From the NCBI GenBank assembly GCA_021648085.1, contig JAKITS010000001.1, positions 816,064 to 880,063 of the forward strand: a stretch of 64,000 bases of DNA, read 5' to 3'. The stretch is from Candidatus Magasanikiibacteriota bacterium. Its GTDB lineage: Bacteria > Patescibacteriota > Patescibacteriia > Magasanikbacterales > UBA922. A program made the translations under genes and the position numbers. The notes beneath the pieces were generated by a model that saw only the letters and a list, made by a program, of their open reading frames with translations, did not search any database and was not told the DNA's origin. Positions 1 through 64,000 of this stretch are shown here, one piece after another (position 1 is the stretch's first letter; each line of letters opens with the position of its first letter).

Positions 1-536
1 ATTAGTATCAACTGTCCCACCCTCAACCGAAGTTAAGAGGGGATGCACTTGATACTATCTTGTTCTTGTGGTTCAAGATAGGAATGTCACGAACGAGTCA
101 AAACCGTCTTGCGACAATGTTGTCTACATTTTCTACATCCATTCTATCTGTAGAACCGCTATACAATTTATTTTAGCCCATAATTTATAAAATTTAGCTC
201 CAAACTATTTTTTCTTAAATATCTTAGCTAAAGCTAAAGCTTATTAATAAAAAATTGTTTTCGCTTAAATTTTATTAAATTCTAACTAAAAGCAATTGTA
301 TAACGGATCTACCTCTAGAACATATACAAGAAATATACTAAAATTGTCTATTCCTTGAGTACAAGAATGTGTACTCGGATCGCCCAAAAATCTCTCTCCT
401 TTTACTTGGGCAATACGCGTAATCACAATTTAAATGTTCTTTTGTCGAATATTTCGACAGATTTAGGTGCTAACTGTTTGCCTTGGCGCCATTAATATAT
501 TGCTCCCAAGTATGTAACACCCAAGTCTGTAAAAAT

Positions 537-566
537 AAAACACTCTCTTGGTGGAGAGAGTGTTTT
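537..566. terminator. bidirectional intrinsic terminator
   Basis: aaaacactctcttggtggagagagtgtttt. Confidence 0.7.
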
Positions 567-671
567 ATTGCCTTTATACGGCTTTTATCAGTATGATTCT
601 ACTTTTGGCTCTCTCCTTCCAAATGTAGATAAGTTTTAAAATTTTGTTTATCAACTATTTAATTCATAATA

Positions 672-730
672 AATCATTTAATTGATAAATCAGTATACCA
701 TTCTTTGACTCTTTTGTCAAGTCTTTTGCC
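672..730. repeat. about 58-bp direct repeat (second copy 1166-1228) containing palindrome TTGACTCTTTTGTCAA
   Basis: aaatcatttaattgataaatcagtataccattctttgactcttttgtcaagtctttt vs caatcatttaattgatatataactataccactttttggctcttttgtcaagtcttttt. Confidence 0.75.
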
Positions 731-899
731 TCCATTTTTGTCTTTTCCCTAGGGGAATTAGCTTTTTCCGGTTTCTTTCTTTTTATAAAGGTTTACTGTT
801 TTTTTGTAATTTGCTTCTTCATTTTAATGAAGATAATTCATAAATTCTTGTATTTTTCTTAGAATTTATAAATTATTCTCAATAAATGATGTTTTTTGT

Positions 900-1090
900 G
901 TTTTAGTGATATTTTCACGAGATCCCAGCCTGCCGGCAGGCACGGCTTCGACTTCGCTCAGGATGGCGTGATGGAAAGGTGATGTTGTCCCGAGATCCTT
1001 CGGCTGTCGCTCAGGATGACGTGGTTTTATTCACATCATATTAAGCTGAATATAGTGGAGTCGAAACAAACCAGCCAACAGGCACAGTAT
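900..1090. repeat. MITE-like repeat family copy (X units with cctgccggcagg insertion)
   Basis: cgagatcccagcctgccggcaggcacggcttcgacttcgctcaggatggcgtg ... ccgagatccttcggctgtcgctcaggatgacgtg. Confidence 0.8.
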
Positions 1091-1269
1091 CTCGAAGCTT
1101 TATCACCAGAACTATAAATATTCAATGTTCTTTTGTTTTAAACTTAAAGGTACTTATTTCGGCTTATCAATCATTTAATTGATATATAACTATACCACTT
1201 TTTGGCTCTTTTGTCAAGTCTTTTTAACTCTATTTGGCTTATTTTAGCCAAATTTTATATTGATATTTT

Positions 1270-1490
1270 TTGGTTTTTGTGATATTGTTTCGAGATCCTT
1301 CGACTTCGCTCAGGATGACGTGTGTATGTTTTATGTTTTGTTTAGGACGACATGTGAGTATTTTGTGCTTTGCTCCGTTCGGAATGACGTTTTTTATTCA
1401 CGTCATATTGAGCTTCACCTCGTGGAGTTAAAAATAAAAGCTCACGTCATATTGAGCGGAACGAAGTGGAGTCGAAATATCTCGTGTTTG
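1270..1490. repeat. MITE-like repeat family copy
   Basis: tcgagatccttcgacttcgctcaggatgacgtg (1292-1322), hairpin atgacgt..acgtcat, and acgtcatattgagcggaacgaagtggagtcgaaatatctcg (about 1445-1485). Confidence 0.85.
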
Positions 1491-1530
1491 TTTTATTATT
1501 TTTTACTCCTTAGTTTATAAGACAAAATCC

Positions 1531-1559
1531 TTGACAAAATAGAACAATTCATTTATAAT
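1531..1559 (+). promoter_or_regulatory. sigma70-type promoter (TTGACA-17 bp-TATAAT) for rpsT
   Basis: ttgaca at 1531-1536, 17-nt spacer, tataat at 1554-1559, about 30 nt upstream of rpsT ATG. Confidence 0.7.
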
Positions 1560-1588
1560 GCCTGTGTTTAATAAACTTCAAGAAAATT

Positions 1589-1858
1589 ATGCCAAATAAA
1601 GATAATGCCAAAAAGGCACTAAGACAATCAATTAAAAGAGCTCTCAGAAACAAAAAAGTAAAAATAGCTTACAAAGAAGCTGTGAAAAATGTAGATAAAG
1701 CTATTTTAGCTGGATCAAAAGATCTAACAGCATTAGTTGTGAAAGCTCAAAAGAAATTGGATAAAGCTGCAAAACTAAATGTAATCAGCAAAAATACTGC
1801 TGGAAGAAAAGTAGCAAGATTGATGAGAAAAATGTCAAAAGTTAAGGTCGCAAAGTAA
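1589..1858 (+). CDS. rpsT: 30S ribosomal protein S20
   Basis: 89 aa, basic, N-term MPNKDNAKKALRQSIKRALRNKK matches S20 family; consensus sigma70 promoter 1531-1559 upstream, hairpin terminator downstream. Confidence 0.9.
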   Translation: MPNKDNAKKALRQSIKRALRNKKVKIAYKEAVKNVDKAILAGSKDLTALVVKAQKKLDKAAKLNVISKNTAGRKVARLMRKMSKVKVAK

Positions 1859-1959
1859 AGAAATATTGTTTTAAAAAACCTCGATGTAATAATCAAGGTT
1901 TTTTTGTTTAAATAAAAAAGGGAATTGGCATTTTTTTAATTATTTATATTTTAGTGATA

Positions 1960-2140
1960 TTTCTACGAGATCCCTGCCTGCCGGCAGGAAGCGGAGTCGA
2001 AATGACGTGACTTAATATACGTCATCCTGAGCGGAGTGAAACGAAGTCGAAATATCTCGGGAAAGTATCATTAGAACTTTGAATATTTTATGTTCTAATG
2101 ATCCTGAATCGAGATCCTTCGACTTCGCTCAGGATGACGT
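1960..2140. mobile_element. MITE-like element (complete 122-bp copy 2019-2140 plus adjacent half-unit)
   Basis: ACGTCATCCTGAGCGGAGTGAAACGAAGTCGAAATATCTCGGG - 50-bp palindromic spacer - CGAGATCCTTCGACTTCGCTCAGGATGACGT. Confidence 0.8.
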
Positions 2141-2279
2141 TATGAGATAGCAAACTAAGTAAGAAAAAGAAGAGTGTTCTTTTTATATTTTGTCTTATAT
2201 TGTCTGTGCCATGTCTTATATTGTCTGTGCTATGTCTTTTCTTGTTCTAACCCAAAAGAATTAAGCAAGCATCAGCGAT

Positions 2280-3257
2280 TTATCCTTCTGCAAATTTTCC
2301 AACTAAAACATCTAAAAGTAAAGACTGGTCAACTTGGCCGGTTTTTATTTTTATATCAAAATCCAAAAGTTCTGAGTAGAAATTTTTTAAAGTATCTAGC
2401 GAATAATTATTCGCAGTTGATAAAGATTTTTGTGCCACATACGGATGCATCTTCAAAGTGACGGCAAGAGATTTGCTGTTTACTTGTCCATTTCTTTCTA
2501 CAAAATCTTTGATTTCTAACAAGATCCTACATTGACGCAAAAGCATAGCAAAAATATAAAGCGTATTTTCGCCTTTTTTGTATTGTTGGCGAATCATTGC
2601 ATAAGCATTTTTACTATTTTTATTTAAAATACTATCTATTAAATTGAAAATATTATCATCCGCCTTCTCTGCAACAAACAAATCTACATCTTTGTCTGTG
2701 ATCTCTTCACCATCTTTGTAATCCAAAAGTTGGTCGAGTAGGGAACTAGCTTGCCACATATCTATGGAATTTTTTGCAAGTTTGTTTGAAGCACTCCAAT
2801 TTATAGCACCACCTCTGCTTTGAGCTTCTTTTGCTATCCAACCTCCCAACTCATTTGACTTCAGGACGTCAAATTTGCGCGTGTAGGGCTGTTTGACTAG
2901 CAAAGACATAAGATTCTTCGCAACCTTCTTTTTTACAGTGTCTAAGCCGTCCCAAATCACTACAACATTTTTACTTTCTTTATCAAAAAAACCTTTTTTT
3001 AGGTGTTCTGCAAATAATTCAAAGAGTTTGTCTTGATTTGCAGCAAAAAAATTTTCCAGCACAATCATCTTTTTCTCCGCCAAAAAAGGAACGGTCAAAA
3101 CCTCGTTCCAAATAAACCCAATTTCTTTTGTCTTCTCGCAATCTATTTTTACAGTATTGAACCCTTCTAAATCACGCTTCTCCTTGAAACCTTTTATCAT
3201 TTGATTCAAATATTTTCTACTGCGAAAAGTGTCTTTGCCGTAAATAAAAATTATCAT
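2280..3257 (-). CDS. holA: DNA polymerase III delta subunit
   Basis: 325 aa; length and overall pattern typical of HolA (N-term MIIFIYGKDTF..., C-terminal helical domain); family call from pattern recognition, not a computed alignment. Confidence 0.7.
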   Translation of the reverse strand: MIIFIYGKDTFRSRKYLNQMIKGFKEKRDLEGFNTVKIDCEKTKEIGFIWNEVLTVPFLAEKKMIVLENFFAANQDKLFELFAEHLKKGFFDKESKNVVVIWDGLDTVKKKVAKNLMSLLVKQPYTRKFDVLKSNELGGWIAKEAQSRGGAINWSASNKLAKNSIDMWQASSLLDQLLDYKDGEEITDKDVDLFVAEKADDNIFNLIDSILNKNSKNAYAMIRQQYKKGENTLYIFAMLLRQCRILLEIKDFVERNGQVNSKSLAVTLKMHPYVAQKSLSTANNYSLDTLKNFYSELLDFDIKIKTGQVDQSLLLDVLVGKFAEG

Positions 3258-3295
3258 ATGTACTTATTCTAGTTTAATACCTTGCTATTGACAAG

Positions 3296-3395
3296 TAAAC
3301 AAAAGATGAATCACTTAGTTTGATGAATCGTTATACTTGATAAATCATTTTCGCTTCGCTGGATTTGATAAATCGCTTCGCTTGGATAAGACAGG
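3296..3395. repeat. short repeat family 2 (TTGATGAATCGCTTCGCTTG-like), multiple units
   Basis: gatgaatcacttagtttgatgaatcg...ttgataaatcattttcgcttcgctggatttgataaatcgcttcgcttgg; relatives at 7925-7972, 9105-9215, 20425-20470. Confidence 0.7.
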
Positions 3396-3456
3396 GAATT
3401 GACAAACTTTGTTTTTTATGTTTAAATATTACGACCTCAAATCAAAGGAGTAGGCA

Positions 3457-4023
3457 ATGAGAAAGTTCTTTTCAGCAATATTCGTGTTCTCAATTTTAAC
3501 TTTGTTTTGTTTTCCAATTTTTGGGCAGGGCTATGTTAGTTTGGAAACTGAAGTTTCAGTTCAAAATAATGTGGCCAGTATAAACACACTCGGGTATGCC
3601 GAGGTCGACAACATATTTATATTTGCTTCTGTTAGTGAAAATTTTTCGCAAGTTTATGGAGGACTAACAATCTCCGCCAACGAATTGTCTGCCGGCGCAG
3701 GAATAGGCGTGACAGGTGAAAATAATTTTAGAACTGCTTTATTTACTAGTTGGAGAGAAAAGTACTATTCTTTTTCGGCTGTAGGTGAAATGGATTTGAG
3801 TGAAGACTCAAAAGGAAACTTCTTTTACATTTTAAAATTCTTGACATATTCTCCAGAAAACATACTTAGATACGGATGGGTTTTAAGAAGGTTTAATGGT
3901 TTTGGACCACTTCTCGAATTCAATTTTGGTAGCCATATCACGGTCTGGAGTTCGCCGGTAATGTACGGCATCTTGGAAACAGGAAAAGTCAGCTCCATGT
4001 TTGGACTACGGATAAAAAACTAG
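3457..4023 (+). CDS. hypothetical secreted protein (N-terminal signal peptide)
   Basis: 188 aa, hydrophobic N-term MRKFFSAIFVFSILTLFCFPIFGQG; Gly/Ser/Asn-rich; followed by strong hairpin terminator 4028-4060. Confidence 0.5.
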   Translation: MRKFFSAIFVFSILTLFCFPIFGQGYVSLETEVSVQNNVASINTLGYAEVDNIFIFASVSENFSQVYGGLTISANELSAGAGIGVTGENNFRTALFTSWREKYYSFSAVGEMDLSEDSKGNFFYILKFLTYSPENILRYGWVLRRFNGFGPLLEFNFGSHITVWSSPVMYGILETGKVSSMFGLRIKN

Positions 4024-4027
4024 AAAC

Positions 4028-4060
4028 CAAAACCGTCTCGATACTTCGAGACGGTTTTTT
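4028..4060 (+). terminator. intrinsic terminator
   Basis: aaaaccgtctcgatacttcgagacggttttttt. Confidence 0.8.
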
Positions 4061-4084
4061 TATTTCTTATTTATATTTTAATTG

Positions 4085-4395
4085 TTCTGTGGCGAGATCC
4101 TTCGGCTTCGCTCAGGATGACGTATTTAACTTTTTACTTTATAGACTTTACGAACTTTCTACTCTGTCATCCTAAACTCGATTAGGGATCCAGAGTTTGT
4201 ATCACAATATAATTATTACAGTTTGTGTATTTTTATATAAAAATAATTCTGGTTTGTAGACTCCTAGATTCCCAGTCGAGCTGAGAATGACAGAAAACCC
4301 AACGCACGTCATATGGAGCGGAGTGAAACGGAGTCGAAAATTTAACACACGTCATATTGAGCGGAACGAAGTGGAGTCGAAATATCTCAGTTTAG
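4085..4395. repeat. MITE-like repeat family units plus Z module (ggattcccagtcgagctgagaatgacag)
   Basis: gcgagatccttcggcttcgctcaggatgacgta (about 4092-4124), Z module about 4268-4300, two Y-prime units about 4305-4390. Confidence 0.8.
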
Positions 4396-4439
4396 TATTA
4401 TTAAAATATAAATAATTAAATTAAAACTTTAGCCTTTTT

Positions 4440-7139
4440 TTATTTTAATTCACCCCAATTTTTGGCATGGCACGTATGAATTTCGAGTGGTGCCAACATT
4501 TTTGTGCTGTGATCAAAATGTTGCACAGTTTGCATTACCTCTTCTACAACTTTTGTCACTTTGTTTACCAAACTGCTTTTTACCTCAAAAATCAATTCGT
4601 CGTGAACTTGCAAAACTATTTTTACATCTTCAAGTTTAAAATTTTTCTTTAATCTTTTGTCAATTTCTATCATCGCAAGTTTGAGCATATCAGCTGCTGT
4701 TCCCTGAATTGGCATATTTACTGCCATTCGCTCACCAGAGTTTCTCACCTGAAAATTTGATGCTCTCAATTCTGGAATATATCTGCGTCTTCCAAAAAAA
4801 GTTTCAACATATCCAAGTTTTTTTGCAGAATCCAAAGTTTCGTCTATATATTTTTTGACACCTTCAAATTCCTCAAAATATTTTTTTATAAATTCTTTTG
4901 CTTGTTCGTTGGAAATTCCTGTTCTGCTCGCCAAACCATATGAACCCATTCCATACAAAACACCAAAATTTACCTCTTTGGCACGACTTCGCATTGTTTT
5001 TGTAACCTCATCTTCTGACACACCGTTTATCGCTGCCGCAGTTGCTGTGTGAATGTCTTTTCCTTCGTTAAAAATCTCCAACATCTTTTTATCTTTTGCA
5101 AGCGAAGCCACAATTCTAAGCTCAATCTGCGAATAGTCGGCTGAAACCAGTTCAAAACCACTCGGTGTGCTAAAAGCCGTACGAATTTCTCTGCCAATTT
5201 CCGAACGCGTAGGAATATTCTGCAAATTTGGTTTTGAGCTAGAAAGTCTACCGGTTGTTGTCACGGCTTGATTAAAATCTGTATGAATTCTATTTGTATT
5301 TTTATTTATAATTTTTGGCAAAGCATCTACATAAGTATTTTTCAATTTTGACAATTCACGAAACTCCTCTATAAGTGGAATTATGTTGTGAAAACTTCGC
5401 AATTTATTCAATTCGCTAGAAGCAGTGGAGTAGCCAGTTTTACCTTTTTTAATTCCAGCGGTTGACAAAGCCAAATCTTTGAACAAAATATCGCGAAGCT
5501 GAACAGACGAGGCAATATTAAAATCTTTTCCTGCCAATTTATGTATTTTTTCAGTTGTTTTTTCCAATTTTGCGTTTATTTGTTTTGCCAATTTATTTAA
5601 TTTTTCTTTATCAACAAATATTCCATTTAGTTCTATTTGCGCCAAAACTTTTATCAACGGCATTTCAATTTTATGAAACAAATCATCATTTTTCTGTTCT
5701 TTCAAAAATTTATGATATTCTTCGTAAAGTCTGAAAAAATATTCAACCCCCTCATGTACGACTTCTGTACCATCATCAAACAAACTCGTTTGAACATTTT
5801 CTTTTATTTCTTTTCCAAGTTCTCTTGCAACAATACTTTTCAAATCGTGAGCACGGGTGCTAGAATTTGTTAAATACGAAGCAATCATCAAATCAAAAAG
5901 TTTGTTTTTAATTTCAATTCTATTTACTAACAAAATTTTTGTAAGTTGTTTTAGATTATGCCCAAAAAGCAAATTATCCCCAGAAAACAAAGAATAAAAA
6001 GTTTTCTTTTGATCATTTTCAAAAGCACGAAAATCGAAAAAATAATTTTCATTTTTAATTCCACACGCAAATCCTATCAATTTATTTCCTAAAACATCTT
6101 CATTTCCTAAAATTTCTTTACAAAAAAATTCTTTTTCTTTTTTTAATTTTGAAACTATTTTTTCTACATCTTCTACTGAAACTTTTACAATTTCTCTTTT
6201 TTCTTTTTCGGTAGATTTTGTTGGAAGATCTTTTTCCTCGTCGCCAAACATCGCAGAAGCGCGTTTTACCAAACTATTAAATCCAAAACCATTGAACAAA
6301 GCCACAACTTCTTCCAAATCTATTGTTTGTGTCTCGGCATCTTTTACTTTGAAATTTAGACCTTTTACATCTGTCACAATTGTTGCCAATTTTTTACTCA
6401 AAAAAGCCATTTCCTTGTCTGCTTTTAGCAGTTTTACAGTTCGCGGTTTTATTCCTTTTTCTTCCAAACTATCTATTTGCTCATAAATTTTCTCCAAATT
6501 CCCAATTTTAGAAAGCAGTTCATTTGCGCCTTTATCTCCAATTCCTTTTACTCCTGGAATATTATCAGATGGATCGCCTTTTAAAGATTTAAAATCAACC
6601 ATCATTTCTGGTGCAAAACCAAATTTTTCTTTTACAGCCTTTTCATCGAACATTACCACATCTGTTATTCCTTTGCGGATCAAATATACATGGATATTTT
6701 CATCTACCAACTGCAATAAATCTTTATCGCCACTTGAGATTATAACCTGCCCATCCCACTTTTTACTTAAATCTTTTGCAATTGTTCCTATCACATCATC
6801 AGCCTCAAAACCTGCTTTTTGATAAATTGGAATATCAAAAGCCTTCACAACTTCGTGCACAAGTGGAATTTGATCATATAATTCTTGGTCTGTCTTTACC
6901 CGCTTTACCTTATATTCTTTGTACAGATCATCTCGAAAAGTCTTTTTTGCAACATCAAAACTCACAGCCAAATATTCTGGTTTTATAGTATCCAAAACCT
7001 TCAAAAGCATAGAAGCAAAACCATACACAGCGTTCACCTGCACGCCAGCTTTGGTAGTAAACGGAGGAAGCGCGTGATAAGCTCTGTGGATTATCGCATT
7101 CCCATCTATAATTACAAATTTTTCTTTTTTATTAGTCAT
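4440..7139 (-). CDS. polA: DNA polymerase I
   Basis: 899 aa; N-terminal 5'-3' exonuclease domain, C-terminal family A polymerase motifs (DYSQIELR, QVHDELIFEV); 3'-5' exo motifs appear degenerate. Confidence 0.95.
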   Translation of the reverse strand: MTNKKEKFVIIDGNAIIHRAYHALPPFTTKAGVQVNAVYGFASMLLKVLDTIKPEYLAVSFDVAKKTFRDDLYKEYKVKRVKTDQELYDQIPLVHEVVKAFDIPIYQKAGFEADDVIGTIAKDLSKKWDGQVIISSGDKDLLQLVDENIHVYLIRKGITDVVMFDEKAVKEKFGFAPEMMVDFKSLKGDPSDNIPGVKGIGDKGANELLSKIGNLEKIYEQIDSLEEKGIKPRTVKLLKADKEMAFLSKKLATIVTDVKGLNFKVKDAETQTIDLEEVVALFNGFGFNSLVKRASAMFGDEEKDLPTKSTEKEKREIVKVSVEDVEKIVSKLKKEKEFFCKEILGNEDVLGNKLIGFACGIKNENYFFDFRAFENDQKKTFYSLFSGDNLLFGHNLKQLTKILLVNRIEIKNKLFDLMIASYLTNSSTRAHDLKSIVARELGKEIKENVQTSLFDDGTEVVHEGVEYFFRLYEEYHKFLKEQKNDDLFHKIEMPLIKVLAQIELNGIFVDKEKLNKLAKQINAKLEKTTEKIHKLAGKDFNIASSVQLRDILFKDLALSTAGIKKGKTGYSTASSELNKLRSFHNIIPLIEEFRELSKLKNTYVDALPKIINKNTNRIHTDFNQAVTTTGRLSSSKPNLQNIPTRSEIGREIRTAFSTPSGFELVSADYSQIELRIVASLAKDKKMLEIFNEGKDIHTATAAAINGVSEDEVTKTMRSRAKEVNFGVLYGMGSYGLASRTGISNEQAKEFIKKYFEEFEGVKKYIDETLDSAKKLGYVETFFGRRRYIPELRASNFQVRNSGERMAVNMPIQGTAADMLKLAMIEIDKRLKKNFKLEDVKIVLQVHDELIFEVKSSLVNKVTKVVEEVMQTVQHFDHSTKMLAPLEIHTCHAKNWGELK

Positions 7140-7194
7140 AGACTGTATTGTATCACTTTTACAAACAGTTTCAAGACATAATCTTTTTACTACT

Positions 7195-7760
7195 GTTTAT
7201 CATTTCTAGCTTAACCAGAAATCAACCGATCCCCAAGCTGAGGATGACAAGAAGGATATAATGATAGATGATACAGATTCGTGTGTAAACTCATTCCTTA
7301 CTTAATCTGCTCAATCTACTTTTCTCTCACGTCATCCCGAACGAAGCGAAGCCGAGCTTGAGGGATCTCGAGACAGAATAACAAAAACATTAAATAGTGA
7401 AACAAATACGAGATATTTCGGCTCTACTTCGTTCCGCTCAATATGACGTGAATAAAAAACGTCATCCTAAGCGAAGCTGAAGGATCTCGTGAAAGAATAA
7501 TAAGAACAAAAAATAGTAAAACAAACACGAGATCCTTCGGCTCCACTCCGTTCCGCTCAATATGACGTGAATAAAAAACGTCATCCTGAGCGAAATGGAG
7601 CAAAGCGGAATGAAGTCGAAGGATCTCGAGACAGTATCACAAAAGGAAAAAATATATTAACCCTTGAAAAGATATTAAAAATATGTTATATTTGTGTTGA
7701 GTAAGTGTACTAATGAATTAAAAACGAGATCCTTCGGCTATCGCTCAGGATGACGTGATT
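7195..7760. mobile_element. array of three tandem MITE-like copies plus leader segment (about 565 bp)
   Basis: copies 7329-7449, 7459-7568, 7578-7755 joined by gaataaaaa linkers; 7218-7470 about 85% identical to 19128-19400. Confidence 0.85.
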
Positions 7761-7847
7761 AATTTGTGACTTTCGACTTTATAGACTTTTGACTTTTTTA
7801 CTTAGTCTGCCTAGTCTGCTTAATCGTTAATCTGCTTTTTCTCCAAT

Positions 7848-7922
<75 letters not shown>

Positions 7923-8035
7923 AGATCGTGTAACTTCGTTCGTTTGATCTATCGCTTCGCTTGAAAGAAAAAATATACAAAAATAAAAAAAGCCTTGGAT
8001 GTTTAGTCCGAGGCTTTTGGCTTTTTAGCTTATTT

Positions 8036-8647
8036 TCATTTTGCTAGAAGCCATCTATGTAACTTGGCAAAGGTAATGTATTTCTTCTGGAAACTAACTA
8101 CAATCCTCACTGTAGCTTTTATTAGTTTTTTCAAACCAACCAAAGTAAACACAATAATTTCACCCATTATTGCGAAAAGTACAAAACCTACACAAAGTAA
8201 AAGTCCATAAACCATTCCAAACCAAACACCATAAGCAATTGAACACAAAAATCCAAATCCCAAAATTGCAAATACAGGCTCGTTCTGTTTGTGTTCAAAT
8301 ACTATTCTATAAGTTAATACCAAAATAAAAACACAAATTGGAACAAAAAGTAGATCCCACCATCTACTTTGGAAAGTTTCAATAAATAGACTTGGAACCA
8401 ATTTTAGCAATACTCCATGAATACTATACTCATAATAAACATAATCAACCACCAAATTGCTTTCAGCAAAATACTGAAAGATGCTCAAAACCACAAGAGT
8501 GATGACCGTTGAAATCATGGCAAAACGCCACATCAATTTCACTGTTCTTTTCCACTCCATTTTTTTCTTATTTTCTTCTGCTTTTCTCCACATCTCTTCT
8601 GCTTGCTCTTCACTAGAAACATAAACAACATTGATGTCTTCAGACAT
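8036..8647 (-). CDS. hypothetical polytopic membrane protein
   Basis: 203 aa, 4-5 hydrophobic helices; consensus minus-strand promoter (TTGACA-17-TATACT) at 8727-8755. Confidence 0.5.
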   Translation of the reverse strand: MSEDINVVYVSSEEQAEEMWRKAEENKKKMEWKRTVKLMWRFAMISTVITLVVLSIFQYFAESNLVVDYVYYEYSIHGVLLKLVPSLFIETFQSRWWDLLFVPICVFILVLTYRIVFEHKQNEPVFAILGFGFLCSIAYGVWFGMVYGLLLCVGFVLFAIMGEIIVFTLVGLKKLIKATVRIVVSFQKKYITFAKLHRWLLAK

Positions 8648-8726
8648 GTTCTTCTCCGTGTTTAGGCATTTTCATGCCTATTTAAGTTTAGACTGGGTTA
8701 GACTGGGATTGTAAGGAACTTCGATA

Positions 8727-8755
8727 AGTATAGCACAAAAAAAGGGTTTTGTCAA
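8727..8755 (-). promoter_or_regulatory. sigma70-type promoter (TTGACA-17-TATACT) on minus strand
   Basis: revcomp of 8727-8755 reads ttgacaaaaccctttttttgtgctatact. Confidence 0.65.
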
Positions 8756-8778
8756 GCTAAAAGCAGTGATTTTACAAA

Positions 8779-8808
8779 CAAAAAAGAACTTTTTAAAAAG
8801 TTCTTTTT
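8779..8808. terminator. bidirectional intrinsic terminator
   Basis: aaaaaagaactttttaaaaagttctttttt. Confidence 0.7.
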
Positions 8809-8859
8809 TGTTTTTACACTCAATTTACTACACTTTCCTCTATCATCCTCAACTTAATT

Positions 8860-9081
8860 AAAAATCCAAGGTCTACAAACCAGAACTGTGATTCAAACCC
8901 TGGATTCCCAGTCAAGCTGAGAATGACAAAAAAATCCGTACGTCATATTGAGCGGAGTGAAACGGAGTCGAAATATCTCGTGAAAGTATTATCCAAATTA
9001 TGAATATTTAAAGTCTTATGATTTTATTTCGAGATCCGTTCGACTTCATTCCGCTTTGCTGCATTCCGCTCAGGATGACGT
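8860..9081. mobile_element. Z module + complete MITE-like copy (8940-9081)
   Basis: ggattcccagtcaagctgagaatgacaaaaaaatcc then ACGTCATATTGAGCGGAGTGAAACGGAGTCGAAATATCTCG - spacer - CGAGATCCGTTCGACTTCATTCCGCTTTGCTGCATTCCGCTCAGGATGACGTG. Confidence 0.85.
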
Positions 9082-9104
9082 GTTTATTTTTACTTTTTCT
9101 TTTT

Positions 9105-9215
9105 TATTCTAATCTAAACGAACGAAGTGAGTGATTTATCAAGCAGGCGAAGCCTAGCGATTCACCAAATGGAGCGCAAGCGGAATGATTCATCAAGCGT
9201 AAGCGATCCATCATT
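9105..9215. repeat. short repeat family 2 copy cluster
   Basis: cgaacgaagtgagtgatttatcaagcaggcgaagcctagcgattcacc...gcgcaagcggaatgattcatcaagcgtaagcgatcc. Confidence 0.7.
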
Positions 9216-12200
9216 TCCCAATCTTCACATTTATTAAGTCTCCCTTCCCAGGAATTCCTTTTTTGAGTTTTACCTCTGCTATAAACACATGGTCTCCTTT
9301 TGCCAAAATCTTACTTAAAGTAAAAGTAATTTTCCCATCGAACAAATTGGAAAAATCTGTTATTTCTTCCAAAACAGTTCTTATTCCATCTACATCTTCT
9401 TGGATTATAACAGATTCAATTTGATCAATTTTAAATGGTGTCAAAAAGAAAGTATAAGGAAAATCATTTTTATTAATAATAATATTATTTCCAACCCAAG
9501 TGACGCTCGGTGGTTCAACCCCAGCTATCAATTCAAAAGTTATCTCTTCAATTCGTCTATTTCCCAAATCGTCTTCTGCTGTAATTGTCAAAGTATGTGA
9601 ACCGTCTTGCAAATCGGTAGCATAATAATTCAAATTGAACGGATGAGTTTTTATCACTCCAACATAATTTCCGTTTAGTTGATATGTCACTTTTGCAATT
9701 CCTCTTGGCGAGCTAAAACGAATATCTGTATCAATCTGTCTAGAGCCCAAAGTTGAGCTTGTCGAAGGAAAAATCACTTCAATTGTTGGTGCCATTCCAA
9801 GTGATTCATCTGAATCAAAATCTGCTGGAGGATCTTCAAAACTCACCTCCCAATCTGGATTTGCTTCTTGTTTTCTTTTTATCCAATCTTTAATCGATGC
9901 TTCCCAAATATTATATTGATAATCATTTGCTGGATTTGTTGGGCCCTGCCCACGTGGATTACTTTTTACCAGATAATGCAAAATAGAATGCGGTGGAATA
10001 TAAGTTCGCTCAATTATATTATCTACTGGCGTTGAGCTTGTTGCAATTCTACCTGTTGCCCTGTTTATCATCAGTGTCACACTCCCACCTTTAGACCCTC
10101 TTAAAATAGGTTTTGTAGCAGTATTTGCTGGCGCTCCAGGGAAATATTCCAAAGGAGATCCTTCCAAAGCTTGACTCATAAATGCATTCCAAATTGGACC
10201 AGCAACACGACTTCCGCCATAACCTCTTTTCATTGGAGTATTGTCTGTATTTCCAGCCCAAACTCCTGCAACCAAACTTGGTGTATACCCAATTGTCCAA
10301 GCATCAACATAGCCATTTGTCGTTCCTGTCTTTGCTGCCACCTGCCTCCCAGGAATATTCAAAATACTATTCAATCCAAACGCATAAGCGCGAGCATAAT
10401 TATCACTTAAAACACTAGAAATTGTATTGGTCACCCAGGTTTCTAAAACTCTTTGTGGTCGCTTTCTTTTCCACTCTTCTAAAATCTCTCCTCTATTATC
10501 TATTACTTTCAAAATTGAGACAGATTCTACTTTAGTTCCACCATTTGCAAATACAGAATAAGCAGAAACATGTTCCAACAATTTTACCTCCCCCCCTCCT
10601 AAAACCAAACTAAGTCCAAAATCTCCAGAAGAAAGAGTCGTATATCCTAGACGCTCTGCAAACTCAACACCCTTTTTTGCACCAACCAAATATAAAGTCT
10701 TTACCGCTGGAATATTTAATGAGCCCTGCAAAGCCTGACGCATAGTCACAGGTCCGCGTTCTTGCAAGTCATAATTTCTAGGCATATAAGATCTACCACT
10801 CACGGCAAAATTTGTAAGTACATCAAAAATAATTGTCTCTGGAGTATAGCCCATCTCAAAAGCTGCGGCATAAATAATAGGCTTAAACGACGAACCAGGC
10901 TGACGCTTTCCAAGTGTAGCTACATTAAATTTTCCATCGATATCGTCATTATTAAAATCTTTGGAACCAATCATCGCCAAAATTTGACCAGTTTTTGGAT
11001 CCATCACTACAAGCGAAGTATTGTCCGCATCGGCTTCTGCCAAAACTCTTGTCCCGATATCATTTACAACATTCTCAGCAATCATTTGCTTTTCCCAGTC
11101 GAGTGTTGTTAAAACCCTCAAACCACCCGTGTCCACAAGTTGTTCCCCATATTTTTCTACTAGCTTTTGCTTCACATAAAGTACAAAATGAGGTGATTTT
11201 ATGTCACTATAACGAACTTCCATAAGCAATTCTTCCTCTTGAGCAGAATTCTTTTCTTCTTCAGAAATATAACCCTCGTCGAACATTCTCTGCAATACAA
11301 AATTACGGCGTGTTTTAAGCATTTCTGTATTATTCAAATAAGACGAAGGAGCTTTTGGTATACCGGCCAAAGTCGCAGATTCTGCCAAAGTTAAATCTGT
11401 TACATGTTTTCCAAAATAAGCCTGAGAAGCTGACTCTACACCGTAGTTTGTAGAGCCATAAGGAATTTCATTGAAATAAATTTTTAAAATCTGATCTTTA
11501 CTATATTTCTGCTCCAAACGAAGAGATAATATTATTTCTTTCAGTTTTCTAGTATAAGTCCTCTCGTTGGTCAAAATTGCATTTTTTACCAATTGCTGAG
11601 TCAAAGTAGATGTTCCAGCAATTCTTCTCTCGGTAAATACCCCCATCACCACAGCACGCAAAATACTCAGAGGACGAACTCCATAATGTTCATAAAATTT
11701 TGTATCTTCTGTGGCAATTGCACCATTTATTAAATCTTGTGGAATATCTTCCAATTCTACAATTGTTCTCTTTTTGTCTGCAAAAATCTCATAAAGCAAA
11801 TGTTCGCCTGTTCTATCATAAATTTTTGTACTTTGATCCACATTTCTATCTGTAATCTTATCTGGATCTGGCAAATCTTTGTTTGCCCAAGCTATTAAAA
11901 TAGTCCCAAGAAAAAAACAAAAAACAAAGACTGTTAGCAATGTTAGTCCAATCTTCTTTCTAAATTCACGGCGTTTATACTCTGGAAGTCTAGAATAATA
12001 TTTTTTTACCTTGAATGGCGCAGAAAAAAACTTAGTAAACATCACTAAAGGGATAAAAACAACCCAAACCCAAGACTTGGACTTTTTTAGTCCTTTTTTA
12101 ATCTTTTTTCGGCTATTTTGTATGTATCCGTAAGAACGGTTTTTAAGAGGAGGAATTGGCATATTTTTGCTAAAATTAGCGAAATTTAAAATTATATAAA

Positions 12201-12231
12201 AATAAAATTTTTTACTCAATATACTTGACAA
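9211..12231 (-). CDS. class A penicillin-binding protein (transglycosylase/transpeptidase) with about 300-aa C-terminal extension
   Basis: 1006 aa; N-terminal TM; GT51 motifs (EDTKFYEHYGVRP); transpeptidase SSFKP, SLN, KTGT motifs; extra C-terminal beta-rich region. Confidence 0.9.
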   Translation of the reverse strand: MSSILSKKFYFYIILNFANFSKNMPIPPLKNRSYGYIQNSRKKIKKGLKKSKSWVWVVFIPLVMFTKFFSAPFKVKKYYSRLPEYKRREFRKKIGLTLLTVFVFCFFLGTILIAWANKDLPDPDKITDRNVDQSTKIYDRTGEHLLYEIFADKKRTIVELEDIPQDLINGAIATEDTKFYEHYGVRPLSILRAVVMGVFTERRIAGTSTLTQQLVKNAILTNERTYTRKLKEIILSLRLEQKYSKDQILKIYFNEIPYGSTNYGVESASQAYFGKHVTDLTLAESATLAGIPKAPSSYLNNTEMLKTRRNFVLQRMFDEGYISEEEKNSAQEEELLMEVRYSDIKSPHFVLYVKQKLVEKYGEQLVDTGGLRVLTTLDWEKQMIAENVVNDIGTRVLAEADADNTSLVVMDPKTGQILAMIGSKDFNNDDIDGKFNVATLGKRQPGSSFKPIIYAAAFEMGYTPETIIFDVLTNFAVSGRSYMPRNYDLQERGPVTMRQALQGSLNIPAVKTLYLVGAKKGVEFAERLGYTTLSSGDFGLSLVLGGGEVKLLEHVSAYSVFANGGTKVESVSILKVIDNRGEILEEWKRKRPQRVLETWVTNTISSVLSDNYARAYAFGLNSILNIPGRQVAAKTGTTNGYVDAWTIGYTPSLVAGVWAGNTDNTPMKRGYGGSRVAGPIWNAFMSQALEGSPLEYFPGAPANTATKPILRGSKGGSVTLMINRATGRIATSSTPVDNIIERTYIPPHSILHYLVKSNPRGQGPTNPANDYQYNIWEASIKDWIKRKQEANPDWEVSFEDPPADFDSDESLGMAPTIEVIFPSTSSTLGSRQIDTDIRFSSPRGIAKVTYQLNGNYVGVIKTHPFNLNYYATDLQDGSHTLTITAEDDLGNRRIEEITFELIAGVEPPSVTWVGNNIIINKNDFPYTFFLTPFKIDQIESVIIQEDVDGIRTVLEEITDFSNLFDGKITFTLSKILAKGDHVFIAEVKLKKGIPGKGDLINVKIGK

Positions 12232-12339
12232 AACTTACTATTTATGCTACACTAATAAGGTTAAAATAACAAGAATTAAGTCTGACTATAAGTCAGGCTT
12301 TTTAAATAGACTGCTCTTAAAAGCAATAAGTCTAAATAT

Positions 12340-12867
12340 ATGAAAAATTTTATTAAAACAATTAAATACAGAAATTTCTTCAACGGAACACTGGTTTTTA
12401 TTATTGCTTCTAGTTTGATAGTAAGTAATAACTACCCACAGGTAGTAAGAGCTGAATCTAATTTTATGATTACAGACCCTATTACTTTTACACTTCAGAA
12501 GAATGAAACTATAGCACAAAAACTTCCTAAAAGCAACGACAGAGAAGCTATTAAAACTATGTGGGTGGTTATTACTGCTTATTCTAGTACTGTCGATCAA
12601 ACAGACAGCACACCATGTCACACCGCAAACAACTTTGACTTGTGTACTTATTACGATGAATACAGCGATTACAACTCTATTGCTGGCAACGGATTTATGT
12701 TTAATACAGAGGTTCGTATGCCAGAGATCTTTGGTGACAAAGTATTTGTAGTTCGTGACCGTATGAACAAGAGGTATACTTACGGTCGTATGGATATATG
12801 GTTACCTACACGCGCCGAAGCTATTGAGTTTGGTGTAAAGCGTGTAAAAATGGAAATCTACAATTAA
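12340..12867 (+). CDS. 3D-domain protein (cell-wall associated, MltA/YuiC-like)
   Basis: 175 aa, N-terminal TM/signal; C-terminal 3D-domain-like segment with conserved Asp residues (VITAYSS...GRMDIWLPTRAEAIEFG); promoter TTGACA-17-TACACT at 12225-12253. Confidence 0.65.
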   Translation: MKNFIKTIKYRNFFNGTLVFIIASSLIVSNNYPQVVRAESNFMITDPITFTLQKNETIAQKLPKSNDREAIKTMWVVITAYSSTVDQTDSTPCHTANNFDLCTYYDEYSDYNSIAGNGFMFNTEVRMPEIFGDKVFVVRDRMNKRYTYGRMDIWLPTRAEAIEFGVKRVKMEIYN

Positions 12868-12883
12868 ATATTTCATTTAAACA

Positions 12884-12911
12884 AAAAAGAGCTTTTAAAA
12901 GCTCTTTTTTG
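12884..12911. terminator. bidirectional intrinsic terminator between convergent 3D-domain gene and dnaN
   Basis: aaaaaagagcttttaaaagctctttttt perfect hairpin flanked by A/T runs. Confidence 0.8.
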
Positions 12912-12918
12912 TTTGTTT

Positions 12919-14037
12919 TTATTGCCTAATAGGCATCACAATATAAATATAACTATTGTCATTTTTTGGTTTGAGCAAACAAGGTGTATCGCTAGTATTT
13001 ATATTTAAAATAACTTCACTTCCAGAGATTTGTTGCAATCCGTCCAAAACATATCTATGATTCAATAAAATTTCATTTCCATCACCAACAACTTTTGCAT
13101 CTAAACTAGAAGAGTGTTCTCCGGTTTGTGTACTTGTAGAAGAAACAGTCATTTCTCCGTCGCCAATTTTAAAATTCACTGCGTTTACTCCCAAAGTTGT
13201 AAATAAACTTGCAGCTTTTATCTTTTTTACCAAAGATCCGTTTGAAACAGTCGCACCAGTTTTAAATTCCTTGGGGATAATCTGTGTATAATCTGGATAC
13301 TTACCACCCACAAGCCTAGAAGACATTTCAAAATTCGCAAATCTTACAGAAATCTGGTTTTCACTTACCCACAAACGCACATTATTTTCAGCTTGCTCAC
13401 CTTTTAAAGTACCTATCAATCGAACCAATTCTTGAACACTTTTTGAAGGAACAATACATTCAAAACTTTCGTCTCCTTGCGAAATTTCTATTTTCTTTTC
13501 AGCCAATCTGTATGAATCTGTTCCAGCCAAAGTTAGACCTTTAAAACTTGGATTGAAAAATCCAAAATAAACTCCAGATAATTCTTGTCTTATTTCATTT
13601 TTTGCCACAGCTACAACAACTTTTGCCAACGAATCTTTAAAACCTTCTGCCGAAAGTACATATCCATTTTTTTCTTCTATTTCTGGAATAACGGGATAGT
13701 CATCTGCTTCTACACCTTTTATTTTTGTTTTGGAACTTCCACATTTTACGATAAGTTCATTTTCTTCTAAAGAAATATGAATTTGTTCTTCTGGTAAAAG
13801 ATTTATAAAATCAGTCAATGTTTTTGCTGGAACTGTAAAACTTCCTTCGTTTTCTATTTTAGCTCTTAGGTTTGTTTTTATTGCAATTTCCAAATTTGTA
13901 CTCACAAGTTCAACTTTAGAGCCACCTACCTGAATCAATACATTATTTAGTATTGGTAAATTTGTATGTTTATTTGCTATTCCGCTTACTTGGTGTAATA
14001 CGCTTAATAGGTTTTCTCTTGTACATGTGAATTTCAT
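12919..14037 (-). CDS. dnaN: DNA polymerase III beta sliding clamp
   Basis: 372 aa; N-term MKFTCTRENLLSVLHQVSGIANKHTNLPILNNVLIQ typical DnaN; located directly downstream of dnaA. Confidence 0.85.
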   Translation of the reverse strand: MKFTCTRENLLSVLHQVSGIANKHTNLPILNNVLIQVGGSKVELVSTNLEIAIKTNLRAKIENEGSFTVPAKTLTDFINLLPEEQIHISLEENELIVKCGSSKTKIKGVEADDYPVIPEIEEKNGYVLSAEGFKDSLAKVVVAVAKNEIRQELSGVYFGFFNPSFKGLTLAGTDSYRLAEKKIEISQGDESFECIVPSKSVQELVRLIGTLKGEQAENNVRLWVSENQISVRFANFEMSSRLVGGKYPDYTQIIPKEFKTGATVSNGSLVKKIKAASLFTTLGVNAVNFKIGDGEMTVSSTSTQTGEHSSSLDAKVVGDGNEILLNHRYVLDGLQQISGSEVILNINTSDTPCLLKPKNDNSYIYIVMPIRQ

Positions 14038-14139
14038 ATTTTAAAATATTAGTTGAAATCTGAAAATTTGAGTTTCTAGAATTTTATTTTTGTCCTTTCT
14101 ATTAATATATAAATATAAATAGAAGTAGTAGTAATAAGG

Positions 14140-14365
14140 GCTGTGGACAAAGTGGATAACCCTTATTTTTGTTTTGGTTTAGCTAATTTTTGTTTGTTAG
14201 AAATGTGTATCAAGCTGTTAATTTTCTATTAACAACTTGTGTATAAAACTGTTGATAACATTTTGTATGTGGATAACTTACTTTTTGTACACAGGTTATT
14301 CATCTTCTCTCCACAATTTATTCTACATGTTATACATATTTTATCAACAGTTTATCCACTTTTTG
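14140..14365. promoter_or_regulatory. DnaA-box cluster in dnaA-dnaN intergenic region (candidate oriC part)
   Basis: TTATCCACA-like boxes at about 14152 (agtggataac), 14268 (tgtggataact, perfect), 14355 (tttatccact); AT-rich. Confidence 0.6.
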
Positions 14366-14402
14366 TATATAAAATGAATATAAATATTAAACTTTTTACA
14401 AA

Positions 14403-15833
14403 TTAAGTTATAGTATATAATCTTTGTTTAATTAATTCTATTTCTTGTTGTAGTTTTTCATCCATATCTACTTTTTTGTAAATTTTTTTGTATGCATGCA
14501 TTGCTGTTGTGTGATCTCTTCCTCCCATCTCGTTTCCTATTGCAGGATAGGACATACTCAACTCAATTCGCATTAAATACATTATTATTTGTCTTGGGAA
14601 AGATATGTGTCTCGCTCTACTTTTATTTAATATGTCGGTTGGGCTTATATTATAAAATTCAGTAACGGCGTCAATAAGTCTTCTTGGTGTAAGATTTGTT
14701 TTTACATTAACTTTTTTAAATGTGGATATAATTGAATTAACACTATCAATTGTCGGAAAAATATTTTTTAACTCGTGAAATGCAATAATTTTGTTTAATG
14801 CACCTTCTAGTTCACGGATATTGCTTTGTACAGACTCTGCTACCATTTGTACCACCTCGTCTGTTAGTGAATAATTTTTTTCTAGACATTTTGATTGTAA
14901 AATAGCCACTCTTGTCTCTAAGTCTGGGGCTGAAATATCTGCTATCATTCCCCATTCAAAACGGCTTTTGAGTCTGTCTGCTAAAGACGCAATTTCTTTT
15001 GGTGGTCTATCACTTGTGAGGACTACTTGCCTTCTGTTTTGGTGGAGTTCGTTAAAAGTATGGAAAAACTCTTCTTGAGTTTGCTCTTTACCGCCTATAA
15101 ATTGAATGTCGTCTATTAAAAGTAGGTCTACATTTCTATATTTTTCTTTAAAATTCGTAATTCTCCTTTGTTGTACAGCCGAGACAAAATCATTTGTAAA
15201 TTTTTCAGATGTTACATATAAAAAATTCATATTTGGATTTGTCGCAAGCATGGAGTGTGCTATTGCTTGAAGGAGGTGGGTTTTTCCTAATCCAACTCCA
15301 CCATAAATAAACAAAGGATTGTATGCTTCACCAGGACGATTTGCCACAGCGTTTGCAGCGGCATGAGCAAGTTCATTATTTTTTCCTATTATAAAAGATT
15401 CAAAAGAGTATTTAGAGTTTAAGCTAAAACTGTGCCCACTTATTGGCAACATACTAGGTGTAAACTTTTTTTGTGCTGGCGGAACATTGAAAGTTTGTGG
15501 TTTAGTTTTGGGCAGGCTTTGATGTTTTGGTGCAACATTTCGCTTTAAAGCTTCTGTTGCTATAGGTTCTTTTTGTATTTTTTTTATATTATTAACTGTG
15601 TAAGTAACGCGTCTAATAGGTTTTTGAGTTACTTTTTCTAAAAGTCTGACAAGCTCAGAATGATATTTTTTTTCTAACCAGCTTTTTGTAAATTGATTTG
15701 GAACGCAGACTTCTATCTGACCAGCTTCATAGTTTGAAATTCCAGTATCACCAAACCATGTAATAAAATTAGCCTTTGAGATTTTGAGCTCAAATTCTGC
15801 TAGTATGGCTTGCCAAATTTCGTGATTTGTCAT
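14403..15833 (-). CDS. dnaA: chromosomal replication initiator DnaA
   Basis: 476 aa; AAA+ Walker A GGVGLGKTHLLQA, Walker B LLLIDDIQF, C-terminal DNA-binding domain; flanked by DnaA boxes. Confidence 0.95.
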   Translation of the reverse strand: MTNHEIWQAILAEFELKISKANFITWFGDTGISNYEAGQIEVCVPNQFTKSWLEKKYHSELVRLLEKVTQKPIRRVTYTVNNIKKIQKEPIATEALKRNVAPKHQSLPKTKPQTFNVPPAQKKFTPSMLPISGHSFSLNSKYSFESFIIGKNNELAHAAANAVANRPGEAYNPLFIYGGVGLGKTHLLQAIAHSMLATNPNMNFLYVTSEKFTNDFVSAVQQRRITNFKEKYRNVDLLLIDDIQFIGGKEQTQEEFFHTFNELHQNRRQVVLTSDRPPKEIASLADRLKSRFEWGMIADISAPDLETRVAILQSKCLEKNYSLTDEVVQMVAESVQSNIRELEGALNKIIAFHELKNIFPTIDSVNSIISTFKKVNVKTNLTPRRLIDAVTEFYNISPTDILNKSRARHISFPRQIIMYLMRIELSMSYPAIGNEMGGRDHTTAMHAYKKIYKKVDMDEKLQQEIELIKQRLYTIT

Positions 15834-15974
15834 AATTATTTTATATGGTTGGTTTTGCTAAAGTATTATTTTTTGAAGAAGGTTAATTTGGTAATAATTC
15901 TTTGTAATAATAAATTGATTTCATTGTAGCACATAACTTATAAACAAAAAATTGTTCTTAATTTAGCCAAAAAA

Positions 15975-16022
15975 TAAAATTGTGTGGATAACTTGGGTAT
16001 ATTATACACAGGTTATCCACAT
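15975..16022. promoter_or_regulatory. DnaA boxes upstream of dnaA (candidate oriC part / dnaA autoregulation)
   Basis: two perfect TTATCCACA boxes (gtgtggataactt at about 15980 and ggttatccacatg at about 16012) in AT-rich dnaA-rpmH intergenic region. Confidence 0.65.
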
Positions 16023-16173
16023 GTTAACAAGTCTTTATAAAAAACGCAAACGGTAAAAAAACTCTGTAATGGTTGACAAAATCAAATAATTTGTTTATAA
16101 TGGCTTCATTGAGTCTAATGTGATTCAGTTGCACAATTTTTTATTGGACAGTAAGTCCACTTAGTATATTAAT

Positions 16174-16350
16174 ATGCCGAAAAGAACCTATCAACCCAAA
16201 AAAAGAAAAAGAGCGAGAGCACATGGTTTCATGAAAAGAATGAAAACAAAAGCAGGTAGAAATCTTTTGAAAAGAAGAAGAGATAAAAAAAGAGATAAAT
16301 TATCTGTAAGTGATGAAAAAAAAGGTAAACGCCTTAGAAAAACTCGTTAA
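16174..16350 (+). CDS. rpmH: 50S ribosomal protein L34 (with C-terminal basic extension)
   Basis: [45 protein letters not shown] matches L34 consensus, then about 14 extra basic residues; not in ORF track (<60 aa); canonical position upstream of rnpA. Confidence 0.8.
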
Positions 16351-16546
16351 ATTTTTTTGAAAAAACCGTATTGTAAGACCTGCCTCAAAACATTGTTTTT
16401 ATTAAAACTTATAAATTTTTAATAAAGAAAACATGTTTTGAGGCAGGTCTTTTGGATTTTTTTGGTATAATGAAATAACAATTAGATTGTAGCTTTATTT
16501 CTTAAAATTTGATATTTAAAGTTTGTAATTTGTTTGTATCTTATTT

Positions 16547-16942
16547 TTGTATTTTAATAAAAATATGCTTCAAAAAGAAAATAGATTAAAGAAGATGAAA
16601 GATTTTGAAATACTTTTTAAAGAAGGTAGATATTTTAATTTAGAATTTTTGACATTAAAAGTTTGGAAAATTGATCCAGAAAAATATCCCAGAAAAAAAT
16701 ATTCAAAAGACGATTTAAAAATTGCTTTTACTGTTGGCTTGAAAGTAAACAAAAGTGCAGTAAAAAGAAACAGAGTAAGAAGAAAAATGCGCGAAGTTGT
16801 AAGGCTACTTATAAAATCAGAAAAAATAAAAAAAGGTTTTATGGCGGTTTTAATTGCAAAGCCAGAAACTTTGGAAAAAGATTATGCTGAAATTGAAAAA
16901 GTAATAAATAAACTTTTGTTTAAAGCACATTTAATAAAATAG
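16547..16942 (+). CDS. rnpA: ribonuclease P protein component
   Basis: 131 aa basic protein directly downstream of rpmH; RnpA-like RNR motif region (VKRNRVRRKMREVVR). Confidence 0.8.
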   Translation: MYFNKNMLQKENRLKKMKDFEILFKEGRYFNLEFLTLKVWKIDPEKYPRKKYSKDDLKIAFTVGLKVNKSAVKRNRVRRKMREVVRLLIKSEKIKKGFMAVLIAKPETLEKDYAEIEKVINKLLFKAHLIK

Positions 16943-16974
16943 CAAACTAAATAAATTAAAAGTTCATAAAGTCC

Positions 16975-17240
16975 TTACTTTTCTGTCATTCCTGACTTGA
17001 CCAGGAATTCAGGAGTCTTTGGTAAATAGACAATGATACAAACCCTGCCTGCCCGCCGGCAGACGGGGGTCATCAATCAAGCTGAGGATGACAGAATACC
17101 CATATGTCATCCTGAGCGAAGTCGAAGGATCTCGGGATAAGTATTACAAAACAAAAAACATTCACAATTTTGGTTATACTTTCCCGAGATTCCTCAAGTT
17201 CCACTTCACTTCGTTTCGTTTCGTTTGAGATGATGTGTAG
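16975..17240. mobile_element. composite repeat: gtcattcctgacttgaccaggaattcaggagtc module + cctgcccgccggcag + Z + MITE copy (17104-17237)
   Basis: atgtcatcctgagcgaagtcgaaggatctcggg ... cccgagattcctcaagttccacttcacttcgtttcgtttcgtttgagatgatgtg. Confidence 0.8.
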
Positions 17241-17281
17241 AGTCTTTTGTCATTTTAAACAAAAGTGAAAATACTTTTTAT

Positions 17282-17545
17282 ATGAAAAAAATAATCAAAA
17301 AAATACTTTATATGCCACGCATTCCATTTTTGTGGGCAATAAAACTTTATCAAAAAACACTATCTCCAGATCATGGAGTTTTTAAATCTCAGCATCCGTA
17401 CGGATATTGTAGGTTTTACCCAACTTGTAGCGAATACGGTTACAAAATCATTCAAAAAAAAGGTCTTATAAAAGGAATTCCAAAAACTGCCTGGCGAATT
17501 GCCCGTTGCAATCCTTGGAGTAAAGGTGGTGTGGATTTACCTTAA
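17282..17545 (+). CDS. yidD: membrane protein insertion efficiency factor YidD
   Basis: 87 aa; conserved YQKTLSPDHG...CRFYPTCSEY...RCNPWSKGGVD motifs; canonical position after rnpA. Confidence 0.85.
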   Translation: MKKIIKKILYMPRIPFLWAIKLYQKTLSPDHGVFKSQHPYGYCRFYPTCSEYGYKIIQKKGLIKGIPKTAWRIARCNPWSKGGVDLP

Positions 17546-17734
17546 AAAGGTTGACAAAAATCTAAATTTATAATAATTTTAGAATAGTTCTTTAACTTTT
17601 TAGATCAAAATAAAAAAATATTATAAAAAACTTTAGTTCGTTTTCTCTCTAGCTTGTTTTATTTGGATCTATTGCTATCATTTTGATATTGATTATCATA
17701 AAAATCAAAAACTCGTAATTTAATTACGAGTTTT

Positions 17735-17962
17735 TTATTTTAGAATTTCAATTAGTTTATTTTTTCCGCTTTTACCTTTTTTAATCAAAATTTTGGATTT
17801 TGGAATTTTCCACTCTTTGTTTATTAGTTTTATCAAAGCTTCATTTGCTTTTCCATTAATGGGCGGGGAAGTCAGCTTTATTTTGAAACTTCCATCTTCC
17901 AACTTTTCTATTTTATTTTCCGAAGATTTTGGAATTACTTTTATTTTTATAAATTTTTTCAT
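17735..17962 (-). CDS. DUF167/YggU-family small protein
   Basis: 75 aa; pattern ...KVIPKSSENKIEKLEDGSFKIKLTSPPINGKANEALIKLI... typical of UPF0235. Confidence 0.55.
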   Translation of the reverse strand: MKKFIKIKVIPKSSENKIEKLEDGSFKIKLTSPPINGKANEALIKLINKEWKIPKSKILIKKGKSGKNKLIEILK

Positions 17963-17989
17963 AAATTATAATTAAGAATTAGTAAAAAT

Positions 17990-18125
17990 AAAATCACGTC
18001 ATCCTGAGCGATAGCCGAAGGATCTCGGGACAATATTACCAGAACATAAAATATTCAAAGTTCTAATGATACTAAATCGAGATATTTCGACTTCGTTTCA
18101 CTCCGCTCAATATGTCGTATTTTTA
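17990..18125. mobile_element. complete MITE-like copy (17996-18118)
   Basis: cacgtcatcctgagcgatagccgaaggatctcggg - spacer (inverted relative of the 2060 spacer) - tcgagatatttcgacttcgtttcactccgctcaatatgtcgta. Confidence 0.85.
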
Positions 18126-18250
18126 TTCATAGTAATACACCAAAATTTGCCTCGGTGTGGAAGTAATTATTACAGAAATATCTTGGGTATTGATCTGAGG
18201 ATAATTTATTTATGTTATCCTGAATGAAGTCTGAAGACTATTTTTTTAAT

Positions 18251-19018
18251 TCATAAAAAACCCAATGCTTTTTTATGAAGTTTTCCATTTGTGGCAACTA
18301 TGTTTGTATCACCAATTTGCCAGTCTTCACCTTCAAAATTTGTTGCTTTTCCCCCAGCTTCACGCAAAATAGCGATTCCAGCTATAACATCCCAAGAATG
18401 TACTTCTGTCATTATACACACATCGGCTTTTCCGCTCGCTACACTTGTTAGTTCAACGCCTGCGGCCGCAAATATGCGAACACGGGCGTTTGCCTCGTTT
18501 AGGTTTTTAAAGACCTTATTTAACTCTTTTACACCTTGTTTTGTATGACCGCCACAGATTAGTGCCATCATTTGTGTGTGTTTTGGTTCTGATACAGAAA
18601 TCTTCTTATTATTTACAAAAGCGCCACCACCTTTTTCAGCCCAAAATACTTCGTTTGTGAGAGGACTTCCCACCACACCAAGCTTTATTTTTCCTTTTTC
18701 GGCAAAGCTAATATGAGTTGTAAATTCTTTGAATCCGTATGCAAAATTGCTAGTTCCGTCTAATGGATCTACAAACCAAGTTCGCTCGCTCCCATTTTCT
18801 ATCGCTGGCGACTCTTCACTAATTATGTTATCTGTAGAAAAATATCTTTCTAATTCTTTTATAATAATTATATTTGCTTTTTTGTCCGCTTTTGTGACGA
18901 TTTCTCCATGCTTTTTTGTCTCAATTTCTGTCTGCCCAAGTGAATTAAACTCTTTTTTTAAAAATGTATTTACTTTTCTTGCTATTTTAATTGCAATTTT
19001 TAATTCTTTACTTTTCAT
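18251..19018 (-). CDS. inositol monophosphatase family protein (SuhB-like)
   Basis: 255 aa; IMPase motifs WFVDPLDGTSNFAYGF and downstream WDVIAGIAI. Confidence 0.8.
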   Translation of the reverse strand: MKSKELKIAIKIARKVNTFLKKEFNSLGQTEIETKKHGEIVTKADKKANIIIIKELERYFSTDNIISEESPAIENGSERTWFVDPLDGTSNFAYGFKEFTTHISFAEKGKIKLGVVGSPLTNEVFWAEKGGGAFVNNKKISVSEPKHTQMMALICGGHTKQGVKELNKVFKNLNEANARVRIFAAAGVELTSVASGKADVCIMTEVHSWDVIAGIAILREAGGKATNFEGEDWQIGDTNIVATNGKLHKKALGFL

Positions 19019-19059
19019 ATTTTATGGTTATTTCTTTTATTTTACCATATTTATCATCT

Positions 19060-19660
19060 CTTAGCTTAACCAGGAATCCAGGAGTCTTTAATCACAAAAC
19101 AGTGAAAGAAAAGAAAAAAAGAAAAAAAGAAATAGATCTCCAAGCTAAGGATGACAAGAAGGACATAATGATACATGACACAGATAACATGATACAGATT
19201 CTTATATAAATTCCTTCCTTACTTAATCTACCCAATCTGCTTATTTCTTAATCTACTTTTCTCTCACGTCATCCCGAACGAAGCGAAGCGGAATTTAAAA
19301 AATCTCGAAACAATATCACAAAAACATAAAATAGTGAAACAATCCCGAGATATTTCGACTCCGCTTCGTTCCGCTCAATATGACGTGAACTTTTATTTTC
19401 GACTCCACAAGGTGAAGCTCAATATGACGTGAATAAAAACTTTTCGACTTCACTACACTTTGTTCCGTTTCGTTTGGGATGACGTATAGAGTCTTCTATC
19501 ATTTCTCAGTGAAGCGAGAAATCCCTTAAACATTTTAAAAACACAAAACACATTAATTAAAACACTGAAACGATTTCTCATCCGTATTCTCGGATTCGAA
19601 ATGACAGAAATAAGGTTTAATTATTTATATTTTGGTTATATTGCACCGAGATATTTCGAA
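19060..19660. mobile_element. composite repeat array (paralog of 7195-7760) with extra modules
   Basis: gcttaaccaggaatccaggagtc; leader about 85% identical to 7218-7330; MITE copy 19266-19386; extra Y unit to 19432; module gaagcgagaaatccc...ggattcgaaatgacagaa shared with 28680-28745. Confidence 0.85.
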
Positions 19661-19745
19661 TCTACTTAATATAAAGAAATAATAGTTTTTTAACAATATA
19701 AAAAGCGCCTTCCTTATGGTTAGCGCTTTTGTTTTTTCTTTCTCT

Positions 19746-19955
19746 CTATCTTTTTTTTGTCTCTAACACCTCAATTTTTTTGTGGCAATGACTTTTCCCG
19801 TCTTGCCACTGGTGATGTTTGAGCTTGTGGCAAACCGTCTCCACACGCTCAAATGTTTTTCCATTATACCGACTCACAATTGTGTGTGAGTCGGAAATGG
19901 TGGAAGCACACCCGCTCGCCAAAATGGCGAGCGAGAAGAAAAACAAGTACTTCAT
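19746..19955 (-). CDS. small lipoprotein, paralog 1 (lipobox LASGC)
   Basis: likely start at MKYLFFFSLAILASGCAST; ORF-track N-extension overlaps upstream paralog and is probably not translated. Confidence 0.5.
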   Translation of the reverse strand: MKYLFFFSLAILASGCASTISDSHTIVSRYNGKTFERVETVCHKLKHHQWQDGKSHCHKKIEVLETKKR

Positions 19956-20206
19956 CTTCTCCTCTTTTTTTGTTTCTTTTTTTTGATCGCCCGATACCGT
20001 CGTTGTTGGGCTTTTTCCCAGCTTGTTAGGACGGTACACTGAAATTTGCCGTTTTTAATACGGCAAACTGCGGCTCTCCGCGCTTGATAGCGCGGATTTC
20101 CGTAATACCGCTCACTCGCACTTTGCGAGTCCGCGGTGATCACGATACACCCGCTCGCCAAAATGGCGAGCGAGAAAAAAAGGAGGAAAATTAGCAAATG
20201 TTTCAT
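19952..20206 (-). CDS. small lipoprotein, paralog 2 (lipobox LASGC), poly-Lys/Arg tail
   Basis: likely start MKHLLIFLLFFSLAILASGC; shares signal peptide and nucleotide block cacccgctcgccaaaatggcgagcgagaa with paralog 1; minus-strand promoter TTGACA-17-TATATT at 20343-20371. Confidence 0.5.
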   Translation of the reverse strand: MKHLLIFLLFFSLAILASGCIVITADSQSASERYYGNPRYQARRAAVCRIKNGKFQCTVLTSWEKAQQRRYRAIKKKKQKKRRR

Positions 20207-20474
20207 TTCTTCTCCTTTTTTTTCGTTTCTTTTTTCTTTTCTTTTTTTTCTGTAAGGCATCGCTCCCACGATGCACCAAAAGACACAAGAACCATCACGG
20301 CCCCTCCTTTTTTAGGTTAAAAAATGAAATGAACATCGTTTAAATATACCACAAAAAAGCACTTTTGTCAAGCTTTGTATCTAAAAAAAACAAAAAAGAG
20401 CTAAAAAGCCCTTTTTTGTTCTTATTCTGTCCTAATCCAAGCGAAGAGATTCATCAAATGAAGTGATTCATTAT

Positions 20475-21755
20475 TTACTTTATTATTTGATCTTTCAACC
20501 ATTTCATCACTTTTCTATTTTGAACCATATTCGCAATTGTTCCACGAACTTCTGGTTTTTCTAGGTTTTTCATGTATTCTTCCTCGTGTTTGTACATTTT
20601 TTTCATTGTTGCAATCTCAGCATCAATTTCCTCTTTTTCAGCTTTTATATCATTTTCAATGGCGATTTCTCTAGATAAAAGTGCTGCTTTTGCACGTTTT
20701 TCAGCTTGAGCTTTGAAATCTTTAAACAGTTCTTTCTCTGTTTTTTTGATATCTTGCAAGTATTGTTCTATTGTAATTCCGTTTTTTTCAATATCGCGTT
20801 GCAATTCATAGAAAATTTTCTGTTTTTCATTGTCAATCAACAATTCTGGAATTTCATCAAATTTTGTTTTTTCAATCATTTTATCCAAAATTTCTATCTC
20901 AAAAGATTGATCTGCTTTGTGATCTGCTTCTGTTTGCAGATTCTTTTTAATTGTTGTTTTCAACTCTTCTACAGTTTTTTGTCCAAGTTTTACAGCAAAC
21001 CCTTCGTTTAATTCTGGAAATTGTCTTTCAAAAACTTCATTTACCTTTACTTTGAAACCAACTTTTTTTCCAGCAAGCATTTTTTGGTAGTGATCTTTTG
21101 GAAATTTAAGTGTAAATTCCTTTTTATCACCTTTTTTTAGTCCAACTATTTGTTCGTTGAAACCTTTTATATAGTGAGGTTCGCTTAAGTAAACTTGGTA
21201 GTTTTTGCTTTGTCCTCCGTCAACAGGAACTTTGTCCAAAAACATATCCATATCTATCAAAAGCTTGTCCTCTCCTTTTGCTTTTCCTGTTTTTGACACT
21301 TCTACGGCCTGCGTTTTACGAAGTGAATCGATTGTTTCATCTACTTGTTTGTCTGTAATTTCCTTTTTTTCTAACTTTGCTTTTACAGATTTTGTTTCAG
21401 CTAGCTTAATTTTTGGTAAAAGTGACACTACAGCTTTATATACCAAGTCATTTTTTGGTGCCATTTTTTCTATATTTATTTCAGGTTGCCCTATACTTTC
21501 TAACTCTTCTTTTTTGATAATTTCTACAAAAGTTTCCTGAATTATGTGGTTTACTGCCTCTTGTAAAAGTGCCATTTCACCAACTTCTTTTTTCAAAACA
21601 TCTAAAGGTACATTTCCCTTGCGAAATCCTTTTATATTTACTTTTTTAGAAACTCTTTTTCCAGCTTCTTCAAGCTGTTTTTTGTAATCTTCTGGAGCTA
21701 CAGTCACATTTAATTGAAGCTGAGACTTCGGAAGTTTTTTGGTTGAATAATCCAT
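20475..21755 (-). CDS. tig: trigger factor
   Basis: 426 aa; N-terminal ribosome-binding GFRKGNVP motif, PPIase middle domain, C-terminal arm. Confidence 0.9.
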   Translation of the reverse strand: MDYSTKKLPKSQLQLNVTVAPEDYKKQLEEAGKRVSKKVNIKGFRKGNVPLDVLKKEVGEMALLQEAVNHIIQETFVEIIKKEELESIGQPEINIEKMAPKNDLVYKAVVSLLPKIKLAETKSVKAKLEKKEITDKQVDETIDSLRKTQAVEVSKTGKAKGEDKLLIDMDMFLDKVPVDGGQSKNYQVYLSEPHYIKGFNEQIVGLKKGDKKEFTLKFPKDHYQKMLAGKKVGFKVKVNEVFERQFPELNEGFAVKLGQKTVEELKTTIKKNLQTEADHKADQSFEIEILDKMIEKTKFDEIPELLIDNEKQKIFYELQRDIEKNGITIEQYLQDIKKTEKELFKDFKAQAEKRAKAALLSREIAIENDIKAEKEEIDAEIATMKKMYKHEEEYMKNLEKPEVRGTIANMVQNRKVMKWLKDQIIK

Positions 21756-21901
21756 AATTTATAAAATATATTATTGAGACCATATAATAACCTATTTTTG
21801 CAAAAAAATCAAGTTTTAATGTAGAAAAACATAAAACTTATTTTTTCATTGACTTTTCTTGCTAAAAAAGGCATAATAATAGTGTTTCAGGATAACACCT
21901 G

Positions 21902-23278
21902 ATGGTTATTATGAGGCATAAATTATATAAAATATTTCTTAAATTTTTGCGTACCCTTGTTTTGACAAAGAGGGCTTTTTTTCGTATATTCAAAATATTG
22001 AAACCATTTTTTGAAAAAATTGGTCAACTTTATAGAAGTACACTAGGTTTTTGGGTTTATAAGATACTTTTTGGAGTAAAAAGAAGAACAGGAAAATTCA
22101 ATAACCCAATAAAAGGATCAATAGCACATTTTTTTGGTAAGCGCAATACTCTGCAAGTTGTATTTTTTGTGGTTGCTATTGTGGTTATGATTCCTCATAG
22201 TTCACTTTATACTCAAGACAGTGCGTCTGTGCCTGGTAGAAATTCTGTACTTTATAAAATGGTAGGCTCTGGAGAACAGGATTTTGATATGCAAGAGGTA
22301 ATTATAGATATTTCAGCAATTCAAACACCGCAAGACACTAGGAGTTGGCGTGAGGCATCTATTGTTTTGGAAACAGGTGCAACTCCACAAAAAGTTATTA
22401 TAGAAAAAGAGGGTATTTCTGGAATTACTGCTGGAGGAAGTGCTATTGCAAAACCTTCAATTATTACAGGGGCAGAAATTCCAACAATTGAAGCGGGAAG
22501 AGTAGATTCTCGCACAGAAATTTTAAATTATGAAGTTCAGCCAGGAGATGTTATTGGTTCAATTGCACAGAAATTTGGGTTAAATACTATTACTGTTTTG
22601 TGGGCGAACGGATTAACTTCTCGTTCTTATATTCGCCCAGGCGATAAGTTGAAAATTTTACCAACTGACGGGGTTTTGCATAAGGTTGTAAGTGGAGATA
22701 ATATTTCTAAAATTGCAAGCAAATACAGTGTAAAAGTAGATGAGATAGTAGAGTACAACAAGCTTGCGAATGCATCTGACATAATAGTAGGAGAACAGTT
22801 AATTGTTCCAGGTGGTGTAAAACCAAGAGCAGTTTATATTCCAAGACCTTCAAGCGGGAATTCTGTGTTTAGAAATGTTTCTGCTCCACCACCGTCTGTA
22901 AGCTCACCTGCTGGATCTGAATTTGTATGGCCTGCAGGGGTTCGTAGAATTACTCAATATTATGGTTGGCGTCATACTGCTTTGGATATTGCCGGGCCAA
23001 TTGGAACACCGCTTTATGCATCAAAAAGTGGTACGGTTATAAAATCTAAGTGTGGATGGAATGGTGGTTATGGTTGTTATGTTATTTTGAACCACGGAGG
23101 CGGTGTGCAGACACTTTACGCGCATTCTTCACAACTCCTAGTTTCTTACGGGGAAAAGGTTGTGCAAGGGCAGGTAATTGCACTAATGGGTTCTACCGGT
23201 CGCTCTACTGGATCACATATTCATTATGAGGTTCGTATAAACGGAGTTAGGAAAAACCCACTAAGATATATCAAATAA
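21902..23278 (+). CDS. LysM-domain M23 family peptidoglycan metalloendopeptidase
   Basis: 458 aa; N-terminal TM, two LysM repeats (YEVQPGDVIGSIAQKFG; HKVVSGDNISKIASKYS), C-terminal M23 motifs HTALDIAG...HIHYEV. Confidence 0.85.
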   Translation: MVIMRHKLYKIFLKFLRTLVLTKRAFFRIFKILKPFFEKIGQLYRSTLGFWVYKILFGVKRRTGKFNNPIKGSIAHFFGKRNTLQVVFFVVAIVVMIPHSSLYTQDSASVPGRNSVLYKMVGSGEQDFDMQEVIIDISAIQTPQDTRSWREASIVLETGATPQKVIIEKEGISGITAGGSAIAKPSIITGAEIPTIEAGRVDSRTEILNYEVQPGDVIGSIAQKFGLNTITVLWANGLTSRSYIRPGDKLKILPTDGVLHKVVSGDNISKIASKYSVKVDEIVEYNKLANASDIIVGEQLIVPGGVKPRAVYIPRPSSGNSVFRNVSAPPPSVSSPAGSEFVWPAGVRRITQYYGWRHTALDIAGPIGTPLYASKSGTVIKSKCGWNGGYGCYVILNHGGGVQTLYAHSSQLLVSYGEKVVQGQVIALMGSTGRSTGSHIHYEVRINGVRKNPLRYIK

Positions 23279-23353
23279 AAAATCAGCTAAACAGCTGATT
23301 TTTTATTTGACATTAAGAGTGAAAGTTTATTAAACTTGTATTAAGTTCTTTTT

Positions 23354-23698
23354 ATGGAGGAAAAAATGAAATGTACACAATGTGAAAATGGGCAAATCCG
23401 TGTTTGGGATTATAATGAAAATAAATGTCTTAAAAAAGAAGCTGTATCTTCTATTGGAATTTGTGCTAAGTGTGATAGTTGTTTTGCAAAATTTTTTATT
23501 AAACGGGAAGGTCTTTGTCTTCAATATCTCGATCAAATTTCACAAAATCCTGTTGAGGTTATTTTTGATAAAAGAGGTTTTGAGGTAAGTTGCGGACGGA
23601 GTTGGTTTTTTGAGGGTAAGACTTATAAACCATCAAAAGCTGTTTTGAAAAAATTGGCAAATAGTCCTAAATTGTCTGATTTTATTAAAAAAATATAA
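23354..23698 (+). CDS. hypothetical Cys-rich protein
   Basis: 114 aa with CxxC pairs (CTQCENG...CAKCDSC); bracketed by two hairpin terminators (23275-23306 and 23703-23730); likely true start at MKCTQ (23366) after GGAGG RBS. Confidence 0.4.
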   Translation: MEEKMKCTQCENGQIRVWDYNENKCLKKEAVSSIGICAKCDSCFAKFFIKREGLCLQYLDQISQNPVEVIFDKRGFEVSCGRSWFFEGKTYKPSKAVLKKLANSPKLSDFIKKI

Positions 23699-23758
23699 AA
23701 TCAAAAACCAGCTGAAAAGCTGGTTTTTTGTCTCAGATTATCTGTTTTATGTCTTTTC

Positions 23759-25276
23759 CTATTCAACCCTCGCTCTAAATTGTAATGCTTCTGCAATGTG
23801 CTTAGTCTCAAGATTATCTATATTTTCCAGATCTGCAATAGTTCTAGCAAGTTTCAAAATTCTATAGTAACTTCGTGCAGAAAGATGTAATTTTTCTACG
23901 GCCTGTCTTAGTAATTCTTTGGATTCATCGTTTAATTTACAAAATTCACGGATATCTTTTGTACGCATTTCGCTATTTGTGTGATAAGGCAAATTTTCAA
24001 AACGCTCACTTTGTTTTTTTCTTGCATTTTCAACGCGTACACGAATATTTTTAGATGTTTCTGCTAGATCATTTTTTGATAATTTTTCAAATGCTACTCT
24101 TGGTACTTCTACATGCAAATCTATTCTATCCAAAAGTGGTCCGCTAATTTTCTTTTTGTAATGTGCAATTTGAGAAGGGGAGCAGGTACACATTCTGTCT
24201 GGGTCGCTAAAATATCCACACGGACAAGGATTTTGACTTGCAACAAGTGTAAACTGTGCTGGAAATGTTAGGCTTCCTTGTGCTCTAGAAATGGACACTA
24301 CACCATCTTCGAGTGGTTGGCGTAGATTTTCCAGTACAGACCTCGGAAACTCTGGGAATTCATCCAAAAATAGTACTCCACGATGTGCCATAGAAATTTC
24401 TCCGGGTTTTGGAAAGCGACCTCCACCAACTAGTGCAACTGCACTAGCACTATGATGTGGAGCTCTAAATGGACGCTCTGTAATTAAAGCTTTTTTAAAT
24501 AAATTTCCAGAAACAGAATAAATTTTTGTTACCTCTAAAGCTTCTTCTAAAGTCATTTTTGGTAAAATACTTGGGAAGGTTCTGGCTAAAAGTGTTTTTC
24601 CAGACCCAGGAGGTCCAGAAAGAAGTATGTTGTGAGCACCACTCGCTGCTATTTCTAAAGCTCTTTTTGCAAATTCTTGTCCTTTTACATGAGCCATGTC
24701 GAGCTCGTATAAATTTTCTGTAAACCATTCTTCCGGATTTTGTGGTTGCACAGGCTCCATTTTTTTAATATTTGTAATATGTTCAACCAATTCTTTAAAA
24801 TTTGAAACAGAATAAATTTCAATTCCAGAGACAAGACCAGCCTCTTTTACATTTTGAGCTGGGACAAAAAGTCGTTTAAAATTATTTTTTTTTGCAAACA
24901 ACGCGATAGGAAGTATGCCATTTGCAGAGCGAACACTTCCGTCCAATGCCAATTCCCCCACAAACAAACTATCATCAAAAGTATTTTTCATTTTTTGGCT
25001 TGCCAAAAACATCCCAATCGCCATCGGTAAATCGTAATGAGAACCTTCTTTGCGCACATCTGCTGGCGCCAAATTTACAATTATTTTGTGATTGCTAGGA
25101 AATTGCAACCCAGCATTTTTCCACGCTGTCCTTATCCTTTCTTTTGCCTCCTGAATGGCAGCATCTGGTAAACCAACTATTTGATAACCGGGCCAACTTC
25201 CAGAAACATCCACTTCTACATCAATCTGTGCACATCCTAAACCAAGAACCCCTGCAGAATTAATTTTACAAAACAT
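23759..25276 (-). CDS. comM: Mg-chelatase-like AAA+ protein YifB/ComM
   Basis: 505 aa; N-terminal Lon-protease-like domain, Walker A GPPGSGKT, zinc-ribbon-like CPCGYF...CTC, C-terminal helical domain. Confidence 0.9.
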   Translation of the reverse strand: MFCKINSAGVLGLGCAQIDVEVDVSGSWPGYQIVGLPDAAIQEAKERIRTAWKNAGLQFPSNHKIIVNLAPADVRKEGSHYDLPMAIGMFLASQKMKNTFDDSLFVGELALDGSVRSANGILPIALFAKKNNFKRLFVPAQNVKEAGLVSGIEIYSVSNFKELVEHITNIKKMEPVQPQNPEEWFTENLYELDMAHVKGQEFAKRALEIAASGAHNILLSGPPGSGKTLLARTFPSILPKMTLEEALEVTKIYSVSGNLFKKALITERPFRAPHHSASAVALVGGGRFPKPGEISMAHRGVLFLDEFPEFPRSVLENLRQPLEDGVVSISRAQGSLTFPAQFTLVASQNPCPCGYFSDPDRMCTCSPSQIAHYKKKISGPLLDRIDLHVEVPRVAFEKLSKNDLAETSKNIRVRVENARKKQSERFENLPYHTNSEMRTKDIREFCKLNDESKELLRQAVEKLHLSARSYYRILKLARTIADLENIDNLETKHIAEALQFRARVE

Positions 25277-25277
25277 A

Positions 25278-25781
25278 TTATTGCTTTTTCTTTAAGCTCG
25301 GAACTACAAGTATCAGCCCCCCTACTATTATCATAATATCCGCTATATTTATAACCGATGTGAACACCCTAAAGTAATCTACCACAAAACCAAGAAATAC
25401 ACGATCTATTAAATTTGAGATGGCTCCTGCAATAACAAGAGATGTTCCAAAAATAAGCCAAAACTTTTTTTTCTTGGTTTTCATTAGAAAAATAATTAAA
25501 CTTGCAATTATAATTGGTATAAATGTGATTAGCAAGAATTTTGGCATAGGAAGACTAAAAGCAATGCCATAGTTTTCATAATATTCCCACCCGACTATAT
25601 TTTTAATTAAATAATAGCTTTTAGATGGATTGTTTACAGCCATACTTTTTAGACTCTGATCCAAAAACAAAAAAAACCCAGATAAAAAAGTTGCTCCTAA
25701 AAGCATTTTTGCACAGAGTATTTTTTGCTTGCTTAAAGCCATTTTAAGCTTCTTCTTTGATTGTTTTTTTACAACTAACAC
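25278..25781 (-). CDS. lspA: lipoprotein signal peptidase II
   Basis: 167 aa, 4 TM; conserved NxGxAF-like GIAFSL and NLIDRVFLGFVVDYF motifs. Confidence 0.8.
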   Translation of the reverse strand: MLVVKKQSKKKLKMALSKQKILCAKMLLGATFLSGFFLFLDQSLKSMAVNNPSKSYYLIKNIVGWEYYENYGIAFSLPMPKFLLITFIPIIIASLIIFLMKTKKKKFWLIFGTSLVIAGAISNLIDRVFLGFVVDYFRVFTSVINIADIMIIVGGLILVVPSLKKKQ

Positions 25782-26118
25782 AAGATCCTGAAGTTGGTCG
25801 TGCTCGTAGTCTTCTTTTGTCTATAGGTTTGTCGCAGTATTTACAAATACCATAAGACCTTTTCTCTATTGAAGTTAGTGCTTTGTTTACGTCGCGCAAC
25901 AACTTTTCCAAGTTTATCTCCAAAGGCTTGTTTACAGCATATTGCTCCATTTCTTGCACATTATCATCTTCATCATCTCCATATTCTGGATAGTTTGCCT
26001 CAAAATCTCCTTTTATCTTAGGATTTTTACGAGTAAATTTAGAAAGCTCTCTTTCTAAACGAGTCTTATCTTTTAGTAATTTTTCTTTTATTTCCCCTAC
26101 AAATTTTGGATCATGCAT
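25744..26118 (-). CDS. DksA/TraR-family C4 zinc-finger protein
   Basis: 124 aa; C-terminal CKYCDKPI...CVSCKK four-Cys finger, N-terminal coiled-coil; overlaps lspA start by 38 nt. Confidence 0.7.
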   Translation of the reverse strand: MHDPKFVGEIKEKLLKDKTRLERELSKFTRKNPKIKGDFEANYPEYGDDEDDNVQEMEQYAVNKPLEINLEKLLRDVNKALTSIEKRSYGICKYCDKPIDKRRLRARPTSGSCVSCKKTIKEEA

Positions 26119-26179
26119 ATTGTTCTACTATTTAAAGTGCTTCTATTATATGAAATAATTCGATTTTTTGCAATAGCTC

Positions 26180-26430
26180 GTAAGAAGAACAAGAAATAAA
26201 TACACATCATCCCGAACAAAGCGAAGTACAAAATACTCACATATTATCCCAAACAAAACGCAAAATATACACACGTCATCCTGAGCGAAGCCGAAGGATC
26301 TCGAAACAATATCACCAAAACATAAAAATAGTGAAACAAACACGAGATATTTCGACTCCACTTCGTTTTGTTTAGTATGATGTGAAGTCCTTTTGTCATT
26401 CCCGACCCCGATCGGGAATCCAGGAGTCTT
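26180..26430. mobile_element. MITE-like copy (26273-26383) plus flanking modules (gtcattcccgaccccgatcgggaatccaggagtc)
   Basis: cacgtcatcctgagcgaagccgaaggatctcgaaac ... cacgagatatttcgactccacttcgttttgtttagtatgatgtg. Confidence 0.85.
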
Positions 26431-26454
26431 TATTCACAGATAATAAAAGAAAGA

Positions 26455-26735
26455 ACAGGAAAGTAGTGTGTTTACTTATTTAAACAAACAAAAAAGGCGT
26501 CCGAATGAGCCTAATAGTTATATTTGCTCTGGACGCCTTGTTTATAGTTCGTCTTCTTTAAGTACGATATTTTCGCAATCTCTGCGAAAGGTATTATTAC
26601 TTAAGGAAGACTCTCTTTACCCCACAGAGGTAGAGCCCTCGGTTCGTCATATAAACGACGAACAATAGTGAAGGTTACCAGTCCAGCTTACGGTTGTTGC
26701 GTCTCATAAGTGCCTTAGGAGACTTTTTTATTTTT
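26455..26735. ncRNA. candidate structured small RNA (unclassified), strand uncertain
   Basis: about 280-bp ORF-free, unusually GC-richer segment with long imperfect stem-loops (gtcttctttaagta...tacttaaggaagac; gttcgtc..gacgaac); intrinsic terminators at both edges (26495-26540 facing minus; 26700-26735 facing plus). Confidence 0.35.
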
Positions 26736-27004
26736 GTTTTTGTTTTTTTGTCCGAAGATAATTGGACAGCTTTTTGAAATGAAAGAGCATTAAAACGCAA
26801 CAATTATAAGCTGGAAAGAGTAGAGTGAAAGAGGTCGATGTAACTCGCAAATAGAACTTTGTGAATTACAGCGTTTGTCAATGAACTATGTCTATATTAT
26901 GCCATATTTTTTAGAGTTTGTCAATGTTGGTGGGATTAGTTTAAATTTGGCTAAATTAAGCCAGTTTTTTTGAACACAAAAGTGTGTGTTAGTAAATACA
27001 AAAA

Positions 27005-27216
27005 AAATTGTGGATAAATTTAAAAAGTTATCCACAGATTTACTAAGTTATCCACAAGTTATCCACATTTTATATTTTTTGTGTAGGACTGAATAATTAT
27101 TTTTGGAGAGTTAGCTGTGTACAAAATGTGTACAACCTGTGGATTTTTCGTGGAAAACTTGAAAATAAAGGCTTGTATAAAATATGTGAACAGACATAAA
27201 AGTTTAGTGTGGATAA
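27005..27216. promoter_or_regulatory. cluster of five perfect DnaA boxes (TTATCCACA) in AT-rich intergenic region
   Basis: ttgtggataaatt (27008), gttatccacag (27038), gttatccacaag (27050), ttatccacatt (27060), gtgtggataagtt (27207); about 11 kb from dnaA. Confidence 0.7.
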
Positions 27217-27313
27217 GTTTAAAATTGAAAAATTTATATATTATTTAAAATGATTTAGTATTTTGTTATTTTTCAAATAATAAAATACCCTCAATTTTTC
27301 AATTGAGGGTAAA

Positions 27314-27394
27314 TACCGGAAACGGGAATCGAACCCGTACGCTTTAAGGCGGGAGATTTTAAGTCTCCTGTGTATACCATTTCACCATTCCGGC
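27314..27394 (-). tRNA. tRNA-Leu (UAA), copy 1
   Basis: minus-strand GCCGGAATGGTGAAATGGTATACACAGGAGACTTAAAATCTCC + long variable arm + CGGGTTCGATTCCCG; anticodon loop CUUAAAA; own promoter (TTGACA-17-TAATTT, minus, about 27420-27455). Confidence 0.8.
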
Positions 27395-27667
27395 ACAAGA
27401 AATTAAAAAATAATGAACTATTTATGAAATTATCATATTTTTTGTTTTTTGTCAATCTTTTTGGATTAAATTTTGGATAAATTATAAAAATAAATATATT
27501 TATTCATTCCCACAACAAAAAAACAGCAATACTGCTGTTTTTGTGCCGCGTTCGAGGGTCTCCCTGTGTAGTTTTGGTTTTCACCAAACCTACCCTTCGA
27601 TTCCCGACATGACACAAGACTTTGTGTCATTCCCACAACAAAAAAACAGCAATACTGCTGTTTTTTG

Positions 27668-27752
27668 TGCCGCGGGCGGGAATCGAACCCGCACTCCTTT
27701 AGGGGGAACAGGATTTTAAGTCCTGCGTGTCTACCAATTCCACCACCGCGGC
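27668..27752 (-). tRNA. tRNA-Leu (UAA), copy 2
   Basis: minus-strand GCCGCGGTGGTGGAATTGGTAGACACGCAGGACTTAAAATCCTG + long variable arm + TTCGATTCCCGCCCGCGGCA; immediately followed by hairpin terminator 27640-27667. Confidence 0.85.
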
Positions 27753-27912
27753 AGGGGTTTGTATGTTTGAAGACAGTCCCATTATGTCTTAATTTTTACA
27801 AAAAGTCAAGATTTATCCTTTTTAGCTTGACAAAAGAGGTTGAAGATGGTATTTTATAATGCATCAGTAACATAGTGTTGCTGGTGTTCAGTTTCAACAT
27901 GGAGGAAGGAAA

Positions 27913-28542
27913 ATGGGCGACAGAGGTCTTTATATGAATAATAATTGGTTTGGTGACATCAATAAATCTGATGACACAAAAAATAAAATAAAACAAACAC
28001 AAAAAAGTGTGCGACATCTTGTGATTGATGCAAGAGTTAAAGCACAAAAGTCCGCTAAAAGAATTTTGGAAGAGGTGGAGCTTCGTGTCCGCGTAATGGA
28101 TAGTAGGTTGGTGGAGTTCATTGTATTTGTCATGGCGAATGAGTGGATCCAGCAAAGTTATTTAGGAATTGACGAGGAACTTAAGAACCTATCACTTCGT
28201 CCACTTTCCTTAGCTCTTGCTCTTCAAGCCAGCTTTTGGGATGGTTTGTTGAAAGAAATTGAAGACAATGAAAATTTAGATATTTCAGCTTTTATTCTAG
28301 AGACAAGAGATAAGGCTATTGTCTCTGGTCAGTTGTTTGTGGAGGATATGAAGCCTTGTTATGAGGAACTTCTTCAAAGATTAAAAAATATAAAAGATCT
28401 GATTTTAGAAATGAAAGGTATGAAAGCCGCTTCAGATTTTGGTAAAATTAAGAATTGTTTTACTTTTACTAGCTACACCCCACTTTCTGTTGCTCTTCGT
28501 GAGCAAAAAAGAGTGTGGGATGAGTTGGTTGAAAAGATCTAA
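27913..28542 (+). CDS. hypothetical protein
   Basis: 209 aa, good RBS (GGAGGAAGGAAAATG); no recognisable family; acidic/helical. Confidence 0.45.
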   Translation: MGDRGLYMNNNWFGDINKSDDTKNKIKQTQKSVRHLVIDARVKAQKSAKRILEEVELRVRVMDSRLVEFIVFVMANEWIQQSYLGIDEELKNLSLRPLSLALALQASFWDGLLKEIEDNENLDISAFILETRDKAIVSGQLFVEDMKPCYEELLQRLKNIKDLILEMKGMKAASDFGKIKNCFTFTSYTPLSVALREQKRVWDELVEKI

Positions 28543-28599
28543 AAATAATAAAAAAGATAAGCAGAATAACAAAGCCAGCGGAACAACCGCTGGCTCTTT

Positions 28600-28870
28600 T
28601 TTTATAAAAAATATTGTACATTATGCTTATTCCGGTCATCTCGAGCGAAGTGAGAGAGCGCTTAAGTGTTTTAAAAACAACACACTTTAATAATAAAGCT
28701 TAAGCGATTTCTCACTTACATACTTGGGTTCGGAATGACAGAACAAAAGGAACTAAGGTTTTATTATAATTATTTATATTTTATGAAACTGTATGGGGAT
28801 ATTTCGACTCCACTTCGTTTCGCTCAATATGATGTGAAAGAAAGACCTCTTCGAGGTTAAGATCTAAGAC
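28600..28870. repeat. degenerate composite repeat (shares modules with 19500-19640)
   Basis: ggtcatctcgagcgaagtgagagagcg...ttcggaatgacagaa...gatatttcgactccacttcgtttcgctcaatatgatgtg. Confidence 0.7.
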
Positions 28871-28966
28871 TATTCCGTAGTTAAGCGAAGAAGAAAGTTA
28901 GAAAGCTCTTTCCTGCTTAATTCTTATTTTTTGTATCATGTTATCTGAATCATGTATCATACTCTC

Positions 28967-29962
28967 TTACCAATCTAAACTTCCTGCGTTTTGGTATTCT
29001 GTCACTCTTGTTTCAAAGAAATTTTTTTCTTTTTTTAGGTCAATAATTTCACTCATCCACGGAAATGGATTTTGGTCATTATAAACTTTTGGTAAATTTA
29101 TTCGCTCCAATCTTCGGTCTGCAATGTGGCGAACATATTCTTTGATAATTTCTGGTTGTAATCCTAAAATTCCTCTTGGTAGGCAATCGTCAACATAAGC
29201 TTCTTCTAATTTTACAGCTTCTTGAATTGTATTTGAAACAGAATTTTTAAACGCTTCTGTCCAAATTTCTGGATTTTCAGAAATAATTGTATTTATCAAA
29301 TCCACTCCAAAAGCTAAATGTACAGATTCATCTCGCAAAATATATTGAAACTGCTCACCAACACCAACCATTTTGTTTTGGCGAAGTAGGGAAAGCATCA
29401 TCGCAAAACCAGCGTAAAAGAAAATTCCTTCCATTACAACATAATATCCAATCAAATCGTATACAAATTTTTGCATATTTTCCGTTGTGTTTGTCTCAAA
29501 ATTTGGATCAAAGATCGATGTTGTAATATTTACCACAAAATCATCTTTGGCTTTTATACTTGGAACAGTGATGTACATATTGTAAATTTCTTCTGGATCT
29601 AATCCCAAAGAATCACAACAATATATAAAAGTATCGGTGTGAACGGCTTCCTCGTATGCTTGGCGAAGTAGATATTGACGACATTCTGGATTTGTGACAT
29701 GTCTGTAAACTGCCAAAACGATATTATTTGCAGTCAAACTCTCGGCGGTAGAGAAAAATCCCAAATTCCACATTATCATTCTACGCTCTTCCTTGCTAAG
29801 TCCACCTTGTTTTTTCCAAAGCTCTACATCTTGTTGCATTGGTACCTCTTCTGGAACCCAATTGTTTGCAACACCAGCTTTGTAATGAACTCTTGCCCAA
29901 GGATATTGAAAGGGCAGTATTTTATTTGGATCGGTCGTTGAATTGTTTAATATACTTTTCAT
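28967..29962 (-). CDS. nrdB: ribonucleotide reductase class Ia beta subunit
   Basis: 331 aa; di-iron ligand motifs (EEAVHTDTF, ...EGIFFYAGFA...RDESVHLAFG) and radical tyrosine region. Confidence 0.9.
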   Translation of the reverse strand: MKSILNNSTTDPNKILPFQYPWARVHYKAGVANNWVPEEVPMQQDVELWKKQGGLSKEERRMIMWNLGFFSTAESLTANNIVLAVYRHVTNPECRQYLLRQAYEEAVHTDTFIYCCDSLGLDPEEIYNMYITVPSIKAKDDFVVNITTSIFDPNFETNTTENMQKFVYDLIGYYVVMEGIFFYAGFAMMLSLLRQNKMVGVGEQFQYILRDESVHLAFGVDLINTIISENPEIWTEAFKNSVSNTIQEAVKLEEAYVDDCLPRGILGLQPEIIKEYVRHIADRRLERINLPKVYNDQNPFPWMSEIIDLKKEKNFFETRVTEYQNAGSLDW

Positions 29963-29977
29963 ATTTTTTTATTTAAA

Positions 29978-30108
29978 CACATCATTCTAAACGAAATTGA
30001 AAGATCTCAAAAAAACTTAGAAGAAATACGAATATTTATAATTTTGGTTATATTATTTCGAGATATTTCGACTTCACTTTGTTTTGCTCAATATGATGTG
30101 TGTATTTT
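29978..30108. repeat. degenerate MITE-like copy in nrdA-nrdB intergenic spacer
   Basis: cacatcattctaaacgaaattgaaagatctcaa ... tcgagatatttcgacttcactttgttttgctcaatatgatgtg. Confidence 0.75.
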
Positions 30109-30157
30109 TTGTTTATCTTTTCCAATACTTAGTCTGCCCAATCGTTAGCGTGTTATT

Positions 30158-32917
30158 TTATTGGCATGATTCACATTCCGGATCTTCAATTCTACACAAT
30201 TGTGGCTCTGGAACTGTTGATTCAGTAGGTTTTGGTGTTGTTTCTATTTCTGATTTTGTTAAATCTTGTTTTTTGATATCAAGTGTACTTTTTTCAACAT
30301 GAGTTGCTGCGAGGGAACGCAGATAATAAGTAGTTTTCAACCCCATTTCCCAAGCAAATTGATATGTATCGGATATTTTTTTACCAGAAGTTCCTTTGAT
30401 AAAAATATTCATAGATTGACTTTGGTCTATCCATTTCCCGCGGTGAGCGGCTACTTTTATAAGCCAACTAGAATCAATCTCAAAAACTTCTTTGTATTTT
30501 GCACGAATTTCTTTTGGAATTGCATCTATATTTGAGATATTTCCATCATATCTTTTCAATTCATTTAGCATTTCACTATTCCACAAATTTAGTTTTTTCA
30601 ATTCATCTATCAAATACGAATTCACAATTGTAAACTCGCCACTCATATTTGACTTTACATAAATATTTTTGTAAATAGGTTCAATTGTTGGAGAACATCC
30701 TGCAATATTTGAAATTGTTGCAGTTGGCGCGACTGCCATACAATTTGAATTCCGCATTCCGTTTTCTTTTATCAATTCACGCACTTTATTCCAATCCAAT
30801 TTTGAATCTCTGTTTACATTTATTTTTTCACCACGCTCTTCTTCTAAAAGTGTAATTGTATCAATCGGCATAATTCCTCTATCCCATTTTGAACCACGGA
30901 AAGTAGGGTAAGCTCCTTTTTCTTTTGCCAAAGTTGTTGAGGTAGAAATTGCAAAATATGAGATAAGTTCCATACTTTCATCTGCAAATTTTATATTTTC
31001 TTCGGAATCAAATGAAATATTTAAGTTATAAAGTGCATATTGATAACCCATTACACCCAAACCAATTGGTCTGTGTTTTTTATTTGAATTTTCTCCTTCA
31101 ATTGTTGGGTAAAAGTTTAAATCTATTACATTATCTAGCATTCTCATTGCAGTTTTTACAGTTTTTTCCAAGAGAACTTTGTCTAAAAATCCATTTTCAG
31201 TATGACGTGCCAAATTTACTGAACCTAAATTACAAACTGCAGTTTCATCTTTAGATGTGTTAAGTGTAATTTCTGTACACAAGTTTGATGAGTGAATTAC
31301 ACCAACATGATCTTGCGGAGAACGAACATTGCAAGGATCTTTGAAAGTAATCCAAGGGTGTCCAGTCTCAAAAAGCATTGAAATCATTTTTTTCCACAAA
31401 TCAGACGCTTTCATTGTTTTGAATAGTTTTATTTCACCATTTTTTGCTTTTTGTTCATATTTTCCATAAATTTCTTCGAACTCTTTTCCATAAATTTCAT
31501 GTAATTCTGGAGTTTCGTCTGGTGAAAAAAGTGTCCATTCCATACTGCCCCTTACTCTTTTCATAAATAAATCTGGAATCCAGCTGGCAGTATTCATATC
31601 GTGAGTTCTGCGTCTTTCGTCTCCAGTATTTTTGCGAAGTTCTAGAAAATCCTCAAAATCAATGTGCCAAGCTTCCAAATAAGCACAAGTTGCACCGCGT
31701 CTGCGACCACTTCTATTTATTGCAACTGTTGTGTCGTTTGCAATTTTCAAAAATGGCACTACACCTTGGCTTTCTACGCCAGTTCCGCGGATAAGAGCAC
31801 CCATTCCACGCAGACTTGTCCAGTCGTTTCCAATTCCGCCAGACCATTTGGACATTTGAGCGTTATCAGAGATTGATTTGAAAATATGACTTAAAGAATC
31901 TTCAACTTTTGTAATATAACAAGAGCTAAGTTGTGGGTGAGTTGTGCCAGCGTGAAAAAGAGTGGGAGTAGATGGTACAAAAAGCAGTTGAGACATTATA
32001 TTGTAAAATTCAACAGCTTTTTCATTGTAATTAGTTTCGCTCAAAGCTAGCCCCATTGCCACACGCATCCAAAACATTTGCGGTGTTTCCAAAACTTCTT
32101 TTGTTTCCGGATTTCGCAAAAAATATCTATCGTATAAAGTTTGCATCCCTAGATATTCAATATTTTTATCACGAGATAAATCAATTTGTGAGCTCAAAAA
32201 GCCAAAATCAAATAATAGTAGTTTTGCATTTAATCTTTCTATTTCTACACCTTTTTTAATTTTTTCTTTGAAAGTTTTTGTATGAACATCTTTCAAATTA
32301 TTAAAATCAAAGTTATCTTCCAAAACTTCTTTGTAAACATCTTTCAACAACATTGTTGAAGCCAATTTTGAATACGCTGGATCTCTTTCTATATAAGAGC
32401 GTGCGCACAGAATAAGAGCTTTTGAAATTTCAGAAGTAGGTATGTTTTCATAAATTTCTGATCTACATTGATGAGCTATTCCGTCCACATCTATTAAATT
32501 TTTATCTTCTGCACAGATTTCTATATATTTTTTCAATTTTTCTATTGAAAAAGCTTGTTTTTCGCCACTTTTTTTTGTGACCATCAAGCTATCTGTTTCT
32601 ATTTTTTTTATTACTTCTTCTTTTTCAATTTTTCTATTTTTTGCATGTTCGTACCTATATATAATGTATGATTTTGCAACTGTATAGAAATTATTTTCCA
32701 TTAAAACTTGCTCAACAATATTTTGAACTTGCTCTACAGTCGGCGTGCCTTCTATTTGTTGTAAATTTTGAATTGTAGTTTCAGTTATTTTTTTCAAAAT
32801 TTCTGTGCCAAAAGAAACACGAGAAGCATTGAAAGCTTTGTAAACTGCGCTGTGAATTTTTTCAGGATTAAATTCTTGCATAGATCCGTCGCGCTTTTTT
32901 ATGAGTGGGATATTCAT
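30158..32917 (-). CDS. nrdA: ribonucleotide reductase class Ia alpha subunit with ATP-cone
   Basis: 919 aa; N-terminal ATP-cone (KRDGSMQEFNPEKIHSAV), catalytic motifs (NLCTEI, active-site Cys), C-terminal Cys pair CRIEDPECESCQ. Confidence 0.95.
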   Translation of the reverse strand: MNIPLIKKRDGSMQEFNPEKIHSAVYKAFNASRVSFGTEILKKITETTIQNLQQIEGTPTVEQVQNIVEQVLMENNFYTVAKSYIIYRYEHAKNRKIEKEEVIKKIETDSLMVTKKSGEKQAFSIEKLKKYIEICAEDKNLIDVDGIAHQCRSEIYENIPTSEISKALILCARSYIERDPAYSKLASTMLLKDVYKEVLEDNFDFNNLKDVHTKTFKEKIKKGVEIERLNAKLLLFDFGFLSSQIDLSRDKNIEYLGMQTLYDRYFLRNPETKEVLETPQMFWMRVAMGLALSETNYNEKAVEFYNIMSQLLFVPSTPTLFHAGTTHPQLSSCYITKVEDSLSHIFKSISDNAQMSKWSGGIGNDWTSLRGMGALIRGTGVESQGVVPFLKIANDTTVAINRSGRRRGATCAYLEAWHIDFEDFLELRKNTGDERRRTHDMNTASWIPDLFMKRVRGSMEWTLFSPDETPELHEIYGKEFEEIYGKYEQKAKNGEIKLFKTMKASDLWKKMISMLFETGHPWITFKDPCNVRSPQDHVGVIHSSNLCTEITLNTSKDETAVCNLGSVNLARHTENGFLDKVLLEKTVKTAMRMLDNVIDLNFYPTIEGENSNKKHRPIGLGVMGYQYALYNLNISFDSEENIKFADESMELISYFAISTSTTLAKEKGAYPTFRGSKWDRGIMPIDTITLLEEERGEKINVNRDSKLDWNKVRELIKENGMRNSNCMAVAPTATISNIAGCSPTIEPIYKNIYVKSNMSGEFTIVNSYLIDELKKLNLWNSEMLNELKRYDGNISNIDAIPKEIRAKYKEVFEIDSSWLIKVAAHRGKWIDQSQSMNIFIKGTSGKKISDTYQFAWEMGLKTTYYLRSLAATHVEKSTLDIKKQDLTKSEIETTPKPTESTVPEPQLCRIEDPECESCQ

Positions 32918-33211
32918 AATTTTTTGTTAGTAGACCTATTTCAAAATAAGATTTTGAAATAGGTCTGTTTTATAAATAAAGAACAAAGTAGAAGTTTTTA
33001 GACAATATCTTTGAAGAAGATAAAACACTATATATAGTGTCTATTATTTATTTAACATACTAGATATTGTATTTTGCTGTAAAATTATTATATCACATTT
33101 CAAAAAAATGTTATCCACAACATGTTGATAATGTTTTTTGAAATTGACATACGCTTAATGATATTGCTATAAATAAACCGCTATAAACTCATTAAAAAAT
33201 GGAGGTAATAG

Positions 33212-33913
33212 ATGAATCAAGCATTACTTGCAATTTTCACACCAATAATTGCAGCGATCACAGGTCTTTTTAAAATAATTTCTTCTGTTGGAGAAGGTGA
33301 GCGAGGAATAGTTCTTCGTTTTGGTAAGGCAAGATGCGATGAAAAAGGAAATCCAAGAATTTTTGAACCAGGTATCGTTTGGTTGCTGCCTTTTGCAGAC
33401 ACAATTCACATACGACACATAAAACAGCAAACTATTCATTTCAAAGGTCAGCGAATTATATTGAAAAACCAGCTATCTTTTTATGTAAGTGCTGTTGTAA
33501 TTTTTAGAATAAACGAAGTTTACAAAGCTCTTTTTGAAATTGAAAATGTAGATGCTTCTATTGAGGATCTTTGTATGGGAATTTTGCGGGATGTACTCTC
33601 TAAGCGAGATCACAAGACTATTTCTGAGACGAAAAAAATAGCAGACGAACTTTTAAAAGAAGTAAAATCTAGAGCAGAAGAATGGGGTGTTGAGTTTATT
33701 CAGTTTAACCTCACAAATTGTGATCCAACTCCAGAAACTGCAAATGTAATTATTTTGGAAACAGGCACAAGGATAAGGTTGGACGCTTTGAAAAAGTTTA
33801 CAAAAGAATCCAAAGAAGTTTTAGAAGGTTTAAATCCAAATTTGGCTGCAGTTTTGATCGGTGCACCGCTAGTTGCAACAGTTTCAAAGTCAGACGAAAA
33901 AAATAAGAGCTAG
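33212..33913 (+). CDS. SPFH/band-7 (prohibitin/HflC-like) domain protein
   Basis: 233 aa; N-terminal TM then GERGIVLRFGK...PGIVWLLPF block typical of SPFH; single perfect DnaA box at 33104-33112 upstream. Confidence 0.6.
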   Translation: MNQALLAIFTPIIAAITGLFKIISSVGEGERGIVLRFGKARCDEKGNPRIFEPGIVWLLPFADTIHIRHIKQQTIHFKGQRIILKNQLSFYVSAVVIFRINEVYKALFEIENVDASIEDLCMGILRDVLSKRDHKTISETKKIADELLKEVKSRAEEWGVEFIQFNLTNCDPTPETANVIILETGTRIRLDALKKFTKESKEVLEGLNPNLAAVLIGAPLVATVSKSDEKNKS

Positions 33914-33933
33914 GTAATCCTAGCTCTTTTTAT
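33906..33933. terminator. bidirectional terminator (agagctaggtaatcctagctct); near-copy at 34777-34806
   Basis: perfect hairpins with T/A runs between SPFH gene (+) and Fic-like gene (-); second copy after the 34461-34775 gene. Confidence 0.75.
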
Positions 33934-33935
33934 AT

Positions 33936-34376
33936 CTATTCTTTTTTTGGTGGGAAATGGTGAGGCCACTCCCCAGTATCTCTTTTTACCGCCATTCGCC
34001 AAATGAGATCAGCAACTCTTCCGTTGCCGTCGCAAAAAGGCCATGCGAGCCTAAATTCATTAAAAAGTTCTTCTGGCTTAATCATTGTTAAAAACATCCA
34101 ACAAAAATGTTGGTAAGCTCTTTTTGTGCTAAATTCCGCGCCTTTTGGCTTACGAAAAATTTGTCTATTTTCTTCTGGCTCTATAAGTTTAGCCAGTCTT
34201 ATAATAAAATTTTCTATTTCTCTATTTTTTTCTTTATATCGAGAAGTAGAAAATTTAAACTGCTTTGCTATTCTATAAGCTTTTGTAAAATTTTCTATTT
34301 GATGCAATTCAATAGCACCTCTTTTGGCGCAGCACACCCCAATAATAGCAATATCTTTGTTACTTAGTGCACCCAT
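33936..34376 (-). CDS. Fic/Doc-family-like protein with degenerate active-site motif (WPFCDGNGR instead of HPFx[DE]GNGR)
   Basis: 146 aa; C-terminal LAWPFCDGNGRVADLIWRM matches Fic core but catalytic His is Trp (TGG codon confirmed on DNA). Confidence 0.5.
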   Translation of the reverse strand: MGALSNKDIAIIGVCCAKRGAIELHQIENFTKAYRIAKQFKFSTSRYKEKNREIENFIIRLAKLIEPEENRQIFRKPKGAEFSTKRAYQHFCWMFLTMIKPEELFNEFRLAWPFCDGNGRVADLIWRMAVKRDTGEWPHHFPPKKE

Positions 34377-34460
34377 TTTTCCTCCTTAGGTTTAAGTTAT
34401 TTTTAAAGATTATAATATAATAACCAATTTTATAGATTCTGTCAAGTTTATTGACAGAAA

Positions 34461-34775
34461 ATGGTTTTTGTGTTATTATTTTTTTATTGTTCATTTCAAA
34501 AGGAGGACGAAGGTATGTCTGGTTGTAAAGAATTTGCTTTTAATTTTAATGGAAAACAAGAAGAACGAGTTGGTTTTTCTTCGGAGGACTCTGTTGAGCT
34601 AAAAGAAGGAGAAATATTGCAAAAAGGTGATTTTAGGTTTAGTACAGCCTTTGGTTGGGTTTTGATTGAAGTAAACTTAATTGGGACAGAAGTCCCAAAA
34701 AAACCAAGATATTGGATTAAAGCAAAAAAAAGAGGGACGGGGTATCTTCGTCCAAAGAAAAATGTTCAAAAATAG
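34461..34775 (+). CDS. hypothetical small protein
   Basis: likely start at MSGCKEF (34515) after AAAGGAGG RBS; promoter TTGACA-17-TATTAT at 34452-34480; terminator 34777-34806. Confidence 0.4.
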   Translation: MVFVLLFFYCSFQKEDEGMSGCKEFAFNFNGKQEERVGFSSEDSVELKEGEILQKGDFRFSTAFGWVLIEVNLIGTEVPKKPRYWIKAKKRGTGYLRPKKNVQK

Positions 34776-34846
34776 TAAAAAGCTAGGTAATATACCTAGC
34801 TTTTTTATTTGTATCTTCTATTTTTTTAAAGTATAATATAAATTGT

Positions 34847-35887
34847 ATGGAAGATAAATTTGACGCAATAAATATATCAGACGAACGGCTAGTTTCGGCT
34901 GAGCATTCGGAAGATGAAGAAGAGGAGAGAATAGAGGTAAATTTACGACCGTCTAGTCTTTTTGACTTTGTAGGGCAGGACAACATCAAAAAACAGCTTC
35001 ATATTTCTATGGAGGCTGCCAAGCAAAGAGATGAGCCAATTGAACATGTTTTACTTTATGGAAATCCTGGATTGGGTAAAACCACACTTGCTCACATTAT
35101 TTCGAATGAAATGAACTCAAACATAAAGTTGACGGCTGGCCCAGCGTTAGAGAGAGTTGGGGATTTGGCTGCAATTTTATCAAATTTGGAGCGTGGAGAT
35201 GTTTTGTTTATAGACGAAATTCACAGAATGAATAAGACTATTGAGGAGGTTCTTTATAGCGCTATGGAAGATTATGCACTGGATATTATTGTAGGAAAAG
35301 GTCCAGCAGCGAGAACACTGCGAATGCCGTTAGAGAGGTTTACAATAATTGGTGCAACTACAAAAATGAATTTACTTTCCGGACCGCTTCGCGATAGGTT
35401 TGGACATGTTTTTCATTTAAATTTTTACGAACACAAAGATATAGATAAAATTATAAACAGAAATGCAGAAATTTTAGATGTAACAATGGAACCTGGGATA
35501 AGTATGAAAATTTCAGAGAGATCTCGTAGAACACCTCGTGTTGCAAACAGACTTTTGAAGAGGGTTCGTGATTATGCACAAGTAAAAAATGATGGAAATA
35601 TAGACGAAACAGTAATAAGGTCTGCTTTTGAAATGCTTGGTGTAGACAACTACGGGCTAGATGAAGTAGATAGAAAAATATTGTCTGCAATTATAGAAAA
35701 ATTCAAAGGCGGACCTGTTGGTTTGGGAACCTTGGCAGCATCTGTTGCAGAAGATATAGAAACAATGGAGACAATTTATGAGCCATATTTATTGCAAATA
35801 GGCATGTTAGACAGGACACCGAGAGGTAGAACAGCGACACATATTGCAAAAAAACATATTGGAAATACAGATCCAACACTTTTTTAG
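34847..35887 (+). CDS. ruvB: Holliday junction branch migration helicase RuvB
   Basis: 346 aa; Walker A GNPGLGKTTLA, Walker B LFIDEIHRM, sensor and arginine fingers, winged-helix C-term. Confidence 0.95.
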   Translation: MEDKFDAINISDERLVSAEHSEDEEEERIEVNLRPSSLFDFVGQDNIKKQLHISMEAAKQRDEPIEHVLLYGNPGLGKTTLAHIISNEMNSNIKLTAGPALERVGDLAAILSNLERGDVLFIDEIHRMNKTIEEVLYSAMEDYALDIIVGKGPAARTLRMPLERFTIIGATTKMNLLSGPLRDRFGHVFHLNFYEHKDIDKIINRNAEILDVTMEPGISMKISERSRRTPRVANRLLKRVRDYAQVKNDGNIDETVIRSAFEMLGVDNYGLDEVDRKILSAIIEKFKGGPVGLGTLAASVAEDIETMETIYEPYLLQIGMLDRTPRGRTATHIAKKHIGNTDPTLF

Positions 35888-35915
35888 TAAAACTTAGCTA
35901 GTAAATTTTTAAACT

Positions 35916-36170
35916 ATGATAATTGTTCCACTTTATTTTGCACTTTTTGCCTATCTGTTATTTTTAGTGGGTTTTGTCGTGCTCTTTTTATTAAATGTTT
36001 ATCATATTGTAAGTACTGGAACTTTTTCATTTTGGTCTTTGGCTGTAACATTTTTTACACTTATTTCTATTACTCTAGTTTTGTATCTTACTTGGTTTTT
36101 ACTTCAAGATGTAAATTGGCAAGCACCAATAATTGAGTTTGGAGCAAATTTTTTTAACTTTGAAAAATAA
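35916..36170 (+). CDS. hypothetical small membrane protein (3 TM)
   Basis: 84 aa, almost entirely hydrophobic helices. Confidence 0.4.
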   Translation: MIIVPLYFALFAYLLFLVGFVVLFLLNVYHIVSTGTFSFWSLAVTFFTLISITLVLYLTWFLLQDVNWQAPIIEFGANFFNFEK

Positions 36171-36738
36171 TATGCATATCGCATTTCTAATAAATAAAAA
36201 ACCCAATGAAAAGATTTTATATGTCCTGAAAAGGCATAGTATAACTTTTGTTCCTTTTTTATTTCTATTTTTGATTTTGGTAATTTTGCCAGTTGCGGTT
36301 TATCTTTTGTTTTTAAACTTAGAGCCAAATGTTTTGACTGGTGATATTTTATATCCGTTATTAGTTCTTCTTGGGAGTATTTATTATTTGGGTATCTTCC
36401 TATTTTTCTATAGTAATTTTACAGATTTTTATCTTGATGTTTGGATAATTACAGATGATAGAATTATAGATATAGAACAACATGGACTTCTTGCTCGTAG
36501 TACTTCTGAAACAGAATTACACAGAATTCAAGATGTGACAGACGAGGTAAAAGGAATTTTTCCAACACTTTTTAAATATGGAAATGTAATAGTAAAAACT
36601 GCATCAGACACACAGGACATTGTTTTTAGAAATGTTCCATTTCCTGGTAAAATTCGTGGAGAACTTATCAAACTTGCACGACAAGATAGAAGAAATCACT
36701 TAATGCATAAATCAGAACTTGAAAATAAGGAAAAATAA
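36133..36738 (+). CDS. membrane-anchored bacterial PH-domain (DUF304/YdbT-like) protein
   Basis: two TM helices then ...WIITDDRIIDIEQHGLL...GNVIVKTASDTQDIVFRNVPFP... resembling bPH_2; probable true start ATG at 36172. Confidence 0.45.
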   Translation: MSLEQIFLTLKNNMHIAFLINKKPNEKILYVLKRHSITFVPFLFLFLILVILPVAVYLLFLNLEPNVLTGDILYPLLVLLGSIYYLGIFLFFYSNFTDFYLDVWIITDDRIIDIEQHGLLARSTSETELHRIQDVTDEVKGIFPTLFKYGNVIVKTASDTQDIVFRNVPFPGKIRGELIKLARQDRRNHLMHKSELENKEK

Positions 36739-36740
36739 AT

Positions 36741-37043
36741 ATGGATTTTTTTGTAAAGTGGTTTTTGGACCACACACTTTTGGCGCAAATCTCAATAATT
36801 TATTTGGTAATTATAAATATTGCTACATTTTTTTATTTTGGATTAGACAAAATAAAAGCGAGCTTGGCTCAAAGGCGAATTAGTGAAAAAAAACTTTGGA
36901 CACTTTCGTTAATTGGTGGATCTTTGGGTGGACTTTTGGGAATGTATTTTTTTCGTCATAAAACAAAAAAACTTTCTTTTCAGGTAGTAATAGGAATAAT
37001 TTTAGCAACTCAAGTTTGGTTGGTTGTTTGGTTTTTGAGGTAA
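36741..37043 (+). CDS. DUF1294-family membrane protein
   Basis: 100 aa; YFGLDKIKA...RRISEKKLWTLSLIGGSLGGLLGMYFFRHKTKK pattern typical of DUF1294. Confidence 0.5.
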   Translation: MDFFVKWFLDHTLLAQISIIYLVIINIATFFYFGLDKIKASLAQRRISEKKLWTLSLIGGSLGGLLGMYFFRHKTKKLSFQVVIGIILATQVWLVVWFLR

Positions 37044-37165
37044 AAAATTTAAATATATTAAAAATTAGCATTTTTTTGCTAATTTTTTAGTTTTATAAAA
37101 ATTGACTTTTGGTTATTTTTATTTTAAATTTAAATAGGATCTTTTTATAGACAAAAGGGGTAAAA

Positions 37166-37648
37166 ATGGAAAAACAGAAAATTTTCTACTGTTTTTTGTG
37201 TCAAAAAAAATCTGAACAAAATACCTTATGCACTTCTTGTAATATCATTAGTAAAGGTTTAGGTATTGTTGTATTATTCACTGTATTTTTTTCTGGATGT
37301 TTTGTTAGTAGTCCGCCATCGTGGTTTGGTGGTGCTGTTAGTATTTGTTTTGTTTTGAGTATAGTTTTTTTGTGGCCTATTTTTTTGATAAGCTTTATAA
37401 AAAATATGACAACAAAAGAGGAATTTAATGAAATTAATGTTGGTAAATTTGCTGAAAAATATAACACATTGTTTAGGACATTTTTTATCGCTGTTATATT
37501 TATTTTATTATTGTTAATTGCGGTATTTTTTGCTCCAAATCCATTTTTTAGTATTTTTGTTGGAACAGTCATGGCAATAGTAGTCTTGTTTGTGGGTAGT
37601 ATTTTTTTATTATTAGCTTTGGCAATCCAACACACAAAAAATATATAA
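37166..37648 (+). CDS. hypothetical membrane protein with N-terminal C4 zinc-ribbon-like motif
   Basis: CFLCQKK...CTSC then 4 TM helices. Confidence 0.4.
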   Translation: MEKQKIFYCFLCQKKSEQNTLCTSCNIISKGLGIVVLFTVFFSGCFVSSPPSWFGGAVSICFVLSIVFLWPIFLISFIKNMTTKEEFNEINVGKFAEKYNTLFRTFFIAVIFILLLLIAVFFAPNPFFSIFVGTVMAIVVLFVGSIFLLLALAIQHTKNI

Positions 37649-37748
37649 TTTATAAATCTTTAAGTTTATGTTTTTTGTATTGACTTTTTGCTATTTTTTT
37701 GTTTATATTTAAATTAGATCTTTTCATATTCAAAAAAAGGAGTCAAAA

Positions 37749-38084
37749 ATGAATAAATATAAAACTATTTTTTGGTTTACATCTTTTTTAGTATTTTTTT
37801 TGGGTTTTTTAATTGTTTTAATTTTGTATTTAAATAACACACAGGAAATAACGAAATATAGTGTAGAAATTAGAAATGAGTGTATGAATGATGACCGTCT
37901 TTTGAAAGTTGAAAGTGAAAAAGTTTTTAAAACAAATACTTTGGCTTGTTGTGGGGTTTGCTCATTGAAATATAAGGTTATCTCTAACGGAAAAGAATGT
38001 ATAGCTTTATATTTAAATAATGAAGAAGATGATTATAAATGGTATGAAAAAATAGAATGTCCTTTTGAAATTTTAGAAAACTAA
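37749..38084 (+). CDS. hypothetical membrane-anchored Cys-rich protein
   Basis: 111 aa; N-terminal TM, six Cys in C-terminal half; hairpin terminator 38087-38115. Confidence 0.4.
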   Translation: MNKYKTIFWFTSFLVFFLGFLIVLILYLNNTQEITKYSVEIRNECMNDDRLLKVESEKVFKTNTLACCGVCSLKYKVISNGKECIALYLNNEEDDYKWYEKIECPFEILEN

Positions 38085-38113
38085 AAAAACCGCCAATTTT
38101 GGCGGTTTTATTT

Positions 38114-38359
38114 TTAGCAATACTTTTCTCTTCTTTTTACTAATTGTTCATATGCAATTTCTGGGCTTATTGTTTTAAAAAATGCATCTTCTGACAGTTT
38201 TTTCAACTGTTCGTCTGTAGCGCAACCTATTAACATATTTATGACACTTTCTAGTAAAATATAGCATGGATTTTTTTCACCATCAAACACGGCTGTCAGC
38301 ATTTTTTTGGCCATAAGGTCTAGAGTGTGTTCTACTAATTTGTCTTTTTCTTTACACAT
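38114..38359 (-). CDS. hypothetical small soluble protein
   Basis: 81 aa, helical, no recognisable family. Confidence 0.35.
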   Translation of the reverse strand: MCKEKDKLVEHTLDLMAKKMLTAVFDGEKNPCYILLESVINMLIGCATDEQLKKLSEDAFFKTISPEIAYEQLVKRREKYC

Positions 38360-38449
38360 TTTTTCTCCTTTTTGTTTGTAAGGATCTGCTTATAATTTAA
38401 CTTTAAAATATAAAAAAGTCAACGAAACACTTGACAAACTCCACCTTTT

Positions 38450-38749
38450 TTGTTAATGTTTATCGAAGTTCTTTTTAAAAATACATTTGGAGGTTATATG
38501 ATTTTGGCGTGTGGTGGTGCTGGTCCTGGTATGAATTCACAAAATATGCTGTTGACAGAAATAGAGATTAGACAAATTGCTAGAAAATATGGCTTTAAAA
38601 AATGGCGAACTGCAGAATTAGGTGTGTTGTGTAATTTTGTACAAAATGAAACAGAGTATTTTAAATATTTTGGTTATTTTGAGGTGAGGTCTGGTATGGA
38701 AGAGTTGGTTAATATTTTATTAAAAAATAAAATAAACTTTACTTTTTAA
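38450..38749 (+). CDS. hypothetical small protein
   Basis: probable start at 38498 (MILACGG) after GGAGG RBS. Confidence 0.35.
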   Translation: MLMFIEVLFKNTFGGYMILACGGAGPGMNSQNMLLTEIEIRQIARKYGFKKWRTAELGVLCNFVQNETEYFKYFGYFEVRSGMEELVNILLKNKINFTF

Positions 38750-38778
38750 ATTAAATCAAAACACAAAAGGAGGGAATC

Positions 38779-38997
38779 GTGGCATATATTAATTACAGGG
38801 ATAGAGATGTTGAAGAGGTTCGAAGTGTCCTTCAGGACTTGTGTCACAGGGCAGAGTCTGAGCAAGAGCTTCGAACAGAACTTTATTTATTGTTCGGGAG
38901 CAGAGTAATATCTGTTCAGTGTATTCAAAATAAAAATCGACCAATGTTTATAGCAAAGGTGTGTAGCCCAATTTTGGGCAAGACTATCTCAACTTAA
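38779..38997 (+). CDS. hypothetical small protein (GTG start)
   Basis: 72 aa; RBS AAAGGAGGG 7 nt upstream of GTG. Confidence 0.35.
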   Translation: MAYINYRDRDVEEVRSVLQDLCHRAESEQELRTELYLLFGSRVISVQCIQNKNRPMFIAKVCSPILGKTIST

Positions 38998-39113
38998 AGT
39001 GTAAACAGTCTTTTTTAAAAAGGCTGTTTTTTTATTTCACAAAAAGTTATCAACACTCTCTTTTTTTATTTAAAAATGGTAAAATAATAATGCTAGATAT
39101 AAATCCATAAAGC

Positions 39114-41468
39114 TTGTCGGCTGTTATGAATCATCAGTTTGGAGATGAAACTATAGATTTTGTTTCTCTGGAGGAGGGGGAGATTAGCAAGAAATTAAAG
39201 GACTATAATATTGCCCTTACTTTTGAGGAAGGGAGAAAAATTCAACAAGATTTTTTAGGTAGAGCACCATACATTTCAGAATGCGTGCTTTGGTCTATTC
39301 AAGGTTCAGAACACTGCTCTTACAAGAGCAGTCGTTTATTTTTAAATCAGTATATTACCGATGGGCCAAATGTAATTTTGGGTCCAACTGAAGATGCTGG
39401 GATTATAGAAATTGCAAAAGATAAAAACGGAGGCAAATATGGTTTGGTAATAAGTCATGAGTCACACAACCATCCATCCCAGATTGTGCCTTATGAAGGT
39501 GCAGCAACTGGAATTGGTGGAAATGTCCGTGATGTCTCTTGTATGGGCGCAAAAGTAATTGCTGGAGCAGACGCACTTCGTTTTGGTGAGATAGAAAAAC
39601 AAAAAACAAAATATATTCAAAATGAGGTTGTAAAAGGAATTGCAGGATATGGAAATCCAATTGGTGTGCCAATAATTGCAGGCGATACCTATTTTAATAA
39701 AGGTTATAATGACAATTGTTTGGTAAATGTTGTTCATCTTGGAGTTTTGAAAGAGGATGAAATTATACATTCTAAAGCTCCAAAAAATGCAGACGGTTAT
39801 GATTTGATTTTGGTGGGAAAAGCAACTGATAACACAGGTTTTGGTGGGGCACAGTTTGCATCGCTAGAATTGGAAGAAGATAAAAAAGAACAAAATAAAG
39901 GGGCCGTACAAGAACCGAACGCATTTCTAAAAAAACACTTACTCAAAGCAACTCATACTTTGGTAAAAAAATTAAAAAAATTAAACTTATTGAATAGGGT
40001 TGGGCTCAAAGATTTGGGCGCTGGTGGAATTAGCTGTGCAGCAGTAGAATTGGCCGATAGCGCTGGATATGGAGTAGAAGTGGATATGGACAAAGTTCAG
40101 TTTGGAATGGAGGGTTTACACCCAACTGTGGCGCTTTGTTCGGAAACTCAAGAAAGATATATGTGGGTGGCATGTCCAATTGCGACGCCAATAATTTTGG
40201 AACATTACAACAAGATTTTTGAATTGCCAAAAATGGCAAAAAATGCAAAAGCAACCGTAATAGGGAAAATAAAAAATGGTGGACAATTTGTGGTGAAACA
40301 CAAAGGAAGAGATATAATAAATGCAAAAGCAAGTGATATTACAAAAGGTTTGCTTTATGAGAGAAAATATAAAAAACCAGAATTTACACTTAAAAAACCA
40401 AAAATAAAAAATGAAGGCGGTTTGAATCAGATTTTTTTGAAAATTTTATCGCACGAAAATATAGCTTCAAAAAAAGTAATTTACGAGAGATATGACAAGC
40501 AAGTTCAAGGTGCAACAGTTGTTGAGCCTGGCGAAGCAGATGCTGGCGTGGTCCAGCCATTTTTGGATACTGATTTTCCAGACGAGATAAAAAATGTTGG
40601 TGTAGCACTTTCTGTGGATCATAACCCCAGGTTTGGGCTTATAGATTCGTATTGGGGAGCAGTAAACGCTGTGGCTGAAGCTATGAGAAATGTGACGGCT
40701 GTTGGTGCTGTGCCACAAGCTATTACAAATTGCTTAAATTATGGAAATCCAGAAAAAGAAGAGCAGATGTTTCAATTTGTAGAAGGTATAAAAGGAATTG
40801 CAAGGACTTGTAAAAATATTCATTTAAAAAATCATCCAAATTCACCAATTCCAATTATTTCTGGAAATGTTTCACTTTATAATGAGTCTGATGATGGCGC
40901 TATTCCACCAAGTCCAGTCATTGCTTGCGTTGGAAAAATAGAAGATGTTTCAAAAGTTATAAAAATGAGCTTTAAAAAAACGGGAAGTAAAATTTTTATG
41001 GTTGGGAAGCGAAGAGAAGAGTGTGGTGGAAGTGTTTATTTTGATATTTTTGGTGAGCTTGGTGCGATTGTTCCAAAAGTAAACTTCAAAGAATTGGAAA
41101 ATCAAATTTTTGCAATGACAGACGCTATAGAAGGGCGTTTAATTTTAAGTGCACACGATATAAGCGATGGTGGAATTGCTATAGCACTTGCAGAAATGAC
41201 TTTTCAAAATGAAATTGGATGTGAGGTTGAAATAAAATCAGACTTTTCAAGTGATAGAATTTTGTTTGGTGAAACCGGAGGTTTTGTAATAGAAGTTTCA
41301 GAAGAAAATGAAAAGCAGTTAAAAGAAATTTTTACAGAAAGAAATACAGGTTTGTTTGAAATAGGAAAAACAATAAAAAGAAAGAGGATTTTGATAAATA
41401 AAAAAATTGAAATTGAACTGGAAAGCGCAAAAAATGCTTGGGAAAATGGATTGAGAAGTAAATTGTAA
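39114..41468 (+). CDS. purL: phosphoribosylformylglycinamidine synthase II (large subunit)
   Basis: 784 aa; PurL motifs (ISHESHNHPS, GIGGNVRDVSCMGAKVIA, duplicated AIRS-like domains). Confidence 0.9.
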   Translation: MSAVMNHQFGDETIDFVSLEEGEISKKLKDYNIALTFEEGRKIQQDFLGRAPYISECVLWSIQGSEHCSYKSSRLFLNQYITDGPNVILGPTEDAGIIEIAKDKNGGKYGLVISHESHNHPSQIVPYEGAATGIGGNVRDVSCMGAKVIAGADALRFGEIEKQKTKYIQNEVVKGIAGYGNPIGVPIIAGDTYFNKGYNDNCLVNVVHLGVLKEDEIIHSKAPKNADGYDLILVGKATDNTGFGGAQFASLELEEDKKEQNKGAVQEPNAFLKKHLLKATHTLVKKLKKLNLLNRVGLKDLGAGGISCAAVELADSAGYGVEVDMDKVQFGMEGLHPTVALCSETQERYMWVACPIATPIILEHYNKIFELPKMAKNAKATVIGKIKNGGQFVVKHKGRDIINAKASDITKGLLYERKYKKPEFTLKKPKIKNEGGLNQIFLKILSHENIASKKVIYERYDKQVQGATVVEPGEADAGVVQPFLDTDFPDEIKNVGVALSVDHNPRFGLIDSYWGAVNAVAEAMRNVTAVGAVPQAITNCLNYGNPEKEEQMFQFVEGIKGIARTCKNIHLKNHPNSPIPIISGNVSLYNESDDGAIPPSPVIACVGKIEDVSKVIKMSFKKTGSKIFMVGKRREECGGSVYFDIFGELGAIVPKVNFKELENQIFAMTDAIEGRLILSAHDISDGGIAIALAEMTFQNEIGCEVEIKSDFSSDRILFGETGGFVIEVSEENEKQLKEIFTERNTGLFEIGKTIKRKRILINKKIEIELESAKNAWENGLRSKL

Positions 41469-41782
41469 TTTTTCTTTTTTATCCTAACCTCCCGAACATT
41501 TGAAATTTTTGGACTAATTTATTTTTAAAACTTATGGTTTTCTGAGTATACAAAAAATAATTGAAGTAGCAAATGCGGTCAATTAAATAAGTTTTAAAAA
41601 TAAATTAAGCCTAAAATTGTCAACCGTTCGGCACTTTTATTTACCTTTTGGTGTCAAAAGGTAAGGTGAGAACATTTTTATGTTATCGTTAAAGAAGCTT
41701 TACTTAAATAACATGTTTAAGGGATTTCTCACTTTGTTCGAAATGAAAGAAGTCTAAAGCTTACAAGCTAATTTATAAATTT

Positions 41783-42823
41783 ATGACCATCACTTATGAA
41801 TTTTCCGGTGTAAATATAGATGTCGGAAATGAGGCTGTAAAAAGAATAAAAAATAAAGTTACGAGCACTTTTTCGCAATCTGTTTTGACTGGAATTGGCA
41901 GTTTTGGTGCTATGTATGATTTGAAAAATCTTTGTGAAAAATATAATAATCCAGTTTTGGTGCAAAGTATAGACGGAGTTGGCACAAAACTCATGATCGC
42001 AAAAATGATGAATAAATATGACACAGTTGGAGAAGACATTGTAAATCATTGTTGTGGTGATATTTTGACAATTGGCGCAAAACCACTAACTTTTTTGGAT
42101 TATATTGCCACCGCAAAAATGGATCCACAAATTATAGAAGATATTGTAAGTGGAATGGTGAGGGCTTGCAAAGAAAATGATATTTCACTTGTTGGTGGGG
42201 AAACTGCAGAAATGCCTGGAGTTTATGTAAATGGTGAAACAGATATTGCAGGTTCAATTACTGGAGTGGTAGAAAAAAATAAACAAATTATTGGAAAAAA
42301 CATAGAAGAAGGTGATTGTGTTTTGGGTTTTACCTCGAGCGGACTGCATACAAATGGATACTCATTGGCCAGAAAAATACTTTTTGAAGTTGGAGGTTTG
42401 AGTGTTCATAGTAATTTGTCGGAATTAGACAGAAGTTTGGGGGAAGTTTTGCTTGAGCCTCATAAAAATTATACAAAACCAGTGTTTTTACTTTTGAATT
42501 TTGGAATAAATATAAAAGGAATTGCACATATTACTGGCGGAGGAATGTTGGAAAATATTCCAAGAATTTTGCCAGAAAATTGTGCTGTAAAAATTCAAAA
42601 GGGAAGTTGGCAGGTTTTACCAATTTTTACTTTGATGCAAAAAATTGGAGGTGTTGTCGAGGAAGAAATGTACAGAACATTTAATATGGGTATTGGAATG
42701 GTTTTAATTTTATCAAAAAATGAAGTAGAAAATGCGATAAACTTAATAAATAAAAGTTTTCCTGATTATAAAATTTGTGAAATTGGAAAAGTAGTAAAAA
42801 GGGAAGGGCAAGTAATTTTATGA
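41783..42823 (+). CDS. purM: phosphoribosylformylglycinamidine cyclo-ligase (AIR synthetase)
   Basis: 346 aa; VQSIDGVGTKLMIA, GGETAEMPGVY motifs; stop overlaps next start (ATGA). Confidence 0.9.
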   Translation: MTITYEFSGVNIDVGNEAVKRIKNKVTSTFSQSVLTGIGSFGAMYDLKNLCEKYNNPVLVQSIDGVGTKLMIAKMMNKYDTVGEDIVNHCCGDILTIGAKPLTFLDYIATAKMDPQIIEDIVSGMVRACKENDISLVGGETAEMPGVYVNGETDIAGSITGVVEKNKQIIGKNIEEGDCVLGFTSSGLHTNGYSLARKILFEVGGLSVHSNLSELDRSLGEVLLEPHKNYTKPVFLLLNFGINIKGIAHITGGGMLENIPRILPENCAVKIQKGSWQVLPIFTLMQKIGGVVEEEMYRTFNMGIGMVLILSKNEVENAINLINKSFPDYKICEIGKVVKREGQVIL

Positions 42824-45543
42824 GAATAGCAATAATACAATTTCCTGGAAGTAACTGTGAAGCAGAAACAATAAGAGCAGTGAACAAAGCTGGAATGCAG
42901 GCTGAATCTGTTTTTTGGAATTGTAATTATGAAAAATTAAAAGAATACGATGGTTTTGTAATTGTCGGCGGATTTTCTTATGAAGACAGATCGCGCGCTG
43001 GGATTATTTCTGCACTCGATCCAATTATGAAAGTAATTTTTGAGGAGTCTGCAAAAGGTAAACCAATTTTGGGAATTTGTAATGGCGCCCAAATTTTGGT
43101 GGAAAGTGGTTTGGTGCCCGGAATTGAAAATAAAAAAGTTGCGCTTGCAATAAATCAGCAAATAAAAGAGGGGTATGTGGTGGGAACAGGATTTTTCAAT
43201 GATTGGGTAAATATAAAAGTGTCAGCAAAATGTGCATTTACAACTAATTTGAAAGAAGGAGAAATTTTGAGAATTCCTGTGGCGCACGCAGAAGGTCGTT
43301 TTGTTTTTCCGCTTATTTTTTTGAGTGAGTTGGAAGAGTCTGGATGCACAACTTTTAAATATTGTGATAGTAGTGGGGAAGTTAGAGATGATTTTCCTAT
43401 AAATCCAAACGGATCAATTGCAAATTTGGCAGCCATTTCAAATAAAGATGGAAATGTAATGGCAATAATGCCTCATCCAGAAAGATGTGAGGAAGGTCAG
43501 ATTATTTTTATTTCTATGCGAGAGTATATAAGACAAAATAAACAGAATTTTTTGAAATTTGCGGAGGTAAAAAATAATTTTCAGGAAAAAATTGAATTAA
43601 AAGAATACAAATTGCAAAAAAATAAGTATGAAATAATAGTGGAAGAAATAATTACAGATAACGAATCTTATACTGTGGAGCAAACATTAAAAAATTTGGG
43701 AATAAATGCAAAAATTTCAAAGCAAATTCATTGGGAGATTGAATGTGAAAATATTTCAAAAGAAGATTTAACTCAAACTGGTGAATTTTTTAACACAAAT
43801 AAGGAAAAATTGGCAGAAGAAAATTATGAAGATAATTTTCTGTTGGTTCAGTATAAGGATGATATTTACGGAGTAGAAAAAAAGGAAAATTTAGAGAAAA
43901 ACCATGGAATTATTGGTTTAAAAAAAATCAAAAAAGGAATTCTTTGGAATATCACTTTGGATAATAAAACAGAATTAAAATCAGTTTTGAAAACAGGTAT
44001 ATTTTATAATAAAAATTCACAAAATTGTTATTTATATTCAAAATCTATGAATAATTTTCCAATAAGCGGATACGCTTCAGATTTGTATAGTGAAATAATT
44101 AGTAAAAACATACATAATTATTTGTCAGATACAAACTTAAATCTTCAAAACAAGAAAAAAGGGAAAGTCCGCGATATTTATGATTTGGATAATAATTTAT
44201 TAATTGTAACTACAGATAGGCAAAGTGCTTTTGATAGGGTGTTAACGCATATTCCTTTCAAGGGACAAGTTTTAAATCAGACTAGTCTTTGGTGGTTTGA
44301 CCAAACTCAACATATTATTCCAAATCACATAATTCATAGTCCGGATTCAAATGTGATTTTGGTAAAAAAATGTGAACCGTTTAAAGTGGAGATCATTGTG
44401 AGAGGTTATATAACCGGAACGACGAGTACTTCTGCGTGGACAAATTATGAAAAAGGAATTAGAAATTTTTGTGGAAATTGCTTGCCAGAAGGAATGGTAA
44501 AAAATCAAAAATTTGAAGAGCCAATTGTCACACCAACCACAAAAGATGAGTACGATGAATCTATTTCAGCTAAGCAAATAGTAGAGAGGGGTTTGATGAG
44601 TCAGGAAGATTGGGATTATGTTTACAAAAAAGCATTAGAAATTTTTACTTTTGGACAAAGAATAGCCAAGCAAAATGGATTGATTTTAGTGGATACAAAA
44701 TATGAATTTGGAAAAGCACAAGATGGAACTATAATATTGATAGACGAAGTTCACACGCCGGACTCAAGTAGATATTGGATCGCTAGAACTTATGAGGATA
44801 GATTTGCGAGTGGACAGGAGCCAGAAAATATAGATAAGGAATTTTTGCGTTTGTGGTTTATTGAAAATTGTAATCCGTATGAAGATGAAAATTTACCAGA
44901 AGCACCAAAAGATTTAGTTGTAGAGCTTTCTCGTAGATACATTCGTTTGTACGAGATGATTACAGGAAAAGAATTTAAATTTCCAGATATGACTTTGAAT
45001 TTGCATAATAGAATTCAGGAAAATTTAAAAAAATATACTGCAAAAAAAGTGGAATCTACTTATGCAAATATTGGATTGGAAGAAATAAAAAGTGAAGAAA
45101 TTCATAAAGAAAAAATAAAGCCAGAAATTGAAAAAATAACTATAAAACCAAAAGCAATTTTAATTTTGGGTTCAATTTCAGACGAAGAATTTACAAAAAA
45201 TATTACAGATGAATTGGAAAAATACGGAATTAATTTTGAGCAATTTGTAGCTTCTGCTCATAAACAACCACGAGAAGTTTTACAGATTTTAGATAATAAT
45301 AAAGATAAAAAGCAGATAGTTTATATTACAATTGCGGGGCGTTCCAATGCTTTGTCTGGTTTTGTTGCTGGAAATTCTAGCTTTCCTGTGATAGCGTGTC
45401 CACCACTCAAAGATAAGTTTGATATGATGGTAAACATAAATTCATCTCTTCAAATGCCAAGTAATGTTCCGGTTTTGACAATTTTGGATCCAAAAAATAC
45501 AGCACTTGCGGTAAAAAGAATTTTTGATTTATGTGTGGAATAG
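42820..45543 (+). CDS. four-domain fusion: FGAM synthase glutaminase (PurQ) + PurS-like region + SAICAR synthetase (PurC) + class II AIR carboxylase (PurE)
   Basis: 907 aa single ORF; N-term MRIAIIQFPGSNCE...GICNGAQIL (PurQ triad Cys/His); middle PurS-like ferredoxin-like repeat(s); GKVRDIYDLDNNLLIVTTDRQSAFD (PurC); C-term ILGSISDE...SAHKQPRE...AGRSNALSGFVAGNSSFPVIACPP (class II PurE signature, like animal PAICS). Confidence 0.85.
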   Translation: MRIAIIQFPGSNCEAETIRAVNKAGMQAESVFWNCNYEKLKEYDGFVIVGGFSYEDRSRAGIISALDPIMKVIFEESAKGKPILGICNGAQILVESGLVPGIENKKVALAINQQIKEGYVVGTGFFNDWVNIKVSAKCAFTTNLKEGEILRIPVAHAEGRFVFPLIFLSELEESGCTTFKYCDSSGEVRDDFPINPNGSIANLAAISNKDGNVMAIMPHPERCEEGQIIFISMREYIRQNKQNFLKFAEVKNNFQEKIELKEYKLQKNKYEIIVEEIITDNESYTVEQTLKNLGINAKISKQIHWEIECENISKEDLTQTGEFFNTNKEKLAEENYEDNFLLVQYKDDIYGVEKKENLEKNHGIIGLKKIKKGILWNITLDNKTELKSVLKTGIFYNKNSQNCYLYSKSMNNFPISGYASDLYSEIISKNIHNYLSDTNLNLQNKKKGKVRDIYDLDNNLLIVTTDRQSAFDRVLTHIPFKGQVLNQTSLWWFDQTQHIIPNHIIHSPDSNVILVKKCEPFKVEIIVRGYITGTTSTSAWTNYEKGIRNFCGNCLPEGMVKNQKFEEPIVTPTTKDEYDESISAKQIVERGLMSQEDWDYVYKKALEIFTFGQRIAKQNGLILVDTKYEFGKAQDGTIILIDEVHTPDSSRYWIARTYEDRFASGQEPENIDKEFLRLWFIENCNPYEDENLPEAPKDLVVELSRRYIRLYEMITGKEFKFPDMTLNLHNRIQENLKKYTAKKVESTYANIGLEEIKSEEIHKEKIKPEIEKITIKPKAILILGSISDEEFTKNITDELEKYGINFEQFVASAHKQPREVLQILDNNKDKKQIVYITIAGRSNALSGFVAGNSSFPVIACPPLKDKFDMMVNINSSLQMPSNVPVLTILDPKNTALAVKRIFDLCVE

Positions 45544-48296
45544 TAGGGATTTATTCTCAAAAGTCAGTTTCATTGGATTTGTGTGATGCACTCATCCATC
45601 TTCAGCATAGGGGTACAGATGCTGGCGGTATGCTCACTTATGATTCTAGATTTCATACTAAAAAAGGAATGGGTTTGGTAAGAGATATCTTTAAAGAAAA
45701 TATCTTAAAAAATTTAACAGGAAATTGGGGGATTGCAAATAATAGATATACAACAACAGGATCTTCAAAAAAACTTTTCAATGTTCAGCCATTTAAAACC
45801 AGTTCTCCTTATGGAATTTCTTTGGTGCATAATGGAAATATTACAAATTCACAAGTATTAAAAAAAGAATTGGAAGAGCAAAATAAATATTATTGTAATT
45901 CTGAGTCTGATACAGAAATTATTTTGGGTTTGTTTGCATCTGAATTGCAAAAAAATAACGAAGGATTAGATTTTTTTGATAATTTGTGTAAATCAGTTGA
46001 GGCTGTTTTTGATAAAGCTTATGGAGGGTATTCAATTGTGGGAATTATCGCAGGAAAAGGAATGTTTGCTTTTAGAGATCCAAATGGAATCAGACCTTTT
46101 GTCTGGGGAAAAAGAGAAAATGAAAATGGACAAAGTGATTTCATTTTTTCTTCTGAAAATACAATGTATCATACTTTAAATTTTAAAATGCAGGGAAATG
46201 TTTTGCCTGGAGAAGTAGTTTTTATCAACAAAAAAGGTGAGATGTGCAGAAAACGTTTGCGAAAAGAAATTTTTACACCGTGTGCTTTTGAATATGTTTA
46301 TTTGGCAAGGCCGGATGCGGTGATAAATAGTATAAGTGTTTATAGAGCAAGACTTAGAATGGGAGATAATTTGGCAAAAAAATGGAAAAGATTTTATCCA
46401 GACATAACGCCAGATATTGTGATTCCTGTTCCATTTTGTGCAAATACTATGGCACTTTCTGTGGCACATATTTTGAAAGTTCGATATTCTGAAGGTTTGC
46501 ATAAGAATTCTTTTGTTGGGCGTACTTTCATAATGCCTGGACAAGAAAAGCGTAGAAAGTCTGTTTTACAAAAATTATCACCTCAAGAATTGGAAATTAA
46601 AGGTAAGAATGTAATGCTTGTCGACGATTCAATAGTTCGTGGGACAACAAGTAAAGAGGTAGTTAAAATGGTTCGAGGTGCTGGCGCAAAAAAAGTATAT
46701 TTTGTATCCGCTTCGCCACCTATAAAATATCCAGATTTTTATGGTATTGATATTTCCACCCAACAAGAATTGATTGCTGCAAACAAATCTATGGAAGAAA
46801 TACGCCAATTTATGGATGTAGATGTTTTACTTTATCAAGATATAGAAGATTTGACAGAAGCCATCACGAGAAAAGGAAATCACAGTATAGATAGACTTTC
46901 TATGCCATATTTTGATGGTTGGTATGTGACTGGAGTTGTAAATAAAATCCAAGAAAAAAAAGAAAAAAAAGTAAAAAAAATATTGATAGTTGGTTCTGGA
47001 GCGCGCGAACATGCAATTTTGCGAGCATTTTTGCGTTCAAAACAAAAAATTTCACTATATTGTTTTGGGACCAGTTTAAATATAGGAATAAAAAACTATT
47101 GTGTAGATTATATGGTTGGAAAAATGACTGACATAGGACAAATTTTGGATTTTGCGAAAAATAATAATATAGACCTTATAATTATTGGGCCAGAAATACC
47201 GCTGAATGCTGGACTTGCAGATTTGTTGTGGAAAAATAATATTCCAACTGTTGGTCCTACAAAAAAACTTGCACAACTTGAGACGAGTAAGTCGTTTACA
47301 AGAAAATTGATGGAAAAATATGGAATTAGCGGTCTTCCAAAATATAAAATTTTTAATTCGACAGAAGGAGTTGGGGAATTTCTATATGAATTGGATGGAA
47401 ATTATGTAATAAAAGTAGATGGATTGATGGGTGGAAAAGGAGTAAAAGTTTCTGGCGAACATTTGAAAAATTTTGAGGAAGCTTTGGAATATTGCAGAGA
47501 AATTATAAGTAAAAAAAGTAGTTTTGTAATAGAGGAAAAATTTATTGGTCAGGAATTTTCTTTAATGAGTTTTTCAGATGGGATAAATTTAGCACATATG
47601 CCAGTTGTACAAGATCATAAAAGAGCTTTTGAAAATGACAAAGGGCCAAATACTGGTGGAATGGGAAGTTATTCTTGTGCAGACCATTCACTTCCTTTTT
47701 TGACTGAGAAAAATGTTCAAAAAGCAAAAGGAATTACGCGTTCAATTTTGAATGCATTAAAAAAAGAATTTGGTGAATTGTATAAAGGAATTCTGTATGG
47801 CGGATTTATGGTTACAAAGAATGGTATAAAAGTAATAGAATATAATGTTCGTTTTGGTGATCCAGAATCTCTGAATGTTCTAAGTCTTTTAGAGTCAGAT
47901 TTTGTAGAAATTTGCGAAGGGATAACGAGTGGAAGGTTAGATAAGTGCGATATAAATTTCGCAAAAAAAGCTACTGTTTGTAAATATGCTGTACCAATTG
48001 GATATCCAACAAAACCCGTAAAAGGAGAAAAAATTGACATTTCCGAGGTGAAAAATCAAGAAAATTTATATTTGGCTTCTGTGGATTTGTTAAATGGTGA
48101 TTTAATTGAAATAGGATCGCGTACTACAGCATTTGTGGGAATTGCGAATACAGTTTTTGAGGCTGAAAAAGAAGCAGAAAGTGAAATTCAAAAAATAAAA
48201 GGTCCGCTTTTTCACAGGAAAGACATTGGAAAAGAGGAAACTATAGAAAACAAAATTAAATTTATGGAAAAAATATGCAATCAGAAAAAAAACTAA
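45531..48296 (+). CDS. fusion: amidophosphoribosyltransferase (PurF) + GAR synthetase (PurD)
   Basis: 921 aa; N-term MCGIVGI Ntn-amidotransferase, PRTase motif VMLVDDSIVRGTTS; from about aa 480 KKILIVGSGAREHAIL and ATP-grasp (PurD). Confidence 0.9.
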   Translation: MCGIVGIYSQKSVSLDLCDALIHLQHRGTDAGGMLTYDSRFHTKKGMGLVRDIFKENILKNLTGNWGIANNRYTTTGSSKKLFNVQPFKTSSPYGISLVHNGNITNSQVLKKELEEQNKYYCNSESDTEIILGLFASELQKNNEGLDFFDNLCKSVEAVFDKAYGGYSIVGIIAGKGMFAFRDPNGIRPFVWGKRENENGQSDFIFSSENTMYHTLNFKMQGNVLPGEVVFINKKGEMCRKRLRKEIFTPCAFEYVYLARPDAVINSISVYRARLRMGDNLAKKWKRFYPDITPDIVIPVPFCANTMALSVAHILKVRYSEGLHKNSFVGRTFIMPGQEKRRKSVLQKLSPQELEIKGKNVMLVDDSIVRGTTSKEVVKMVRGAGAKKVYFVSASPPIKYPDFYGIDISTQQELIAANKSMEEIRQFMDVDVLLYQDIEDLTEAITRKGNHSIDRLSMPYFDGWYVTGVVNKIQEKKEKKVKKILIVGSGAREHAILRAFLRSKQKISLYCFGTSLNIGIKNYCVDYMVGKMTDIGQILDFAKNNNIDLIIIGPEIPLNAGLADLLWKNNIPTVGPTKKLAQLETSKSFTRKLMEKYGISGLPKYKIFNSTEGVGEFLYELDGNYVIKVDGLMGGKGVKVSGEHLKNFEEALEYCREIISKKSSFVIEEKFIGQEFSLMSFSDGINLAHMPVVQDHKRAFENDKGPNTGGMGSYSCADHSLPFLTEKNVQKAKGITRSILNALKKEFGELYKGILYGGFMVTKNGIKVIEYNVRFGDPESLNVLSLLESDFVEICEGITSGRLDKCDINFAKKATVCKYAVPIGYPTKPVKGEKIDISEVKNQENLYLASVDLLNGDLIEIGSRTTAFVGIANTVFEAEKEAESEIQKIKGPLFHRKDIGKEETIENKIKFMEKICNQKKN

Positions 48297-50524
48297 AAAT
48301 TGGAGTTTTGGGTTCAACTCGCGGAACGAGTATGCAGCCTATAATAGACGCAATCGAACAGAATTTGTTGAAGGCATCTGTAGAATTGGTTGTTTCTAAT
48401 GTTGAAAATGCTTTTATATTAAAAAGAGCAAGAATGTGTGGAATAGCCGCAACATACATAAATGATTTTGGGAAAAATCGTGAAGATTATGATAAAGAGG
48501 TTTCAAAAATTTTTGAATCTTTTGAGGTTGATTTGGTTTTATTGATTGGATATATGAAGATATTATCCCAATTTTTTGTTCAGAAATGGGCTGGAAAAAT
48601 TATGAATGTCCACCCTTCACTTTTACCAGCTTTTACAGGAAAAATGGATGAACAAGTTCATTACGATGTCTTAGTTTCAGGAGATAAAGAGAGCGGTTGT
48701 ACAATTCACTTTGTAGATGAGGGGGTAGATTCTGGCGACATAATCATACAAAAAAAGTGTTCAGTTTTGTCGCACGATACAGTAATTTCTCTGAAAGACA
48801 AAGTTCAGAAATTGGAGGGCAAAGCTTTCATAGAAGCAATAAAAGAATTTGCGAATGGTAGTATTTTATCTTACAATAGTGAGGTTCAAGATCAAATACA
48901 AAATAGGAGTGTGGAGATGTGTGGAAAAACAGCCCTTTTGTCAGTTTACAATAAAACAGATATAGATATTTTTGCGCGCAAACTTATTTATCTTGGTTGG
49001 AAAATTGTAGCTTCTGGCGGAACAGCAAGATTTCTAAAAGAGCGGGGAATTGAAGTTCAGGATGTTGCAGATTTTGTTGGAGGCGGGGCAATTTTAGGGC
49101 ATAGAGTTGTGACATTGGATAGAAAAATCCACGCAGCACTTTTGTCTAAAGATTTGCCAGAAGATAACGAAGAGCTAAAAAGACTTGGTGTACCAAAAAT
49201 TGATTTGGTTTGTGTGGATCTTTATCCCTTGGAAGATGAGATCTCTTCTGAAGGAAGTACACAAGAATCTGTAATAGAAAAAACTGATATTGGCGGGCCG
49301 ACACTGCTCCGCTCCGCCGCAAAAGGTAGAAGAATTGTTGTTTGTGATTTTGAAGATAGAGACAAAACGTTGAAATGGCTTGCGATGGGTAAACCATACG
49401 AAAATAAGTTCATTACAAATTTGGTTGCAAAAACCGAAGAGATTGTTGCTAGATATTGTCTAATTTCTGCAAATTTTCATAGTGAAGGAAAAATAAAAGG
49501 AATAGTTGGTTTTGAGAGGCAAAAATGTGGTTATGGTGAAAATGCACAACAAAAAACAGCAAGTTTGTTAACTTACAAAAATAACGATCCTTTGAGTTTT
49601 AATAATTTTAAACAGGTTCGTGGTGTGCCAATGAGTTATAATAATTGTTGTGATGTAGATAGAATGGTTCAAACAATAACCCATATCGCAGCTGGTTTTG
49701 ATATAAATTTTGGCGAGGTTCCCTTTATTGCAGTTGCTGTAAAACACGGAAATCCATGTGGTGTAGCAATTGGAGAAGACAAGAAAATAGTTCTACAAAG
49801 AGTAATTGACGGTGATCCACGTGCAATTTTTGGAGGAATGATTATGACAAATTTTTCATTGGGTGTAAATGATACTGAGGTTATTTTAAACTATAAAATG
49901 GAAAAAGGAGGCAATAGACTTTTGGATGGGGTGGTTGCGCCTGCAATAGATGAAAATACAAGAGATTTACTAAAAAGACGAACTGGGCGTTGTAGAATGG
50001 TAGAAAATCCAGCTTTAGCAGAAATGTATTCAGGCAGTTTGGATAAAAATCCTAGGTTTCGTTATGTGAGAGGGGGATTTTTGCTGCAAGATAATTATGA
50101 TTTTGTAATGAATTTTACAAATACAGTAATTGAAAAACAAGGTATTATTTCAGAAGACATTGAAAAAGATTTAATTCTAGCTTGGGCTATTGGTTCAACA
50201 AGTAATAGTAACGCAATAACTTTGGTAAAAAACAGAATGTTGATTGGAAATGGTGTTGGTCAGCAAGATAGAGTTGGGGCTTGTGAACTTGCTATCAAAA
50301 AAGCCACAGACCAAGGACATTTGATTGTGGATTCCGTAGCTTATAGTGATAGCTTTTTCCCATTTTTAGATGGACCAGAAAAACTGTATGAAAGTAGAGT
50401 TAAAGCAATTCTAACTTCTAGTGGGTCTGTGCGAGATAAAGATCTGAAAGATTTTTGTCTAGTAAATGGAATTACACTTTATATGATCCCGGATAAAATA
50501 GGCAGAGGTTTTTTTGGACATTAA
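48275..50524 (+). CDS. fusion: GAR transformylase (PurN) + bifunctional AICAR transformylase/IMP cyclohydrolase (PurH)
   Basis: 749 aa; N-term KIGVLGSTRG...HPSLLPAFTG (PurN), then MGS-like LLSVYNKTDI...ASGGTARFLKERGI and AICARFT domain (PurH). Confidence 0.9.
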   Translation: MQSEKKLKIGVLGSTRGTSMQPIIDAIEQNLLKASVELVVSNVENAFILKRARMCGIAATYINDFGKNREDYDKEVSKIFESFEVDLVLLIGYMKILSQFFVQKWAGKIMNVHPSLLPAFTGKMDEQVHYDVLVSGDKESGCTIHFVDEGVDSGDIIIQKKCSVLSHDTVISLKDKVQKLEGKAFIEAIKEFANGSILSYNSEVQDQIQNRSVEMCGKTALLSVYNKTDIDIFARKLIYLGWKIVASGGTARFLKERGIEVQDVADFVGGGAILGHRVVTLDRKIHAALLSKDLPEDNEELKRLGVPKIDLVCVDLYPLEDEISSEGSTQESVIEKTDIGGPTLLRSAAKGRRIVVCDFEDRDKTLKWLAMGKPYENKFITNLVAKTEEIVARYCLISANFHSEGKIKGIVGFERQKCGYGENAQQKTASLLTYKNNDPLSFNNFKQVRGVPMSYNNCCDVDRMVQTITHIAAGFDINFGEVPFIAVAVKHGNPCGVAIGEDKKIVLQRVIDGDPRAIFGGMIMTNFSLGVNDTEVILNYKMEKGGNRLLDGVVAPAIDENTRDLLKRRTGRCRMVENPALAEMYSGSLDKNPRFRYVRGGFLLQDNYDFVMNFTNTVIEKQGIISEDIEKDLILAWAIGSTSNSNAITLVKNRMLIGNGVGQQDRVGACELAIKKATDQGHLIVDSVAYSDSFFPFLDGPEKLYESRVKAILTSSGSVRDKDLKDFCLVNGITLYMIPDKIGRGFFGH

Positions 50525-50527
50525 AAA

Positions 50528-50556
50528 ATAAAATCGATGTACTAACATCGATTTTT
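50528..50556. terminator. bidirectional intrinsic terminator after pur operon / PAS gene
   Basis: aaaatcgatgtactaacatcgatttttt. Confidence 0.8.
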
Positions 50557-50580
50557 TATTTACAAAAATATAGTTTTATA

Positions 50581-51081
50581 TTATTTTTCTAACTTCTTTA
50601 GTCTTTTCTTCATTTTAGCCATTTTACACTCTCTTCTCACTAATAGTTTATTTATTTTTTCGAGTTTTTCTATCTTGTGTTTCAATTTTTCTTCTATTTT
50701 TTTTTCTTTTGTTATATTTCTAGAGACAAGGAGAATATACGCATTTTTTTCTTTACTACTTTTTACTTGTGAAAAGGTCATATTGCACCAAGTTCTGTTC
50801 GATGCTCCTTTCACTCCTTTTGTAATATGTTTTATTTCTATTGTTGACGGTACTCCATCTAAGGCTTTTTTCATTGCTCTTTTTATTTTTTTCAAATAAA
50901 CCTCTTCTATCGTTTTTAAATAGTCCCAATTTTGAGTTTGAAGCCTGTCTTTGAAGCCGTGCTCAAGTAATCCGCCTCTATTTATATAAAGAATGTCTCC
51001 TTTTAAATCTAAAATTTTTATACAATCCAAAGAGGCATCTAATATACATTTTACCTCTTCAATAAATTTATCTTTTTTCAT
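50581..51081 (-). CDS. PAS-domain protein with C-terminal coiled coil
   Basis: 166 aa; LDCIKILDLKGDILYINRGGLLEHGF PAS-like core, Lys-rich helical tail. Confidence 0.5.
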   Translation of the reverse strand: MKKDKFIEEVKCILDASLDCIKILDLKGDILYINRGGLLEHGFKDRLQTQNWDYLKTIEEVYLKKIKRAMKKALDGVPSTIEIKHITKGVKGASNRTWCNMTFSQVKSSKEKNAYILLVSRNITKEKKIEEKLKHKIEKLEKINKLLVRRECKMAKMKKRLKKLEK

Positions 51082-51161
51082 ATAAAAACTTTTATCTCTC
51101 TTTTTATTTTACCACAAAAATAAAAACACTGCTAAATTGCAGTGTTTTTATTTGTTTATTT

Positions 51162-51725
51162 TTAACTCTCACGCCCCCCATAATCTCCTGTGTCAGTGTT
51201 TACTAAAATTGTCTCTCCTTCTTTTATAAAAATTGGCGCATGAATTAGTAAACCATTTTCTAATCCAATTTCTTTTGTCACATTTCCACTTGCTGTATCA
51301 CCTTTTACGGCTGGTGGAGAATCGACAACTTTATAAGAAATTTTTCTTGGAAGTTGGATTGCAACTGGATTTCCTTCGTGTAAAACAGTGATTACAACCA
51401 AACCTTCTTTTAAGAATTTTCCGTCTGTTCCAATTAAATCTTCGTCCATTTCAACTGTTTCATAAGTTTCATTATTCATAAAAGAATATTTTCCAGAATT
51501 TTTATATAAAAATTGCATATTTTTTCTTTCCACATGTGCAATGTCTATATTTTCTCCACTTTTGTATGTAATTTCAATTGTTTTACCACTTCCAATTCCT
51601 TTCATTTTAGTTTTAGAAAAAGCACACCCTTTTCCAGGATTTACAAATTTAAAATCTACAACAACATAAAGATCATTTGCGTGTTTTATGACAGCACCTT
51701 TTTTGATATCAGTAGTATCACCCAT
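51162..51725 (-). CDS. efp: translation elongation factor P
   Basis: 187 aa; KOW-like N-domain with NPGKG loop (modifiable Lys), OB domains; terminator 51122-51152. Confidence 0.9.
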   Translation of the reverse strand: MGDTTDIKKGAVIKHANDLYVVVDFKFVNPGKGCAFSKTKMKGIGSGKTIEITYKSGENIDIAHVERKNMQFLYKNSGKYSFMNNETYETVEMDEDLIGTDGKFLKEGLVVITVLHEGNPVAIQLPRKISYKVVDSPPAVKGDTASGNVTKEIGLENGLLIHAPIFIKEGETILVNTDTGDYGGRES

Positions 51726-51773
51726 ATTTTTTTATTAATTTCTAAACTCTAAGGTAAGAATACATAAAATAGG

Positions 51774-52766
51774 CTATTTTTTCAAGTTAAATAATTTATT
51801 TGTAGGAAGTAAAAGTATATTTTCTATTTTTTTACAATTTGCAAAAAGCATTATCAATCTATCAACACCAAGTGCAATTCCAGCAGATTTCGGCATTTTT
51901 TCTACAGCATTTATAAATTCTTCATCAATTCCAAAGTGTGGATTATCCTTTTCTATTCTTTTTCTTTGTTCATTTTCGTCTGTTAATTCAGAAAATGCAT
52001 TTGCCAACTCAATTCCGTTTACATAAAGCTCAAAACGCTCTGCATACTTTGGATTTTCTTTTGAAATTTTTGCAAGCGATGCCATTTGTGCTGGATAGTT
52101 ATAAACTATTGTTGGAACTTTTTTTCCTAGATATTCTTCTATTTTATTTAAGAAAATTCTATAAAATAAGTCTTCAAAAGGTTCATTTTTGCCTGCATTA
52201 AAACCTAATTTTTTACAAAGTTTATACATTTTTGAAGTTTCACAGTATTTATCTAAATTTACATTAACATATTTTTGCCATAATTCTTTCATTGAAATTT
52301 TTTCCCATTTTTTTTCAATATTTACTCCATTAATTTTTGTAATTCCAGTTTTTTGAGATATTAATTTAAGTAAATCTTCACAGTCTTTCATTATTTTATA
52401 AAAATCTTCTTCGGCTCTGTACCACTCAAGCATTGTAAATTCTGGATTATGATGTCCGCCAAAAGATTCGCAATTGCGAAAGCAGTGCGTAATTGTAAAA
52501 ATTTTTTTAAATCCGCTAGCTAAAGTTTTCTTCATTGTATATTCTGGAGAAGTATGTAGAAATCCGTTGAAATTTTCTTTTTTTTCATTTTGAATTTCTA
52601 CAGAAATAGGCGAGAGGTTTGGCTCTGAATCTGGATATTTTATTAAAATAGGTGGGTCTAATTCCAAAAAACCTTCATTTTCAAAAAAGTTTCTAATAAT
52701 TTTAATTATTTTTGCACGAAGTACAAAATTTTTTTCATTTTTACTAATGTGTAAGATCTGCTCCAT
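51774..52766 (-). CDS. epmA: EF-P lysine beta-lysyltransferase (class II LysRS paralog)
   Basis: 330 aa; class II aaRS motifs (FRNCESFGGHHNPEFTMLEWY; ERFELYVNGIELANAFSE; GIALGVDRL), no anticodon-binding domain; adjacent to efp. Confidence 0.75.
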   Translation of the reverse strand: MEQILHISKNEKNFVLRAKIIKIIRNFFENEGFLELDPPILIKYPDSEPNLSPISVEIQNEKKENFNGFLHTSPEYTMKKTLASGFKKIFTITHCFRNCESFGGHHNPEFTMLEWYRAEEDFYKIMKDCEDLLKLISQKTGITKINGVNIEKKWEKISMKELWQKYVNVNLDKYCETSKMYKLCKKLGFNAGKNEPFEDLFYRIFLNKIEEYLGKKVPTIVYNYPAQMASLAKISKENPKYAERFELYVNGIELANAFSELTDENEQRKRIEKDNPHFGIDEEFINAVEKMPKSAGIALGVDRLIMLFANCKKIENILLLPTNKLFNLKK

Positions 52767-52900
52767 ATTTTTTTGGATGATATTTGATCACTTTGACACC
52801 TTAACCTAAAATAGCTAAAAATTCAAGCTAAAAGATAGATTTCTATTGACAAAAAATACAAAAAAAGGTAAAATTATTTTGTTAATTGGTAGTTATTTTT

Positions 52901-53034
52901 GCGGGCGTCGTATAATGGTTATTATCGAGCGAGTGAGCGAAATGAGAAAGTTATCTTGTTAAAATAATTTTTTCATTTCCGAACGAGTGACGATAATATG
53001 GAATCTGAAAAGTTCCATATTATCTCGGCCTTCA
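52901..53034 (+). pseudogene. tRNA-Gly(UCC) 5' fragment interrupted by a 92-bp repeat-family insertion with 6-bp duplication (ATTATC)
   Basis: 52901-52926 identical to nt 1-26 of downstream tRNA-Gly; 92-bp insert (direct CGARCGAGTGA repeats plus 12-bp perfect hairpin gataatatggaa/ttccatattatc); tRNA resumes ATTATCTCGGCCTTC (53019-53034) then diverges. Confidence 0.6.
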
Positions 53035-53070
53035 CAATTCTTGTTTGTTTCAAAATTTACAAAATATTAT

Positions 53071-53142
53071 GCGGGCGTCGTATAATGGTTATTATCTCGG
53101 CCTTCCAAGCCGATGATGCCGGTTCGATTCCGGTCGCCCGCT
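53071..53142 (+). tRNA. tRNA-Gly (UCC)
   Basis: GCGGGCG acceptor, anticodon loop CTTCCAA, T-arm GCCGGTTCGATTCCGGT, 3' CGCCCGC-T; no encoded CCA. Confidence 0.85.
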
Positions 53143-53175
53143 CTAGTTGATTATATAAACAGCTAATTTTCTCAA

Positions 53176-54306
53176 ATGTTTGCAAAAAACAAAGCTAATT
53201 TAATAGGTTTGGTTTACAAAAAGGTTTTTAAGCCTGTTTTTTTTCGTCTAGATCCAGAATTTGTACACGATAGATTTATAAAAGTAGGAAACCTTATGGG
53301 TAAATGCAAGGTTGCAAAATTTTTTACAAGAAATCTTTTTGATTATAAAAATTCTGCACTTCAGCAAAATATTTTAGATATTAATTTTGAGAATCCAATT
53401 GGACTTTCTGCAGGTTTTGATAAAAATGGAAAATTGATAGATATTTTAGGTGGTGTTGGTTTTGGTTTTATGCAAGTTGGAACTATTACAAATGAATATT
53501 ACAAAGGAAACCCAAAACCAAGATTGCATAGACTTATAAAATCCAAAGCACTGATTGTTTATTATGGTTTAAAAAATGATGGAGTAGAAAAAATTATAGA
53601 AAGACTAAAAAAATCCAAAAAAACTAATTTTGTAAAAGGAATTTCAATAGGAAAGACAAATTGTACAAGAACAGCAGGACTTGATGCTGGAGTAGAAGAT
53701 TATTTTGAGTGTTATAAAAAGGTTTTGGAAAGCGGGGTTGGAGATTTTTATACTTTAAATATTTCTTGTCCAAACACTTTTGGTGGCGAACCTTTTACAA
53801 AACCAGAAAAATTATTAAAACTTTTAGAGAAAATTTATTCTATTCAAAGCAAAAAACCTATTTTTTTGAAAATGCCAATAAATTTACCGTGGGTTGAGTT
53901 TGAAAAACTTTTGGAAATAATAGTCCAATACAAAATAAACGGAGTAATAATCGGAAATTTAAATAAAAATTTTCAAGATAAAAGCTTGAAAGATAAAATT
54001 TCAGAAAATATGAAAGGAGGAATAAGTGGAAAACCTACAAAAAAACTTTCAAATGAATTAATTTCCAAAACTTATAAAAAATACGGAGATAATTTGGTAA
54101 TTGTGGGTGTTGGTGGAATTTTTTCTGCAGAAGACGCTTATGAAAAAATAAAACTAGGTGCATCTTTGGTACAATTAATAACAGGAATGATTTTTGAAGG
54201 ACCACAATTAATAGGAAAGATAAATATAGAATTGGTTAAGCTTATGAAAAAGGACGGATTTGAGAAAATTTCTCAAGCTGTTGGGGTTTCACATAAAAAG
54301 ACTTGA
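53176..54306 (+). CDS. pyrD: dihydroorotate dehydrogenase (quinone-type/class 2-like)
   Basis: 376 aa; N-terminal extension, NPIGLSAGFDKNG, TIGVGGIFSAEDAYEKI motifs. Confidence 0.85.
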   Translation: MFAKNKANLIGLVYKKVFKPVFFRLDPEFVHDRFIKVGNLMGKCKVAKFFTRNLFDYKNSALQQNILDINFENPIGLSAGFDKNGKLIDILGGVGFGFMQVGTITNEYYKGNPKPRLHRLIKSKALIVYYGLKNDGVEKIIERLKKSKKTNFVKGISIGKTNCTRTAGLDAGVEDYFECYKKVLESGVGDFYTLNISCPNTFGGEPFTKPEKLLKLLEKIYSIQSKKPIFLKMPINLPWVEFEKLLEIIVQYKINGVIIGNLNKNFQDKSLKDKISENMKGGISGKPTKKLSNELISKTYKKYGDNLVIVGVGGIFSAEDAYEKIKLGASLVQLITGMIFEGPQLIGKINIELVKLMKKDGFEKISQAVGVSHKKT

Positions 54307-54403
54307 TTTTTTTATTAAAGTCTGGTATTATTGTTTTGTGAATAAGAAATATAAAAATGGTATTTAGAAATCAAAAAAGGTTGTTTCTAAATGCGCTTTA
54401 TAT

Positions 54404-54479
54404 CGCGGGGTAGAGCAGTTGGCAGCTCGGCGGGCCCATAACCCGCAGGTCGTCGGTTCGAGTCCGACCCCCGCTACCA
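54404..54479 (+). tRNA. tRNA-Met (CAU), initiator-like, CCA encoded
   Basis: CGCGGGG...GGCGGGCCCATAACCCGC (three G-C pairs in anticodon stem as in tRNA-fMet), T-arm GGTTCGAGTCC, 3' ACCA; position 33 is C (unusual), 1:72 is C:U. Confidence 0.8.
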
Positions 54480-54554
54480 AAGAAAGAATTAAGTACTAAG
54501 AAATAAGTAAAATAAAAAACTTAATTCTTGGCTTTTTAGTATGGTTCTCCATAT

Positions 54555-54628
54555 GCGGTAATAGCTCAGTTGGCTAGAGCGCCTCCTTGCCAAGGAGGAG
54601 GTCGCCAGTTCGAATCTGGTTTACCGCT
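54555..54628 (+). tRNA. tRNA-Gly (GCC)
   Basis: GCGGTAATAGCTCAGTTGGCTAGAGCGCCTCCTTGCCAAGGAGGAGGTCGCCAGTTCGAATCTGGTTTACCGCT; anticodon loop TTGCCAA. Confidence 0.85.
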
Positions 54629-54749
54629 CAAATAAAAAACATCGTTTAAATAACGATGTTTTTTATTTTAACCTTGACAAGAGCCTTAGTTTATGGTATT
54701 GTAAGTCGTTCGTTCTTTTCATTTTTCGTTCACAAAAAAGGAGACAGAA

Positions 54750-55463
54750 ATGTCAGTAACAGTAAAGTTTGTTGTTGTAATCTTTTCGCTTTTTCTATTC
54801 ACGGCTTGTGGTAAGGGTTTTTGCTCCACCACAGCTTGTGGTGGACCTGAAGAGGAGGTCACGGTTGTAAATGTTGGAGCGGATGCCTCATACTCAGATA
54901 TTTCTTCTGAGGTGGACGTGGATACAGAAAGGTTCTGTGATTGGACAAATCCAACAGAACTAAATCCAGATTTCGTCCATCTCGATATTCGTTGGACAGG
55001 TGATGAAACTCTGGAAAGAGATTTTTATACAGATAATATTTTATCTGTGAAAGAGTTTGCATTTTCACCGTATATTGTACCGCAAACTTATCTAATTGGT
55101 GTGTGGTGTACAAATTGGATAAGGGTTGGCGGCGATGATTATTGGACTGATTACAGAGAAATTCCGTTTTTAGGGCAAGAGTTTGCAACTTTTTCAATAA
55201 ATATTCCAAAAGAGATTTTTGAGACTTATGACTATTGCCAAACATTTGTAAATGTGTTTTGCGCTTCAAGAGGTGGTGATGGTTGTTGGCATGCTGTCGA
55301 AATGATTAGTGGAAATGAGAAGTATCCAATTGTGCAAGTCAACGGGCATATAGAGTATTGTGTAGATAATAGCAAAGTCATCGATGCTGATATTGATGAT
55401 AAACACTTCTATATGCAAGATCGAGAAGCATACGCACACGGATTCTATTTGAACGAAATATAA
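54750..55463 (+). CDS. hypothetical lipoprotein (lipobox LFTAC), Cys/Trp/Asp-rich
   Basis: 237 aa; signal + LFTACG; promoter TTGACA-17-TATTGT at about 54671-54700; terminator 55477-55509. Confidence 0.5.
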   Translation: MSVTVKFVVVIFSLFLFTACGKGFCSTTACGGPEEEVTVVNVGADASYSDISSEVDVDTERFCDWTNPTELNPDFVHLDIRWTGDETLERDFYTDNILSVKEFAFSPYIVPQTYLIGVWCTNWIRVGGDDYWTDYREIPFLGQEFATFSINIPKEIFETYDYCQTFVNVFCASRGGDGCWHAVEMISGNEKYPIVQVNGHIEYCVDNSKVIDADIDDKHFYMQDREAYAHGFYLNEI

Positions 55464-55576
55464 GATTTCAAAAATCAAAAGCCCACTGTTTTTTACAGCG
55501 GGCTTTTTTAATTTTTATTACTTAATCTCACCAACAAAAGTGTGGTATAATAAGATATACCAACATAAAAAATAGT

Positions 55577-56950
55577 ATGGCAATTCTTAAAAAGAAAAAA
55601 ATGAAACTAAAAAGGCGAAGCCATCATTTTAAATTGGTTAAAAAAATAGACTTAAAAAAACAAAAAGGTAGTAAAAAAAAGAATGTAAATAAAGTATCTG
55701 CAAATAAAAAAATAGTAACAGCAAAAAAAATAAATAAATTGATTGAGAGTGCAAAACACAAACATGTCCAAGATATTATAGTGGAGCTATTCAATGGTTT
55801 GATGGTGTATGCTGCTATCGGTGAGTCTGCCTCAGATTTGCATATAGAACCATGGGAGGAGGAAGCTGTTATTCGTATTCGTGTAGATGGTATTTTATAC
55901 GATAGGTTTAAAGTTAATAAAACTATCTATAGGCATCTTGTAGCACTTTTGAAGATTCTTACAAAAATGAGAACAGACGAGCACAGGTCTCCACAAGATG
56001 GGCGTTTTGAGTTTGATACTCCCACAAACGATGTAGATGTGCGAGCCTCTATTATTCCAACATCAAACGGAGAAAAAGTAGTTTTACGGTTTCTTTCTGG
56101 TAAATCTCATAAATTAACATTAACACAACTCGGATTTTTGAAGCACGATTTAAAAAAAGTTTCCAAAGCAATTCACAAAAATTGGGGAATGATTTTGGCA
56201 ACAGGTCCAACAGGAAGTGGAAAGACAACATCAATTTATGCAATTTTGGAAGAGATAAATAAAAGAGAGGTTAACATAACCACAATTGAAGATCCCGTAG
56301 AGTTTGAAATAGAGGGTGTAAACCAAAGCCAGGTCGACAGAAAGGCAAAGCTAGATTTTGCTACTGGACTTCGCTCTCTTTTGAGGCAAGATCCTGATGT
56401 AATTATGGTTGGTGAGATTCGCGATCACGAAACAGCAAAAATAGCAGTAAATGCAGCTATGACTGGACACAAACTACTCTCAACTCTGCACACAAATAAC
56501 GCCGCTACAACTGTTTTAAGACTTATAGATATGGGAACAGAGCCTTATTTGGTAGCCTCAACACTTATTTGTGCTATTGCTCAGCGGTTGGTTCGCAAGT
56601 TGTGTTCAGAATGTAAAGAAAAAAGAACTTTTACAAAAACTAAGGCTAAAAAAATTCTAAAAAAAGAACATATAGATTTATTATTTGGAAATAAAAAATC
56701 AATCAAAATATCAGCCGCAACTGGGTGCTACGAGTGTGGAAATACAGGATACAAAGGGCGTTTAGGTGTTTATGAGGTTTTGGAGAATACACCTGAAATA
56801 CAGGAGTTAATTTTGAAACATGTAAATAGTACAAAACTACAAGAAATAGCTATTAAAAATGGGATGACAACAATGGCAGAAGATGGATTGAAAAAAGTTG
56901 CTTGCCATGACACCACATTAGAGGAATTTATGAGGGTTATGCAAGAGTAA
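55577..56950 (+). CDS. pilB: type IV pilus / type II secretion assembly ATPase (PilB/GspE family) with Lys-rich N-terminal extension
   Basis: 457 aa; Walker A GPTGSGKTT, Asp box, His box, C-terminal tetra-Cys motif CSECK...CYECGNTG. Confidence 0.9.
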   Translation: MAILKKKKMKLKRRSHHFKLVKKIDLKKQKGSKKKNVNKVSANKKIVTAKKINKLIESAKHKHVQDIIVELFNGLMVYAAIGESASDLHIEPWEEEAVIRIRVDGILYDRFKVNKTIYRHLVALLKILTKMRTDEHRSPQDGRFEFDTPTNDVDVRASIIPTSNGEKVVLRFLSGKSHKLTLTQLGFLKHDLKKVSKAIHKNWGMILATGPTGSGKTTSIYAILEEINKREVNITTIEDPVEFEIEGVNQSQVDRKAKLDFATGLRSLLRQDPDVIMVGEIRDHETAKIAVNAAMTGHKLLSTLHTNNAATTVLRLIDMGTEPYLVASTLICAIAQRLVRKLCSECKEKRTFTKTKAKKILKKEHIDLLFGNKKSIKISAATGCYECGNTGYKGRLGVYEVLENTPEIQELILKHVNSTKLQEIAIKNGMTTMAEDGLKKVACHDTTLEEFMRVMQE

Positions 56951-56961
56951 TATATTTTAAT

Positions 56962-58080
56962 ATGAAGAAGAAGCACCATAAAAAACATAAAATAATAAAA
57001 AAATCTAAAAAAAAGCAGAACCTGCTTTGGAATAGAATATCTGTAAATTTAAAACATACAGAATTGATGCTATTTACAAAATACCTTAATGTTTTGTTGG
57101 GTTCTGGTCTTACTTTAGATGAAGCGTTGGATATTTTGGTGGATCAATCATCTGGTTCTTTAAAAAAGATTTTAAAAAGCCTTCAAGGAAATATAAGAAA
57201 AGGTGGAACTTTATCTGCTGGTTTAGAAAATTATCCTCATATATTTTCTTCTGTATTTATAAATTTAATTAAAGCTGGAGAAAGCTCTGGTACATTGCAA
57301 AATAATTTAGAAAATTTAACGCTTCAAATGGAAAAGGAGTATGAACTTAGAAAAAAGGTTAAAGGTGCACTTGTTTATCCGGTGGTTGTGCTTTCTGTTG
57401 CTGTAATAGTAATGGTTGGAATTATAATCTTTGTAATGCCTGGGCTTGTGGAGCTTTTTTATTCTTTAAAAATAGAATTACCAGCAACAACAAAAGGTTT
57501 GCTTTGGGTATCTGAATTATTTAGAGACGATTATCTTACTGTTATTGCTTTTTCGATAACATTGTTTATTTTTTTATCTGTATTGAAAAAATTAAAATTT
57601 GTAAAACCTATTTTACACTGGATTTTATTGCGTTTACCTGTCGCAGGTAAGCTTTCTAGAGATACAAACTTAGCAAGGTTGACAAGACTAATGGGCACTA
57701 TGCTGAAAAGTGGCATGACTTTAAAAGAAGTCTTGTCTATATCTTCTCAGGTTTTACAAAATGTAAGGTATAAAAAAGTAATGAAAAGAGTTGGGAAAGA
57801 GGTTGCAAGAGGGGGAACTATAAGTGGAGTTCTTGAAAAACATAAAAAAATGTTTCCAATTTTAGCAACAAGGCTTATTAAAGTTGGAGAAGAGACAGGA
57901 ACATTGGATAAAATGTTAGTATATGTTGCCGAATTTTATGAACAAGAAATTGATGGAACAACAAAAAATTTATCTACACTTTTAGAACCTTTTGTTATAC
58001 TTTTGATAGGAGGGGTTGTGGCACTTCTAGCTTCTTCTATTATTACACCAATTTATAAGATAATAGGTTCTGTAGGTTAA
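56962..58080 (+). CDS. pilC: type IV pilus / T2SS platform protein (PilC/GspF family)
   Basis: 372 aa; duplicated GspF domains, 3 TM, LIKAGESSGTL and VGEETGTLD motifs. Confidence 0.85.
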   Translation: MKKKHHKKHKIIKKSKKKQNLLWNRISVNLKHTELMLFTKYLNVLLGSGLTLDEALDILVDQSSGSLKKILKSLQGNIRKGGTLSAGLENYPHIFSSVFINLIKAGESSGTLQNNLENLTLQMEKEYELRKKVKGALVYPVVVLSVAVIVMVGIIIFVMPGLVELFYSLKIELPATTKGLLWVSELFRDDYLTVIAFSITLFIFLSVLKKLKFVKPILHWILLRLPVAGKLSRDTNLARLTRLMGTMLKSGMTLKEVLSISSQVLQNVRYKKVMKRVGKEVARGGTISGVLEKHKKMFPILATRLIKVGEETGTLDKMLVYVAEFYEQEIDGTTKNLSTLLEPFVILLIGGVVALLASSIITPIYKIIGSVG

Positions 58081-58083
58081 TAA

Positions 58084-58572
58084 ATGAAACAAAAAGGTTT
58101 TACAACAATAGAGATTATAGTAGCAATGAGTATATTTTTAATAATTTCCGCTGCTAGTTTTGGTATTTATACAAACTTTCAAAATGTTATTGCAGAAACT
58201 GGATTAAAAGAGGTTGGTTCGGTTATTAATTCTGCTGCAAACAAAGCTAGAAACGGACTTTTTGGCACTTCTTGGGGAATATATTTTCCTTATGATGAAG
58301 TGACTAGAAAAACAGAAACTGCTGTAATTTTTTCTGGCGATAGTTATGGTGCTAGGGACACATCAAAAGATATAAATATAAAATTTACAAAAGCAATAGA
58401 ATTTATAAATATGTCTGTGAGTGGTTCTGGTAGTTCAAGTGGCAATGATCACGAAATTGTATTTTTACCTTTTTCCGCAGATACTAGTCAGTACGGAGAG
58501 ATATTAGTGCAATCTTTTGGTGCAACCTCAACCATTATTGTATCAAAAGATGGGTTTATTACTTGGAAGTAG
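58084..58572 (+). CDS. type IV pilin / pseudopilin (prepilin N-terminal motif GFTTIEIIVAM)
   Basis: 162 aa; class III signal peptide MKQKGFTTIE with Glu+5, hydrophobic alpha1 helix. Confidence 0.7.
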   Translation: MKQKGFTTIEIIVAMSIFLIISAASFGIYTNFQNVIAETGLKEVGSVINSAANKARNGLFGTSWGIYFPYDEVTRKTETAVIFSGDSYGARDTSKDINIKFTKAIEFINMSVSGSGSSSGNDHEIVFLPFSADTSQYGEILVQSFGATSTIIVSKDGFITWK

Positions 58573-58573
58573 T

Positions 58574-59458
58574 ATGATTTTAAAAAATAAAAAAGGATTT
58601 TCAGTTCTAGAGCCTCTTTTAACAATAGGTTTAATGGCTATAATTTTTCTTTCCCTCTCTAGTTTGTTGGTAGTGAGTAGTTTTGATAGTTATAAAAATA
58701 CAGATTTTCAAGAAGGTTTATGGCTTGCACAAGAAGGTGTCTCTGCTATAAAAACTATGACATTTAGTGATTTATTTGAGACTGCGAGTGGTAGTTTACA
58801 TTTTGTGACTAGTTCACAAGAGGTTGGCAGTTGGCAATTACTAGAAAATGGTCCAGAAAATACAGGAAAGTTTACAAGAGAAATTTTGGTAAGTAGTATA
58901 AGACGAAGCGCAAGTTGTGGTATAAGTGAAAATCAAGCAGATACAATAGATCTGGATACTTTTAAAATAGAAAGTAATGTGACTTGGCAAGACACAAATG
59001 GAGAAATGCGAGATGTTTCTCTTGAAAGTTTTAGAACAAATTGGCAAAACCCAAGTGGAAGCTGTTTTGTGGTGAATGATTCTTGTTTGTCTGTAGATAT
59101 TTCATCGGCTTCTTGGTCTGGAGGAAAACAGTTGAGAGATGTGTACTTTACAAATATATGTGAAGACGATTTTGATATTGATAGTATAATTTTTACTTGG
59201 GATTATAATACAGAAATAACACAAGTATTTTTGGATAATCACAAAATTTGGTCTAGCTCTGGCCCAGGCTCTCCTTCCGGCTATCAAACAAGTGGTACAG
59301 AGCTTTTTGTACATCATGCAGAGGTTGATGGTGAAGATACAGTAGAGCTACATAAAACTCAATTTACACAAAATATGGAAGGTTCTACTATCTCAATAAC
59401 TGTTTATTTAGAAGATGGTACTTCTGTGAGTACTGGAATTTTTACTCCTTCTTATTAG
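58574..59458 (+). CDS. pilin-like protein (prepilin-like N-terminus KGFSVLEPLL)
   Basis: start set at ATG 58574 right after previous stop; N-terminal GFSVLE + hydrophobic helix; large Ser/Thr-rich globular part. Confidence 0.55.
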   Translation: MILKNKKGFSVLEPLLTIGLMAIIFLSLSSLLVVSSFDSYKNTDFQEGLWLAQEGVSAIKTMTFSDLFETASGSLHFVTSSQEVGSWQLLENGPENTGKFTREILVSSIRRSASCGISENQADTIDLDTFKIESNVTWQDTNGEMRDVSLESFRTNWQNPSGSCFVVNDSCLSVDISSASWSGGKQLRDVYFTNICEDDFDIDSIIFTWDYNTEITQVFLDNHKIWSSSGPGSPSGYQTSGTELFVHHAEVDGEDTVELHKTQFTQNMEGSTISITVYLEDGTSVSTGIFTPSY

Positions 59459-59459
59459 T

Positions 59460-60020
59460 ATGAGAAAGCAAAACGGAATTACACTCGTGGGAACCCTTGT
59501 TTACATAGCTTTACTGGCTATAATTTTACCTGCTTTAGTTATGTTTTTTTTGGGAACTACTGCAAATTATTCAAAATTAGACACAAAATCTAGAATAATA
59601 AATTCTGCTTCTGTAATTTTCTCCAGAGTTCATTATGAGTTTAATAATGCAACAGCTTTTAGTATAACAAGCTCTACTTTGGGAGTGGATGAGAGTAGAT
59701 TATTTTTTCAAAATAAAAATGGAAATAGTTTTATTTTGGAAAGTGTCTCAACAACAGCATTATTTGCAGATACACAGCAAAATATAAACAGATTGCGTCT
59801 TGTAAACCAAAGCAGTAGCACACAAAGTTGGCTAACAGATCCAGATTTAAATATAGATAAGTGGAACATACACGCAGTTAGAGATAGTGTTGGCACACTA
59901 ACAGGGTTGCGCGTAGAATTGAAAATAGAAGGTCCTACGGTTTCAGAAGAAGGTTTTAATTCAAATAGTTTTAATGTTTCAACTACAATAAATTTTAATT
60001 CTAGTATTTTAGAAATTTAG
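59460..60020 (+). CDS. pilin-like / minor pseudopilin
   Basis: 186 aa; N-term MRKQNGITLVGTLVYIALLAIIL hydrophobic prepilin-like helix. Confidence 0.45.
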   Translation: MRKQNGITLVGTLVYIALLAIILPALVMFFLGTTANYSKLDTKSRIINSASVIFSRVHYEFNNATAFSITSSTLGVDESRLFFQNKNGNSFILESVSTTALFADTQQNINRLRLVNQSSSTQSWLTDPDLNIDKWNIHAVRDSVGTLTGLRVELKIEGPTVSEEGFNSNSFNVSTTINFNSSILEI

Positions 60021-60021
60021 T

Positions 60022-60408
60022 ATGACTATAATAAAAAATGATAAAGGAGTTGTAATGATACTTCTTTTGGTTGTTATAGGCATTACTTCGTTTATTTTTT
60101 TCTTTGGTTTTGCCAGAACTAGTCTTATGACTGTTTTGGATTTAGATGAGCAAATTATAGCAGTACAAACGAAAGAAAGATTAACTGCTTGTGTGGACGA
60201 GGTTTTAATAAGATTGCAAAACGATAGTACATTTAACACAACTACAATAAATATGGTATCATATAATTGTGGAGTAAATATATCTGGAAATGTATCAAAT
60301 ACTACTGTAAATGTATCTACAACTTACAAAAACATAGAAAGGGGGATTGAGCTGAATTTAACATTAGATCCTGTTGTAATCCAAAGCTTAGAAGAGAGGC
60401 TAAATTAG
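60022..60408 (+). CDS. pilin-like / minor pseudopilin
   Basis: 128 aa; N-terminal hydrophobic helix; Asn/Thr-rich; last gene of operon, terminator 60487-60517. Confidence 0.4.
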   Translation: MTIIKNDKGVVMILLLVVIGITSFIFFFGFARTSLMTVLDLDEQIIAVQTKERLTACVDEVLIRLQNDSTFNTTTINMVSYNCGVNISGNVSNTTVNVSTTYKNIERGIELNLTLDPVVIQSLEERLN

Positions 60409-60532
60409 AACTTTTTAGAGTAATAGTTGCCAAACTGTAAAAGGTGAACTGTATATTCTTAGAAGGAATTTCGCTTTTTAGAGCGTAAAAAAATCGTGGG
60501 ATAACCGCGATTTTTTTATTGGTAATATCTTG

Positions 60533-62689
60533 TTATTTTGAAGGTATCTCTAATATAAAAGTGGCACCTTTCCTTTTTTTTGTTTTAGCTTTGCACCACA
60601 GCTGACCTTTATGTTTTTTTGCAAATTTACGACTTATAAATAAATCAACACCTAACCCTTCTGGTTTTATTTTTTTAATTTCATTTCCTCTAAAGAATTT
60701 TTCAAAAATTAATTCTTTGTTTTTTGTAGATACTCCAACACCTTCGTCTTCCACTGAAACAGTAAATTTGTCTGTCCGAACATTTAATGATGGATGTATG
60801 ATAATAGTACTTTTTTTTGGGCTATAATCTACAGCATTGGAAATGAGTGTTTCTAGAATTTGTTGTATTTTTTTTGTATCACAGTTTATGGTAATTTCTT
60901 TTTGACTAGATTTTATTTTAATTTTTATACCTTTTTTCTCTATGTCTTCTTCTACTTTTTCTAATGCTGGTGTCAGTAGATTTTTAAAGAAATCATTTGG
61001 ATCTTTTTTGATAGCTACTTTTTTTTCTGATATTTCGAGTGATGTAAAAAGTGAATTTAAACCATTATTTAAAGATTTTAGTTTGTAGTGAATTCCACTT
61101 GTGTGAGAGCTGATTTTTTTACTTATTTTTCCAACATCTCCATCTAATAAAATTTCCAAATCCCAAAGAGCCGAAGAAAGCGGTGTACGAAGGTGAAGAG
61201 ACAAAACATTTATAAATTCAGTTTTAATTTTATCTGTTTCTTGAAGTTTTCTCAAGGCTTCTGAGTGTTCAATTGGGTAAACAACTTCTTTTGAAATCTG
61301 GTCTATTAGTCGGATATCTTTATCATAAAAAGGATCATCAGACTTCTTTTTTCCTATAATTAATATAGCGATCAATTTTTTGTCTTTGTGAGAATAAATA
61401 GGGGAAATAACTTCAAACTTAGACTTATTCATAGCTTTTTTAAAGTGAATAAGTTTTTTTCTTTGTCCATTTGTAAAAATACGAGTATGGCTTACTAAAT
61501 AGTCCAGATGGTCTTTAAAAATAACACTTGTATTTTTGTCTATAAAAGCCTCTTTGTTTTTGTGGTCTGATATATACTCTACTAAGTCCTTATGTTTTTC
61601 AATTTTTATTTTATTTTTATCTCCAAAAACTTTTGCAGTATGAAATTTCTTGTAAACAGCACTCCCAAGTATAAAGGTGACATCATCTGTTTGGAGTTTG
61701 TCTTTAATTTTTTGTGCAGTATCTGTAAGTAAGTTTTTCAAATTGTGTTTTGATATTAGAAGATTATTAAATTCTTCTAGTGCAGAGCGTAAGTGGTATT
61801 GTCTTTTGAAAAATATCTTGTTTGTAATCCTCTCTAAAGAGTTTTTGAAAGGTGTAAAACCAATTGTAATTATAAAAGCTGCCAAAACAAGTGCATAAGT
61901 TTGCCCAATAAACTCTCCGGCAAAAAGCATGCTTGCAATAAATAGTGTGGCTACAACTACAAAAGTTGCAGAAAATATAAAACCTCTTTTTATAATAACC
62001 TCTATATCCAAAAATCTATGTTTTACAATAGCATAACCAATGATTAAAAGCATTGGGAAAGAGAATAAAGGTCCTATATTATTATAGTGAAAATTATTAA
62101 ATAAAATCGGTAAAAATAGATTTGTTATAAGTATTGGTATTACCAATATGGAAAAACCTATTGTTGTATATGCTAGTTTAATTTTTTCTATTTTTTTAGA
62201 ATTTATAACTTTTATAATTAAAATTATAAGAGTTATTATAATAATTGTTGGGTAATAAAAAGTAAAAAAATTAATTAAAGGCCCCAAGGTTCCATTTATG
62301 GATCCATTAATAATAATAACACTATTTGTAATTAATAGGGGTGTTAATGTTAAAATAAATAAAACTAAACTTACAATAATATAAAATAAATTAAATAATT
62401 TATTTTTTGGTTTTGTTTTTGGATATATTAAAGAAAAATATAAAAAAACATTAACTAAAATTAAAGAAAAAGAAAAAGCGAGCCTACTCCACCAAAGTTG
62501 AAGTGTAGGCCCGCCTATTGCAGTAATTGTAAAAAAAAGAGAAATATTCCAAAACGCTAAACTAAAAGCATAAGTTGCAAATAGTTTATTTAAAATATTT
62601 TTTTTATTATTAAATAGTATTTTTAAACCTAATAATATATTTAAAGAAAAAACAATTAAATATAAAATTGAAAATGAATTATAAATCAT
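60533..62689 (-). CDS. sensor histidine kinase with N-terminal 7-8 TM sensor domain
   Basis: 718 aa; polytopic N-half, H-box LSLHLRTPLSS, HATPase_c motifs (N box LISNAVDYS, G boxes DEGVGV, GLGVDL). Confidence 0.8.
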   Translation of the reverse strand: MIYNSFSILYLIVFSLNILLGLKILFNNKKNILNKLFATYAFSLAFWNISLFFTITAIGGPTLQLWWSRLAFSFSLILVNVFLYFSLIYPKTKPKNKLFNLFYIIVSLVLFILTLTPLLITNSVIIINGSINGTLGPLINFFTFYYPTIIIITLIILIIKVINSKKIEKIKLAYTTIGFSILVIPILITNLFLPILFNNFHYNNIGPLFSFPMLLIIGYAIVKHRFLDIEVIIKRGFIFSATFVVVATLFIASMLFAGEFIGQTYALVLAAFIITIGFTPFKNSLERITNKIFFKRQYHLRSALEEFNNLLISKHNLKNLLTDTAQKIKDKLQTDDVTFILGSAVYKKFHTAKVFGDKNKIKIEKHKDLVEYISDHKNKEAFIDKNTSVIFKDHLDYLVSHTRIFTNGQRKKLIHFKKAMNKSKFEVISPIYSHKDKKLIAILIIGKKKSDDPFYDKDIRLIDQISKEVVYPIEHSEALRKLQETDKIKTEFINVLSLHLRTPLSSALWDLEILLDGDVGKISKKISSHTSGIHYKLKSLNNGLNSLFTSLEISEKKVAIKKDPNDFFKNLLTPALEKVEEDIEKKGIKIKIKSSQKEITINCDTKKIQQILETLISNAVDYSPKKSTIIIHPSLNVRTDKFTVSVEDEGVGVSTKNKELIFEKFFRGNEIKKIKPEGLGVDLFISRKFAKKHKGQLWCKAKTKKRKGATFILEIPSK

Positions 62690-63983
62690 AATTTAAATTA
62701 AAATATATTTTATCTTTAAAAAAAATACTACCAGGAGCAGAAAATGTACCGTGATATTCTTTATATGATTCCCAAATTTTAATATTACAAGTTTTAGATA
62801 TTTCTAACCAATATTTTTTTTGACAAACAGCTATCCAATATTTTGTATAGATTTTCTTTTTTGTGGTTATTAATGAAAATGCTGTTATTAAAATACCTAA
62901 ATTTGTAGTTCTTTTTATTTTTGCGACTGACAATCTAGATAATTCCAGTGTTTTCATTCTTGCTATTTCTTGAAATTTTGGTAATTCAAACTCCTCTTCC
63001 AATAAAAATCCTCTTGGAGTATTTGGAATTAGCCTAATACACCCTATTATACCACAATTATTCTTTGCAAAAAAATGATAAGAATATTGATCAAACCAGT
63101 CTATTTCTATTTTGTCTGGATAATCTTTTGGGTCTAAACTTTTTATTTCTTCACAATATACTTCATATCTTAATTTTTGGGTTTCAATTATTTCTTCTGG
63201 AGTTTGTGCTCTACGAATAAGAATTTCTTCCCCACCTTTTGTAATTATTTGACCCGTGTCTTTTTGGCAACTAAATAAAATACAAGTATCACCATACAAA
63301 ACTTCAAAATTTAAAATTATAAAACCTACATTTTTAAGAATTTCTTCTAGTTTTTTAGGTTCAATAAAGTGTACTGTACTTCCTTTTTTTGCAGCTTTTG
63401 CAATAACTAAGTTTATCATCATAAGTAAGACTGACAAAGGAAAAATACAAAAAAATAATAGTCCTGCTTTCCAATCTCTCTCTTTTTTAATCAATTGTAA
63501 ATGTTCATTTAGAATATTTTGTGGTTTTGGATTAAAAGGATTAACTAATACTAAAATACCACCGTCTTCTAATTTTTTATACCAATTTTCTATGACTTCT
63601 TCTGGATTTTTTGTTGTATAAAGCGAGTTTGAAGATATTATGCGGTCAAAAGATCTTTTATTTTTCGCTTCATTTTCAGTTCTTTTTTTTTCAAAATTTA
63701 CATTACTAAATTTTTTCAATTTTCTCCTTGCTTTTCCAAGCATTATAGAAGAGATATCGATTCCAAAAATTTTTATATTATAAGGTAAATCCTTCGAAGA
63801 AACCACTTCTTTTATTGAGTTTCCTGTTCCACATCCAGAATCTAAAATATCTAAGTGTGGAATAAGTCTCAACTCTTCCAAAATTCTCTTTTGTAAATAT
63901 TTGTAAGGTTTTAAAAATCTCACAATATCATACAAAATTGCATAGAATTGCCAAAAGAACTTTTTCATTACTTTTTCCTCCAA
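62679..63983 (-). CDS. fusion protein: class I SAM-dependent methyltransferase + TM segment + Acetyltransf_5-like N-acyl amino acid synthase (OlsB/FeeM/LuxI-fold GNAT) domain
   Basis: 434 aa; MTase motif I ILDSGCGTGN plus post-I acidic and motif II; central hydrophobic helix; C-term RRAQTPEEIIETQKLRYEVYCEEI...DWFDQYSYHFF...IIGCIRLIP matches Acetyltransf_5 signature; overlaps HK start by 11 nt. Confidence 0.55.
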   Translation of the reverse strand: MEEKVMKKFFWQFYAILYDIVRFLKPYKYLQKRILEELRLIPHLDILDSGCGTGNSIKEVVSSKDLPYNIKIFGIDISSIMLGKARRKLKKFSNVNFEKKRTENEAKNKRSFDRIISSNSLYTTKNPEEVIENWYKKLEDGGILVLVNPFNPKPQNILNEHLQLIKKERDWKAGLLFFCIFPLSVLLMMINLVIAKAAKKGSTVHFIEPKKLEEILKNVGFIILNFEVLYGDTCILFSCQKDTGQIITKGGEEILIRRAQTPEEIIETQKLRYEVYCEEIKSLDPKDYPDKIEIDWFDQYSYHFFAKNNCGIIGCIRLIPNTPRGFLLEEEFELPKFQEIARMKTLELSRLSVAKIKRTTNLGILITAFSLITTKKKIYTKYWIAVCQKKYWLEISKTCNIKIWESYKEYHGTFSAPGSIFFKDKIYFNLNYDL

Positions 63984-64000
63984 ATTACCCCCACGTTAAT

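What the first reader, a model, noticed from the sequence alone, without database searches (positions are those of the whole stretch)
42820..45543. Four-domain purine gene fusion PurQ-PurS-PurC-PurE with an animal-type (class II) PurE
A single 907-aa ORF carries the FGAM-synthase glutaminase (MRIAIIQFPGSNCE...GICNGAQIL), a PurS-like segment, SAICAR synthetase (GKVRDIYD...TDRQSAFD) and a C-terminal AIR carboxylase. The carboxylase signature AGRSNALSGFVAGNSSFPVIACPP and SAHKQP match class II PurE (as in human PAICS), not the bacterial class I N5-CAIR mutase. No purK is present in the operon, consistent with direct CO2-dependent AIR carboxylation. The PurC-PurE(II) pairing mirrors eukaryotic PAICS; adding PurQ and PurS to the same polypeptide is, to my knowledge, unusual.
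Basis: partly seen in the sequence, partly recalled or inferred. Interest (0 to 1): 0.75.

Follow-up and report, generated by a model that had tools for sequence, protein, structure and literature searches.

The report
Four-enzyme purine fusion protein, CPR bacterium
One 907-residue protein of a tiny uncultivated bacterium joins four purine-synthesis parts (PurQ glutaminase, a doubled PurS adaptor, SAICAR synthetase and an animal-type, PurK-independent AIR carboxylase); the fusion is real and recurs in relatives, but every part is a known enzyme.

Summary
ORF 42820-45543 (+) is intact and encodes PurQ (res 1-240), a tandem pair of PurS-like repeats (261-406), a long-type PurC (433-741) and a short class II PurE (776-907). 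Flexible linkers separate them.

The same architecture occurs in 16 protein clusters at 46-57% identity from independent metagenomes, so it is not an assembly artefact.

Structurally it matches the N-terminal domain of large PurL.

The PurE domain is class II by these criteria:
- It carries SAHK and AGRSNALSG.
- It scores 92 bits to T. denticola AIR carboxylase and 28 bits to E. coli PurE.

No purK lies in the window or in any of 19 class II loci. Two relatives whose fusion lacks the PurE domain carry purK plus a class I purE in that operon slot instead.

Unfused (purQS | purC | purE-II) and three-domain intermediates also exist. The PurC domain is not PAICS-type, so the resemblance to PAICS is convergent.

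The window operon also has PurF-PurD and PurN-PurH fusions. purB was not found.

Verdict: a real, apparently undescribed domain architecture made of known parts. Moderate interest.

The parts
39114..41468 (+). purL (small PurL, the FGAM synthetase subunit), presumed docking partner of the PurQ-PurS2 module
   Evidence: NCBIfam NF002290 scores 690.6 bits (cutoff 648). Pfam finds FGAR-AT_linker plus AIRS/AIRS_C twice.
41783..42823 (+). purM (AIR synthetase). Its stop codon overlaps the fusion's start codon (ATGA).
   Evidence: TIGR00878 scores 383 bits. The sequence at 42781-42840 shows GGGAAGGG..ATGA.
42820..45543 (+). The 907-aa fusion gene: PurQ, PurS-PurS, PurC, PurE(II)
42820..43539 (+). 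PurQ glutaminase domain (residues 1-240). The triad Cys87, His219, Glu221 is invariant in the family.
   Evidence: TIGR01737 scores 223 bits, above cutoff. Invariant columns C87, H219, E221 in alignment A3.
43600..43812 (+). PurS-like repeat 1 (residues 261-331), beta-alpha-beta-alpha-beta
   Evidence: AF2 models, Foldseek match to the large-PurL N-domain, Pfam PurS hits in homologues.
43834..44037 (+). PurS-like repeat 2 (residues 339-406)
   Evidence: hhalign of repeat 1 against repeat 2 gives 96% probability, E 4e-9. AF2 models.
44116..45042 (+). PurC, SAICAR synthetase domain (residues 433-741), long type
   Evidence: NF009251 scores 434.8 bits (cutoff 371). Best PDB matches are yeast Ade1 1a48 and Mycobacterium 6yvq.
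45043..45141 (+). Disordered Lys/Glu-rich linker (residues 742-774)
   Evidence: pLDDT below 50 in the full-length AF2 model.
45145..45540 (+). Class II PurE (AIR carboxylase) domain (residues 776-907), short form without the C-terminal helix
   Evidence: Pfam AIRC matches profile positions 3-127 of 148. Best PDB match is T. denticola PurE 3rg8 at 91.8 bits, against 28 bits for E. coli 1qcz. SAHKQP and AGRSNALSG are present.
45531..48296 (+). purF-purD fusion (921 aa). Its start overlaps the end of the four-domain gene by 13 nt.
   Evidence: TIGR01134 matches residues 2-451 and TIGR00877 matches 483-903. The N-terminus is MCGIVG.
48275..50524 (+). purN-purH fusion (749 aa)
   Evidence: TIGR00639 matches residues 8-196. 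Pfam finds MGS plus AICARFT_IMPCHas.
50530..50555 (+). Terminator-like hairpin at the end of the operon

Best explanation
The gene encodes a real multifunctional purine-biosynthesis protein of a Magasanikbacteria-type (CPR) bacterium. It arose by in-frame fusion of three adjacent operon genes: purQ-purS2, purC and a class II purE.

Module 1 is PurQ plus a covalent PurS pseudo-dimer. It is inferred to dock onto the separately encoded small PurL and so form FGAM synthase (step 4). The tandem PurS supplies in one chain the two PurS copies that are equivalent to the N-domain of large PurL.

Module 2 is PurC followed by class II PurE. It is inferred to carboxylate AIR directly with CO2, without PurK and without ATP (step 6), and to pass CAIR to the ATP-driven SAICAR synthetase (step 7), as in animal PAICS.

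The modules are joined by flexible linkers. PurM (step 5) is translationally coupled just upstream.

Shown here: domain identities, conserved active-site residues, conservation of the fusion, the unfused intermediates, and the link between class II PurE and absence of purK. Inferred: enzyme activities, docking to PurL, any channelling, and the oligomeric state.
For: Domains and residues:
- Domain hits.
- The catalytic Cys87/His219/Glu221 of PurQ and the PurC motifs are invariant across 22 family members.
- The PurE residues that line the human PAICS AIRc site (GSxSD, SAHK, AGRSNxL; listed in PMC9376930) are all present.
- The best PDB matches of the PurE domain are the characterised class II enzymes T. 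denticola PurE and insect and human PAICS.

PurS pseudo-dimer:
- AF2 pLDDT 87.8 with two beta-alpha-beta-alpha-beta repeats.
- Foldseek top 17 hits are Salmonella or human large PurL. Single PurS structures 2cuw and 1vq3 each fit one half.
- 11 of 32 homologous linkers hit Pfam PurS.
- Repeat 1 matches repeat 2 at 96% probability.
- PMC3815217 states that two PurS units equal the large-PurL N-domain.

Natural comparisons:
- In L006 and L005 the fusion stops after PurC. A purK plus a purE with SAHRTP/AGGAAHLPG sits in the operon, in L006 in the very slot between purC and purB.
- In L001, L087, L088 and L091 the class II domain is fused and there is no purK.
- purK is present in 0 of 19 class II loci and in 10 of 20 class I loci, Fisher p = 4e-4.
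- L008 and L012 carry purQS | purC | purE-II as three genes with their own ATG codons, in the same order.
- L090 has the three-domain fusion plus a standalone 137-aa class II PurE.

The full-length AF2 model has four confident domains, disordered linkers at 243-255, 409-419 and 742-774, and pTM 0.50.
Against: - No biochemical data exist.
- purK absence is shown only for 64 kb of a roughly 984-kb genome. An indirect search for a purK or purB protein from the same contig was inconclusive, because the purB positive control also failed.
- purB, needed right after PurC, is not in the window.
- The PurE domain lacks the C-terminal helix of solved PurEs, so octamer formation and full activity are not assured.
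- The window's own PurS region is too diverged for any direct sequence hit.
- The fusions could be selectively neutral by-products of operon compaction rather than functional couplings.
Confidence: 0.85

Rival explanations
1. The long ORF is an artefact: adjacent genes purQS, purC and purE were joined by assembly or sequencing indels at the junctions.
For: In L008 and L012 the same three units are separate genes in different frames, so the junctions are places where one indel could fuse or split genes. Reads for this window cannot be inspected.
Against: Sixteen clusters of four-domain proteins at 46-57% identity come from independent assemblies and sources. P0002 is on at least 24 contigs. Four further operons carry the same uninterrupted gene. 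The linkers align across members.
Confidence: 0.02
2. The fusion is real but functionally neutral. It is a by-product of genome streamlining in a tightly packed operon (loss of stops between overlapping genes), with no channelling or assembly benefit. The domains act as they would separately.
For: Relatives show different, apparently independent fusions of neighbouring pur genes: PurF-PurD and PurN-PurH in the window, PurN-PurH in L087, PurD-PurN in L088, none in L001. Fused, partly fused and unfused states are interleaved in a rough tree. The AF2 model shows beads on a string with low pTM. Genes in the operon overlap by 4-22 nt.
Against: The fused activities are not random. PurQ with PurS, and PurC with PurE(II), are known physical or channelling partners (PMC3815217; PMC8988938 abstract). 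The four-domain form is retained down to about 46% identity.
Confidence: 0.3
3. The C-terminal PurE-like domain is not an active AIR carboxylase. Because it is truncated, it serves as an oligomerisation or scaffold domain, or it is a class I-like mutase using non-enzymatically formed N5-CAIR. The true carboxylation step is encoded elsewhere.
For: The domain lacks about 20-30 C-terminal residues relative to T. denticola PurE, PAICS and the Pfam model. It scores below the NCBIfam purE cutoff, 101 against 149.6. The rest of the genome was not seen.
Against: All substrate-contacting motifs of class II enzymes are intact, including the universal His and the class II-specific Lys. Standalone short versions of 128-137 aa are the only PurE in otherwise complete operons L008 and L012. 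No purK accompanies any of them.
Confidence: 0.08

Closest known systems
Animal PAICS (bifunctional SAICAR synthetase / class II AIR carboxylase; PDB 2h31, 4ja0)
   Same: The order is the same: SAICAR synthetase at the N-terminus, class II PurE at the C-terminus. The AIRc active-site motifs GSxSD, SAHK and AGRSNxL are shared. No PurK is needed.
   Different: The PurC domain here is the roughly 310-aa Ade1/mycobacterial/plant type. Human PAICS aligns only through its PurE domain. The PurE domain lacks the last 30 or so residues of PAICS. A 33-residue disordered linker joins the two domains. Two further modules, PurQ and PurS2, sit upstream. The fusion is probably an independent one.
Treponema denticola PurE (bacterial class II AIR carboxylase; PDB 3rg8/3rgg; Tranchimand et al. 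2011, as cited in PMC10484210 and PMC9376930)
   Same: It is the best solved relative of the C-terminal domain (91.8 bits). The AGRSNALSGFV stretch is identical and the SAHK motif is shared.
   Different: TdPurE is a standalone 159-aa protein. The domain here is about 130 aa, fused, and ends at TdPurE position 133 or so.
Large PurL (single-chain FGAR amidotransferase; PDB 1t3t) and the PurS2-PurL-PurQ complex (T. maritima 3d54)
   Same: The components are the same: a glutaminase, a PurS-type pseudo-dimer or dimer, and a synthetase. The tandem PurS region superposes on the large-PurL N-domain. Two PurS equal one N-domain (PMC3815217).
   Different: The connectivity differs. Large PurL runs N-domain, PurL, glutaminase. 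Here the glutaminase precedes the PurS pseudo-dimer, and PurL is a separate polypeptide.
Two- and three-domain relatives in metagenomes: PurQ-PurS2 (about 410-450 aa), PurQ-PurS2-PurC (about 680-760 aa) and PurC-PurE(II) (about 450-525 aa)
   Same: The modules are homologous and in the same order, and the operon context is shared.
   Different: They lack one or two of the four modules. Two of the three-domain forms whose operons were read pair with PurK plus class I PurE (L005, L006). A third pairs with a standalone class II PurE (L090).

Membership tests
Class II PurE (AIR carboxylase, EC 4.1.1.21) | PurE/AIRC fold and domain | tested here: met
   Pfam PF00731 at 1.1e-31. AF2 shows a five-strand alpha/beta/alpha core with pLDDT of about 80-93.
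Class II PurE (AIR carboxylase, EC 4.1.1.21) | 40s-loop SAHK (Lys after the catalytic His) instead of the class I SAHR | tested here: met
   SAHKQP is present. PMC10484210 notes Arg in class I against Lys304 in human PAICS. The class I controls in L005 and L006 show SAHRTP.
Class II PurE (AIR carboxylase, EC 4.1.1.21) | 70s-loop AGRSN(G/A)L instead of the class I AGG(A/S)AHLPG | tested here: met
   AGRSNALSG is identical to T. denticola PurE.
Class II PurE (AIR carboxylase, EC 4.1.1.21) | Closer to experimentally characterised class II than to class I enzymes | tested here: met
   Scores of 91.8 bits (TdPurE), 77 (Bombyx PAICS) and 69 (human PAICS), against 52 bits or less for class I mutases and 28 for E. 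coli.
Class II PurE (AIR carboxylase, EC 4.1.1.21) | No PurK (N5-CAIR synthetase) partner in the genome | tested here: inconclusive
   None in the 64-kb window and none in 19 class II loci. The rest of the roughly 984-kb genome could not be read, and the indirect search was uninformative.
Class II PurE (AIR carboxylase, EC 4.1.1.21) | Catalyses AIR + CO2 to CAIR without ATP | not testable with these tools
   Needs an enzyme assay or complementation.
Class II PurE (AIR carboxylase, EC 4.1.1.21) | Full-length subunit with the C-terminal helix seen in solved octameric PurEs | tested here: not met
   The alignment ends at residue 130 of 159 in TdPurE, at 393 of 425 in PAICS, and at 127 of 148 in the Pfam model. 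The same holds for the standalone relatives. This is a difference in architecture, not in the catalytic motifs.
PAICS-type bifunctional enzyme | SAICAR synthetase domain N-terminal to the class II AIR carboxylase in one chain | tested here: met
   Residues 433-741 are followed by 776-907.
PAICS-type bifunctional enzyme | SAICAR synthetase domain of the PAICS subfamily (common descent of the fusion) | tested here: not met
   The best PDB hits for the PurC domain are yeast Ade1 and mycobacterial PurC at about 149 bits. Human PAICS 2h31 aligns only at the PurE domain.
PurS / large-PurL N-terminal domain | Sequence match to the PurS family model | tested here: inconclusive
   The window sequence gives no hit at E up to 10, and a profile search against PDB sequences gives none. 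However, 11 of 32 homologous linkers hit PF02700 (best 4.6e-7) and one hits FGAR-AT_N.
PurS / large-PurL N-terminal domain | Two beta-alpha-beta-alpha-beta units forming a PurS-dimer-like domain | tested here: met
   AF2 pLDDT 87.8. Foldseek top 17 hits are large PurL (E 9e-6 to 4e-3). PurS structures 2cuw and 1vq3 fit one half at rmsd 2.7-3.0. hhalign of repeat 1 against repeat 2 gives 96%.
PurS / large-PurL N-terminal domain | Forms a complex with small PurL and PurQ | not testable with these tools
   Small PurL is encoded 1.3 kb upstream, and no other purS or purQ is in the window. Binding is inferred.
PurQ (FGAM synthase glutaminase subunit) | Family model above the curated cutoff, with the Cys-His-Glu triad | tested here: met
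   TIGR01737 scores 223.1 against 177.8. C87, H219 and E221 are invariant.
PurC (SAICAR synthetase) | Family model above the curated cutoff | tested here: met
   NF009251 scores 434.8 against 371.

The most novel reading that the evidence does not exclude
The four-domain protein is the hub of a bacterial purinosome-like particle. The short class II PurE domains oligomerise, perhaps in a non-canonical way because the C-terminal helix is missing. Each arm carries PurC and a PurQ-PurS2 module that docks small PurL, and possibly PurM. Steps 4-7 of purine synthesis would then be physically coupled and run with one ATP and one gene fewer than in typical bacteria.
Probability: 0.2. Interest if true: 0.6.

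Novelty: new variant of a known kind. Interest (0 to 1): 0.4.

Why it matters
- It extends the known range of purine-pathway gene fusions (PAICS, GART, large PurL) with a bacterial architecture that links non-consecutive steps.
- It reinvents both the PAICS pairing and a permuted large-PurL arrangement.
- Close relatives carry the fused class II PurE, a standalone class II PurE, or PurK plus class I PurE in the same operon. That is a natural experiment on how the AIR-to-CAIR step is swapped between the ATP-dependent and the CO2-dependent routes.
- It shows that a CPR bacterium, a group usually described as lacking nucleotide synthesis, can encode a compact pathway: eleven activities in five genes here.
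- In practice these proteins are under-annotated. NCBI names this one only as SAICAR synthetase, which can make metabolic reconstructions wrongly score PurQ, PurS and PurE as missing.

Tried and rejected
- Pfam on the linker alone, as a whole and in halves, found no PurS.
- A profile of 32 linkers against PDB sequences gave only chance hits.
- HMMs of each PurS repeat against small ORFs in the fetched loci did not recover standalone purS genes.
- The PMC and bioRxiv full-text library turned up no description of this fusion. The Tranchimand 2011 paper is not held.
- I tried to locate purK and purB of the same genome by looking for hits on a 984,181-bp contig. Neither appeared among the best 120 hits. 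Because the purB control failed, the purK negative carries no weight.
- The 50%-identity representative library did not list four-domain representatives at the top, so it gave no family count. It did show many two- and three-domain relatives.
- Rfam found no purine riboswitch or other RNA near the operon, only tRNAs.
- The frameshift or assembly-artefact reading was considered and rejected.
Full report
**Observation**

The ORF at 42820-45543 (+) is uninterrupted and encodes 907 residues.

- Pfam finds GATase_5 (residues 2-226), SAICAR_synt (446-690) and AIRC (780-902).
- NCBIfam places residues 1-225 in PurQ (TIGR01737, 223 bits, cutoff 178) and 433-741 in PurC (NF009251, 435 bits, cutoff 371).
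- The generic purE model scores 101 bits, below its cutoff of 150.
- The exact protein is in NCBI as a "Candidatus Magasanikbacteria" MAG protein on a 984,181-bp contig. It is named there only as SAICAR synthetase.

**Is the fusion real?**

- Sixteen clusters (at 90% identity) of 820-946-aa proteins carry PurQ, PurC and AIRC together at 46-57% identity to the window. They come from NCBI, JGI, ENA and Logan assemblies.
- The relative P0002 is found on at least 24 contigs from independent samples.
- Four other operons carry the same uninterrupted gene: L001, L087, L088 and L091.
- An assembly or frameshift artefact is therefore excluded for the family and very unlikely for this window. Reads could not be inspected.

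**The middle segment**

The window's residues 227-445 give no Pfam hit. A profile of 32 homologous linkers finds nothing in PDB sequences. Other evidence identifies the segment:

- Eleven of those 32 linkers individually match Pfam PurS (best 4.6e-7), and one matches FGAR-AT_N.
- An AF2 model of residues 251-442 is confident (pLDDT 87.8) and shows two consecutive beta-alpha-beta-alpha-beta units.
- Its 17 best Foldseek matches in the PDB are all single-chain large PurL (Salmonella 1t3t and mutants, human PFAS). Standalone PurS structures (2cuw, 1vq3) each fit one half at rmsd 2.7-3.0.
- Profile-profile comparison of repeat 1 with repeat 2 gives 96% probability, E 4e-9.

The segment is thus a covalent PurS pseudo-dimer, the equivalent of the large-PurL N-domain. 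PMC3815217 states that two PurS units correspond to that domain and that the T. maritima complex is PurSSLQ. No separate purS or purQ is in the window. Small PurL is encoded just upstream at 39114-41468.

**The PurE domain**

- The best solved relatives are T. denticola PurE (3rg8, 91.8 bits), Bombyx PAICS (77) and human PAICS (69). Class I mutases score 52 bits or less, and E. coli scores 28.
- T. denticola PurE is cited as a bacterial AIR carboxylase in PMC10484210 and PMC9376930.
- The residues listed as lining the human AIRc site are all present here as GSISD, SAHK and AGRSNAL. Those residues are Gly273-Asp277, Ser301-Lys304 and Ala329-Leu335.
- The Arg-to-Lys change after the catalytic His is the class I / class II difference noted in PMC10484210.
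- One difference from solved enzymes stands out. The domain stops about 20-30 residues early: TdPurE position 130 of 159, PAICS 393 of 425, Pfam 127 of 148. It therefore lacks the C-terminal helix. Standalone relatives of 128-137 aa share this.

**Comparative test of the class II reading**

- In L006 the fusion ends after PurC and is followed by purK and a purE with SAHRTP/AGGAAHLPG, then purB. L006 is a close relative with the same folD-purA-purL-purM synteny.
- L005 is similar.
- In L001, L087, L088 and L091 the class II domain is fused, purB follows directly, and no purK lies within 6-10 kb.
- Across all fetched loci, purK accompanies 0 of 19 class II PurEs and 10 of 20 class I PurEs. Fisher p = 4e-4.
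- Genome-wide absence of purK in the window's organism could not be tested. An indirect search was uninformative because the purB control also failed.

**Origin**

- L008 and L012 are MAGs labelled Neomarinimicrobiota and Fidelibacterota, with GC of 42% and 52%. They have the same operon order but with purQ-purS2, purC and the short purE-II as three genes, each with its own ATG.
- L090 has the three-domain fusion plus a standalone class II PurE.
- PurC-PurE(II) two-domain fusions occur in other phyla (L031, L042, L045, L051).
- The representative library holds many PurQ-PurS2 proteins of about 410-450 aa, and longer X-PurC-PurE forms of about 630-650 aa.
- A rough NJ tree of the shared region interleaves fused, partly fused and unfused forms (no support values).
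- The PurC domain is of the Ade1/mycobacterial long type, and human PAICS aligns only through PurE. The PAICS-like pairing is therefore convergent.

**Operon context**

- The purM stop overlaps the fusion's ATG (ATGA), with a GGGAAGGG Shine-Dalgarno-like stretch upstream.
- The fusion's end overlaps purF-purD by 13 nt, and purF-purD overlaps purN-purH by 22 nt.
- A terminator-like hairpin follows at 50530-50555.
- PurF keeps its N-terminal Cys (MCGIVG).
- Relatives fuse other neighbours: PurN-PurH in L087 and PurD-PurN in L088. In L001 all are separate.
- The window thus packs eleven activities into five genes.
- It lacks purB, purA, folD, guaB and guaA, which flank the operon in relatives.

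**Mechanism**

The full-length AF2 model has four confident domains joined by disordered linkers (243-255, 409-419, 742-774) and a low pTM of 0.50. This is a beads-on-a-string picture.

Most likely:
- PurQ-PurS2 docks small PurL to make FGAM synthase with built-in 1:2 stoichiometry.
- PurE(II) carboxylates AIR with CO2, and the tethered ATP-driven PurC pulls the reaction forward, as proposed for PAICS (PMC8988938 abstract).
- Dropping PurK saves a gene and an ATP. PMC3261824 argues this pays only at high CO2.

These functional steps are inferred, not shown. The main rival is that the fusions are neutral by-products of operon compaction.

**Verdict**

It is a new domain-architecture variant built from well-known enzymes. 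It is already present, under-annotated, in public databases, and is undescribed in the literature I could search. Interest is moderate.

Noticed in passing
window 45531-48296 and 48275-50524: Two further fusions lie in the same operon: PurF-PurD (921 aa, N-terminal Cys retained) and PurN-PurH (749 aa). Relatives show other pairings (PurN-PurH in L087, PurD-PurN in L088, PurF-PurD in L007) or none (L001). Neighbouring pur genes seem to fuse repeatedly and independently in this lineage.
   Followed up: partly
window 1-64000 (operon 39114-50524): purB, purA, folD, guaB and guaA flank the operon in relatives L001, L087 and L088 but are absent from the window. purB follows the fusion directly in relatives but is missing here. 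A search for a purB on the same 984-kb contig found none among the best 120 hits, so pathway completeness in this genome is unresolved.
   Followed up: partly
window 45145-45540; L090 4331-4744; L008 6266-6718; L012 7252-7689: The class II PurE of this family is short (about 128-137 aa) and lacks the C-terminal helix present in T. denticola PurE, PAICS and class I PurEs. Whether it still forms the canonical octamer is unknown.
   Followed up: partly
L014, L015, L017, L019, L020, L022, L023, L040: In several loci, mostly from CPR MAGs (Nomurabacteria, Saccharibacteria, Paceibacteria, Minisyncoccia), a class I-like PurE has SAHR but AGGAAHLAG rather than ...LPG. It has no purK within 10 kb. This may be a PurK-independent class I-like subgroup.
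   Followed up: no
L008 and L012, compared with L001 and the window: MAGs labelled Marinimicrobia/Fidelibacterota share the whole pur operon order with Magasanikbacteria. The nearest relatives of the Magasanikbacteria PurB include many Marinimicrobia proteins at 61-64% identity. This suggests lateral transfer of the operon, or misbinning.
   Followed up: partly
window 12919-18250: dnaN (12919-14037, -) and dnaA (14403-15833, -) are followed by a 2.4-kb AT-rich stretch (GC about 0.28) with no ORF of at least 150 aa. This is a likely chromosomal origin region. Gene orientation and GC skew switch sign further on, around 33 kb.
   Followed up: no
window 28967-32917, 53176-54306, 51162-52766: Other nucleotide-metabolism genes lie nearby: class I ribonucleotide reductase NrdA (with ATP-cone hits) and NrdB, and dihydroorotate dehydrogenase. 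There is also an EF-P gene next to a 330-aa class II tRNA-synthetase-like gene (EpmA/PoxA-like).
   Followed up: no
window 55577-60020: A type IV pilus / type II secretion cluster: a T2SSE ATPase, a T2SSF platform protein, and two or three proteins with prepilin N-methylation motifs.
   Followed up: no

What the first reader, a model, noticed from the sequence alone, without database searches (positions are those of the whole stretch)
45531..50524. Additional pur fusions (PurF-PurD and PurN-PurH) in a tightly overlapped five-gene operon encoding 10 of 11 de novo IMP steps
purL, purM, purQSCE, purFD and purNH have overlapping stop/start codons (42820/42823, 45531/45543, 48275/48296), indicating translational coupling. 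PurF-PurD and PurN-PurH fusions differ from the canonical bacterial separate genes and from the animal GART (PurD-PurM-PurN) arrangement. Only purB (adenylosuccinate lyase) is missing from the cluster. For an AT-rich small-genome-like organism, which often lose nucleotide biosynthesis, an intact compacted purine pathway is notable.
Basis: partly seen in the sequence, partly recalled or inferred. Interest (0 to 1): 0.6.

Follow-up and report, generated by a model that had tools for sequence, protein, structure and literature searches.

The report
Fused purine-synthesis genes in a CPR bacterium
A tiny-genome bacterium (Candidatus Magasanikbacteria) really does pack nine of the ten enzyme activities for making the purine precursor IMP into five genes, including a rare, undescribed fusion of the first two enzymes (PurF-PurD), which hand over an unstable intermediate.

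Summary
Window 45531-48296 encodes an in-frame PurF-PurD protein (921 aa) and 48275-50524 a PurN-PurH protein (749 aa). They follow purM and a PurQ-(PurS-like)-PurC-PurE gene with 4-, 13- and 22-nt overlaps.

Two details are wrong:
- purL is separated from purM by 314 bp, so five genes are not all overlapped.
- PurE is class II and needs no PurK, so the cluster covers 9 of 10 activities, not 10 of 11. purB is absent from the 64-kb window.

The fusions are not frameshift artefacts. An independent assembly (79-84% aa identity) has both, with dN/dS of 0.11-0.16 in all four domains.

The organism is a Candidatus Magasanikbacteria MAG (CPR), a group usually said to lack nucleotide synthesis.

PurF-PurD is rare: about 20 clusters at 90% identity and 4 of the best 150 hits among 1.84 billion representatives. 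It arose at least three times, and no paper I could search describes it. The orthologous fusion already sits, unremarked, in public Magasanikbacteria and Patescibacteria records.

PurN-PurH has a described partial precedent in Halobacteria. Here it joins PurN to a divergent, CPR-specific PurH that replaced the canonical one.

Verdict: real, a new variant of a known kind (multifunctional purine enzymes), of moderate interest.

The parts
39003..39029 (+). Terminator-like hairpin ending the upstream small ORF (38779-38997). It marks the 5' boundary of the pur transcription unit.
   Evidence: Terminator scan; ORF with an AAGGAGG ribosome-binding site.
39126..41468 (+). purL (small-type FGAM synthase subunit, step 4). 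The ORF opens at TTG 39114; ATG 39126 is the likelier start.
   Evidence: NF002290 PurL, 691 bits, cutoff 648; 59% identical to PurL of the Rifle Magasanikbacteria cluster L086; start context.
41504..41618 (.). Inverted repeat (32-nt arms, 91% complementary, 51-nt loop) inside the 314-bp purL-purM spacer. Function unknown.
   Evidence: the only two copies in the window are its own two arms.
41783..42823 (+). purM (AIR synthetase, step 5). Its stop overlaps the next start as ATGA.
   Evidence: TIGR00878, 383 bits; junction sequence.
42820..45543 (+). purQ-(purS-like)-purC-purE fusion, 907 aa. PurQ aa 1-226 (42820-43497); tandem PurS-like region aa 227-432 (43498-44115); PurC aa 433-742 (44116-45045); class II PurE aa 780-907 (45157-45540).
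   Evidence: for PurQ, PurC and PurE; for the class II assignment; for the weak PurS signal.
45531..46934 (+). PurF domain of the PurF-PurD fusion (aa 1-468, step 1). It has the N-terminal MCGIVG nucleophile and the VMLVDDSIVRGTTS PRPP motif. Three of the four Cys positions conserved in relatives, which I take from memory to be the [4Fe-4S] ligands, are lost.
   Evidence: TIGR01134, 407 bits; invariant columns; model matches E. coli PurF with target TM-score 0.87-0.93 at 45-46% identity.
46935..46973 (+). Inter-domain linker (about aa 469-481, ...NKIQEKKEKKVK...), predicted flexible.
   Evidence: pLDDT below 50 for residues 469-479; variable length in the alignment; dN/dS 0.26.
46974..48296 (+). 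PurD domain (aa 482-905, step 2) plus a short C-terminal tail and stop. The last 22 nt overlap purN-purH.
   Evidence: TIGR00877, 422 bits; model matches GAR synthetases with target TM-score up to 0.91.
48275..48865 (+). PurN domain of the PurN-PurH fusion (aa 1-197, step 3), with the N-x-H (MNVHPSLLP) and Asp (DEGVDSG) catalytic motifs.
   Evidence: TIGR00639, 178 bits; translation; 51-59% identical to PurN of L086 and L001.
48866..48925 (+). PurN-PurH linker (about aa 198-217).
   Evidence: Alignment A4; dN/dS 0.22.
48926..50524 (+). PurH domain (aa 218-749, steps 9 and 10), made of an MGS-like IMP cyclohydrolase part and an AICAR transformylase part. It is the divergent CPR-type clade: HRVVTLDRKIH in place of RVKTLHPxVH, with KHGNPCG kept.
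50530..50555 (.). Bidirectional terminator-like hairpin 6 nt after the purN-purH stop; 3' end of the unit.

Best explanation
These are genuine, selected, in-frame gene fusions in the de novo purine cluster of a Candidatus Magasanikbacteria (CPR/Patescibacteria) genome.

What is encoded:
- purF-purD encodes one polypeptide that carries out steps 1 and 2: PRPP plus glutamine gives phosphoribosylamine (PRA), and PRA plus glycine plus ATP gives GAR.
- purN-purH encodes one polypeptide that carries out step 3 and steps 9-10, which include the two 10-formyl-tetrahydrofolate-dependent transformylations, plus IMP cyclohydrolase.
- With purL, purM and purQ-(S)-C-E(class II), the unit supplies 9 of the 10 activities of the PurK-independent route to IMP. 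Only adenylosuccinate lyase (purB) must be encoded elsewhere.

How the fusions arose (inferred from the gene order of relatives): the stop codon and spacer between genes that were already neighbours were lost. The ancestral cluster, still seen in Rifle Magasanikbacteria, is folD-purA-purL-purM-purQS-purC-purE-purB-purFD-purN-purH-guaB-guaA. In this lineage purB left the cluster, QS fused with C and E, and the canonical purH was replaced by the CPR-specific purH paralogue, which then fused to purN.

How they work (inferred, not shown): each fusion forces 1:1 co-expression. In PurF-PurD a short flexible tether of about 11-13 residues keeps the consumer of the labile intermediate PRA next to its producer, giving proximity channelling. 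The overlapping stop/start codons, with no Shine-Dalgarno sequence before purFD and purNH, suggest termination-reinitiation coupling along purM to purNH.
For: Fusions are real:
- Single stop-free ORFs with complete domains on both sides.
- The same two fusions occur in an independent assembly (Logan SRR22387796; L084 84% and L083 79% aa identity).
- Between the two organisms dS is about 0.7-1.0. dN/dS is 0.11 (PurF), 0.16 (PurD), 0.16 (PurN), 0.12 (PurH) and 0.22-0.26 in the linkers.
- PurF-PurD is also a called 931-aa gene on at least 6 contigs from Rifle samples (L086/L087) and in NCBI assemblies L001 and L002.

Fold: the AlphaFold2 model has mean pLDDT 87.6, only residues 469-479 between the domains fall below 50, and pTM is 0.53, so no fixed orientation is predicted. 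The halves match E. coli PurF and GAR synthetases. No PDB chain covers both halves; query TM-score is at most 0.48.

Catalytic motifs are kept.

Host: MCF6277027.1, Candidatus Magasanikbacteria.

Ancestral gene order and stepwise fusion.

PurH displacement: 58% identity to the stand-alone CPR PurH in L088, against 31-33% to the canonical PurH in the related clusters.

Class II PurE: and the His-Lys (human) versus His-Arg (class I) difference noted in PMC10484210.

Rationale for PRA transfer: a transient PurF-GAR synthetase interaction has been reported in vitro (Rudolph & Stubbe 1995, as cited in PMC8988938).

Recurrence: PurF-PurD fusions fall in at least 3 separate clades in both the PurF and the PurD neighbour-joining trees.

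Boundaries: terminator-like hairpins bracket the unit.
Against: - No enzymology or expression data exist. Channelling and translational coupling are inferences.
- pTM 0.53 gives no evidence that the two active sites face each other.
- Related clusters also fuse non-consecutive steps: PurA-PurM in L001, PurC-PurD in P0246, PurF-PurM in P0304, and QS with CE here. Gene adjacency, not chemistry, may therefore decide what fuses.
- Fused and unfused PurF proteins are interleaved in the tree, so the fusion is easily gained or lost.
- purB was not found. It is absent from the window, and a PurB profile search listed no protein from the 984-kb contig among its best 120 hits. Pathway completeness is unproven.
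- The PurH domain is divergent, and the canonical Lys of the RVKTLHP cyclohydrolase motif is replaced.
Confidence: 0.78

Rival explanations
1. The fusions are real but selectively neutral by-products of genome streamlining. In a deletion-biased, compact CPR genome, stop codons and spacers between adjacent co-transcribed genes are lost, and the result is tolerated because the domains fold independently. There is no channelling advantage.
For: - Many different partner combinations occur in related clusters, including non-consecutive steps: PurA-PurM, PurC-PurD and PurF-PurM, a PurF-PurD-PurN triple (P0003), and QS-CE here.
- Fused and unfused forms are interleaved in the trees.
- The linkers are short and variable, and no fixed inter-domain geometry is predicted (pTM 0.53).
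Against: - PurF-PurD arose at least 3 times and persists across relatives only 49-60% identical.
- It is the one fusion shared by nearly all members of the clade, while the other junctions vary.
- It joins exactly the pair for which transfer of an unstable intermediate has been reported (PMC8988938, citing Rudolph & Stubbe 1995).
Confidence: 0.3
2. The long ORFs are assembly or sequencing artefacts: a frameshift or missed stop merged adjacent purF/purD and purN/purH genes in one MAG.
For: In some relatives the genes are adjacent but separate. L003 has a 100-bp gap, L055 a 20-bp gap and L006 a 4-bp overlap in another frame. A single indel could therefore mimic a fusion.
Against: - Independent assemblies from other samples carry the same uninterrupted ORFs.
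- The frame is preserved across about 0.7 synonymous substitutions per site, with linker dN/dS 0.22-0.26.
- The linker region aligns across 16 group-1 fused sequences.
Confidence: 0.02
3. The cluster is a decaying or partial pathway. purB has been lost, PurH is a divergent paralogue with another role, and the organism still depends on host purines. The genes would serve only partial conversions, such as salvage of intermediates.
For: - purB is absent from its ancestral slot between purE and purF and from the whole window, and was not recovered by the profile search.
- The CPR-type PurH normally stands alone, far from any pur genes, in a conserved maf-GNAT-purH-DUF3048 context. It must have a role outside de novo synthesis there.
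- CPR bacteria are generally described as lacking nucleotide synthesis (PMC12455944).
Against: - All ten domains are under purifying selection with intact motifs.
- There are no internal stops.
- Fusing the CPR PurH to PurN argues that it works in the same pathway (a Rosetta-stone argument).
- The search showed only the best 120 of at least 8000 hits and was swamped by Marinimicrobia sequences, so the absence of purB is not established.
- Peribacteria show that CPR bacteria can have complete nucleotide pathways (PMC4736985).
Confidence: 0.1

Closest known systems
Orthologous PurF-PurD proteins in public Magasanikbacteria and Patescibacteria assemblies (P0004/L086 from the Rifle aquifer; P0008/L002, GCA_004321885.1, named only 'amidophosphoribosyltransferase'; P0007/L001, GCA_900089805.1)
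   Same: Same domain order, same clade, 55-64% identity, and the same position in a syntenic pur cluster.
   Different: In those clusters purB sits directly upstream and PurN and PurH are usually separate. PurH is fused only in L001, and there it is a canonical PurH. PurC and PurE are separate or only pairwise fused. The window has the most condensed version. None of these records is described in a paper I could find.
Halobacterial PurN-PurH1 fusion (Brown et al. 2011, Biol Direct, PMC3261824)
   Same: GAR transformylase is fused to AICAR transformylase. These are the two folate-dependent formyl transfers of the pathway.
   Different: The halobacterial protein has only the AICAR transformylase half (PurH1), and IMP cyclohydrolase is supplied by PurO. 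Here a full-length PurH, cyclohydrolase plus transformylase, follows PurN. The PurH is a CPR-specific divergent clade and the origin is independent.
Eukaryotic multifunctional purine enzymes: GART (PurD-PurM-PurN), PAICS (PurC plus class II PurE), ATIC (PurH), and the purinosome concept
   Same: Several pathway steps sit on one polypeptide. The window's PurC-PurE(class II) module has the same order and the same PurE class as PAICS. The PurD domain's best non-fused relatives include GART-length proteins.
   Different: The partner combinations F-D, N-H and Q-S-C-E are not the eukaryotic ones. PurF (PPAT) is a separate protein in animals.
Transient PurF to PurD transfer of phosphoribosylamine in E. 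coli (Rudolph & Stubbe 1995, cited in PMC8988938 and PMC10912719)
   Same: The same two enzymes and the same labile intermediate. The fusion would make the proposed encounter permanent.
   Different: In E. coli the enzymes are separate and no stable complex is known. Here they are covalently tethered. Whether channelling occurs is untested.

Membership tests
PurF, glutamine PRPP amidotransferase (TIGR01134) | Whole-domain match above the curated cutoff | tested here: met
   407 bits against a cutoff of 350, aa 2-451.
PurF, glutamine PRPP amidotransferase (TIGR01134) | N-terminal Cys nucleophile directly after the initiator Met, glutaminase residues (Arg/Tyr about 72-73, Asn101-Gly102, Asp127) and the PRPP-binding acidic motif DDSIVRGTT | tested here: met
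   MCGIVG at the start. C2, R72, Y73, N101, G102, D127 and D365-S374 are invariant in 21 fused sequences. The roles of these residues are from my memory of E. coli PurF.
PurF, glutamine PRPP amidotransferase (TIGR01134) | Fold | tested here: met
   The model's N-terminal half matches E. coli PurF (1ecb, 6czf, 8w7d) with target TM-score 0.87-0.93.
PurD, GAR synthetase (TIGR00877) | GARS_N, GARS_A (ATP-grasp) and GARS_C domains in order, above the cutoff | tested here: met
   422 bits against a cutoff of 288, aa 483-903. All three Pfam domains are present. Fold match to GAR synthetases with target TM-score up to 0.91.
PurN, GAR transformylase (TIGR00639) | Match above the cutoff, plus the catalytic Asn-x-His and Asp | tested here: met
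   178 bits against a cutoff of 150. MNVHPSLLP and DEGVDSG are present. Residue roles are from memory of E. coli PurN N106/H108/D144.
PurH, bifunctional AICAR transformylase/IMP cyclohydrolase (TIGR00355, NF002049) | Score above the equivalog cutoffs | tested here: not met
   307 bits against 528, and 343 against 402. Both Pfam domains (MGS, AICARFT_IMPCHas) do pass their own cutoffs. The protein is therefore a PurH-family member of a divergent subfamily, not a canonical equivalog.
PurH, bifunctional AICAR transformylase/IMP cyclohydrolase (TIGR00355, NF002049) | Transformylase Lys-His pair (KHxNPCG) and cyclohydrolase motifs (SGGTA, RVKTLHP, LYPF, DIGGP, AAK) | tested here: inconclusive
   KHGNPCG, SGGTA, DLYPL, DIGGPT and SAAK are kept. 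RVKTLHP is replaced by HRVVTLDR throughout the CPR clade. The functional weight of that Lys is from memory and was not tested.
Class II PurE (AIR carboxylase, PurK-independent) | Closer to characterised class II than to class I enzymes; Lys rather than Arg after the catalytic His | tested here: met
   3rg8/3rgg at 4e-25 (which I recall, from memory and not from the tool output, as the Treponema denticola class II PurE), and PAICS chains 4ja0/2h31 at 1e-18 to 1e-19, against 1e-5 for E. coli class I. SAHK motif. The R-to-K difference is stated in PMC10484210. No PurK-like ORF was seen in the cluster or among the window ORFs of at least 120 aa annotated.
PurS (PF02700) in the upstream QSCE fusion | Significant match to the PurS profile or fold | tested here: inconclusive
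   - The window segment gives no Pfam hit at E up to 10.
- The L002 orthologue hits PF02700 at E = 0.0019, 18.7 bits, below the 22.2 cutoff.
- hhalign to a bona fide PurS gives E = 0.017 at the TDPEG motif.
- The PDB profile search found nothing.
- The single-sequence model is unusable, pLDDT 31.
Halobacterial-type PurN-PurH1 fusion | PurN fused to the AICAR transformylase half only, with no cyclohydrolase domain | tested here: not met
   The window protein contains the MGS-like cyclohydrolase domain (aa 233-343) between PurN and the transformylase. It is an analogue, not a member.
Complete de novo IMP pathway | Adenylosuccinate lyase (PurB) present in the genome | not testable with these tools
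   - Absent from the window.
- The rest of the 984-kb contig is not held.
- The genome is not among the GTDB representatives scanned and is not in the gene-position index.
- The PurB profile search did not list a protein from it among the best 120.

The most novel reading that the evidence does not exclude
PurF-PurD is a natural, recurrently evolved tether for the labile intermediate phosphoribosylamine. It is one component of a five-polypeptide bacterial counterpart of the eukaryotic multifunctional purine enzymes. The window lineage also recruited the widespread 'orphan' CPR PurH paralogue into de novo synthesis by fusing it to PurN. That fusion acts as a Rosetta stone, assigning a purine-pathway, formyl-folate-dependent function to a protein family that many Patescibacteria carry without any other pur genes. 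If so, many CPR bacteria may salvage AICAR/ZMP-type intermediates from hosts.
Probability: 0.3. Interest if true: 0.6.

Novelty: new variant of a known kind. Interest (0 to 1): 0.42.

Why it matters
1. Whether PurF hands phosphoribosylamine directly to PurD has been argued since the 1990s on kinetic grounds only. A natural covalent PurF-PurD enzyme, which arose several times, gives a tractable protein for testing that idea by kinetics and cryo-EM.
2. It documents a near-complete purine pathway condensed into five genes in a CPR bacterium, a group usually described as unable to make nucleotides. This refines ideas about how dependent such organisms are on hosts.
3. The stepwise series of related clusters, from unfused through F-D only to F-D, N-H and QSCE, is a clean natural example of operon neighbours turning into multidomain enzymes.
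4. The PurN fusion gives a functional hint for a large family of divergent, mostly 'hypothetical' PurH-like proteins in Patescibacteria.

None of this overturns known biochemistry. All the domains are well-known enzymes.

Tried and rejected
- Riboswitch or leader control of the operon: rejected.
  - Rfam found only tRNAs at gathering thresholds and nothing credible at E up to 10 upstream of purL or in the purL-purM spacer.
  - The structured-looking stretch 38765-39040 (fold z-score -3.1) is better explained as a 72-aa ORF with a strong AAGGAGG site followed by its terminator.
- Locating the source genome:
  - Exact-protein look-ups failed for the window's PurF-PurD and PurN-PurH proteins.
  - The first GTDB scan found nothing.
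  - Identity came instead from a 100% protein hit.
- Locating purB: tblastn of the window was negative. The PurB profile search was swamped by Marinimicrobia sequences, so this is unresolved.
- Proving PurS in the upstream fusion: the Pfam, PDB-profile, hhalign and single-sequence AlphaFold attempts gave only weak or unusable signals.
- Alternative genetic code: the PurF-PurD ORFs of the window's close relative L084 and of L001 keep the same stops, so code 25 is not needed for them. In-frame TGA codons between purF and purD in L004 and L021 hint that those contigs may use another code. Not pursued.
- Using the AlphaFold model to judge active-site proximity: pTM 0.53 and no access to coordinates, so nothing can be concluded.
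- The spacer inverted repeat as a repeated mobile element: no other copy in the window.
Full report
**What is in the sequence**

On the + strand there are long ORFs at 39114-41468, 41783-42823, 42820-45543, 45531-48296 and 48275-50524. Pfam and NCBIfam assign them as follows:
- PurL (small type).
- PurM.
- PurQ + an unassigned 200-aa segment + PurC + PurE.
- PurF (aa 2-451, TIGR01134, 407 bits against a cutoff of 350) + PurD (aa 483-903, TIGR00877, 422 bits against 288).
- PurN (aa 8-196, TIGR00639, 178 bits against 150) + an MGS-like/AICARFT PurH (aa 218-737).

The PurF start is fixed by chemistry. The protein begins MCGIVG, so the Cys nucleophile directly follows the initiator Met.

Two points of the observation fail.
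- purL ends at 41468 and purM starts at 41783. The 314-bp spacer holds an inverted repeat with 32-nt arms (41504-41535 and 41587-41618). Only four genes are overlapped.
- There is no PurK, and the PurE domain is class II.
  - Its best solved relatives are 3rg8/3rgg (E = 4e-25), which I recall as the Treponema denticola AIR carboxylase, and the PAICS chains 4ja0 and 2h31 (E = 1e-18 to 1e-19). E. coli class I PurE scores only 1e-5.
  - It carries SAHK, where class I enzymes have His-Arg. PMC10484210 states this Arg-to-Lys difference for human PurE.
  - The pathway in question therefore has ten activities and the cluster supplies nine.

The 'PurS' segment is only weakly supported:
- An orthologue hits PF02700 at E = 0.0019, below the cutoff.
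- hhalign to a true PurS gives E = 0.017.
- The PDB profile search found nothing.
- The single-sequence model was unusable.

Terminator-like hairpins at 39003-39029 and 50530-50555 bracket the unit.

**Whose genome it is**

The window's PurN-PurH protein is 100% identical to MCF6277027.1, 'phosphoribosylglycinamide formyltransferase [Candidatus Magasanikbacteria bacterium]', on a 984,181-bp contig. The window also carries:
- dnaA, dnaN and rnpA.
- A class I ribonucleotide reductase.
- pyrD.
- EF-P with an EpmA-like gene.
- Type IV pilus genes.

GC content is about 33% throughout. So the host is a CPR/Patescibacteria bacterium. Such organisms are generally described as lacking nucleotide synthesis (PMC12455944), with Peribacteria as a published exception (PMC4736985).

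**Are the fusions real?**

Yes.
- A related organism in an unrelated data set (Logan SRR22387796) has a 904-aa PurF-PurD (84% identity, L084), preceded by an overlapping PurC-PurE end exactly as in the window. It also has a 750-aa PurN-PurH (79% identity, L083).
- Codon-level comparison gives dS of about 0.7-1.0. dN/dS is 0.11 (PurF), 0.16 (PurD), 0.16 (PurN), 0.12 (PurH) and 0.22-0.26 for the linkers.
- PurF-PurD is also a called 931-aa gene on at least six Rifle-aquifer contigs (L086/L087). It is a stop-free ORF in two NCBI assemblies (L001, L002).
- An AlphaFold2 model built on 21 fused sequences has mean pLDDT 87.6. Only residues 469-479 between the domains fall below 50, and pTM is 0.53.
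- The two halves of the model match E. coli PurF (target TM-score 0.87-0.93, 45-46% identity) and GAR synthetases (up to 0.91). No PDB chain spans both.
- Catalytic and binding motifs of PurF, PurD, PurN and the transformylase Lys-His of PurH are conserved.

**How common, and how did they arise?**

Against 5.8 billion clustered proteins, about 20 clusters are full-length PurF-PurD: 15 at 49-84% identity and 5 at 36-38%. Against 1.84 billion 50%-identity representatives, only 4 of the best 150 hits span both domains.

Neighbour-joining trees of the two domains place the fusions in at least three separate clades. Within the window's clade, fused and unfused PurF proteins are interleaved. These are rough trees.

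In GTDB representatives several relatives have adjacent but separate purF and purD (L003, L006, L054, L055).

Gene order in relatives gives a series:
- L003: purL-purM-purQS-purC-purE-purB-purF-purD-purN-purH, with only Q-S fused.
- L086 and L002: folD-purA-purL-purM-purQS-purC/E-purB-purFD-purN-purH-guaB-guaA.
- L001: PurA-PurM, PurC-PurE, PurF-PurD and PurN-PurH.
- The window: purB gone from its slot and QS+C+E, F+D and N+H fused.

Other combinations exist elsewhere: a PurF-PurD-PurN triple (P0003), PurC-PurD (P0246) and PurF-PurM (P0304).

The window's PurL, Q, C, E, F, D and N are 51-73% identical to those of L086. Its PurH is different:
- It is only 31-33% identical to the canonical PurH of the related clusters.
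- It is 58% identical to a CPR-specific PurH that normally stands alone in a conserved maf-GNAT-purH-DUF3048 neighbourhood, far from any pur genes.
- That clade shares HRVVTL(S/D)R in place of the canonical RVKTLHP motif. It falls below NCBIfam's PurH cutoffs, so NCBI often names its members 'hypothetical'.
- PurN fused to this PurH type is seen only in the window and its close relative. L001's PurN-PurH uses a canonical PurH and is therefore an independent fusion.

**Mechanism**

Shown: one polypeptide carries complete PurF and PurD domains joined by a flexible linker of about 11-13 residues. Another carries PurN, an IMP cyclohydrolase-like domain and an AICAR transformylase domain. Both are conserved under purifying selection.

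Inferred:
- The fusions arose by loss of the stop codon and spacer between operon neighbours.
- They enforce 1:1 stoichiometry.
- PurF-PurD keeps the consumer of phosphoribosylamine next to its producer. This fits the transient PurF-GAR synthetase interaction reported in vitro (Rudolph & Stubbe 1995, cited in PMC8988938).
- PurN-PurH brings together the two formyl-tetrahydrofolate-dependent steps.
- The overlaps, together with the lack of a Shine-Dalgarno sequence before purFD and purNH, suggest termination-reinitiation coupling.

The main rival is that the fusions are neutral products of genome compaction. The variety of partner combinations, including non-consecutive steps, speaks for this. 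The recurrence and deep retention of F-D specifically speak against it.

Whether the pathway is complete is open. purB is not in the window and I could not reach the rest of the genome.

**Comparison with what is known**

- Multifunctional purine enzymes are classical (GART, PAICS, ATIC). The window's PurC-class II PurE module has the PAICS architecture.
- A PurN-PurH1 fusion is described in Halobacteria (PMC3261824), but it lacks the cyclohydrolase domain and is unrelated in origin.
- For PurF-PurD I found no description in three full-text searches, and no solved structure. The library does not cover all journals.
- The orthologous fusion is already in public records, annotated simply as amidophosphoribosyltransferase.

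**Verdict**

The finding is real and largely as described, with corrections: four genes overlapped rather than five; nine of ten activities with a class II PurE; a divergent PurH that displaced the canonical one. It is a new variant of a known kind. Interest is moderate. The main value is a natural PurF-PurD tether for testing phosphoribosylamine channelling, an unusually condensed purine pathway in a CPR bacterium, and a functional hint for the orphan CPR PurH family.

Noticed in passing
window 48926-50521; loci L088 10001-11596 and L089 10001-11611: The window's PurH domain belongs to a large Patescibacteria-specific clade (more than 100 of the 120 listed hits, 53-61% identity, often named 'hypothetical'). 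In other genomes it is a stand-alone gene in a conserved maf-GNAT-purH-DUF3048 ... rpsL-rpsG-fusA neighbourhood with no pur genes nearby. Its role there is unexplained; AICAR/ZMP salvage is one guess.
   Followed up: partly
window 41469-41782: The 314-bp purL-purM spacer contains a long AT-rich inverted repeat (32-nt arms, 51-nt loop) and a second perfect 10-bp hairpin (41641-41664). No Rfam match and no other copy in the window. In relatives the same spacer holds unrelated small ORFs: a PD-(D/E)XK gene in L003 and a 134-aa ORF in L086.
   Followed up: partly
window 38779-38997: A 72-aa ORF with a strong AAGGAGG ribosome-binding site and its own terminator (39003-39029) lies directly upstream of purL. 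Its family was not searched. The region folds better than shuffles (z = -3.1). An extended -10-like TGgTAAAAT follows at about 39078.
   Followed up: partly
window 45531-46934 (PurF domain); alignment A1: The window's subclade (window, P0001-P0007, and unfused P0243) has lost three of four conserved Cys positions. These are presumably the [4Fe-4S] ligands of the B. subtilis-type enzyme: SxCPP became SASPP and PCMAC became LSMPY. Sister fused proteins P0008-P0015 keep them. The enzyme has apparently become cluster-free, like E. coli PurF.
   Followed up: partly
window 41783-42823 versus L086, L002, L001, L003: PurM is also mosaic. The window's PurM is 60% identical to that of L001 and L003 but only 30% identical to that of the Rifle Magasanikbacteria (L086) and L002 clusters. 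Cluster members therefore have different histories.
   Followed up: no
L004 3193-3195 and L021 4035-4037: In contigs labelled Anaerolineae and Treponemataceae, purF and purD are in the same frame, separated by a single TGA. With TGA read as sense, L021 gives one ORF through PurF-PurD-PurM. Possible explanations are an alternative genetic code with mis-binning, or read-through.
   Followed up: no
proteins P0003, P0246, P0304; L001 4778-7129: Other unusual purine fusions in metagenomes: PurF-PurD-PurN (1101 aa, possibly continuing past the contig end), PurC-PurD (769 aa), PurF-PurM (915 aa) and PurA-PurM (783 aa).
   Followed up: no
L003 (JACNKV010000078.1, labelled Candidatus Neomarinimicrobiota): A Marinimicrobia-labelled contig carries a syntenic, unfused pur cluster whose proteins are 54-68% identical to the window's (PurH excepted, 31%). 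Its PurB is typical of Marinimicrobia. This suggests horizontal transfer of the cluster between CPR and Marinimicrobia. The PurF half is otherwise closest to Gammaproteobacteria, and the PurD half to methanogen and eukaryote-type enzymes.
   Followed up: no
window 12919-16942: dnaN and dnaA (- strand) and rnpA (+ strand), with low GC (28-30%) at 14-18 kb. This is the probable replication origin region. GC skew is positive over the stretch holding the pur cluster, about 25 kb away.
   Followed up: no
window 27313-27395 and 27667-27752: Two tRNA-Leu(UAA) genes lie about 270 bp apart on the - strand.
   Followed up: no
window 28967-32917 and 53176-54306: A class I ribonucleotide reductase (large subunit with two ATP-cone matches, plus small subunit) and dihydroorotate dehydrogenase. 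These are further nucleotide-synthesis genes, consistent with an organism that makes its own nucleotides.
   Followed up: no
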